DNA of 38,135 nt from an uncultured bacterium. GTDB lineage: Bacteria > Caldisericota > Caldisericia > B22-G15. A program made the position numbers and the translations under genes. Shown one piece after another: positions 1 through 38,135 of this stretch. Under the pieces are notes generated by a model. That model was given only the letters and a program-made list of their open reading frames with translations, ran no database searches and had not been told where the DNA came from. How positions within the stretch are numbered: the stretch's first letter is position 1; every line of letters starts with the position of its first letter. Location: positions 1-38,135 of the forward strand of contig CBFDTJ010000007.1 of assembly GCA_965612865.1 (NCBI GenBank). Direction: 5' to 3'.

Positions 1-27
1 CCATCCTCCTAAAAAATAAATTTTAAA

Positions 28-3000
28 TTAGGGACTTTTTCTATAAATTATTGTCACTGTCTTTGTTGCTCCATCCCATTTGACTTCACACCCAAGATTC
101 TCTGCAACAAATCTTACAGGAAGCATTGTCCTACCTTTTATTATTATTGGTTTAACTTTTGGATTGTTTGGGTCAATCATCTTTTCGACTCCGTTTACTC
201 TTGCTGTACTTCTACCAATCCATAATTCTATAAACACATCACCAAGGGATACTGTAACTTTCTTCTCTGTTCCATCCCATCCTACAGTTGCACCAAGAGG
301 TTCTGCTACCCATCTTATTGGAAGTAAGGTTCTTCCTTCAACTATTGTTGGAGGAACATCAATTTGAACAGGTATATTGTTTACCAGCATGGTGGTGTTA
401 CCTATCTGGAGTTTAATTTCTATCTCTTCACTTTGGGTTCTTAATACAACCTTTTTCTTTAACTTTACAACATCCCCTGCTTTATTCTTCACAGTTATTG
501 TTATTATGTTATCTCCTGGAGAAAGGTTTACAGTAGCTGTAAACTTCCCATTTTCTTCTACTTTTATCTCCTTCCCGTTTATTAAAACAATTGAATCGGG
601 ATCCACAGAGCCGCTGAAGGTAAATTTCTCATTATTCACAATTTCACCATCAGTTATATCAACTGTAATAAAAAGCTCTTTGGGGGTCACTGAGACTTCT
701 TGCAGTGCTGAAGAGATGGTTCCATCTTTATACACTGCTTTACATACATAGAAATATAAAACTCCATTTTCCAAATCATTATCTATATAATGATTGGTTA
801 AAACAGGGGATTGATTGATTGGATCCTCTGAATACTCTCCAGACACCTTTGATCTATAAATGTAATACCCCTTTAAATCTTTTTGGAATTTAGGAGGAGT
901 CCATTCAAGATATACTTTTTTATCTCCAGGATATGCTTTTAAATTAAATGGCGAAATATATTCCCCTGAGATACTTATTCTTACTTCATCTGATGCTTCA
1001 CTCTCATTCTCTTTTATATCAAAGGCTTTCACTATATAGTAGTATGTCCTTCCTATTTCCACATCCTCATCTAAGTAGGTATTTTCTGTTGCCTTAACTG
1101 AAGCAATCTTGGTAAAGTCTCCTTGAGATATTAGGCTTCTATATATGTTGTATCCACCAATAAGATTTGAGCCAAGTTTAGAATGATCCCATTTTAAAAG
1201 AATTCCACTTTTCACAATTTTAAGAGATAAGTTCTTGGGAGGAGAGGGGGGATTGAATTCCTCTTTACTTTTGAAATTTAAAGTAAATGTTATGGTATCC
1301 TTTTTATTCAAAATTTGGGTTTTTTGAGGAGTTATTGAAGAAAGACTGGAATTTTCTGGACCACCAGAAATGTAAGAGATAGTATATTTTCCAGTGGAAA
1401 CTCTGTAAAAATCTTTAGGAACTGAGTCCCCATAAAGGTTCTCTGGTCCAGAAATTGTATAATTTATACTTCCTTTCCATTCTTTTCCATCAAGAGTTGC
1501 TTTAACAGATATATTTCCATAAAGGGGAGACAGAATTGAAAAATATCCATCAGACTCGTCTCTAAGAATCCATGAATTATTTTTTGGGTTATAATTTTCT
1601 ATCCTGATTTTACACTCTTGAGAGGAAACATCAGGAACAGTCCAGGTATAAGAATTATCATTGATAGATAAGTTTGAAGCTATCAAACTCCACTTTTCTC
1701 CATCAAAGAGATATATTCTTATCTTACCTTTTGTAAGATTTGAGGAGTTCCATTTTATATTTACAGTGTCCTCAGAGTTAAAAGACTCTCCACCATTTGG
1801 ATAAAGCACCTCTATCTGTGATGAGGGGGATCCAGGAGAAAGAACTGCCCTAAAACATATGTTAAATCCAGATTTTGAGGTATCATTCCATTTGTCATTT
1901 TCGTTTAATTTCATGAATGTAGCGTTTTCCTGGATAGGTGGATTAGCTCTAACAGTTCCATCATCTAAAACATCTTTTTCCTCATATGCTATTGGATAAT
2001 AGTAACCTGGGGTTGTAACCTTAGCAACTAATGTAAATTTTTGACCCTTTTTAAGTGGTATAGGATCTTTTAAAGGAACAGTATAATAACCTGTATAGGA
2101 GCATGAAAATTCTTTACGGCTCAAAAGAGTGCTTCCAAAGAAATCATCATAAACATATATATCATATGTTGCATAATCACTTGTGCTCCAGAAACTTACT
2201 GCCTCAAGGAAGCTTTCTTCCTCCGCAGTATAAACGCTTGCCATCCAAGCCGTTTCACTCTCTACATTTGGATATCCCCTATCATAAACCCAGCCTGCTT
2301 CATCCCAGTAAAGAAGTTTCTTGTTTCTATTGCATTTTTCATAGTTAAAGTAGTATAGCCGTCCTATTCCACCAGAATTGTATGCAATATAGAAATAACC
2401 GTCGTTTCCCCAGTTCTCTCCCCAGCTATTTCTGCATATCCATGCTCCTTTACCAGAATGACCGGGATCCGGGTGAGGTACATCATCGTCCCATCCTACT
2501 ATAATTATGCAATGGTTGGTATCTTCGTCACATAGATAGTAATCATAAATAGTACCATATGTTGGATCATTATAGTATTTATCATCATCATTATAAAAAC
2601 AGGTCACCAATGGTCCATAATTGTAAATAGCCTTCTTTATGGCTTCTATATTATCAGCATTCATTATTATGTTTACTCCGTTAACTCTAAAAATAGGTTC
2701 ACAAGAACCAACCGAACAGCTACTTCCACATTTAAGTTTAGATGGATTAAAAGGATTACAACTTTCAAGGGTTACTCCCTTTCTTATAAAAACTTCAGAT
2801 GCTTCTGTAATAGAACCTGGTGAAACATAGGGATCGTCCTCTTCATCGAAATGAGATTCTCTTGAAGGATCAACATTTAAAACCACATCCTGTTCTGAAA
2901 AATCATACTCTACTCCCTCATTTATAAGAATCTCTGATTCTAAAGCTCCAATAGAAGAGAATACCCAGCATAGATTGCTATCAAGCTGATCCTTTACAGG

Positions 3001-4830
3001 TGTAACTCCTCCATAGTCTCTCCAATCAAAATAAGAGGGGAGTTGTTCTTTCTTTTCAAACTTAAAATATTCATAATAATACTGATCGTCGTTTGGATAG
3101 TAATCAAATTTATCGTTAATTTGATCATATATTCCAACCCAGTACTCAAAATCCTCACCGAAGTATTTTCTCTGCAATGTTATTGTAGCTTCTTTAGAAT
3201 TATCTTCTATTTCATAAATTTCAAACTCCCCTATTTTTTGCCAGCTCTGGTTCTTCCATTCATATATATTATGAGAAAAAATCCCTCCATCATTTCCTAA
3301 AGCAACAAGCATATCTTCGCCATTCCAGCCCTCTATTAAAGCACCAGTTCCAGAATCCTTATCAAGGTTAAAATAAATGGCGATATGAAAATCTGTCTTG
3401 TAGCTTTTCCATTCTCTATAGGTGGTTATTTTAAAGCTTATAGAGTTTTCATCAAATTTAATAAAGCAATCCTTTAAGTCTATGTCATATTTTTCATCTA
3501 TATCTGTCCACTGAAGCTGAAAACCTGTAGAAATTGGGGGCTTTTTCTTTCCTTTAATCTTTACTATGTATAAATTTACACTATTCCATCTATCCATGCC
3601 CTTTTTTATCAAAAACTTTGTTCCTTTGCTATCCATATATCTTGTTGTGCCAATACTTGAAGCAAATGTGCTGCCAGCTACCTTAACATATGTATATTCC
3701 CATGGCAGATTCTCAGTTTTATCATTTAAGAGTGTCAAATCCTCATCATTGGTTAAGTCTTTAATATATACTTTGTTAATTTCTAAATATGAATTTGAAC
3801 TTATATAAACAACTTTATTTCCATCCTCTATCATCTGGGGTCTTCCAAAAATTCTGGAATAAACTGAATTACCCTCGTAATTTTTCACAGTGGCAATCAC
3901 AGAACTATCTAATGTATTGATTATTTTGTACTGGACTTCATCAGAATCATTTATATCTTCACATCTTAACCCTACAGTCTTCCCGGTAGTTGAAATATGA
4001 TAATCACCGCCTCCATATTTACCAAGAATTGTGCCAGCGGGACTTATATTTTTTAAACCAGAACCATCTGAGTTCATGAGGTAGAGAACATACGGACTGT
4101 TATAATCATCTTCTTCCCTTCCACAGAATATAACCTTCTCTCCATTTCCACTTACTACGGGGTCTCCTCCAAGGGTATATTTAAAAGAATCGAAGTGAAG
4201 TATAGAGAAGGGTCCAGAACCACTTTTATCTGTTTTTGCAATGCAACTATCCCAGATATCAAAGTACTTGAAACTTATAGCGGTAACTATTACGCTTCCA
4301 TCATAAGATATAGAGGGGGTTCCAATAATATACACATCATAATCATAATCTTTTTTGGAAAGGTCTTTAAAATCAACAATTTCTGGTCCCTGCCAATCTG
4401 TTCCACTGAAGTTATATATAAGTAAGTACCTTCCCATCCACTCTCCTGGTAATTCTTCTACAGAGAAAGCAACTGTATTTCCATCTCCGCTTATTGCAGG
4501 GGTGCATGTGGACTGGAGTCTAAAATGTATGTTTGGGTTTTTAGGATCAGTTAACTTTCCACTTTCGAATAAAAGACTTTCGCCCGAACCATCAGAGTTG
4601 ACAACAAAAACTGATGCACCTGTGGATTCTTCAACTACATATACAACTCTATTTCCAGATGAAGAAATTACAGCCTCGGATATATTTTTAGGTTCGTTCC
4701 TGGTTAGAAGAATGAATTCCACTTGAGTATTCGGTGGCTCTTCATTTAAAACCCCGCTACTCTCCGCCAAAGCAATTGAAGGGAAGAGGAGCAAAATCAT
4801 AACTAATAAAATTATGCTCTTTCTTCTCAT
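28..4830 (-). CDS. Large secreted multidomain protein: signal peptide, TolB-like beta-propeller region, papain-family (C1A) cysteine protease, lectin-like domain, Ig-like and 2 FN3 domains, C-terminal copper amine oxidase N-terminal (stalk) domain
   Basis: 1600-aa ORF with RBS AGGAGG and N-terminal signal peptide (MRRKSIILLVMILLLFPSIALA). C1A motifs: LPSYFDWRD, VKDQ..CWVFS (Gln/Cys), NHCIIIVGWDD (His), RNSWGENWGNDGYF (Asn). FN3 motifs: PSPPKNL..GYNIYRS..YYYIVKAFD. Stalk motif occurs twice: GRTLLPIRWVAEPLGATVGWD and GRTMLPVRFVAENLGCEVKWD. Confidence 0.85.
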   Translation of the reverse strand: MRRKSIILLVMILLLFPSIALAESSGVLNEEPPNTQVEFILLTRNEPKNISEAVISSSGNRVVYVVEESTGASVFVVNSDGSGESLLFESGKLTDPKNPNIHFRLQSTCTPAISGDGNTVAFSVEELPGEWMGRYLLIYNFSGTDWQGPEIVDFKDLSKKDYDYDVYIIGTPSISYDGSVIVTAISFKYFDIWDSCIAKTDKSGSGPFSILHFDSFKYTLGGDPVVSGNGEKVIFCGREEDDYNSPYVLYLMNSDGSGLKNISPAGTILGKYGGGDYHISTTGKTVGLRCEDINDSDEVQYKIINTLDSSVIATVKNYEGNSVYSRIFGRPQMIEDGNKVVYISSNSYLEINKVYIKDLTNDEDLTLLNDKTENLPWEYTYVKVAGSTFASSIGTTRYMDSKGTKFLIKKGMDRWNSVNLYIVKIKGKKKPPISTGFQLQWTDIDEKYDIDLKDCFIKFDENSISFKITTYREWKSYKTDFHIAIYFNLDKDSGTGALIEGWNGEDMLVALGNDGGIFSHNIYEWKNQSWQKIGEFEIYEIEDNSKEATITLQRKYFGEDFEYWVGIYDQINDKFDYYPNDDQYYYEYFKFEKKEQLPSYFDWRDYGGVTPVKDQLDSNLCWVFSSIGALESEILINEGVEYDFSEQDVVLNVDPSRESHFDEEDDPYVSPGSITEASEVFIRKGVTLESCNPFNPSKLKCGSSCSVGSCEPIFRVNGVNIIMNADNIEAIKKAIYNYGPLVTCFYNDDDKYYNDPTYGTIYDYYLCDEDTNHCIIIVGWDDDVPHPDPGHSGKGAWICRNSWGENWGNDGYFYIAYNSGGIGRLYYFNYEKCNRNKKLLYWDEAGWVYDRGYPNVESETAWMASVYTAEEESFLEAVSFWSTSDYATYDIYVYDDFFGSTLLSRKEFSCSYTGYYTVPLKDPIPLKKGQKFTLVAKVTTPGYYYPIAYEEKDVLDDGTVRANPPIQENATFMKLNENDKWNDTSKSGFNICFRAVLSPGSPSSQIEVLYPNGGESFNSEDTVNIKWNSSNLTKGKIRIYLFDGEKWSLIASNLSINDNSYTWTVPDVSSQECKIRIENYNPKNNSWILRDESDGYFSILSPLYGNISVKATLDGKEWKGSINYTISGPENLYGDSVPKDFYRVSTGKYTISYISGGPENSSLSSITPQKTQILNKKDTITFTLNFKSKEEFNPPSPPKNLSLKIVKSGILLKWDHSKLGSNLIGGYNIYRSLISQGDFTKIASVKATENTYLDEDVEIGRTYYYIVKAFDIKENESEASDEVRISISGEYISPFNLKAYPGDKKVYLEWTPPKFQKDLKGYYIYRSKVSGEYSEDPINQSPVLTNHYIDNDLENGVLYFYVCKAVYKDGTISSALQEVSVTPKELFITVDITDGEIVNNEKFTFSGSVDPDSIVLINGKEIKVEENGKFTATVNLSPGDNIITITVKNKAGDVVKLKKKVVLRTQSEEIEIKLQIGNTTMLVNNIPVQIDVPPTIVEGRTLLPIRWVAEPLGATVGWDGTEKKVTVSLGDVFIELWIGRSTARVNGVEKMIDPNNPKVKPIIIKGRTMLPVRFVAENLGCEVKWDGATKTVTIIYRKSP

Positions 4831-4911
4831 CCTATCCTCCTGGAAATTAAGGACCGGAAATCTTTCCCCCAGAGAAAAGACACCTATCCTCTTGCTAATT
4901 TTTTCATTTTA

Positions 4912-4920
4912 ATTATAACA
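4912..4920 (-). promoter_or_regulatory. Extended -10 promoter (TGnTATAAT) for the 1600-aa protease gene
   Basis: Minus strand reads TGTTATAAT about 80 nt upstream of the ATG, immediately after the xth stop codon. Confidence 0.5.
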
Positions 4921-4922
4921 TA

Positions 4923-5693
4923 TCAATCTTTAAAAATAGAGACGACGGGAGTATGATCTGAAGGTTTTTCAAGCTCCCTTGGTTCAACATCTATATATGA
5001 ATCAATTAAAACCTTTATAAGCGGCTCTGTAACAAAGATGTAATCAATTCTCATGCCTTTATTCTTTTTAAAGGCATTCCTTCTATAATCCCAGAAACTA
5101 AACTCCTTCTTGTCTGGATTTTTATACCTGAATGTGTCATAAAAGCCCCAGCTAAGAAATTCCTTTAATTTCTCCCTTTCCTCTGGCAAAAGTCCAATTT
5201 CACCAATTAGATCCATCTCATCATAAACATCCATGTCAGTTAATACAACATTAAAATCTCCACAAAGAATGATCTTTTCATCCGGTTTGTGAAATCTATT
5301 AAAGTACATTCTGAGTCTATTAAAAAATCTCATTTTATATTTAAATCTCTCACTTCCCACACTTCCTCCAAGTGGAACATAAACACTAACGATGGTTAAA
5401 TCTCTGAATTTAGCACTTATAAGCCTTTTCTCATTATCTTCTTCTCCGTCAAGAAAACCAGCACTTTCGAAATCAGGTTCATCTTTAGAGAGAATACTAA
5501 CTCCATTTCTTCCCCCTTCTCCAGAAAACACACTGTTATAACCTACTCTTTTTAGCTCTTCTTTTGGAAACTCCTCATCCCTTACTTTCGTCTCCTGGAG
5601 ACAGAGAAAATCGGGCTCAACTTTTCTAAGCCAGCTGGTTAGAATCTTCATCCTCATCTTTATGGAGTTAATATTCCACGTTGCCACAATCAT
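4923..5693 (-). CDS. xth: Exodeoxyribonuclease III (AP endonuclease)
   Basis: Motifs ATWNINS, CLQETK, CGDFN, RIDYIF, PSDHTPV. Start moved to ATG 5693 (MIVATWN) because the family N-terminus begins there. Confidence 0.93.
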   Translation of the reverse strand: MIVATWNINSIKMRMKILTSWLRKVEPDFLCLQETKVRDEEFPKEELKRVGYNSVFSGEGGRNGVSILSKDEPDFESAGFLDGEEDNEKRLISAKFRDLTIVSVYVPLGGSVGSERFKYKMRFFNRLRMYFNRFHKPDEKIILCGDFNVVLTDMDVYDEMDLIGEIGLLPEEREKLKEFLSWGFYDTFRYKNPDKKEFSFWDYRRNAFKKNKGMRIDYIFVTEPLIKVLIDSYIDVEPRELEKPSDHTPVVSIFKD

Positions 5694-5700
5694 CAAAAGA

Positions 5701-5709
5701 ATTATATCA
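5701..5709 (-). promoter_or_regulatory. Extended -10 promoter for xth (probably leaderless mRNA)
   Basis: Minus strand TGATATAAT, then 7 nt, then ATG; no Shine-Dalgarno sequence. Confidence 0.6.
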
Positions 5710-5728
5710 GAAAGAAAATCGCCCTTAC

Positions 5729-5756
5729 TTGACAAGAGGGAAGATTTCCATATAAT
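5729..5756 (+). promoter_or_regulatory. Sigma70 promoter of tRNA-Ile
   Basis: TTGACA (5729-5734), 16-nt spacer, TATAAT (5751-5756), directly upstream of the tRNA. Confidence 0.8.
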
Positions 5757-5768
5757 GATTAATAGAGT

Positions 5769-5845
5769 GGGCCTCTAGCTCAGTTGGTTAGAGCGCATCC
5801 CTGATAAGGATGAGGTCTCTGGTTCGAGTCCAGAGAGGCCCACCA
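5769..5845 (+). tRNA. tRNA-Ile (anticodon GAT)
   Basis: Acceptor stem GGGCCTC/GAGGCCC, D arm AGCTCAGTTGGTTAGAGC, anticodon arm CATCC-CTGATAA-GGATG, T loop GGTTCGAGTCC, encoded CCA; 77 nt. Confidence 0.97.
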
Positions 5846-5858
5846 TATCAAATCTCAT

Positions 5859-5887
5859 TTGACCACTTCTTTTTATCTCTGTATAAT
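5859..5887 (+). promoter_or_regulatory. Sigma70 promoter of the DJ-1/PfpI gene
   Basis: TTGACC (5859-5864), 17 nt, TATAAT (5882-5887), then GGAGG RBS and ATG 5907. Confidence 0.7.
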
Positions 5888-5906
5888 ACAATTGGAGGTT
5901 TTGGAA

Positions 5907-6518
5907 ATGAAACAAGCTTTGGCTTTATTTTTAATTTTAATTATTTTATTCTCATCTTATTCATGCTCAGGAGGTGGGAAAATGGAAAAATTGAAAGGAA
6001 AGAAAATAGTCATGATCATTGCACCAGAAAACTTTAGAGACGAAGAATATCAGATACCAAAAGAAATATTTGAAAGTTACGGAATATCTGTAACCACTGC
6101 ATCCACAAGAACTGGTAAGGCAAGAGGAATGCTTGGAGCAGAGGTAAGTGTAGAATACACAATACTTGACTTAAGACCATCAGATTTTGATGCAGTTGTT
6201 GTGGTTGGAGGTGGTGGTTCCAAGGTTTATTTATGGAACAGCCCTGAGTTAATAAATTTTGTAAAGAAAGCCTATGAACTGGAAAAAATTGTCGCAGCAA
6301 TATGTCTTTCACCAGCAGTACTTGCTAAAAGTGGTATCTTAAAAGACAAAAAAGCAACTATCTATCCTGACAGAGAAGCTATAGAGCTACTTAAAGAGAA
6401 CGGCGCAAATTACACAGGAAAAGGTGTGGAAGTGGATGGAAGGGTAGTTACTGCAAATGGTCCAAAAATGGCGAAACAATTTGCAGAGGAGATCGTTAAA
6501 TTATTAGAAAAAGAATAG
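5907..6518 (+). CDS. DJ-1/PfpI family protein with N-terminal lipoprotein-like signal peptide; alternative internal start at 5982
   Basis: Motifs FRDEEY, DFDAVVVVGGGG, AAICLSP (nucleophile Cys), DGRVVTANGP. GGAGG RBS before ATG 5907; hydrophobic leader ending SSYSC. Confidence 0.88.
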   Translation: MKQALALFLILIILFSSYSCSGGGKMEKLKGKKIVMIIAPENFRDEEYQIPKEIFESYGISVTTASTRTGKARGMLGAEVSVEYTILDLRPSDFDAVVVVGGGGSKVYLWNSPELINFVKKAYELEKIVAAICLSPAVLAKSGILKDKKATIYPDREAIELLKENGANYTGKGVEVDGRVVTANGPKMAKQFAEEIVKLLEKE

Positions 6519-6535
6519 TTAAAGGAGGTTAGTCT

Positions 6536-7480
6536 ATGAAAAAAACCTTGATCTTGGTTCTTACAATTTCACTTTTAGCTCTCTCCTTCTCTTATGGATG
6601 TGGTCCTAAAAAGCCTGAGACGGGAAAGATTAAAGGAATAGTAACTGATTCCAATGGAAATCCAGTGGCAGAAGCAACTGTTGTTCTTGAAGGAGGAGAA
6701 GGGATTGGAAATACAGACACAACCCTTGATGATGGAACCTTTTTAATTGAAGCTGCACCTGGTACATACACACTTAAAGTGGAAAAGGAAGGCTTTGAAA
6801 TAATCGAGAGAACCGTGGAAATTAAAGCTGGTGAAACAGTAGAAACCTCTCTTACTATAAAGAAGAAAGAGGAGAAACCAGTATTTAAATCACCTACAGA
6901 CCTTAAAAGTTATCATATTATAATTTACGCTGGACCAAAAAAAGAAGAGGCAGGGAAAGTTTTTGAACTATGGAAAGATGACAATGGCGATAAAATCAGA
7001 GTTGTTGCCCTTCAGGATAAACAGAACTCTGTGGAAGTAATAAAGGTTGGGGATGACTATGCAATGAAGGTTGGAGATGCATGGAGTAAGAATCAACCAG
7101 GTTTAAAGGAATTCTTTAATAACCTCCTTACCAATTTTGAGCAGGAATTTGAAGCATCAAAAGGTGCCTTGAGAGACCTTGAAAATTACACATCAGAAAC
7201 TGCCCCGTTCCTTCCCTTTGAGTACAAAATTGAAAAACTTGGAAACAAAATGGTAAACGGATACAAATCAACCGGATACAGAATTGCGATAGTGCCGAAG
7301 GAAGGGAATGAATTAAAAGAGCCAGCAGTTGATATGGAAATCTGGGCAATATCAACAGGAAAGTATAAAGATTATATAACAAAGCAGGATATTGTTTTCA
7401 CATCTCAGGATGGATCAACTTATTATTATGGATACAATTTTCTTGACATAGGAGAAGAACAAAATATAATTATGCCGTAG
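6536..7480 (+). CDS. Lipoprotein with carboxypeptidase-regulatory-like (Ig/transthyretin-like) domain and unknown C-terminal domain
   Basis: AGGAGG RBS; lipobox FSYGC; domain pattern GKIKGIVTDSNGNPVAEATV..DDGTF..PGTYTLKVEKEGF. Confidence 0.75.
   Translation: MKKTLILVLTISLLALSFSYGCGPKKPETGKIKGIVTDSNGNPVAEATVVLEGGEGIGNTDTTLDDGTFLIEAAPGTYTLKVEKEGFEIIERTVEIKAGETVETSLTIKKKEEKPVFKSPTDLKSYHIIIYAGPKKEEAGKVFELWKDDNGDKIRVVALQDKQNSVEVIKVGDDYAMKVGDAWSKNQPGLKEFFNNLLTNFEQEFEASKGALRDLENYTSETAPFLPFEYKIEKLGNKMVNGYKSTGYRIAIVPKEGNELKEPAVDMEIWAISTGKYKDYITKQDIVFTSQDGSTYYYGYNFLDIGEEQNIIMP
7443..7470 (+). promoter_or_regulatory. Consensus sigma70 promoter inside the 3' end of the lipoprotein gene
   Basis: TTGACA (7443-7448), 16 nt, TATAAT (7465-7470). 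Confidence 0.5.
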
Positions 7481-7482
7481 TT

Positions 7483-7506
7483 AAGCCCCGAAAGGGGCTT
7501 TTTTTT
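7483..7506 (+). terminator. Intrinsic terminator
   Basis: AAGCCCC-GAAA-GGGGCTT hairpin followed by a T tract, just after the stop codon at 7480. Confidence 0.85.
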
Positions 7507-7542
7507 ATTGAAAAATATTGTAAAATAGAGGAGGAGGTGAGT

Positions 7543-7794
7543 ATGCTTGAGATAAAAATTAGCCTTACCGAAGAATTGGAAGAAAAATTTCGAGAGGTTG
7601 AGAAAAAAAGAAAAATGAGTAAGGAAGAGATTGTGAGGGAGGCACTTCAAATGTATCTACCAAGAATTCTTAAGGCTCCTCTCATGAATCCGGAGATACT
7701 TAAGGCTGTAGAAACTCAAGAGAAACTTGCATTGGAAGACTCTATAGTATGGGATAGCAGTGAGGTATTAAGAAGATGGAGGGAGACAAAATGA
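7543..7794 (+). CDS. CopG/RHH-type antitoxin (VapB-like)
   Basis: Small ORF with RHH pattern (IKISLTEELEEKF..MSKEEIVREAL); ATGA overlap with the PIN toxin; GGAGGTG RBS. Start is ATG 7543 or GTG 7537. Confidence 0.75.
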   Translation: MLEIKISLTEELEEKFREVEKKRKMSKEEIVREALQMYLPRILKAPLMNPEILKAVETQEKLALEDSIVWDSSEVLRRWRETK

Positions 7795-8231
7795 TTCCAG
7801 AAAGGATAGTAATTGACACTTCTGTTGTATTGAAGTGGTTTAGAAAGGAAAAGATGGAGAAGTATGTTAAGGAATCCAAGAAACTGAGAGATTATTACTT
7901 AAAGGGAATTGTTGAAATAATAATTCCGGACTTTATTTTTTATGAATTTACCAATGTATTAAGATACAAGGTAGACCTTACAGAGGACGAAATATACAAG
8001 GGAGTGAAAAGTTTGTTTAACATGGGTTTTGAAATTAAACATGCTGATCCAGAAACCATAAAAGAAAGTGTTTACATATCCTTTAAATATGCAATACCGA
8101 TAACAGAAGCATATTATATTGCCCTTGCTGATCAGGAAAAGGCATTCCTTGTAACTGCAGATGATCATCTCAAAGAGATTGTTAAAGACAAAAGAAACGT
8201 TCTTCATGTTAAAGAACTAAGTCTCATATGA
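7791..8231 (+). CDS. vapC: PIN-domain toxin (VapC family)
   Basis: VIDTSVVLKWF, YEFTNVL, AYYIALA, LVTAD; start 7791 overlaps the antitoxin stop. Confidence 0.85.
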   Translation: MIPERIVIDTSVVLKWFRKEKMEKYVKESKKLRDYYLKGIVEIIIPDFIFYEFTNVLRYKVDLTEDEIYKGVKSLFNMGFEIKHADPETIKESVYISFKYAIPITEAYYIALADQEKAFLVTADDHLKEIVKDKRNVLHVKELSLI

Positions 8232-8238
8232 GGAAGGC

Positions 8239-9270
8239 ATGAAAGCAATAATTAAAGAAAAGGAGGGGAAGGGTTTTGTTCTCAAAAATGTGGACGAACC
8301 AGAAATAAAGCAACCTGATGAAATACTGATAAAAGTAAAAGCTGCAAGCATATGTGGAACTGATGTTCATATATATGATTGGACTGAGTGGGCTAAAAAT
8401 AGAATCAAACCTCCATTAATAGTTGGACATGAGTTTTCAGGCAAGGTAGTTGAAGTTGGTTCAGAGGTAAAAAGATTCAAACCAGGAGATTTTGTTTCAG
8501 CTGAAACACATATTTATTGTGGTCATTGCAGAATGTGTCTCAACGGAAATCAGGAACTCTGTGAAAATCTAAAAGTTATTGGAGTGGATAGAGATGGTAT
8601 CTTTGCTGAATATGTGGTACTTCCAGAAAGAGTTGTGTGGAAAAATCCTCCAAATATTTCAGAGGAAGTTGCATCTATTCAGGAACCCCTCGGTAATGCT
8701 GTGGATACAGTGCTTGCAGAGGATATATCTGGAAAAAGTGTGGCAATTGTAGGCGTTGGGCCCATTGGTTTAATGGCTGTGGCTCTCTCCAGAGTTCTTG
8801 GAGCAACAAAAATATTTGTTTCAGACTTAAGTGATTATCATCTCAATCTTTCCAGAAAATTGGGTGCAGATGTGACTGTGAATGTAAAGAAAGAATCTTT
8901 TGTTGAGAGAGTAATGGATGAAACAAAAGGAAAGGGTGTAGATGTTGGACTTGAAATGTCTGGAAATGAAGCAGGTTTAAGGGACTTACTAAAAGTTGTC
9001 TCTCCCATTGGAAGAATTTCACTACTTGGAATATTTGATGGAGATGTAAAAATAGACATAACAAATGACGTGGTCCTGAAGAAGTTAAGATTGTATGGAA
9101 TTCATGGAAGAAAAATATTTGGAACATGGTTTAAGGTAAGAGAGCTTCTCTCATCTGGCAAACTTGACATAGCTCCTGTAATAACTCATAAATTTAAGCT
9201 TGAGGATTTTGAAAAGGGCTTTGAGGTTATGAAAAATAAAGAGTCCGGAAAAGTAATTTTAATTCCTTAA
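8239..9270 (+). CDS. tdh: L-threonine 3-dehydrogenase
   Basis: Zn-ADH motifs [29 protein letters not shown]; adjacent to kbl. Confidence 0.92.
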
Positions 9271-9280
9271 GGAGGGAAGT

Positions 9281-10459
9281 ATGGGAAAACTTGACTTTTT
9301 AAAAGAGAAAATTGAGGAACTAAAAGAAAAGGGAATGTATACAAAGATAAGGGTACTTGAGAGTGAACAAGGGGCATGGGTGGTTATAAATGGAAAAAGA
9401 ATGCTAAATCTCTCCTCCAACAATTATCTTGGTCTCATAAGCAAAAAGGAGATTAAAGAAAAGGCAAAGGAAGCAATTGATAAATTTGGAGTTGGATCAG
9501 GAGCTGTTAGAACAATAGCGGGAACCAACTTACTTCACACAGAACTTGAAAAGAAACTTGCTGAATTCAAAGGAGCAGAAGCAGTAATATTGCTTCAATC
9601 TGGAATACTTGCAAATATGGCTACAATTCCACTCATTGTGGGAGAGGGAGATCTAATATTCAGTGATGAACTTAATCACGCTTCAATTATTGATGGATGC
9701 AGGTTAAGTAAGGCAAAGATAGTAAGGTATAAACACATAGATATGAATGATCTTAAGAACAAACTTGAAGAGTACAAAGATTACAGTGGGAGAAAATTAA
9801 TAGTCACAGACGGTGTATTTAGCATGGATGGGGATATTGCTCCACTGCCTGAAATAGTTGAACTTGCAGAAAAATACAATGCAATAACAATGGTTGACGA
9901 TGCACATGGAGAGGGCGTACTTGGAAAAGGAGGAAGAGGAATATTAAACCACTTTCATCTTGAAGGAAAGGTTGACATCGACGTTGGAACCCTATCCAAA
10001 GCTTTTGGCGTCATAGGTGGCTATGTAGCCGGTTCGAAAACTCTTATTGAGTACATGAAACAAAGGGCGAGACCTTTCCTTTTCAGTACATCCATTACTC
10101 CAGCAGACACAGCAGCATTAATTGAAGCGGTGGATATTCTTACAAAAAGTGATGAACTTGTAAATAGACTCTGGGAAAACTCAAAGTACATAAAGGAAAA
10201 ACTCAAAAATGCGGGTTTTGACATAGGACACAGTCAAACACCTATAACTCCTGTTATCATCGGAGATGAAAAGAAAACAAGCAAGATGGCTGATAGATTA
10301 AACGAAGAAGGAGTTTTCGTCCAGGGTATAACATATCCCACAGTTCCACTGGGCAAAGCAAGAATAAGGGTTATGGTCTCAGCAAGCCATTCAAAGGAAG
10401 ACCTTGATTTTGGAATAGAAAAATTTATAAAAATTGGTAAGGAGGTAGGTGTAATTTAG
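9281..10459 (+). CDS. kbl: Glycine C-acetyltransferase (2-amino-3-ketobutyrate CoA ligase)
   Basis: [38 protein letters not shown] (PLP lysine); follows tdh. Confidence 0.9.
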
Positions 10460-11493
10460 GGTTTCTTTCCTGTTCTCACTGCTCTAAATCCAAGCGAACC
10501 AAGTGCTTCGCTTTTGTCTCTTTTTATTACCATTCCTCTATAGGAAATGGAATAATATTCCCTTTCATCTGCCTCTGTGGATGACATATAGTATATTACA
10601 GGTTCATCAGGTGCCCATAAGGGGGTTTCCTTATCAGGCGGTTTTTTATAATTCTGTATTCCCTCCTTTCCATTCCATGGACAACCAACACACTCATTAT
10701 CCTTATACATACTCCTTGTTAACTCATCTATAGTAGGCAGTCTCCAGAAATCGTAAACTTTATCAGTAAGCTTTGTACCGTCATAATTTAAGTATCTAAA
10801 CATGTTGTATCTTTTGAAATCCTCATAAGATGCGTATGTTTCTCTTTTCCTTTCAAATCCTATAGGTTCTTTTCCATAAAGAGCAACTTCATTCCAGGAT
10901 AGGTTCCCCGTAGAACTTTTATGCCATCCAGGTCCCTCTCCTGCCCATATCAAAGTAATTTCATAACCTTCTACAATCCTTTCACCTCTATATCCATCAT
11001 CATATCTATTAAAATACCTGTAACCTGAAACAACTCCTACGGTTATCCCAATAACAAGAGGTATCAGGATAGCAATAATTACCTTAGAGTATCTTTTATA
11101 CCATCTAACTTCTCTCTCCAAAGGCTCTCTAATCCTGAACCCTTCTATAACAAAAAGAACACCAATTAATATAAAGAGCAGTGTAACAGGGATCCAGCTT
11201 AAAAAATCAGAGACAGTAGGAGTTCCTCTCTGGGTCATTCTTGAAAAAATAAAGACCGAGAAGATCATACCAGAAAGAACTATAAGGCTTCCTCCAATTT
11301 TCGGGAAGAGTAAAGAGACCACAGTAAGAGATACAGAAATTAAAGAGGGAATAAGAAAGAAAATCCACTCAAAGGGTCTGTACCAGCCTTCATGAAACAT
11401 TTCAGACACACCCCAGAATGTCCACAGGGATGAGATGAGGAGCATAAGAATAAAGGCTATATTTCCGGGAGTTCTACTTCTTATTCTCTTCAT
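10456..11493 (-). CDS. Membrane protein with several N-terminal TM helices and a C-terminal DUF1566/Lcl-like domain
   Basis: 4-5 hydrophobic segments, then [19 protein letters not shown] pattern. Confidence 0.6.
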
Positions 11494-12211
11494 GATACAC
11501 TCTCAAAAGAGTCTCAAGGGCAATTTTAATAGCAATGCTTTCGCCCTCCTTATACTTTTTCTCTGTGCCTTTTGGTTTAATCTTTCCCAAAGTCACATTT
11601 CCATCTATAGCAAAAATGGCACCGGATTTTACCTCCCTTCTTTGAGAAACAATAAAAACACATCCACTCTCCATTTCAACTGCTTGAACATTAGATTCAA
11701 CCAACATTTTTAAAGTTTTATCATCGTAAGGAATATAAAAAGCGTCACTGGAACCCACAACACCATAAAAAACTCTATTTGAAAATTCCTTTGAAACCTT
11801 AACCAGCTTTGATAAAACGCTAAAATCTGGAACTGCTGGGAAACCTAAAGGAAGATACTTTGGGGTAGTTCCATCGTCTCTTATGCTTCCTGTGGCTATA
11901 ACAACATCTCCAACATCAATTTCTGGATTTATTCCCCCTGCGCTACCCACTCTTATGAAGACTTTTCCACCAAGATGAATGAGCTCTTCAAGAACTATGG
12001 CAGTAGATGGAGCACCCATGCCCGTTGTTGAAACTGTAACTCTTAAATCCTTATAATATCCTGTGTAGGTGAGAAGTGATCTATAAGAATTTACTAGTTT
12101 CCCTTCCTTAAGAAAGTTTTCTGAAATTCTTGTAGCCCTATCGGGATTTCCAACAATAATAACATAGGGAGAGATGTCTTCTTTTTCACATCTTATGTGA
12201 AATTCACTCAT
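11474..12211 (-). CDS. Nucleoside phosphorylase (uridine phosphorylase / PNP-UDP family)
   Basis: GNPDRA, TGMGAPSTAIVLEEL, IRVGSAG, RDDGTT, AVEMESG. Confidence 0.9.
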   Translation of the reverse strand: MSEFHIRCEKEDISPYVIIVGNPDRATRISENFLKEGKLVNSYRSLLTYTGYYKDLRVTVSTTGMGAPSTAIVLEELIHLGGKVFIRVGSAGGINPEIDVGDVVIATGSIRDDGTTPKYLPLGFPAVPDFSVLSKLVKVSKEFSNRVFYGVVGSSDAFYIPYDDKTLKMLVESNVQAVEMESGCVFIVSQRREVKSGAIFAIDGNVTLGKIKPKGTEKKYKEGESIAIKIALETLLRVYHEENKK

Positions 12212-12214
12212 CTC

Positions 12215-13513
12215 TTACACTCCAAAAGTCTGCATTGGTTTCTCATCTTTTCTTATAACCATTTTATCTCTTATTTTGTTTGCTTCTCTCACCACTTCCT
12301 CAATATCAATGGTTAAAAGTTTACCATCCTTCACAACAATTCTTCCATCAACAATAACTGTGTCAATATCTCTATCTGAAAGGGAGTAAAGAATATTTGC
12401 AAATATGTTTGTATCTGGATTCATATTTGGAGAATTCTTTTTTATAAGTAATAAATCTGCAATAAACCCTTCCTTTACCTCACCAAGATCTTTTCGACCA
12501 ATGAACTCTCCTCCAGTGGAAAGAAGAGGTATCAACTCTTCCACTCTTCCAAGTTCGGGATTGGCTGTGGAAACTTTCGCAAGAAGTGCTGCATCTCTTG
12601 CCACCTCAAATATGTTCATGTTTGAGTTTGATGCTGGACCATCTGAAGCAAAGGAAACTGTTATTCCTCTCTCTATTGCTCTTGGAAGTAGATCCTTAAC
12701 AACTCCAAACCTCATGTATGTTTTTGGCGCATGGGAAACGTACGCTCCTGTGCTCTTTATAAGGTCAAGATCTGAATCTGTGGCAAAATAGGCATGGGCA
12801 AGTATTGTACCTTTCTTTAGTATTCCAATATCTTTTAGATACTCAATAGGTGTCCTCCCCTTCTCCTTCAAGCTTTTATCTATCTCCCACTGTTCCTCTG
12901 AGACATGGATATGGGATTTTAAACCGGTGTTTCCTGAAATCTCAGCGACTTTCTTTAAGAATTCCTCAGGACATATATATGGCGAATGGGGACCAAGACT
13001 TATGGTAAGCCTTTCGTCAGCACCACTGTATTTTTCAGTAAAATTCATCGCCTCCTTAAATTTCTCCTCCCATCCTTCCCCTGTTCCAAATACAGCCCAG
13101 GCAAGATCCGCTCTTATTCCAGATTCCTTATATGCCCTGTATGCTTTATCCATATAGAAATAATGATCACAGACAAGAGTAACTCCAGAAAGAAGCATCT
13201 CTGCAGCACCAAGAAGGGTTCCAATATAAACACCCTCTGGTGTAAGATTCTTCTCATAAATCCAGATGTGCTTATTGAACCAATCAAAGGTGGTTGTATC
13301 CTCAGCACTACCTCTTAAAAGTGTCATAGCTACATGAGCATGACAGTTGGTAACCCCTGGCGTTAGATAAAACTTACTTCCGTCTATAAGTTCTTTATCG
13401 CCATTGAGATTCTTCCCAATTTTTTTAATCCTGTTTCCCTCTATTAAAACATCTACATCTTCTTTTACACTTAAATCTTTAAAATTTAGAATCGTTGTGT
13501 TTTTTATAATCAT
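12215..13513 (-). CDS. Amidohydrolase, MtaD-like (5'-methylthioadenosine/SAH/nucleoside deaminase family)
   Basis: NCHAH metal motif, GPHSPY, HIHVSE, LAHA, ASDGPASN, VIVDGRIVV. Confidence 0.85.
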   Translation of the reverse strand: MIIKNTTILNFKDLSVKEDVDVLIEGNRIKKIGKNLNGDKELIDGSKFYLTPGVTNCHAHVAMTLLRGSAEDTTTFDWFNKHIWIYEKNLTPEGVYIGTLLGAAEMLLSGVTLVCDHYFYMDKAYRAYKESGIRADLAWAVFGTGEGWEEKFKEAMNFTEKYSGADERLTISLGPHSPYICPEEFLKKVAEISGNTGLKSHIHVSEEQWEIDKSLKEKGRTPIEYLKDIGILKKGTILAHAYFATDSDLDLIKSTGAYVSHAPKTYMRFGVVKDLLPRAIERGITVSFASDGPASNSNMNIFEVARDAALLAKVSTANPELGRVEELIPLLSTGGEFIGRKDLGEVKEGFIADLLLIKKNSPNMNPDTNIFANILYSLSDRDIDTVIVDGRIVVKDGKLLTIDIEEVVREANKIRDKMVIRKDEKPMQTFGV

Positions 13514-13884
13514 AGTCTCTCCTTTAAAAGTTCAAGTATTTTACTTCTATACTTATCCACCACATACTTCACCAATCCAATGTTCATGTCATCACCGAAA
13601 ATAGAGAGAATGTATCTGCCATTAAGAAAGGGTACAATGTATGTAGAACCTATCTCCTTTTCAACAATTATTCCCCTTATTTCCTCTTTATAAAAGAAAC
13701 TTTCCATTTTAAACATCTCTCTTATGCTTAAAGATATTGACATTGGGATTTCTTCATGGACCCGTCCATTCAATGATATACCCTCAACCATAAATCCATT
13801 TGGATCAGAAATATATATAGCAACAGACCCCTTTATTTTTTCCATGATAATTCTTAGAATTTCTCTCAATTTATTTTCTTCCAT
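13510..13884 (-). CDS. Roadblock/LC7 domain protein (divergent MglB-like)
   Basis: 124 aa; ISDPNGFMV and C-terminal NIGLVKY roadblock pattern; next to the small GTPase; ATGA overlap with the amidohydrolase. Confidence 0.7.
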   Translation of the reverse strand: MEENKLREILRIIMEKIKGSVAIYISDPNGFMVEGISLNGRVHEEIPMSISLSIREMFKMESFFYKEEIRGIIVEKEIGSTYIVPFLNGRYILSIFGDDMNIGLVKYVVDKYRSKILELLKERL

Positions 13885-13891
13885 TTTTGCC

Positions 13892-14386
13892 TCAAATTAG
13901 TTTTAAAAGTTCATTTAAAACATTCTTTTTGACTTCAGGATCTTTCGCAGAACCAAACACAAAGCGATAATTCATCGGGTCTAAAAGTGTAGAAAGTTCC
14001 TTTTCTGCATCCATTTCCTCTCCCGAGGAATTTTTAAGGTTTATAAAAAAGAACCCCTTTAGCTTTTTCTCTTTTAATAAAGATATAACCTCTGAATCGT
14101 ATCTGGAGATACCAATGAGAGGATCAAAGACATATATAAATAAATCTGCACCTTCAGAGATCACATCCCTTACAATTTCAAACCTTTTTTGACCAGGTGT
14201 TCCAAATATGTGAAACCTTACTCCATTTTTCTCTATCACACCAAAATCAAGAGCAATAGTTCTTCCTCTATACTCTATATTGATAGAATCTGGAATAAGA
14301 GTCTTTATGAGAGTGGACTTTCCAGCTTCAGCATTACCAAGCACTACAACCTTGACTCTTTTAATGACTTCTTTATCTCCTGTCAT
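13892..14386 (-). CDS. Small Ras-like GTPase (MglA/CvnD-like)
   Basis: G1 GNAEAGKST, G2 RTIALDFG, G3 GTPGQKRF, atypical G4 NLKN, G5 GSAK; flanked by two roadblock genes. Confidence 0.85.
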   Translation of the reverse strand: MTGDKEVIKRVKVVVLGNAEAGKSTLIKTLIPDSINIEYRGRTIALDFGVIEKNGVRFHIFGTPGQKRFEIVRDVISEGADLFIYVFDPLIGISRYDSEVISLLKEKKLKGFFFINLKNSSGEEMDAEKELSTLLDPMNYRFVFGSAKDPEVKKNVLNELLKLI

Positions 14387-14407
14387 CCTCTATACAGGAA
14401 TTAAAGC

Positions 14408-14764
14408 TTAGAAAGATTGAGTCATGGATTCTACTATCTTTGGTCCAGTTTTACTAACAAGGTATCTTGCCATTCCTATGTTCATTTTCTTATCTCCCAT
14501 TAGAAATAGAACCCAGTCATCACTTATTATCTGAACAAGAGCTATGCCGTCATCGTATTGAAGAATAATCTGGTCAAGTTTGCCAAGCTTGGCTTCTTCC
14601 CCGAGAACTTCAGTAGTGCCTAAAGTTGAGGATGCAAGTGCTCCTACAGTGTCTACATTGAGATCAACCATACCCACATAGGAAAGCACCAACCCATCTC
14701 TTCCAACGACCAAAGCACCTTTTGAGTGTTCTAACCTAAGCAGGTCTTTTAGAATTTCATCCAT
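14408..14764 (-). CDS. Roadblock/LC7 domain protein (MglB-like)
   Basis: GALVVGRDGLVL, VGALASS, LGKLDQIILQY, NIGMARY; GAGGAGG RBS. Confidence 0.88.
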   Translation of the reverse strand: MDEILKDLLRLEHSKGALVVGRDGLVLSYVGMVDLNVDTVGALASSTLGTTEVLGEEAKLGKLDQIILQYDDGIALVQIISDDWVLFLMGDKKMNIGMARYLVSKTGPKIVESMTQSF

Positions 14765-14787
14765 ACTTCCCTCCTCATATATTTAAA

Positions 14788-15735
14788 TCACTCATTTTTT
14801 AATTTTTCATCAAAGTATCTTATCATGTCAAAAATGAGCCCTTTAAATTTCTTGAGGTCAAGATCAAAGGCAACATCTGCATTGGGGTTCTTTCCTGTGA
14901 CTCTGTAAACATCAACTACAGTTTCTCCTCTTGTAAATTCTCCCCTTGTCTCAATATCTACACGAAGATACTTTGTTTCAAGTATTGATGGATCAATAAC
15001 ATATGAGACAGCAAGAGCATCATGGAGTGGCGCACCATTAATTCCAAAGACTTCTTTGTTTGTTGAAGCAAAGAATTTAAGAAGGGGAGAGATAATTCCT
15101 GAAACCATGCCGTTCATCTTCCCTATCTCCTCTATATCATCAAAGGATAGGAGTGCTTTGTTTGTAACATCAAGTCCTACCATGGTTATGTTAACACCTG
15201 ATTCAAACACAATCCTTGCTGCTTCTGGATCCACAAAAATGTTAAATTCAGATGCAGGAGTTATGTTAGAATCAAAAACTGCGCCACCCATAAGCACAAT
15301 TCTCTCTATCTTCTTCTTTATTTTAGGTTCCTTTAACAAAGCCACAGCAATATTTGTAAGGGGTCCTGTAGGAATAAGATAAACATCCTCCTTAGAGTTC
15401 ATCACAGTTTCAATAATGAAATCTACTGCATGTATATTTAATGGTTCAACCTCAGGCTCTGGAAGATCTGCTCCATCAAGTCCGGATACTCCATGTATCT
15501 CTGGAGCAACAACAAGTTCTCTAAATAACGGTTTGTCAAAACCTCTTGCAACCGGTACATTCTTTTCTCTTATGAGGGTAAGGGTTTTAAGTGCGTTTAA
15601 GAATGTCTTCTCTCCCACCTGATTTCCCGCAACAGTGGTTACACCAAGAACATCAAGTTCTTTTGAGAACACTGCAAGCATTATCGCCATCATATCATCA
15701 TGGCCTGGATCACAATCAAGTAGTACTTTCTTCAC
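14788..15735 (-). CDS. Nucleoside hydrolase (IU-NH/Rih family)
   Basis: DCDPGHDD Ca-binding motif, GPLTNIA, SEFNIFVDPEAA, LHDAL. Confidence 0.93.
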   Translation of the reverse strand: MKKVLLDCDPGHDDMMAIMLAVFSKELDVLGVTTVAGNQVGEKTFLNALKTLTLIREKNVPVARGFDKPLFRELVVAPEIHGVSGLDGADLPEPEVEPLNIHAVDFIIETVMNSKEDVYLIPTGPLTNIAVALLKEPKIKKKIERIVLMGGAVFDSNITPASEFNIFVDPEAARIVFESGVNITMVGLDVTNKALLSFDDIEEIGKMNGMVSGIISPLLKFFASTNKEVFGINGAPLHDALAVSYVIDPSILETKYLRVDIETRGEFTRGETVVDVYRVTGKNPNADVAFDLDLKKFKGLIFDMIRYFDEKLKNE

Positions 15736-16660
15736 TTATCTTTTTCCTCCTTTTTGCCTTAGCCATTGCTTGTATTGAGTAAATTGTTAGTGCGATAATG
15801 GTAGTTATGTATGGAATCATCTGAATAAACTCCGATGGAATTTCAAGGGATGCAAGGTATATTGCAAGTGCATTAACTATTCCAAAAAGCAGCGAACCAA
15901 GAAAAGTACCAAGGGGTAAATTTCCACCAAGAGCAGACGCAGCAATTGCAATAAATCCTCTACCTGCCGTCATGTCCCTTGAAAACCATGATACATAACC
16001 CATGGAAAGATAAAGTCCACCAAGAGCACCGAAAACTCCCGATAAAAGCAGAGAATACATTTTTATCTTATTCACGTCCACACCTACAGACTCTGCAGCA
16101 TCAGGATTTTGACCAACTGCTCTAATCCTTAGTCCAAGAGGTGTTTTATATATGATATAGTAGAAGATTATAACAGATACCAATGCAAAATATGTGAGAA
16201 TATTATGTCCACTTATAATCCTTCCTAAAATTGGAATATCCTTTATCACTGGAATCTGATAGGATGGAAAAACAAGACTTTTTAAGGAACTCGATGTTCC
16301 CTTATCGTGAGCAAATATGTAAAGGAGAAATATTGTCATACCGGATGCAAACATGTTTAAAGCTATAGCTGCAAGTATTATATTTGCTCTTAGTTTAAGA
16401 TGGAAGTATCCAAGAAGAGCAGAAAGTCCAACTCCTGCAAGTATCCCCATAATAAGAGCAAGGAATAGATTTCCAGTGAAAGCACTAACCATAACACCGG
16501 TAAAAGCAGAAACAAGCATTATACCTTCAAGAGCAATGTTAATGGAACCAGCAAGGGCAGAAATTGCAACTCCAATTGCAGGATAAAGTATGGGGGTCAT
16601 AACTCTTAAAATTGCAAAGCCAAAATCGGGAGAGATTATACTTTTAAGAAGCGGGTTCAT
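15716..16660 (-). CDS. Nucleoside ABC transporter permease (NupC-like)
   Basis: NIALEGIML, TPLGLRIRAVGQNPDAAESVG, GRGFIAIAA, MIPYITT. Confidence 0.9.
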   Translation of the reverse strand: MNPLLKSIISPDFGFAILRVMTPILYPAIGVAISALAGSINIALEGIMLVSAFTGVMVSAFTGNLFLALIMGILAGVGLSALLGYFHLKLRANIILAAIALNMFASGMTIFLLYIFAHDKGTSSSLKSLVFPSYQIPVIKDIPILGRIISGHNILTYFALVSVIIFYYIIYKTPLGLRIRAVGQNPDAAESVGVDVNKIKMYSLLLSGVFGALGGLYLSMGYVSWFSRDMTAGRGFIAIAASALGGNLPLGTFLGSLLFGIVNALAIYLASLEIPSEFIQMIPYITTIIALTIYSIQAMAKAKRRKKISEESTT

Positions 16661-17720
16661 GTTCTACCTCCTTTCTCTCTGCCTCCTTAATAGTTATTCT
16701 GTATCTCCATTGCTCTAAGAACGCCTCTGCTGTAATCAAAAGTATTATAATTGCCTCGATCACTGTAACCATTTCTGATGGTATATCCGACAGAAGGTTA
16801 AGAACCTGACCTCCAACCCTTAGATATGCAAGAAATAGTGAAGCAAATATAATAGATATTGGATGATTTCTTCCTATTATGGCAACCACAACTCCATCCC
16901 ATCCATATCCAGGACTCATCTGCCAGTTAAACCTCCTGTGTATCCCCATAACCTCCGTCATCCCTGCAATACCTGCTATAAACCCACCAATAACCTGAGA
17001 AATTATTATTACCTTAAACACATTGATACCACCATACCTTGAGAAATGAATATTAAAACCTGTCATTCTGATTTCATACCCAAGAGTTGTATGATAAAGG
17101 AAAAAGTAAACAAGTATTGCAAAAATAAAAGCAATAACAATTCCCCAATGTATTCTTGTACCAGGCACAAACTGTGAAAGCCAGGCAGTTTTTGGTAATT
17201 GATAGGATACAAGATAACCAGCTGCCTTATCTCTAAAGTGGTAGTTTATTATGTACAAACCAAGAAAATAGGCTACATAGTTCAGCATAAGGGAAGCAAC
17301 AAGTTCACTGGCATTCCACTTTGCCTTGAGTATTCCAGGAATAAATCCCCAGAATGCACCAACAAGACCTGCCACAAGCAATACCAGTGGAATATGAATA
17401 ATCATGGGCATGTTAGTTGACACAGCGAAAGCCGTTCCTATGGCTGCTCCTATAAACAACGCTCCTTCTGCTCCAATGTTAAACTGCTCTGCCTGGAAAG
17501 GAATAGATATGGCAAGTCCACAAAAGATTATTGGAGATGCGGTTTCTATCAAATTTCCAAATCTGCTTTTGGATAAAAAAGGTCCCAGAAGGAATGATTT
17601 GAGAGAAAAACCAGGATTTTTACTTATCACATATATAACAAAAATGCTTATTATTATTCCTATGGCTATAGCAATTATCGTTCTAATAAGGTTAAAATAC
17701 TTTAAAACAAATTTCTCCAT
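16644..17720 (-). CDS. Nucleoside ABC transporter permease (NupB-like)
   Basis: FNIGAEG, SLMLNY, TTLGYEIR, GYGWDGVVVA. Confidence 0.9.
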   Translation of the reverse strand: MEKFVLKYFNLIRTIIAIAIGIIISIFVIYVISKNPGFSLKSFLLGPFLSKSRFGNLIETASPIIFCGLAISIPFQAEQFNIGAEGALFIGAAIGTAFAVSTNMPMIIHIPLVLLVAGLVGAFWGFIPGILKAKWNASELVASLMLNYVAYFLGLYIINYHFRDKAAGYLVSYQLPKTAWLSQFVPGTRIHWGIVIAFIFAILVYFFLYHTTLGYEIRMTGFNIHFSRYGGINVFKVIIISQVIGGFIAGIAGMTEVMGIHRRFNWQMSPGYGWDGVVVAIIGRNHPISIIFASLFLAYLRVGGQVLNLLSDIPSEMVTVIEAIIILLITAEAFLEQWRYRITIKEAERKEVEHEPAS

Positions 17721-17721
17721 T

Positions 17722-19245
17722 CTACTCCTCCCTCTTTATACCCAGCATGTATGGACCAAGATCCTTACCTGTAAGACCATCCACTTCATTGAACCTGGCA
17801 ACTATTTCTCCATTATAGATTACCACTATCCTTGTGGAGAGTTTAAGAACCTCATCAAGATCCGCTGAAACAAGAAAAACTGCGCTTCCTTCGTCTCTTG
17901 CCTTCATGAGAAGATTGTGAACAAGTTCCTCAGAACCAACATCTATTCCTCTTGTTGGCTGATCAGCAATTAAAACCATGGGATTAGAAGATAATTCTCT
18001 TGCCACCACAACTTTTTGAATGTTTCCACCTGAAAGAGAGGAAACTGTTGCTTTGGGGGAACTGGCAAGAACATTGAAATCCTTTATAAGTTTATTACTG
18101 TAATCCTGTATATACTTCCAATCCAGTTTTGCTCCTTTTGAAAAAGGACTCTTATAGTATCTATCAACTATGAAATTTTCTTCAAGAGTTGCCTTATCTG
18201 CAACTCCATTCTTCATTCTATCCTCTGGAATGTGTGAAACCTTCTTTTCTCTTATTTTTCTTGGAGAAAGACCTAAAATATTTTCTCCTTTAATTAAAAC
18301 TTCGCCGGTGGTTGCTTCTCTAAGACCTGTGAGTATCTCAACAAGCTCTGTCTGACCATTTCCTTCAACTCCAGCAATTCCAAGTATCTCACCAGCTCTA
18401 ACTTCAAAGGAGATGTTTTTTAAGACCTCCACACTTTCTTCATTTACATAGGAAAGATTCCTCACAGTAAGGAGTGGCTCTCCAATCCTTTTGGGTGGAG
18501 GAATTCTTTCAAAACTTATCTCTCTACCCACCATCAGGTATGCTATGTCATGTTCAGTTAAGTCCTTGGCGTCTTTCGTAGCAACAACCTTTCCATCTCT
18601 CATAACAGTTACCTTATCAGCAATCTCTTTTACCTCTTTTAGTTTGTGGGATATAAAGATTATCGTCTTACCGTGTTTTTTAAGTTCTTTCAAGGTTTTA
18701 AAGAGAACCTCTGTCTCCTGAGGTGTAAGCACTGATGTAGGTTCATCAAGAATCAATAATTCTGCATTCCTGAAAAGAGCCTTGAGTATCTCCACCCTCT
18801 GTTTTATACCTATAGGAAGATCCTTTATCTTTTTCTCTGCAGGAACATCAAGTCCATAGTTTTTAGAAACCTCCTTTGTTATCTCAATGGCTTTCTGGGT
18901 ATCAAGAAAGAATTTCCCTTTGAGAGGTTCTGAGCCAAGAACAAGATTTTCACTTACAGTTAAGTCGGGTGCAAGCATCAAATGCTGATGAACCATACCA
19001 ATTCCAATTTTTATTGCATCAAGAGGATTTCTTATGTGGATCTCTTTTCCTTTGTAATATATTTTCCCCTCCTGAGGTTTCTCTATGCCAAATATCACCT
19101 TCATTAAAGTTGTCTTCCCTGCTCCATTCTCCCCCACTATGGCATGGATGGTATTTTCTTCTACTTCTACACTAACCCCTCTATTTGCAATAACACCATT
19201 GGGATAAATTTTTACTATATTCTCTACAGAAAGTATGACTCCCAT
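17722..19245 (-). CDS. Nucleoside ABC transporter ATP-binding protein (NupA-like, duplicated NBD)
   Basis: GENGAGKTT, ILDEPT, AGVEGNGQTEL, LSGGNIQK, QPTRGIDVG. Confidence 0.93.
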   Translation of the reverse strand: MGVILSVENIVKIYPNGVIANRGVSVEVEENTIHAIVGENGAGKTTLMKVIFGIEKPQEGKIYYKGKEIHIRNPLDAIKIGIGMVHQHLMLAPDLTVSENLVLGSEPLKGKFFLDTQKAIEITKEVSKNYGLDVPAEKKIKDLPIGIKQRVEILKALFRNAELLILDEPTSVLTPQETEVLFKTLKELKKHGKTIIFISHKLKEVKEIADKVTVMRDGKVVATKDAKDLTEHDIAYLMVGREISFERIPPPKRIGEPLLTVRNLSYVNEESVEVLKNISFEVRAGEILGIAGVEGNGQTELVEILTGLREATTGEVLIKGENILGLSPRKIREKKVSHIPEDRMKNGVADKATLEENFIVDRYYKSPFSKGAKLDWKYIQDYSNKLIKDFNVLASSPKATVSSLSGGNIQKVVVARELSSNPMVLIADQPTRGIDVGSEELVHNLLMKARDEGSAVFLVSADLDEVLKLSTRIVVIYNGEIVARFNEVDGLTGKDLGPYMLGIKREE

Positions 19246-19260
19246 CCTTCCTCCATTTAG

Positions 19261-19289
19261 AAAAAAGCCGGGAGACTCCTCTCCCGGCT
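19261..19289 (-). terminator. Intra-operon terminator / stabilising hairpin after the substrate-binding protein gene
   Basis: 10-bp stem (plus-strand arms AGCCGGGAGA/TCTCCCGGCT) with a 4-nt loop, followed by T6 on the minus strand. Confidence 0.75.
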
Positions 19290-19299
19290 AATAAATCTC

Positions 19300-20367
19300 T
19301 TACTGACCGAAGACTGTATCTACTACTATTTCTCCATTAACAATCTTTTCCTCAAGCTCCTTTATTTTCTTTCTGAACTCTTCTGGAACAAGTTTCTTAT
19401 AGTTCTCATTATCAGCAACACCTACACCGCCTTCTTTAATTCCAAGTGCCTCTGCCTTTCCATACTCAAGCTTTCCTTCCATATGAAGCTTTATTCCTCT
19501 GAAGAGTGAGTTATCTACATTCTTCATCATGGATGTTACAATGTGTGCTGCCTTCTCTGGATCGCTATCTTTAAACATAATATACTGATCCGAATCGACA
19601 CCTATTGCATATTTATTTCTCTCTTTCGCAGCATCAAGGAGTCCAAGTCCAGTTTCTCCTGCTACGTTGAAAGAAATATCTGCTCCCTGATCATACTGGG
19701 CAAGAACAAGCTCTTTACCCTTTGCAGGGTCACTGAAGGATCCTGCATAGGATACAAGGACCTTTATATCAGGATCAATGTAGTGTGCACCCTGAATATA
19801 ACCAACCTTAAAATCGTTAATAACAGGGATATCCATTCCACCAAGGAATCCAATAATCTTTTCAGGGTTTGCAAGAGGCATATCTGAAGTTGTTATCATT
19901 GCAGCAAGAGCACCTACGAGGAATGAACCCTCGTTCTGCTTGTAGAGAATTGAATATACATTGTCAAGATTTCCCTTTGAATAATCTACAGTTGTGTCAA
20001 ATATGAAGTACTTTTTGTCTGGATGCTTTGGAGCAATTTTTTCAAGATTCTCTGTCATCTGCCAGGTTCCTACAATTATAATATCCCAATCACCTTCAGA
20101 GAGTTGTTCAAGATCTGGTTCCCATCTTGCAGGGTCATATCCACCCTCAATAACCTTTCCTTCAATTCCCAATTCCTTTATTGCCCTCTCTACACCTCTG
20201 CTGGCAGAATCAAAGAATGACTTGTCTCCAAGAGTTCCATTAATGTAAAGGACCACTTTGAGTTTCTCTTCAGGTGGTTGCTCCTCTTCTTTCTTTCCAC
20301 AGGCAGTTAAAGAAACTAAACCTACTACCAACGCTAAAACAATCAAAAGTGATAAAATTTTTTTCAT
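19300..20367 (-). CDS. BMP family (PnrA/TmpC-like) nucleoside-binding lipoprotein
   Basis: Lipobox SLTAC; LGDKSFFDSA, EGSFLVGALAA, IGFLGG, AIGVDSDQ, TSMMKNVD. Confidence 0.92.
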   Translation of the reverse strand: MKKILSLLIVLALVVGLVSLTACGKKEEEQPPEEKLKVVLYINGTLGDKSFFDSASRGVERAIKELGIEGKVIEGGYDPARWEPDLEQLSEGDWDIIIVGTWQMTENLEKIAPKHPDKKYFIFDTTVDYSKGNLDNVYSILYKQNEGSFLVGALAAMITTSDMPLANPEKIIGFLGGMDIPVINDFKVGYIQGAHYIDPDIKVLVSYAGSFSDPAKGKELVLAQYDQGADISFNVAGETGLGLLDAAKERNKYAIGVDSDQYIMFKDSDPEKAAHIVTSMMKNVDNSLFRGIKLHMEGKLEYGKAEALGIKEGGVGVADNENYKKLVPEEFRKKIKELEEKIVNGEIVVDTVFGQ

Positions 20368-20406
20368 TTCTTCCTCCTTCTTATAAAAATTTTACTAAAA
20401 AGGCTT

Positions 20407-21333
20407 CTATCCTCTCTCACCTCCTTTCAAATTAAGGAGAGCTTTCTCTAACAATTCTCTAAAAACGGATTTTTCAATCTCTGTAACTATTTTCATTCTT
20501 TCTCCTTCTACAAGAATACTTGCACCTCTCAAAGTAGTGTAGTTCAATTCCATGCGAAGATCACCAAGAATCACGTTTTTACCAACCTTTTCATCCAGAA
20601 CATAAGCGACAGTCATTGGATCAGGGAAAACCACGCCTCTCACTCCATAAAACTTTTCGATAAAATTCATAGGTGTTTGAACTAAATCTAAAAGTAACTT
20701 CCCAGCACTTGAGCTTTCATCTACAAACTCCTTAAGTTCATTCTCCAGAAACATACTATTTGCAATAGGATCCCAGGGAACAACTGTCATTGGAATACCA
20801 GAGTTTATAACAAACTGAACAGCTTCAGGATCCTGATAAAAATTGAATTCTGCAAATCTTGTTACATTACCTCTTTCAAGAGCTCCGCCCATGGAAACTA
20901 CCTCTTTGATAAGATTCTTAAGTTCAGGATATAAATTGATAGCCATGGCAACGTTTGTAAGAGGACCAAGTGTAATAACGATCAGACCTTCATTTTCCTT
21001 GGCAAGTTTAAAAATTGCATCTGGTGCCTTTATGGTTTCCTCTTTTTTGTCTGTCTCTGGAAGCAGAACTCCCCCAAGACCATTTTCACCATGAATTTTT
21101 TCTCCCCGGGAAAGTTCCTGAATTAGAGGAACTGTAGCGCCTTTAAAAACCGGTATATCCTTTCTTCCAAAATATGAAAGTAATCTTAAAACATTGTCTG
21201 TAACCTGATCTACATAGGTATTACCGGAGACAGTGGTAATCCCCACCACATCCACATCCTCTCTTGAAATAGCCATCATAATAGCAATTGCATCGTCAAT
21301 ACCGCAATCCGTATCAATAATTAACTTTTTCAC
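20407..21333 (-). CDS. Second nucleoside hydrolase
   Basis: DTDCGIDD, GPLTNVA, AEFNFYQDPEA; FPDP in place of the HD motif. Confidence 0.9.
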   Translation of the reverse strand: MKKLIIDTDCGIDDAIAIMMAISREDVDVVGITTVSGNTYVDQVTDNVLRLLSYFGRKDIPVFKGATVPLIQELSRGEKIHGENGLGGVLLPETDKKEETIKAPDAIFKLAKENEGLIVITLGPLTNVAMAINLYPELKNLIKEVVSMGGALERGNVTRFAEFNFYQDPEAVQFVINSGIPMTVVPWDPIANSMFLENELKEFVDESSSAGKLLLDLVQTPMNFIEKFYGVRGVVFPDPMTVAYVLDEKVGKNVILGDLRMELNYTTLRGASILVEGERMKIVTEIEKSVFRELLEKALLNLKGGERG

Positions 21334-22225
21334 CCTTCTCCTCCAGAAAATTAATTATTTCTTCCTTTAGTGGAGATGATGTAGCTGCACCCTTTCTTGT
21401 AACAGAAATAGCAGAAGCAGCGGATGCATATTTTATAGCGTCTCTTATATTCATTCCCAGAAACAGAGCAGATGCTAGTGATCCGTTGAATGTATCACCT
21501 GCTCCTGTGGTATCAACTGGATTAACATTAAAGGAAGGGAAGAAAAACCTCTCCTCTCTATTTATATAGAATCCCCCTCTCTCACCCATCTTTACAATTA
21601 CACTCTCTGCACCATAATCTAAAAGTCTCTTCGCACCATCCACAACTTCATTGTTTCCTGTAAGTCTCCTAACCTCCACCTCATTGGGTGTAACTATTGT
21701 ACAGTAAGGAATTACCCTTAACAAACTTTCATCAACAGGAGTAGGATCGAATATAACAACTCCCCCTTTTTCATGTGCTATCTGTGATAACTTAACATTT
21801 GCTTCAATAGGTATCTCTCCCTGTAAAAGAAGAAAATCACCTTTTTTAAACTCTCTCTTTAAAATCTCTACCTCTCTATCTCCCACCAGTGCATTTGCGC
21901 CGGGTATTATAACAATCTTATTTTTTCCCTCCCTATCCACATTTATAAGAGCAATACCTGTGGAAACATCTTTCACCTTCTTAAGGTTAGATTCCACAGA
22001 AAACTTCTTAATCTCTCCTTCAACAAATTCACCAAAGTAATCATCTCCTACTTTTCCTAAAAATAGAACATCACCACCTGCTTTTTTAGAGGAAACTGCC
22101 TGATTGGCTCCCTTGCCTCCCTGATTCATAAAGAAGTTTTTTCCCACAAGGGTTTCTCCCTCCTCCGGGAATCTCTCAGAGTATACAACTAAATCTACAT
22201 TGATGCTTCCCACAACAAAAATCAT
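21314..22225 (-). CDS. rbsK: Ribokinase
   Basis: GSINVD, GGKGANQA, TPNEVE, VDTTGAGDTF. Confidence 0.9.
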   Translation of the reverse strand: MIFVVGSINVDLVVYSERFPEEGETLVGKNFFMNQGGKGANQAVSSKKAGGDVLFLGKVGDDYFGEFVEGEIKKFSVESNLKKVKDVSTGIALINVDREGKNKIVIIPGANALVGDREVEILKREFKKGDFLLLQGEIPIEANVKLSQIAHEKGGVVIFDPTPVDESLLRVIPYCTIVTPNEVEVRRLTGNNEVVDGAKRLLDYGAESVIVKMGERGGFYINREERFFFPSFNVNPVDTTGAGDTFNGSLASALFLGMNIRDAIKYASAASAISVTRKGAATSSPLKEEIINFLEEKGEKVNY

Positions 22226-23592
22226 AAATCTGCCCCTTTCCTGACCATATTGACTATCTCTCCTATTTTAAACTGACTTCTTCCTCTCATATATGTATTT
22301 ATAACATCTTTTAACGCTTCTTTCCACTTCAAAGGGATAGATTCAGGGTCTAAAACACCAAGAATTCCTAATGCTTCACCGAGATTACAATCAACATCAA
22401 AACCACTCCTTGAAATTATCTCCACTGTATTTAAAAAATCACCTTTCCCAAACATAAGTCCCATGAGTACAATGGCAATGTTAGGATAGAGATGGACCCA
22501 ATTATATCTTTCAAACCTTTTATATATCCACTCCCTTACCTCCTTCCAGTCGTCTTTTTCCTTACAGGTCTCATATGTAGTTTCAAGAACATTCCTTAAT
22601 TCACTTCTTTCTGGTATAAATTCAATAGAATTTTCTATTAATTTTTCTATATTATCATTAGCAAAGGCAAGAGATGTGAGAATGGCTACAAACATCTCTC
22701 CATAAACTCCATTTTTATCATGGGAAACTACACCGTCCATATACGAAAGCCAGGAAGCCTTGTAAGGGTTTCCTGGAGATAAAAGTCCAGGCATATTTCC
22801 CCTCATTGCTCCACCTATCCACTCATTGTAGGGATTACTAAATTGACCCGAAAGGGGAGGCATTATGCCTCTTTTTATATTCATAAGGGCAATAAGTTCT
22901 GCACTCCAGCCAAAAGGTATTCTTTTCACCCAGCCCAACGCTATGTCTTCACTTGTAATCTTTCTTCCTTTTTCTAAAAATTCAATGAGTAAATTTAACT
23001 CATAGGTAATATCATCGTTGGTTGTATCTACCTCATTATCAAGATAAAAGGAGAAATCTTTGTATGTACTCTCTATCTCCCAATAAGGATATCCCTCAAT
23101 CTTTGTTCCGAAACTTCCACCAGAGATCAATCCATAGATTCCGCCTTCTATCTTCTCTTTTAAAGAGAGGGGAGATTTTACATTAATCTTTGGAAAAGAC
23201 TCCTCAATTTCCCTCCAGTTCATCGGGTGAATAAAACTATTGTAGGGATGATCCTTATTCTTTTTTAAATTGGGGATTAAGCTGAATATTTTTGATGTAA
23301 CAGAGATCAATTCACCTATGTCATTCTCTTCAAGAAACTTCAATCCATCTGGAAGGAGTTCCTCTATTTCTGAAACATCAAACCCTCTATTTTCTAAAGC
23401 CTGGGCACCGGCAATTATGAGAGATTCTCTTGCGTTTGATCCTGGAACATAACTTTCCCACAGAAGTTTTGTAAGGAGTTCTTCACCTTCAATAAGCGGT
23501 CCTATCTCTCCCCAGTGAGATGGTTTCTTAACAAGCCTATCATTGTAGAATAGATTTTTAATATAGACCCACGCTTTAAATTTCGAACTCAT
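22222..23592 (-). CDS. ADP-ribosylglycohydrolase family protein with N-terminal extension
   Basis: [34 protein letters not shown] metal-binding motifs; 4-nt overlap with the toxin stop. Confidence 0.82.
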
Positions 23593-23953
23593 ATCTTAAT
23601 AAGCCCCAGGGAGAATTTAAGAGCTATGTCTACCTTCACCATGGTTGATTTCTTGAGTTTTCCTATTTTCTTTAAGAGCCTCTTCTTATCAATGGTTCTA
23701 ATCTGATTGAGAAGTATGAAACTATCTTTATCCAATCCTCCCTCGTTTTTTTCTACCTTTATAACAATGGGGTACAGCTCTTTGACTTCCTTTGATGTTA
23801 TGGCTGCAACTATCACTGTTGGTGAATATTTATTTCCTATATCATTCTGTATTACAAGAACAGGTCTTATACCACTCTGCTCAGAACCTTTTGAAGGAGA
23901 AAGATCCACTAAATAAACGTCCCCTCTCTTGATTTGACTTTTTTTTTACTCAT
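23589..23953 (-). CDS. mazF: MazF/PemK (NdoA-like) endoribonuclease toxin; N-terminus interrupted by a frameshift in an A9 run
   Basis: [57 protein letters not shown]. The coupled ATG at 23953 lies 44 nt upstream of the in-frame GTG 23909, so it is out of frame by 1 nt. Confidence 0.85.
23939..23947 (-). repeat. A9 homopolymer at codons 3-5 of mazF
   Basis: Nine consecutive T on the plus strand at 23939-23947. Confidence 0.9.
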
Positions 23954-24216
23954 TTGAGATACTTGAATATGTCCTTAAAGATTTCCTGTTCAATTTCAAA
24001 AAATTCTCTGGATAAGAGCATACTGGCCTCTGATGATTCCTTATATCCCTTTATGAGTTCTTTTTTGATGCGTGTCTTCCTGTCCTCCAGGGCAATATAG
24101 AAGGCAATGACTTCTTTTAGAAACTCATCTCTTTTCTTTCTCTTTCTCTTTGCTTTTTTTTCTACTGCCTCAAGGAGTTCACTGGGCAGTGTAAGAGTAA
24201 TCTTTTCTTCTCTCAT
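23950..24216 (-). CDS. RHH antitoxin (NdoAI/MazE-like)
   Basis: ITLTLPSELL..RDEFLKEVIAFYI..ELIKGYKE pattern; directly upstream of mazF with an ATGA overlap. Confidence 0.8.
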   Translation of the reverse strand: MREEKITLTLPSELLEAVEKKAKRKRKKRDEFLKEVIAFYIALEDRKTRIKKELIKGYKESSEASMLLSREFFEIEQEIFKDIFKYLK

Positions 24217-24854
24217 TTTATTTTCCTCAACTCTTCTAATGCCTTTTCTATATCTTTAAAGATAAAACTTCCAAACACAAGAATATCAATTCCCATTTCT
24301 TTAAGAACCTTTGCTATTTCAAAATTTAATCCGCCATCCACCTCTATCTCGAAACTAAAATTTTCCTTTTTTCTAATTTTACATAACTTTCTGATTTTTT
24401 CAATAGATGAGTCTATAAATTTCTGTCCCGAAAAGCCGGGATTTACGCTCATAACAAGAACAAAATCCACAATACTAAGAACCTCTTCAAGGAAACTAAG
24501 GGGAGTCCCGGGATTTATAGCAATTCCTGCTTTCACTCCATTTTTCTTTATAGTATTTAAAATCTTGTTTATGTGATAATTTCCCTCTATATGAACAGAT
24601 ATCATATCAACTCCTGAGTCAATAAATCTATCTATAAATTTTTCTGGATTCTCAATCATAAGATGGGCATCAAGAGGCAAAGAGGTTAAATCTCTTACAG
24701 CCTTTACTATGGGAAATCCAAAGGAGATGTTTGGCACAAAATGACCGTCCATTATATCAAGATGTACAATGTCAGCTCCAGATCTCTCCAGAAGTTCAAT
24801 GTCTTTCTTTAAATTAACGAAACTGGATGCAAGTATTGAAGGTGCTATCTTCAT
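24213..24854 (-). CDS. rpe: Ribulose-phosphate 3-epimerase
   Basis: IAPSIL, HLDIMDGHFVPNISFG, DAHLMI, MSVNPGF, EVDGG. Confidence 0.95.
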   Translation of the reverse strand: MKIAPSILASSFVNLKKDIELLERSGADIVHLDIMDGHFVPNISFGFPIVKAVRDLTSLPLDAHLMIENPEKFIDRFIDSGVDMISVHIEGNYHINKILNTIKKNGVKAGIAINPGTPLSFLEEVLSIVDFVLVMSVNPGFSGQKFIDSSIEKIRKLCKIRKKENFSFEIEVDGGLNFEIAKVLKEMGIDILVFGSFIFKDIEKALEELRKIK

Positions 24855-25534
24855 GGATTCACCACTAAATCAACGGACGAACCAGAAGATGCATAGGTAA
24901 GAGGTGCAGGATCCTGATTCCACACAATTCCTGACGGATAGGCAGGGTTTCTTTTCTCCACAACCTTTCCTATGGTGTATCCACTTGTTATAACCTGGCT
25001 TTTTGCCTCTTCAAGGGAGAGACCTATAACTGATGGCACCTGACCAAGAACACCTTTTGAAATTTTAAGGTTGATGGGAGTTCCCTCCTCAACAAGTGTC
25101 TTTGGGGATGGTTCCTGCTCAAGGATTATTCCGACTTTCACATTGGGATCAGAAACTTCTTCAATTTTTCCAATTACAAGCCTCTTTTCATAGATTAATT
25201 CCTGTGCATCCCCAAAATCCATCCCTATAAAATCTGGAACTTCAACCTTTGGGGGTCCATTACTTATAGTAACATTTATAATCCTACCCTCTTTTACAAG
25301 AACATGAGGGTTTGGTTCCTGTGTAACTATGTAATCTATTGGAAATTCTTTGGAGAATTCTGTACCAACGACTTTTATAAGTAAACCTTTCTCCTCAGCA
25401 AGTTTCTCAGCATCCCTTATCTTCATACCAACAAAGGATGGTACAGAAACCAATTTACCTTTTCCCCCAGCACACGAATAGAGAGGGATCATAAGTATCA
25501 TTATCAGCATCAGAGCTAAAATTTTACTCTTCAT
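24851..25534 (-). CDS. Lipoprotein with three PASTA domains (no kinase domain)
   Basis: Lipobox-like PLYSC; three repeats VPSFVGM..QEPNP, VPDFIGM..QEPSP, VPSVIGL..QDPAP. Confidence 0.88.
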   Translation of the reverse strand: MKSKILALMLIMILMIPLYSCAGGKGKLVSVPSFVGMKIRDAEKLAEEKGLLIKVVGTEFSKEFPIDYIVTQEPNPHVLVKEGRIINVTISNGPPKVEVPDFIGMDFGDAQELIYEKRLVIGKIEEVSDPNVKVGIILEQEPSPKTLVEEGTPINLKISKGVLGQVPSVIGLSLEEAKSQVITSGYTIGKVVEKRNPAYPSGIVWNQDPAPLTYASSGSSVDLVVNP

Positions 25535-25540
25535 GCTTTT

Positions 25541-25572
25541 ATTATATCAAAAGAGAATCTTTATGATAAAAT
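25541..25572. promoter_or_regulatory. Back-to-back extended -10 promoters for the PASTA operon (minus) and the coaX operon (plus)
   Basis: Minus: TGATATAAT at 25549-25541, 6 nt before the ATG. Plus: TGATAAAAT at 25564-25572, then AGGAGG RBS. Confidence 0.6.
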
Positions 25573-25601
25573 TCCATTGAATAAAAGAAAAGGAGGATCA
25601 A

Positions 25602-26363
25602 ATGGTACTTACAATTGATATAGGAAACACAAACATTTTACTTGGTGTCTTTAAAGGTAAAGAACTTTTAAAGAACTGGCGTCTTGCATCAAGAACAGCA
25701 AGAACATCTGATGAGTATGCCCTCGATATTCTAAGCCTTTTATTTTTTGAGAAATTAAAGCCAGAAGATATAAAGGGTGTAATAATATCCTCTGTTGTGC
25801 CACCTCTGGATCCTATATTTGAAAGATGTATTGAAAAGACTTTCCATATAAAACCCATCTTTGTAAATCTTGACCTTGACTTAGGAATAAAGATTGACAT
25901 AGAGAATCCAAAAGAAATTGGAATGGATAGAGTCGTGGGAAGTGTAGCTGCCTTTAATAAAACAAAAACATCGACAATTGTAGTTGATTTTGGTACTGCC
26001 ACCACATTTGATGTGATAAATAAAGACGGTGTCTTCATCGGTGGGGCAATTGCACCTGGTGTTCTCACATCCCTTGAAGGACTCTTTCTAAGAACTGCAA
26101 AACTACCGAAAGTTGAACTTTCAATCCCACCATCAGTTATTGGAAGAGACACAGTTAATGCTATAAGATCAGGAATTCTTTATGGGTGGGGAGGTATGGT
26201 GGAAAGAATTGCTGAGGAGATAGAAAAGAAACTTGGAAAAATAAAGATTGTGGTAACCGGTGGTGTGGCACACCTTGTAACACCTCTTATAAGAAGAGAG
26301 TTTTTATACGATAGATTCTTAACCCTTGAGGGTTTAAAGATTGTTTATGACAGAAATAGATGA
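25602..26363 (+). CDS. coaX: Type III pantothenate kinase
   Basis: IDIGNTN, ISSVVP, IGMDR, VDFGTATT, GGAIAPG, VTGG. Confidence 0.94.
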   Translation: MVLTIDIGNTNILLGVFKGKELLKNWRLASRTARTSDEYALDILSLLFFEKLKPEDIKGVIISSVVPPLDPIFERCIEKTFHIKPIFVNLDLDLGIKIDIENPKEIGMDRVVGSVAAFNKTKTSTIVVDFGTATTFDVINKDGVFIGGAIAPGVLTSLEGLFLRTAKLPKVELSIPPSVIGRDTVNAIRSGILYGWGGMVERIAEEIEKKLGKIKIVVTGGVAHLVTPLIRREFLYDRFLTLEGLKIVYDRNR

Positions 26364-27307
26364 AGATAGGAAACTTAACAACCAAATCTAACATATTCTT
26401 AGCACCCCTTCATCGTTTCAATGACCCGGCCTTTCTAAACCTGTGCAGTAAGATGGGTGCAGGAATAGTTTTTACAGGGATGGTATCCTCCTATAAGATA
26501 GTAAGCAAAAGAATAGATTTTAAAATCATTAGAGATACAAAGCCAATTGCCATTCAGATATTTGGAAGTGATGAGGAAATAATGGGAAAGGCAGCAAAGA
26601 TATCCTCTGATTTCTTTGACTTAATAGATATAAATCTTGGATGCCCATCAAGAAAGGTTTTTGAAAGTGGTAGCGGAAGTGCCCTTTTATCCGATTTAAA
26701 GAAGCTAAGAAGAATTATAAGAATTGTCATAAAAAATGCTTCAGTGCCTGTAAGTGCCAAAATAAGGTCAGGTGTTAATAAAAGAAATAAAAATTTTATT
26801 GAGGTAGGAAAACTTCTCGAAGAGGAAGGAGTAAGCATGATAACTCTTCACCCGAGAACAGTAGACATGGGGTTTTCAGGTAGAGCAGAGTGGGAAGAAA
26901 TAAGACTTTTAAAGGAAAGCGTGAAAATTCCTGTAATTGGAAGCGGAGACATCAAAAATTACCTTGATGCAGAAAGAATGATTAAAGAAACTGGATGTGA
27001 TGGAGTTATGGTTGGAAGAGCAGCAATTGGAAACCCATGGATATTCAGAGAAATTACTTATTATCTATACAATCATAAAATACCAGAAAAGATATCCCTC
27101 GGTGAGAAAATAGAAATGATTAAGTTACACGCAGGTCTCCTTTTAGAGAATTTTGATGAGAATTATGCACTGATCCAGATGAAACTGCATGTTCCAAAAT
27201 ATTTAAAGGGATATTCAGGTATAAACAGGTTGAATAAAATCTTAAATGGAGTAAAATCTATAAAAGAACTCATCTCCCTTGTGGAGAAATTCAAAATATG
27301 GATATAA
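26360..27307 (+). CDS. dusB: tRNA-dihydrouridine synthase (DusB-like)
   Basis: QIFGS, DINLGCP, LHPRT, IPVIGSGDI, DGVMVGRAAIGNPWIF. Confidence 0.9.
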   Translation: MKIGNLTTKSNIFLAPLHRFNDPAFLNLCSKMGAGIVFTGMVSSYKIVSKRIDFKIIRDTKPIAIQIFGSDEEIMGKAAKISSDFFDLIDINLGCPSRKVFESGSGSALLSDLKKLRRIIRIVIKNASVPVSAKIRSGVNKRNKNFIEVGKLLEEEGVSMITLHPRTVDMGFSGRAEWEEIRLLKESVKIPVIGSGDIKNYLDAERMIKETGCDGVMVGRAAIGNPWIFREITYYLYNHKIPEKISLGEKIEMIKLHAGLLLENFDENYALIQMKLHVPKYLKGYSGINRLNKILNGVKSIKELISLVEKFKIWI

Positions 27308-27317
27308 GAGGTGAAGG

Positions 27318-28214
27318 ATGAAGAGGGTGGTAAGCATAAGTCTTGGTTCTTCAAAAAGAGATAAAAAGGTTGAGGTTGAAATACTTGGTGAAAAATTTAG
27401 CATTGAGAGAATTGGAACTGACGGAGATATTGAAAAATTTGTAAGTCTTTTTAAAGAGCTTGACGGAAAGGTGGATGCCCTTGGGCTTGGTGGGGCAGAT
27501 TTATACATAAGTGTGGGCAAAAAAAGGACAACCCTTAAAAGTGTTGAGAATATGATAAAAGATGTTAAAAAAACTCCTATATGTGATGGACAATGGCTTA
27601 AGGATACATTAGAAAAAAAGGCAGTTTTTTACATAAAAGAGAAGGGACTTATTAAAGAGGGAACAAAAGTGCTGGTTGCTTCAGGAGTAAGTAGATATGG
27701 AATGGCTGAGGGTTTTTTAGAGGCAGGGTGTAAAGTTTTATTTGGTGACCTGATGTTTTCCTTAGGAATTCCTGTTCCAATTTACACACACTCCTCCTTT
27801 CTCCTTCTTGCATCTATAATAGTGCCCATAGCAAGAAGGCTCCCTTACAAATGGCTTTATCCAACAGGAGAATCTCAGGAAAAGGTAGAACCAAAATATG
27901 AAAAATACTACAAATGGGCAGATGTAATTGCAGGGGATTTCTTGTACATAAAGAAGCATATGCCTGAAGATCTAACAGGGAAAATTGTGTTTACAAATAC
28001 TACTACCCTTGAGGATAGAGAGTTTCTTAGAAAGAGGGGAGTAAAACTTCTTGTAACCACTACACCTGAGTTTGACGGAAGAACCTTTGGCACCAATGTT
28101 ATGGAAGCAGTTATATGCGCATATACAGGTAAGAAACCTGAAGAGTTGACTGAGAAGGATTACTATGATTTAATAGATAAACTGAACATAAAACCCAATA
28201 TAATAGAACTTTAA
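27318..28214 (+). CDS. Conserved protein of unknown function (family often auto-annotated 'quinate 5-dehydrogenase')
   Basis: 298-aa ORF with RBS; I recall the family pattern VVSISLGSSKRD..ERIGTDGD..DGKVDALGLGG..GRTFGTNVMEA. Confidence 0.65.
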   Translation: MKRVVSISLGSSKRDKKVEVEILGEKFSIERIGTDGDIEKFVSLFKELDGKVDALGLGGADLYISVGKKRTTLKSVENMIKDVKKTPICDGQWLKDTLEKKAVFYIKEKGLIKEGTKVLVASGVSRYGMAEGFLEAGCKVLFGDLMFSLGIPVPIYTHSSFLLLASIIVPIARRLPYKWLYPTGESQEKVEPKYEKYYKWADVIAGDFLYIKKHMPEDLTGKIVFTNTTTLEDREFLRKRGVKLLVTTTPEFDGRTFGTNVMEAVICAYTGKKPEELTEKDYYDLIDKLNIKPNIIEL

Positions 28215-28223
28215 GGAGGAAGA

Positions 28224-28745
28224 ATGGAAACAAAAAAGGATAAGGTAATAACACCTAAAAGAGATAAAGTTTATGTAACAAAGGAAGGATTAAAGAGACT
28301 TGAGGAAGAGCTGGAATTTCTAAGAAATGTGAAGAGGCCTCAGGTGAGTGAAAGACTGAGTGCAGCAGTTCAATCCTTTGGAGAGCTTGCGGAAAATCCT
28401 GAATACGAAGAGGCAAAGAGGGAGCAGGCTTTTGTAGAGGGGAGAATACTTGAGCTGGAAGATCTTTTGTCCAAAGCAGTCGTAATTGACACAGAGAACC
28501 TTTCAAGATTACAGGTTGGAATGGGAAGCAAAGTGAGAGTTGAGATAAAGGATTTGAAGAGAAAAACACGTGAGATAAAGGACATTATGATTGTAAGTAG
28601 TGTAGAAGCAGATCCTGAAAAAGGAATGGTCTCCAATAAGTCCCCAATAGGAGAGGCATTACTTGGAAAGAAGCCGGGAAATGTGGTTAAAGTGAAGATT
28701 CCCAGAGGAGAAATTCTTATAAGAATTCTTGCAATAGAGAAGTAA
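28224..28745 (+). CDS. greA: Transcription elongation factor GreA
   Basis: TKEGLKRLEEEL, ENPEYEEAKREQAFVEGRI, EADP..VSNKSPIGEALLGKK; upstream of lysS. Confidence 0.9.
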   Translation: METKKDKVITPKRDKVYVTKEGLKRLEEELEFLRNVKRPQVSERLSAAVQSFGELAENPEYEEAKREQAFVEGRILELEDLLSKAVVIDTENLSRLQVGMGSKVRVEIKDLKRKTREIKDIMIVSSVEADPEKGMVSNKSPIGEALLGKKPGNVVKVKIPRGEILIRILAIEK

Positions 28746-28746
28746 A

Positions 28747-30201
28747 ATGGAAGAGAGAGAAATCAGATTAAAAAAACTTGAAGAATTAAGAAATCTGGGT
28801 GAAGACCCATATAAGACAAAATTTGAAAGAACTCATTCTCTAAAGGAGATAAAGGATAATTATTCTTCTCTTGAAGGAAAAACTGTAAGAGCCGCAGGTA
28901 GAGTAATATCCAAGAGACTGCATGGGAAAGCAAGTTTCTCCACCATAAGAGATTTCTCAGGTACGCTTCAAATATACATAAAGTTTGATAATGTAGGAGA
29001 GGAAAGCTACAAATTCTTTAAAAAGTTCGTTGATCCTGGGGATTTCATTGGAGTGGAAGGAGAGGTATTTAAAACCCATACAGGTGAAATAACAATAAAT
29101 GTAAAGAAACTTATTCTACTATCAAAATCTATTAGACCTTTACCTGAAAAGTATCATGGAATAAAAGATGTGGAGGTAAGGTATAGAAAGAGATACCTTG
29201 ATCTCATAGCAAATCCTGAAGTCAAAGAGATATTTATAACAAGAAGCAGGCTTATTAAAACTATGAGAGAGATTCTTGAGTCTTTCAATTTCATTGAGGT
29301 TGAAACTCCGATGCTTCAGCAAATCCCTGGAGGAGCAACTGCAAAACCATTTGCAACATACCACAATGCCCTTGACATGAACCTGTATTTAAGGATTGCA
29401 CCAGAGCTTTACTTAAAAAGGCTCATAGTTGGAGGCTTTGAAAGGATATTTGAGATAAACAGAAACTTCAGAAACGAGGGAATATCAACTGTTCACAATC
29501 CAGAGTTCACAATGCTTGAGCTATACTGGGCTTATGCAGACTACAAAGATATGATGGACCTCACAGAGAAGGTAATATCAGAGACTGTAAAGAGAATAAA
29601 GGGAGATTATGTATGTGAATTTAAAGGAGAAAAGATAGACTTCTCTCCTCCATGGAAGAGACTCACCTACAGAGAACTGTTTGAAAAAGCAACAGGAGAA
29701 AATATAGAGAAATTTAAAGACATTGACTTTGCACTTTCATATCTCAAGAAGGAAGGAATAGAGTTAACGAGAAAACCAAACTTTAAAAACATCGTTGACG
29801 AGATATTTAAAGAAAGGGTTGAAAGTAATCTCATCCAGCCCACAATAATATATGACTTTCCCGTTGAAATGTCTCCTCTTGCAAAGAGAAAAAAGGATGA
29901 CCCGGATTGGGTTGAGAGATTTGAGGTCTTTGTGGGAGGTATGGAGATAGCAAATGCCTTCTCAGAATTAAACGATCCCGTTGATCAAAAGGAGAGATTC
30001 CTTGCACAGGCTAAGGAAAAGGCAAAGGGAGATGAAGAGGCGCACTTCTTTGATGCAGATTATATAGAGGCACTTGAACATGGTATGCCTCCCACTGCAG
30101 GGCTTGGAATAGGAATCGACAGACTCGTTATGATAGTAACTGGAAAAGACTCCATAAGGGAAGTTATTCTATTTCCACAACTTAGGAAAAGGGAGGAATA
30201 A
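28747..30201 (+). CDS. lysS: Lysine--tRNA ligase (class II)
   Basis: RYRKRYLDLI, YLRIAPELYLKRL, FRNEG..HNPEFTMLE, GMPPTAGLGIGIDRL. Confidence 0.97.
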   Translation: MEEREIRLKKLEELRNLGEDPYKTKFERTHSLKEIKDNYSSLEGKTVRAAGRVISKRLHGKASFSTIRDFSGTLQIYIKFDNVGEESYKFFKKFVDPGDFIGVEGEVFKTHTGEITINVKKLILLSKSIRPLPEKYHGIKDVEVRYRKRYLDLIANPEVKEIFITRSRLIKTMREILESFNFIEVETPMLQQIPGGATAKPFATYHNALDMNLYLRIAPELYLKRLIVGGFERIFEINRNFRNEGISTVHNPEFTMLELYWAYADYKDMMDLTEKVISETVKRIKGDYVCEFKGEKIDFSPPWKRLTYRELFEKATGENIEKFKDIDFALSYLKKEGIELTRKPNFKNIVDEIFKERVESNLIQPTIIYDFPVEMSPLAKRKKDDPDWVERFEVFVGGMEIANAFSELNDPVDQKERFLAQAKEKAKGDEEAHFFDADYIEALEHGMPPTAGLGIGIDRLVMIVTGKDSIREVILFPQLRKREE

Positions 30202-31184
30202 TGAAAAGAGTAGTATCTGGAATGAGACCAACTGGAAAACTTCACCTTGGGAACTATCTTGGAGCCCTAAAAAATTGGGTCAGCATTCAAGAAAAATACG
30301 ACTGCTACTTCTTCATTGCTGACTACCACTCCTTAACAACAAAGTGCGAACACACAGAGGAGATTAAATCAAATCTTGAAGAGGTGGTTATGGATTGGTT
30401 ATCTGCTGGACTTGATCCGGAAAAATCTGTTTTGTATGTTCAATCTGGTCTGCCTGAAATTCCCACACTCCACCTTCTCTTTTCAATGATAGTTCCAATG
30501 CCATGGCTTGAGAGAAATCCAACAGTAAAGGAGATGGTTAGAGATCTCAATTTAAAGGAGAATGTAGGGTATGGGCTTCTCGGCTATCCTGTTCTTCAGG
30601 CTGCGGACATACTGATAGTAAAAGGTGAGCTTGTACCTGTAGGCAAAGATCAGCTACCTCACCTTGAATTAACACGAGAGATAGCAAGAAGATTTAACTA
30701 TCTATACGGAGATTTGTTCCCTGAACCACAACCACTTTTAACAGAAACACCCATGATAAAAGGAATCGACGGAAGAAAGATGAGTAAGTCCCTTGGAAAC
30801 CAGATAAATTTAAGTGATAAAAAAGAAGAGATAGAATCAAAGATAATAAAGATGGTTACAGACCCGGAAAAAATAAGAAAAGGAGATCCCGGACATCCTG
30901 ATATATGTTCTGTCTTCTCATACTATAAAATTCTATTTCCAGAAACTACCCATACCATTAGAAAAGAGTGTGAATCAGGAAAGAGGGGTTGTGTTCAGTG
31001 TAAAAAAGAGCTTGCAGATAGAATATACAAAAAACTTGAACCCTTAAGAGATAGAAGGGTAAAGTTTGAGAACAACAAGAAACTTTTGTGGGATATAATA
31101 AACTCTGGAACAGAGAAGGCAAGAAAGGTAGCAAAGGAAACAATTGAGAAAGCGAAAAAACTTATAGGGATAAATTACATATGA
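30201..31184 (+). CDS. trpS: Tryptophan--tRNA ligase
   Basis: SGMRPTGKLHLGNY, YPVLQAADIL, VPVGKDQ, KMSKS. Confidence 0.96.
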   Translation: MKRVVSGMRPTGKLHLGNYLGALKNWVSIQEKYDCYFFIADYHSLTTKCEHTEEIKSNLEEVVMDWLSAGLDPEKSVLYVQSGLPEIPTLHLLFSMIVPMPWLERNPTVKEMVRDLNLKENVGYGLLGYPVLQAADILIVKGELVPVGKDQLPHLELTREIARRFNYLYGDLFPEPQPLLTETPMIKGIDGRKMSKSLGNQINLSDKKEEIESKIIKMVTDPEKIRKGDPGHPDICSVFSYYKILFPETTHTIRKECESGKRGCVQCKKELADRIYKKLEPLRDRRVKFENNKKLLWDIINSGTEKARKVAKETIEKAKKLIGINYI

Positions 31185-31417
31185 AATTAAAAAAATTGGT
31201 TACAGTGGATTCATTATTTACAGCAGAATTAATAGAGAAATTCCTTGAGGAACAGGGAATACCGGTAGTAATAAAAAGGTCAGACATGTTTGATAATCCC
31301 TATCTTGGAAGCACTGGTCCAAGAGAACTATATGTTAATGAACTTGACTTTGAAACTGCAAAGAAACTCCTCGAAGAATCAAAGATAGTAGAGGATAGAG
31401 ATAACCTTGAAGAGTAG
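31181..31417 (+). CDS. DUF2007 (putative signal-transducing, PII-like) small protein
   Basis: AELIEKFLEEQGIPV..ELYV..DFETAKKLL pattern; overlaps the trpS stop. Confidence 0.7.
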   Translation: MKLKKLVTVDSLFTAELIEKFLEEQGIPVVIKRSDMFDNPYLGSTGPRELYVNELDFETAKKLLEESKIVEDRDNLEE

Positions 31418-31435
31418 CTGGGGGTTTGATAAAAT
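31407..31435 (+). promoter_or_regulatory. Promoter for 6S RNA
   Basis: TTGAAG (31407-31412), 17 nt, TAAAAT (31430-31435) with TG extension. Confidence 0.6.
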
Positions 31436-31442
31436 TAAGTTG

Positions 31443-31602
31443 ACCCTGGGAAGGGTTGTGTCGATCTGGATGGGTTGGGCCAACACCGAGATAAAAGGGA
31501 TTCTTAATCTATAACTGTTTCCGGGATGGAAGGTTATAGAGGCGAATCCCACCTGCTATGGAGCAGGTTCAAGCTCATCTAATCGCACCCCCTCCCGGGG
31601 TT
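31443..31602 (+). ncRNA. ssrS: 6S RNA
   Basis: GC-rich intergenic rod. 5' ACCCTGGGAAGGGTTGTG..GATGGGTTG pairs with 3' CAAGCTCATCT..CGCACCCCCTCCCGGGGT. It has an unpaired central bubble, a terminal stem GGGATTC..TCTATAAC/GTTATAGA..GAATCCC, and a small hairpin ACCTGCT-ATGG-AGCAGGT in the 3' bubble strand. Confidence 0.8.
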
Positions 31603-31618
31603 TGAGAGGAAAAAAGGA

Positions 31619-32044
31619 ATGAAAGAGGTTGGAAAAGTTCTAAAAACTGAAGGTGCTCTTTCTATTGTAGAGGTTGGAGGGAAATATTGTGAGACCTGCT
31701 CTTTAAAAGGTCATTGTCTTCTATCATCACAGAGAGAGAGAAAGATTGAGGCAAAAAACCTCATAAATGCGAAGGAGGGAGATCTTGTTATAGTAAATGT
31801 GCCATCAAAAAAATACCTATCAGTCACCTTTATCATATACATACTCCCAATAATTTTTATGCTCGCAGGGGCATATGCTGGAATTAAACTTGGACCAATG
31901 CTGGGTATTAAAGACCCAAATCTATCACCAATAATTTTTGGATTCTCCCTTCTATTTCTTTCCTTTGTCCTCGTAAGATTTTTATCCAACATTATAAACT
32001 TCAAGCCAGAAATAGAAAAGATTGTTGAGGAATATAGTAGCTAA
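31619..32044 (+). CDS. RseC/MucC family protein
   Basis: CETCSLKGHC, AKEGDLV, IIYILP, two TM helices. Confidence 0.85.
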   Translation: MKEVGKVLKTEGALSIVEVGGKYCETCSLKGHCLLSSQRERKIEAKNLINAKEGDLVIVNVPSKKYLSVTFIIYILPIIFMLAGAYAGIKLGPMLGIKDPNLSPIIFGFSLLFLSFVLVRFLSNIINFKPEIEKIVEEYSS

Positions 32045-32077
32045 AGATATATATGAAGTTTGCTTTCAGGAGGAGAG

Positions 32078-32902
32078 ATGGGAATTGAAGGTAACATTAA
32101 AGATTTTCCTCTTACAGAGGTTTTAAATCTTTTAACTTTTAGCAATAAGAGTGGAATACTAAAGATTTATGGAGTATCGAGGGGGGAAAATTTCAACGGT
32201 GAAGTATACATCGTTAAAGGGAAAATAGTTGATGCAAAATTTAACTCTAAAAAGGGTGAGGAAGCATTATTCTCCATCCTCTCCCTTGAGGACGGAAACT
32301 TCAATTTTGAAGCAAAGGAACTTGACATAGAGGAAAATATAAAAATTTCCATGGAATCACTTCTTCTTGAAGCCATAAGAAGAAGTGATGAGACAAAGGA
32401 ACTGTACAAAAAGATTCCGCCCACATCAACACTTCTTGAAACTAACCCACGTCCACCAACAAAGGAATTTAAACTCTCATCTGATGAATGGATTGTGCTA
32501 AATCTCTTCAGGGATAAGAGACCAATAAGCAAGGCTATAAAAGAATCGCCCCTCTCAGAATTCAAAACAGTTAAGGCAATCTATGCACTTCTATCTCTTG
32601 GATTGCTTACAAAAACTGAAAGAGAAGAACTTGATATATCTACAATCATTCCGAGAAGAACTCCCCAACCTGTTAGGGATGCCTTATCCATACTTGGTTT
32701 TGGTGGAGGAAGAGATAAATGTAGTAGATTCTATGGTAAAGTTGACGGAGAAAAGAATCTCAAAGAGATAGCAGAAGAACTCGGAATGGAGGAGAAGGAA
32801 GCCCTTGAATGCTTTATAAAACTTTTAAAGGAAACGAGAATTATTTCAAATCTCTCTATCGATAAATTAAAATTTATCGAAAAAAAATTAAAGGAGGATT
32901 AA
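32078..32902 (+). CDS. DUF4388 (PatA N-terminal-like) domain protein with C-terminal winged-helix-like segments
   Basis: GNIKDFPLTEVLNLL..KSGILKI..GEVYIVKGKIVDA..GEEALFSIL..GNFNF..LLLEAIRRSDE; AGGAGG RBS before ATG 32078. Confidence 0.85.
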   Translation: MGIEGNIKDFPLTEVLNLLTFSNKSGILKIYGVSRGENFNGEVYIVKGKIVDAKFNSKKGEEALFSILSLEDGNFNFEAKELDIEENIKISMESLLLEAIRRSDETKELYKKIPPTSTLLETNPRPPTKEFKLSSDEWIVLNLFRDKRPISKAIKESPLSEFKTVKAIYALLSLGLLTKTEREELDISTIIPRRTPQPVRDALSILGFGGGRDKCSRFYGKVDGEKNLKEIAEELGMEEKEALECFIKLLKETRIISNLSIDKLKFIEKKLKED

Positions 32903-33583
32903 ATGAGACCATTTGCAGATCTTTGGCAACCTGCATTAATCGGATTGATCTTCGAATTTTTTGCATTGCTTGCCTTAAGATTTAGAAGAAGGGTATCACT
33001 CACTTTTTTCTATATTTATACAGGTGGAATAATGGCATTACTTCAGCTTGCAACACAAAGCGGAAGCGCTGTGCTTCTCGGGAGATTATACTTTAGATAC
33101 ACCCCCATCTATCTATTCTCTTTGCTCTTACTTACAATTCTTATAATGTATGAACTGTTTGACCTTGATACAGCAAGAAATTATTCTCTATCCTTAATTA
33201 TAGGAAGAATCTTAATCTTTATCCTCTTTTTTGTGGTAATAATATTTTCCTTTATATTCCAGAATGCAGAAAACCCAATAAATTTAACCTTAGGGATTCT
33301 TGGTAAACCAATACCCCTGATTGCATCCCTTCTTGGCTTCATCATTGCTATATTCCTATCTGTGCTCGTCTATGCCTTCTTAAGGTCAAAGAGAGTCCAC
33401 TTCTTTATAAGTGGCGTACTGGCAATATGGGTAAGTGGAGTAGTCTATTTAGGAATATTTTTATTCCCGGCATATCTTAAATTTCCAAAGATATTTGTAA
33501 ATGATTTCTATCAGATGACTGCATCAGCCGTAGTGCTCCCTTTGTTTAATTTGATTCTCTGGAAGTGGGTGAAGGGCAAATAA
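32903..33583 (+). CDS. Polytopic membrane protein, possibly a divergent VUT/YhhQ-like family member
   Basis: AGGAGG RBS; about 6-7 TM segments; ELFDLDTAR and IASLLGFII..VLVYAFLR resemble Vut_1 motifs. Family call is weak. Confidence 0.55.
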   Translation: MRPFADLWQPALIGLIFEFFALLALRFRRRVSLTFFYIYTGGIMALLQLATQSGSAVLLGRLYFRYTPIYLFSLLLLTILIMYELFDLDTARNYSLSLIIGRILIFILFFVVIIFSFIFQNAENPINLTLGILGKPIPLIASLLGFIIAIFLSVLVYAFLRSKRVHFFISGVLAIWVSGVVYLGIFLFPAYLKFPKIFVNDFYQMTASAVVLPLFNLILWKWVKGK

Positions 33584-35805
33584 AGGATTTTCTTCCACTA
33601 CTTCAAATATTAAAATCTTCTAAGTCTTATAAAAAGAACATAACCAGTGTTGTTACTTATCCATTTGCCAATGGAAAGTGGATTGATATTTCCTTTCTTC
33701 CAGAGAATCTCAGAGAGAAGCTTTTAAGCATTGGCATTGAAAGATTATATCCATATCAGAAAAGAGTCTATCAGGCTATAAAGGAGAGAAAAAATGTTGC
33801 CATAGTCTCGCCAACTGCATCTGGTAAGACTCTCTCCTTCCATCTTCCCATAATTGAGTTTTTAGAGAAGGGAGAAAAAGCCATATATGTCTATCCCACA
33901 AAGGCTCTCACAAGGGATCAGGAAAGACAGCTGAAAAGGTATTCAGAAAATGTAAAATTTGGAATCTATGATGGTGACACACCTGTACCAAAAAGAAGGA
34001 TTCTAAGAAGAACTTCTCAGGTAATTCTTACAAATCCCGAGATGATACACTATTCTATTCTTCCCTATCATACGTCATGGAATTTATTCTTATCCCGCAC
34101 CTCATTTGTAGTTTTCGACGAAGCCCACCTTTACAGTGGAATCTTTGGTTCAAATGTTTCATCCTTAATAAGAAGGATGAAAAGGGTCTTCTCTTTTTAT
34201 GGTAGAAAGGTAAATTTCATTTTTTCATCTGCAACTGTTTCAAATCCCGATGAATTTTTTCATAAATTGCTGAGAGAGAATGTGGAAATTATTACTGCCA
34301 ATGAATCTGAGAAACAGAAAAAAACCTACATCTTTATTAAGCCTGTGGAAGAGAGGTCTACATACACAGAAACACTCTGGATACTTGAAGAGATAGTAAA
34401 AAATGGATTCAGGGGAATATGCTTTATGAGATCAAGAAAAGGTGTTGAATTGATGTATAGATACCTTTTAAATAGACTGCCGGAAGAATACAGAAACAAA
34501 ATAGCACCTTATAGAGCCGGGTATTCAAAGGAAACAAGGAGAGAGATAGAAAGAAAACTCTCCACAGGAGAAATTCTTCTTGTTGTATCCACAAATGCCT
34601 TGGAGCTTGGAATAGACATAGGAGACCTTGATGTGGCAGTTATATCTGGTTATCCGGGAACTATCTCTTCTTTTCTTCAGGAGAGTGGAAGAGCTGGAAG
34701 AAGAAAACCTGGCTATACAATACTTGTTGCAGAAAAGGACCCCTTAAATGAATACATAATTAAACACCCGGAGGATGTGCTTGAAAAACCTGTGGAAAGA
34801 CTTGTTATAGACGATGAAAACGAAATAATCCTAAAGAAACATATACTTTGTGCATCCTTTGAAATTCCAATAACAGAAAGAGATAGAAATGTATTTGGAC
34901 CAAGATTAAATGAAGTTGTGAATAAATTGAAAGAGGATAAAAGATTGAAAGAGATAAGGGGAAAATTCATACCTATAGAATCTATGCCCCACAGATTTGT
35001 ATCACTAAGGAATTTTGATGAAGACGAGTTTAGTTTGATTACAGAGGATGGGAATCTTTTAGAAATTCTCGATTCCTGGAGAGCATTCTCAGAAGCTCAT
35101 CCAGGTGCAGTCTATTATCATGAAGGTGAATCGTTTATTGTAACCAACATTGATTTAAACACAAGAGAGATAACATTAAAACCTATGGAAGTTCCCTACT
35201 ACACGCAATCTCTTGAAATAAGCAGTGTAAATATAAAAAATGTTTACGAAGAAAAAACAGAACACGGCATAAAAATTTTCTTTGGAGAGGTAGAGGTCAC
35301 ATCAAGAATAATTGGTTATCAGAAAAGGCAACACTTTACAAATAATCTTTTAGGAGAAGTGCCGCTCGGTCTTCCTGAAAGAGTGTTTGAAACTCAGAGT
35401 CTCTGGTTTCTTATCCCTGAGAAGATAAAGGAAGAAAATAAAAGGAGGGGGGGTGATTTTCATGGGGGCATTCATGCACTTGAACATTTATTAATAGGAG
35501 TTTTTCCTCTTATAGCTATATCAGATAGAAAGGATATAGGAGGTCTTTCACATCCTGTTCATCCAGATACAATGAAACCAACAATATTTATATACGATGG
35601 TTATCCCGGTGGAATAGGTTTTTCAAAAAAGGGATATGAAAACTTCTCCTCTTTAATTAAGTATGGATACGAGGTTGTTTCTAAATGTCCATGTAAAAAT
35701 GGATGTCCATCCTGCATATATTCTCCAAAGTGTGGTAATAGAAACAAGCCTCTTGACAAGAAATCTGCAATTTTGATTTTAGAATTGATACTCTCTATGT
35801 TATAA
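33565..35805 (+). CDS. DEAH-box helicase with C-terminal DUF1998 (MrfA/YprA/Hrq1-like)
   Basis: PTASGKTL, YPTKALTRDQ, DEAH, SAT, TNALELGIDIG, GRAGR, YDGYPGGIG, CPCKNGCPSC. Confidence 0.92.
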   Translation: MGEGQIKDFLPLLQILKSSKSYKKNITSVVTYPFANGKWIDISFLPENLREKLLSIGIERLYPYQKRVYQAIKERKNVAIVSPTASGKTLSFHLPIIEFLEKGEKAIYVYPTKALTRDQERQLKRYSENVKFGIYDGDTPVPKRRILRRTSQVILTNPEMIHYSILPYHTSWNLFLSRTSFVVFDEAHLYSGIFGSNVSSLIRRMKRVFSFYGRKVNFIFSSATVSNPDEFFHKLLRENVEIITANESEKQKKTYIFIKPVEERSTYTETLWILEEIVKNGFRGICFMRSRKGVELMYRYLLNRLPEEYRNKIAPYRAGYSKETRREIERKLSTGEILLVVSTNALELGIDIGDLDVAVISGYPGTISSFLQESGRAGRRKPGYTILVAEKDPLNEYIIKHPEDVLEKPVERLVIDDENEIILKKHILCASFEIPITERDRNVFGPRLNEVVNKLKEDKRLKEIRGKFIPIESMPHRFVSLRNFDEDEFSLITEDGNLLEILDSWRAFSEAHPGAVYYHEGESFIVTNIDLNTREITLKPMEVPYYTQSLEISSVNIKNVYEEKTEHGIKIFFGEVEVTSRIIGYQKRQHFTNNLLGEVPLGLPERVFETQSLWFLIPEKIKEENKRRGGDFHGGIHALEHLLIGVFPLIAISDRKDIGGLSHPVHPDTMKPTIFIYDGYPGGIGFSKKGYENFSSLIKYGYEVVSKCPCKNGCPSCIYSPKCGNRNKPLDKKSAILILELILSML

Positions 35806-35846
35806 TCCTTTCTGGTGCCTCTAAATCAAACAGGAAGGAGGTTTAC

Positions 35847-37253
35847 TTGAGGAAAAGGAACAAGGTATCTCTCGACGAAATACTCAACGGCTCTCTACTT
35901 TCTGTAATGTTTAAACTTGGCGGACCAGTCATGATTGCCGGTATATTCGAGACTGTATATCACCTTGCAGACACCTTCTGGCTTGGTCATCTACCACAAG
36001 GGGAAAGCGGTAATGCTGTCGCTGGACTTCAACTTGCATTCCCTATAATCTGGTTTCTCATCTCATTTGCCTCAGGCTTTGCCATGGCAGGAATTGCTCT
36101 TGTTTCCCAGTACACAGGTGCACAGAAAGAGGATAAGGCAAGTTTCTCAGCATCTCAGGTTCTTTCAATCGGTTTTATATCAGGTTTAATTCTTGGTGCT
36201 ATTGGAAGCATTCTTGTTCCAATATTCATGCCAATAATAACTCCAGTTCATGAACTATCAGATGTGGCAATAACATACCTGAGGGTCATTTTTATGGGAT
36301 TCCCTTTTATGTTTATTTCATTTATATTCAGAGCAATTCTTTCTGCTTATGGAGATACTGTAACTCCAATGTATGTAATTGGACTCTCCAATCTTCTCAA
36401 CATAATTTTAGACCCCATACTTATCTTTGGTATAGGTCCATTTCCAAAAATGGGAATAGTTGGAGCAGCAGTTGCCACAGTCTTCTCAAGATTTGTAGCC
36501 AGTTTGATATCTCTCTATATCCTTGTGGGCGGTAAAAAGGGTATAAAAGTAAAATTGAGTTATCTTAAGCCCCACATAGATTGGCTCAAGAAGATATTTA
36601 AAATCGGTCTCCCTGCATCCATAGGCAATTCCTTTGAGGCATTTGGATTTGTAGTGTTAATGGGAATAATTGGCAGACTTCCCAATGCAAAGGTTGCAGT
36701 GGCAGCGTATGGTATTGGAGATAGAATTTTTAGTTTATCATACATAGCAGAGGATGGACTTGGTCAGGGACTAACAACAATAATTGGTCAATCCCTTGGA
36801 GCAGATAGGGTTGATAGAGCAGACTATGCAGCAAAAAGAGGGATTCTTCTTATGTTTTTAGTTCTACTTGTTGAAAGTTTATTCATTGTTATTTTTAGGA
36901 AACAACTTATGTCTCTGTTTATACCTAACGAGCTCTCCATAATTGAAGAAGGGGCAAGATTTCTCCTCTTATTTGCGCCAGCCTTGGCTCTTTTCGGGAT
37001 AATAAGGGGAATATCTTCTGCCTTTCATGCATCAGGACACAATGTTCCTTCAATGATTATATCCATGGTGAGACTATGGGCTTTCAGAGTCCCTCTAAGT
37101 TATATCTTCGGATTTGTTATTGGAATGGGATCGTCAGGTGTGTGGATAGCAATGTCCTTAAGCAACCTATTTACAGCAATTTTTGCAGTGGTTCTCTTTG
37201 CAAGGGGTGGGTGGAAAAAGAAGGTTATAGAGGAAACTCCTCAGGGATTATAG
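35847..37253 (+). CDS. MATE family efflux transporter
   Basis: AGGAGG RBS with TTG start; GDTVTPM, NIILDPILIFG, MGIVGAAVAT, VAAYGIG; about 12 TM segments. Confidence 0.93.
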   Translation: MRKRNKVSLDEILNGSLLSVMFKLGGPVMIAGIFETVYHLADTFWLGHLPQGESGNAVAGLQLAFPIIWFLISFASGFAMAGIALVSQYTGAQKEDKASFSASQVLSIGFISGLILGAIGSILVPIFMPIITPVHELSDVAITYLRVIFMGFPFMFISFIFRAILSAYGDTVTPMYVIGLSNLLNIILDPILIFGIGPFPKMGIVGAAVATVFSRFVASLISLYILVGGKKGIKVKLSYLKPHIDWLKKIFKIGLPASIGNSFEAFGFVVLMGIIGRLPNAKVAVAAYGIGDRIFSLSYIAEDGLGQGLTTIIGQSLGADRVDRADYAAKRGILLMFLVLLVESLFIVIFRKQLMSLFIPNELSIIEEGARFLLLFAPALALFGIIRGISSAFHASGHNVPSMIISMVRLWAFRVPLSYIFGFVIGMGSSGVWIAMSLSNLFTAIFAVVLFARGGWKKKVIEETPQGL

Positions 37254-37256
37254 CGC

Positions 37257-37285
37257 TTGACATAAGTATTTCTATAAGATATACT
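37257..37285 (+). promoter_or_regulatory. Sigma70 promoter of tRNA-Ser
   Basis: TTGACA (37257-37262), 17 nt, TATACT (37280-37285). Confidence 0.8.
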
Positions 37286-37295
37286 CATTGATAGC

Positions 37296-37389
37296 GGAGA
37301 GATGGCTGAGTGGCCGAAGGCACCCGCCTGGAAAGCGGGTAGGCGGGCTAAACCCCGCCTCGCGGGTTCGAATCCCGCTCTCTCCGCCA
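37296..37389 (+). tRNA. tRNA-Ser (anticodon GGA)
   Basis: Acceptor GGAGAGA/TCTCTCC, discriminator G plus CCA, anticodon arm CCCGC-CTGGAAA-GCGGG, long variable arm, GGTTCGAATCC. Confidence 0.97.
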
Positions 37390-37464
37390 TATTTTAAAAC
37401 ACTCGTTCTCTCCCATCTCTCTTACAATTTCATAACTTATTTTCATTAATGGTAAAATGGACTT

Positions 37465-38066
37465 ATGAATAAAAAGGGTGTTGTTCTTCTCTCTGGAGGA
37501 CTTGACAGTATTCTTGCTTTGAGACTCATGATGGAGCAGGATGTTGAACTCATTTCTTTCATGCTTGTCTCTCCCTTTGGTGATTATGGAAAACCTGGAG
37601 AGGAATTAATATCAAAAAAGGTTTCAAGAGAATCTGGCATTCCAATAGAGATTGAACCTTTTGGCGAAGAATACCTTGAGATAATTAAAAAACCAAAATT
37701 TGGTTATGGGAAAAACATGAATCCCTGTATTGATTGTAGAATTTTTATGCTGAAGAAGGCAAAGAGATTTATGGAAAAGGTCCATGCATCATTTCTTATA
37801 ACAGGAGAGGTGGTCAATGAAAGACCAATGTCTCAAAGAAGAGAAGTTTTTAAATTGATAGAGAAAGAGACAGGACTTGAAGGTCTCATAGTAAGACCTC
37901 TCTCTGGAAAATTACTTCCACCAACAATTCCTGAAAAGGAAGGAATACTTGACAGAGAAAAATTCCTTTCAATTTCAGGAAGGGGAAGAAAGATTCAACT
38001 TGAACTTAAAGAAAAATATAACCTAAAAGATTACCTTTCCCCTGCTGGTGGATGCAGGCTTACAAT
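37465..38066 (+). CDS. PP-loop tRNA thiouridylase-like protein (ThiI/MnmA-like); 3'-truncated at the contig end
   Basis: Absent from the ORF track. Translated by hand from ATG 37465: MNKKGVVLLSGGLDS..GYGKNMNPCIDCR..ITGEVVNERPMSQ..PAGGCRLT; runs into adapter sequence. Confidence 0.8.
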
Positions 38067-38135
38067 CTGTCTCTTATACACATCTGACGCTGCCGACGAA
38101 GGCTTAGGTGTAGATCTCGGTGGTCGCCGTATCAT
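38067..38135. other. Illumina Nextera adapter read-through (technical artefact)
   Basis: CTGTCTCTTATACACATCT (Tn5 mosaic end) + GACGCTGCCGACGA + 8-nt index AGGCTTAG + GTGTAGATCTCGGTGGTCGCCGTATCAT (P5 reverse complement). Confidence 0.99.

Follow-up and report, generated by a model that had tools for sequence, protein, structure and literature searches.

Within the 38,135-nucleotide stretch of DNA that was analyzed (the window), three small genes, referred to here as the trio, occupy a slot in a nucleoside-salvage operon on the minus strand. The features concerned are the following:

20407..22225, minus strand, ribokinase and second nucleoside hydrolase (profile matches)
15716..20367, minus strand, Bmp/PnrA-type binding protein, ABC ATPase and two permeases (nucleoside-type ABC importer)
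14788..15735, minus strand, nucleoside hydrolase, IU type, RihA-like; upstream flank of the slot (profile matches)
14802..14831, minus strand, candidate promoter-like site TTGACA-18-AAAAAT within the 3' end of the hydrolase gene, 38 nt upstream of roadblock 1 (site scan)
14408..14764, minus strand, roadblock 1 (RB1), 118 aa, MglB-like, predicted GAP-type partner (Pfam Robl_LC7, 35 bits)
14387..14407, minus strand, 21-nt gap between RB1 and the GTPase, the place of a protoglobin gene in congener G001 and contigs L067 and L068
13892..14386, minus strand, small MglA-family GTPase, 164 aa (G motifs, profile matches and model)
13510..13884, minus strand, roadblock 2 (RB2), 124 aa, divergent (model, fold search and profile comparison)
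12215..13513, minus strand, TRZ/ATZ/MtaD-like amidohydrolase, here called the deaminase; downstream flank of the slot (no NCBIfam cut-off reached)
11474..12211, minus strand, uridine/purine nucleoside phosphorylase-family gene (profile matches)

The initial annotation had placed an MglB-like, an MglA-like and a second roadblock gene between the hydrolase and an MtaD-like deaminase, and this was borne out by the coordinates, the profiles and, for RB2, the fold match of a predicted model. Its description of the spacing also holds: gaps of 23, 21 and 7 nt separate hydrolase from RB1, RB1 from GTPase and GTPase from RB2, the RB2 and deaminase genes overlap by 4 nt (ATGA), and no terminator-like site was found on the minus strand from 16016 to 13243. 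The trio is probably co-transcribed with the salvage genes. RB1 has a strong ribosome-binding site, the Shine-Dalgarno-like AGAGG of the GTPase abuts its ATG in the window, and the junction sequence places the deaminase ribosome-binding site in the last codons of RB2. Promoter-like sites occurred at chance level (47 found versus 45.3 expected); G001 has one similar to that before RB1, but within coding sequence. As annotated, a scan of the 37 window proteins (one without a Pfam hit) identified no kinase or motility genes, pilus genes being located elsewhere in the genome, and an Rfam search of the window returned two tRNAs only. Metagenome contig L066 repeats the arrangement with 99.7 to 100% protein identity and may represent the same population.

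RB1 scored above the Pfam Robl_LC7 cut-off (35 bits versus 23) and, in an alignment, keeps the Asp-Gly pair (D23-G24) seen in MglB proteins coupled to Group 2 to 5 MglA, while RB2 has Asn-Gly where Asp-Gly is expected. RB2 fell under every Pfam cut-off (MAPKK1_Int, 16.7 bits versus 25; Robl_LC7 not reached). The best Foldseek matches of its AlphaFold model (pLDDT 78.7) were Myxococcus MglC and MglB (E 1e-7, TM 0.66 to 0.74), hhalign ties its profile to roadblocks (probability 90.5), and the profile also finds RB1, weakly. RB2 is accordingly predicted by modeling to have a roadblock fold, closest to MglC/MglB. The GTPase matched TIGR00231 small_GTP (49.3 bits, cut-off 42.5) as well as Ras, Roc and Arf, and its model shows a G-domain fold over all 164 residues (pLDDT 85) with no fused roadblock. 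In Rag GTPases a C-terminal roadblock is fused to the GTPase; the absence of such a fusion here removes the analogy with Rag/Ragulator that had been suggested for the trio.

The GTPase carries G1 GNAEAGKS, a short switch I, G-R42-T43, G3 GTPGQ (Q66), G4 N-L-K-N and G5 SAK. It falls within the MglA family as a single G domain of 150 to 240 aa with the P-loop GxxxxGK[ST], the G2 Thr and the G3 Gln, and with a roadblock gene within four genes (adjacent, on both sides). The Arg before the G2 Thr is present in 28 of 31 alignment rows and in 15 of 15 clade rows; G4 reads N-x-[KR]-x across the whole clade, NKxD is absent, and the G4 Asn of the window protein is unconserved, with Asp, Glu or Pro in relatives. 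In the tree, in which groups were assigned by taxon and motif and not by the reference set of PMC4316618, five GTPases of the genus share a clade with unnamed proteins and with others labelled WOR-3/TA06 (support 100/99), and the link of this clade to archaeal rows reaches only 85/66. WOR-3/TA06 GTPases include TET23272.1, TKJ43744.1, MBN2380333.1 and MBN2380008.1.

Compared with MglA/MglB/MglC of Myxococcus xanthus and Thermus thermophilus (Group 1), the trio shares a single small G domain with roadblock genes, an Arg before the switch-I Thr and the GTPase's own catalytic Gln; Arg53 and Gln82 are described as the catalytic residues of MglA (PMC6785124), and Myxococcus MglC is likewise a divergent second roadblock, as described in PMC4719450. 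Group 1 differs in having TVPGQ (here GTPGQ), 26 residues from P-loop to G2 Thr (here 17, in a protein of 164 aa) and [NT]KxD at G4 (here none). Actinobacterial conservons (Group 2) resemble the trio in an operon with a roadblock and a GTPGQ GTPase, and in a degenerate G4, as far as described in PMC13343842, but they contain a CvnA kinase, absent among the window proteins, and CvnC, and they belong to another phylum and a separate tree branch. Group 3, from beta/gamma-proteobacteria, has a conserved receiver-like/winged-helix partner; no such gene lies beside the trio, and proteobacterial rows fall on another branch. Groups 4 and 5 are similar in GTPGQ, in the Asp-Gly of the coupled roadblock and in variable neighborhoods, but the account in PMC4316618 assigns them a consensus G4 and, ahead of the G2 Thr, a Thr rather than an Arg; it describes MglA:MglB systems of 1:2 composition in Groups 1 and 3. 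Because a Group-1-type Arg is combined with the GTPGQ of Groups 2 to 5 and with no NKxD, the GTPase fits, on its motifs, none of the five published MglA groups. It joins motifs that the published classification holds as separate catalytic types and offers a probe of the arginine finger in combination with GTPGQ.

Close matches to the GTPase (E<=2e-60; next best, 9e-26) were found in 3 of 93 genomes of the phylum, all from one genus, and RB2 matches in the same three. The genus comprised the source genome (G000, 88% complete) and two congeners, G001 and G002 (the latter 91% complete). All readable orthologous trios, those of the three genus genomes and of four metagenome contigs, lie in the identical slot between hydrolase and deaminase. 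In four sister-genus genomes (G003 to G006) the two genes abut without the trio, with gaps of 15, 21, 17 and 15 nt, respectively, and the importer gene order is identical. The deaminase directly follows the permease in G008, and an unrelated ADP-ribosylglycohydrolase gene occupies the slot in G010. None of 94 loci with more distant GTPase homologues carries the hydrolase, deaminase or phosphorylase (tblastn, E<=1e-5), with a single weak phmmer match to the deaminase family at locus L107. The interpretation in the initial annotation is partly supported: the trio is a genuine, complete MglA/roadblock/roadblock module lacking a conservon kinase, and its orthologues share the slot, but the distant loci, the trio-less operon of the sister genus and the G010 slot leave a functional tie to nucleosides unsupported.

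Searches further afield confirmed none of 95 pattern matches in viral contigs as relatives, and yielded nine distant Thermus/Deinococcus matches on plasmids, none from the GTPase clade of the trio. A sequence search of solved structures returned generic GTPases only. A literature search, with most subscription journals outside its scope, returned no published account of the trio in this setting. The source genome (1.4 Mb) contains five Bmp genes. In family f3 of the same class, an unrelated MglA-type gene was seen just upstream of a Bmp/ABC cluster in five of six f3 loci.

Elsewhere the source genome encodes a canonical Group 1 MglA/MglB pair, distinct from the trio, in an MglA-MglB-DUF4388 locus, as well as more roadblocks and type IV pilus assembly genes with four pilin-like ORFs (recognized from sequence); V4R and flagellin were not found in this 88% complete genome. 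A canonical-type roadblock and DUF4388 set is also held by sister-genus genomes without the trio. The DUF4388 gene of the window, which had been named as a potential partner, lies 17 kb from the trio, and DUF4388 as a dedicated partner was rejected on the basis of four matches in each of five relatives tested, whether or not the trio was present.

The missing input turns out, from comparison of these sequences, to be a putative protoglobin kept in congener G001, where its gene lies between RB1 and the GTPase (Pfam Protoglobin, 36.5 bits; cut-off 25), as it does in contigs L067 and L068. The globin is 175 aa, or 146 aa through an in-frame deletion of 29 aa that is present in 7 of the 15 listed members of the 23-member cluster of the G001 globin; the deletion allele and the full globin occur in one species, that of G001. 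A His aligned with the conserved His of other globins is retained, and the protein is presumed to bind haem. Searches of G000 and G002 (88% and 91% complete), which represent two species without the gene, returned no protoglobin. The genus thus holds full, partly deleted and absent globin states together, a natural series around a conserved GTPase and two roadblocks. The direction of change is likely to have been loss, though the gene may instead have been gained in the G001 lineage.

When the genus GTPases and nine further MglA-like GTPases from the class were placed in a single clade, an AU test on a quick tree rejected the grouping (p=0.00014). The nearest Atlas cluster of RB2 consists of roadblocks, with WOR-3 as their commonest label, and those of the GTPase are archaeal GTPases of ~160 aa. 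It is likely, from tree position and the empty site, that the trio was horizontally acquired and entered a pre-existing salvage operon at the junction of two genes; for the reading of genomes, this is a case in which close packing and an ATGA overlap with a metabolic gene do not signify common ancestry with the surrounding operon. The cassette ends show no notable repeats and no target-site duplication, and cassette GC (0.32 to 0.40) is not distinct from that of the flanks (0.37 to 0.39), giving no compositional sign of recent transfer. Between G000 and G002, synonymous divergence was 0.38 for the cassette versus 0.18 for ten flanking genes (Fisher p 3e-11); for each of the two remaining genome pairs the contrast was weak (p about 0.015), and the test counts codons that are not independent of one another. 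Because of this higher synonymous divergence, and because P0100 looks mosaic, the sequences indicate that the cassette was exchanged separately from its flanks. The dN/dS of the trio was 0.03 to 0.20 (RB1, 0.03 to 0.07 with near-saturated dS), the GTPase having the highest dN among 13 genes (0.12 to 0.20), and no stop or frameshift was present in the trio copies read, with RB2 of G002 cut by an assembly gap. These ratios indicate that the trio is under purifying selection.

The reading that we favor, with modest confidence, is that the trio is a horizontally acquired, globin-gated MglA/roadblock switch that is now sensor-less and rides in the salvage operon. It is likely that the trio is what remains of a roadblock-protoglobin-GTPase-roadblock switch after loss of its haem sensor, and the original cassette was probably gas-sensing. 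By analogy with Thermus and Myxococcus MglA-MglB, the GTPase would supply both catalytic residues, Arg42 and Gln66 (corresponding to Arg53 and Gln82 of MglA), and the off switch would be a roadblock dimer (RB1-RB1 or RB1-RB2) that binds the GTP-loaded protein and positions these residues. In cassettes that keep the globin, a haem ligand (O2, NO or CO) would gate roadblock activity, a proposal testable on four small soluble proteins. In the source genome the switch, lacking a sensor of its own, would be expressed by read-through of the salvage operon and have as targets proteins whose genes lie elsewhere, the most plausible being the DUF4388/PATAN and roadblock network already present. For most MglA/roadblock modules of prokaryotes, neither input nor output is known. 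Against this reading, every readable orthologous trio lies in the same slot, with no other home shown; an intact trio under such constraint in two globin-less species fits poorly with an input-less passenger; and the f3 MglA-type gene likewise lies upstream of a Bmp/ABC cluster.

It is possible, but unlikely, that after insertion the switch was recruited to the control of nucleoside uptake or salvage, for instance by sensing purine-nucleotide pools or through contact with the deaminase or the ABC ATPase, and that the globin became dispensable; within the literature searched, this would be an undescribed nutrient-linked role for an MglA-type protein. The constant slot in all three genus genomes, the tight spacing without a terminator-like site and the purifying selection in globin-less species are consistent with recruitment, but the sister genus has the whole operon with no trio in it, none of the distant homologue loci carries the three salvage genes at the tblastn threshold, and an ATGA overlap can come from landing at the deaminase ribosome-binding site. 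The G4 N-L-K-N also suggests it, as the Asp-to-Asn change at the NKxD position is described as switching Ras to xanthine nucleotides (PMC7952092), but this Asn is not conserved. The f3 adjacency points the same way, yet represents one event among kin and was not seen at 12 f4 loci, and in the one locus scanned the gap contains a promoter-like site; with five Bmp genes in the genome, a chance landing beside one is not rare.

That the cassette is a slowly decaying relic, with the globin lost first and no present function, appears quite unlikely. The three globin states, the high GTPase dN, the AGAGG touching the ATG and the degenerate G4 would suit decay, but the reading frames are intact in every copy read, apart from the assembly gap in G002 RB2, the dN/dS values are low, G1, G2, G3 and G5 are conserved, and a degenerate G4 is common to the WOR-3 proteins.

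A bolder proposal, which we regard as very doubtful, is that the proteins of the genus and those of WOR-3/TA06 make up a sixth MglA type, marked by an arginine finger of its own, GTPGQ, a very short switch I and the absence of NKxD. In the genus this switch would have entered the nucleoside operon, dropped the haem sensor and acquired purine-nucleotide status (possibly that of non-guanine nucleotides) as its input and nucleoside import or deamination as its output; if true, a bacterial nutrient-sensing small GTPase would have been caught switching input. Least probable is that the trio forms its own transcription unit, with a promoter in the hydrolase gene end, and acts as a second type IV pilus polarity switch, as the promoter-like site, the strong RB1 ribosome-binding site, the pilus and pilin-like genes, the canonical MglA-MglB-DUF4388 locus and further roadblocks might suggest, but such promoter-like sites occur at chance frequency, the canonical-type set is present in trio-less sister-genus genomes, and the GTPase is without the Group 1 TVPGQ.

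Other associations of globins with roadblocks were compared with the G001 cassette. No globin neighbor is evident for the MglA groups in the available text and supplement of PMC4316618. HGbRL of Methylacidiphilum infernorum joins a globin to Roadblock/LC7, with ligand-driven signaling proposed by its authors, but it is a fusion with another globin type, and the accessible portion of PMC4476040 reports no GTPase in its operon. The DUF4388-GTPase-roadblock-protoglobin operons of Thermus and relatives (for example NZ_AP025604.1 and NZ_CP016313.1) resemble G001 in that a free-standing protoglobin gene immediately follows a roadblock gene within an MglA-type operon, but they have a GTPase of another clade, include DUF4388 and a single roadblock, and differ in gene order; their sequences mark them as analogues, not orthologues. 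On two of the three plasmid regions opened, the arrangement is annotated next to transposases. GTPase-roadblock-protoglobin arrangements were found at 11 of 32 loci (10 of 23 genomes) in the family of G093. Archaeal relatives (38 genomes, 14 loci of ~3 kb) gave no globin match and no salvage genes; as read from translations, their loci show FtsZ, KaiC-like fusions and roadblocks.

Re-reading of the window bore out the three open reading frames, the gaps of 23, 21 and 7 nt and the ATGA overlap into the deaminase gene that the initial annotation had described, and the trio is real and intact. It occupies the slot between the genes for a nucleoside hydrolase (14788-15735) and a deaminase (12215-13513).

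14764-14408, minus strand: RB1, a Pfam Robl_LC7 protein by profile search
14386-13892, minus strand: small GTPase by profile search
13884-13510, minus strand: RB2, below every profile cut-off

RB2 was connected to roadblocks by profile comparison (hhalign), and its structure, predicted from a nine-row alignment that includes RB1 sequences (A4), was nearest MglC and MglB in a fold search. RB1 retains the Asp-Gly pair seen in the roadblock partners of Groups 2-5, where RB2 has Asn-Gly. A terminator scan found no terminator-like site on the coding strand of the trio, as had been noted earlier, and the promoter-like site upstream of RB1 belongs to a type that occurs at chance frequency. Around this promoter-like site, which falls within the end of the hydrolase gene, lies an AT-rich 19-nt inverted repeat (14781-14848; 84% complementary, 30-nt spacer), which may be due to chance. 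Because the deaminase ribosome-binding site, inside the last codons of RB2, is similar to the intergenic one of the sister-genus genome G006, the ATGA overlap may conceivably be a by-product of insertion.

When 93 genomes of the phylum were searched with a profile of the GTPase clade, near-full scores were obtained in three, all of one genus (G000, the genome of the window, G001 and G002), and the RB2 profile matched the same three; below these, the GTPase profile hit DUF4388-linked GTPases from another clade, along with long GTPases of the translation type. Protein searches returned only four to five close clusters per trio gene, with close homologues labelled Caldisericia; clusters P0004, P0054 and P0058, whose longest contigs are of equal length, suggest one further species with the trio, which is apparently undescribed in the literature searched. 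All copies with readable DNA (G001, G002 and four of four metagenome loci) were in the salvage slot between the hydrolase and deaminase genes.

By profile searches, the host cluster comprises a ribokinase, two nucleoside hydrolases, a Bmp-type ABC importer, a TRZ/ATZ/MtaD-like amidohydrolase and a nucleoside phosphorylase. The same operon was found with no trio in four of six sister-genus genomes, with 15-21 nt between hydrolase and deaminase genes; one further genome has no hydrolase, the permease gene leading directly to the deaminase gene, and the contig of the sixth stops before the slot can be read. G010, from another family, has the operon with an ADP-ribosylglycohydrolase occupying the slot, and in G026 of that family the deaminase gene is located elsewhere. 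The trio-less operons of the sister genus and G010 therefore indicate that the operon predates the trio and is more widespread, and that the slot is variable, and the simplest reading is that the trio was inserted in the ancestor of the genus.

The initial annotation had proposed a G-protein switch tied to nucleoside uptake or salvage. The constant position and tight spacing of the trio, which also outlived globin loss, would suit a dedicated nucleoside regulator, but the sister genus has the operon with an empty slot, and neighborhood comparison did not sustain the tie: hydrolase, deaminase or phosphorylase genes were found at none of the 94 loci of distant homologues (2-12 kb, E ≤ 1e-5). One of these loci had Bmp and permeases, one had a PfkB gene, and a separate search gave one weak deaminase-family match. 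The Asn of the degenerate G4 motif is reminiscent of xanthine-specific Ras mutants, as the available text of PMC7952092 describes them, but is not conserved among relatives. The Bmp case belongs to f3, a family of the same class, in which a second MglA-type gene lies upstream of a Bmp-ABC cluster (five of six loci in one set, with further loci seen). However, this adjacency represents one event and is absent from 12 loci of family f4, and the one f3 locus scanned has a promoter-like site in the gap before the Bmp cluster; chance adjacency is plausible because G000 has five Bmp genes. Most likely, the trio is not a dedicated nucleoside regulator and is instead a genus-specific inserted MglA/roadblock cassette from a globin-linked switch.

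In f3 (one record labelled Caldisericum), a DUF4388 and MglA-type pair lacking a roadblock precedes the Bmp-ABC-permease cluster by 55-123 nt and itself follows genes that we take to be TldD/PmbA-like and PfkA-like; in f4, the same pair lies beside MutS2-like genes, with Bmp absent.

Loci behind these f3 and f4 observations: L043:6783-9198, L044, L045, L046, L052, L153, L156, L158

In an unrooted tree of 79 of 154 candidate domains (hand-thinned, with the intended rows L184 and L191 missing), the GTPases of the genus joined WOR-3/TA06-labelled and unnamed proteins with support of 100/99. MglA-like GTPases from their own class and from actinobacteria, proteobacteria and Chloroflexota fell elsewhere; archaeal rows were joined to this group with weak support (85/66), and the row of the canonical MglA sat on a long branch. 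As the tree has no root, a donor lineage is not indicated. In a 41-row quick tree, the AU test rejected uniting the genus GTPases and nine others from the class in a single clade (p = 0.00014), a grouping defined after the first tree had been seen. In the accessible portions of Wuichet and Sogaard-Andersen (PMC4316618), Group 1 MglA proteins have Arg ahead of the G2 Thr and TVPGQ, and those of Groups 2-5 have Thr there and GTPGQ. The genus/WOR-3 clade combines Arg with GTPGQ (15 of 15 clade rows; 28 of 31 rows of alignment A3), carries N-x-[KR]-x in place of NKxD at G4, and has a switch I of archaeal-like length, 7-18 residues shorter than in Group 1, 2, 3 and 5-type rows. By the criteria in those portions, the GTPase is an MglA-family member outside all five groups.

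In G001, a 175-aa protoglobin gene lies between RB1 and the GTPase gene, overlapping the start of the latter. The globin is whole on the trio-bearing metagenome contig L067 and has a 29-aa in-frame deletion on L068; among the 15 listed members of a 23-member globin cluster, eight are full length and seven carry the deletion, which is therefore unlikely to be an error of a single assembly. Of the 93 phylum genomes, 10 gave a Pfam Protoglobin match, G000 and G002 not being among them. The remaining phylum globins are mostly stand-alone, and one comes after a different MglA-type gene; at this locus (L157:43-2192, genome G043) DUF4388-GTPase is followed by a 400-nt gap with short repeats and a protoglobin without the conserved His, and the congener G044 has a roadblock where G043 has the protoglobin (L159). 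The Thermaceae-labelled family of G093 had protoglobin matches in 21 of 23 genomes; in the 32 loci opened among 50 matches, GTPase, roadblock and globin genes were consecutive in 11, from 10 genomes, and roadblock and globin alone in five more. Two Thermus plasmid records are annotated with DUF4388-GTPase-(...)-roadblock-protoglobin adjoining transposases, and a Deinococcus plasmid record has GTPase-roadblock, with no globin, ahead of catabolic genes. A globin-roadblock fusion is described in the available part of PMC4476040.

Across three genome pairs, dN/dS was 0.03-0.07 for RB1, 0.14-0.17 for the GTPase and 0.11-0.20 for RB2, with 0.02-0.14 for ten flanking genes; in the G002 pairs, the L069 allele, near but not identical to G002, was substituted for RB1 and RB2. 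Synonymous divergence between G000 and G002, with the L069 allele substituted for RB2 only, was 0.38 in the cassette versus 0.18 in the flanks, a strong excess that was weak in the other pairs. The G000 GTPase is 80% identical to that of G001 and 67% to that of G002, the reverse of most flanking genes, and P0100, from a short contig, joins a window-type start with a G001-type G4 region. Judged from these sequences, lineages maintain the cassette and appear to have exchanged it.

By analogy with MglA-MglB, as set out in the accessible part of PMC6785124, a dimer of roadblock proteins would dock onto the GTP-bound GTPase and position Arg42 and Gln66. RB2 may act as a heterodimer partner or, in the manner of MglC, as a modulator; according to the available text of PMC4719450, MglC showed no GAP activity. 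The globin would gate roadblock action on the GTPase upon a haem-ligand signal. Output is the weakest step of this proposal. G000 also has four further roadblocks, four DUF4388 genes, type IV pilus genes and a canonical DUF4388-MglB-MglA locus (G000:C1:17700-19374; Group 1, ERT and TVPGQ), but trio-less relatives share the DUF4388 set and most of the roadblocks. Three roadblock genes are orphans (G000:C37:2642-3049, C48:4007-4348 and C31:11933-12280, the last after a TPR-like gene). Robl_LC7 matches number five per genome in the three trio-bearing genomes versus three per sister-genus genome tested.

Elsewhere in the window, a strong GC-rich terminator-like hairpin with a T tail (19266-19289) immediately follows the Bmp gene and may reduce read-through to the ABC genes and the trio. 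An ADP-ribosylglycohydrolase-family gene (22222-23592) lies ahead of the ribokinase gene in the trio genus, is missing there in the sister genus and has moved to the hydrolase-deaminase slot in G010. Toxin-antitoxin pairs, RHH with MazF/PemK (23589-24216) and RHH with PIN (7537-8231), lie within housekeeping runs, and the sister genus keeps the MazEF pair as the first genes of its salvage operon. A 298-aa open reading frame between dusB and greA (27318-28214) matched neither Pfam nor NCBIfam. The minus-strand run ends with a membrane-protein gene (10456-11493; weak DUF7670 match, soluble C-terminal part), whose counterpart in the sister genus is present, fragmentary or missing depending on the genome.

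In archaea, an Atlas row and translations revealed KaiC-like ATPase-GTPase fusions, often with a roadblock gene next and a stand-alone KaiC-like gene before.

KaiC-like fusion loci: L185-L190, L193, L194, L076, L079, L082, L083, L088-L090, L096

In three archaeal genomes (L181, L182 (L070) and L191), an FtsZ-like gene is immediately followed by the gene for a roadblock-less GTPGQ GTPase of 146-149 aa.
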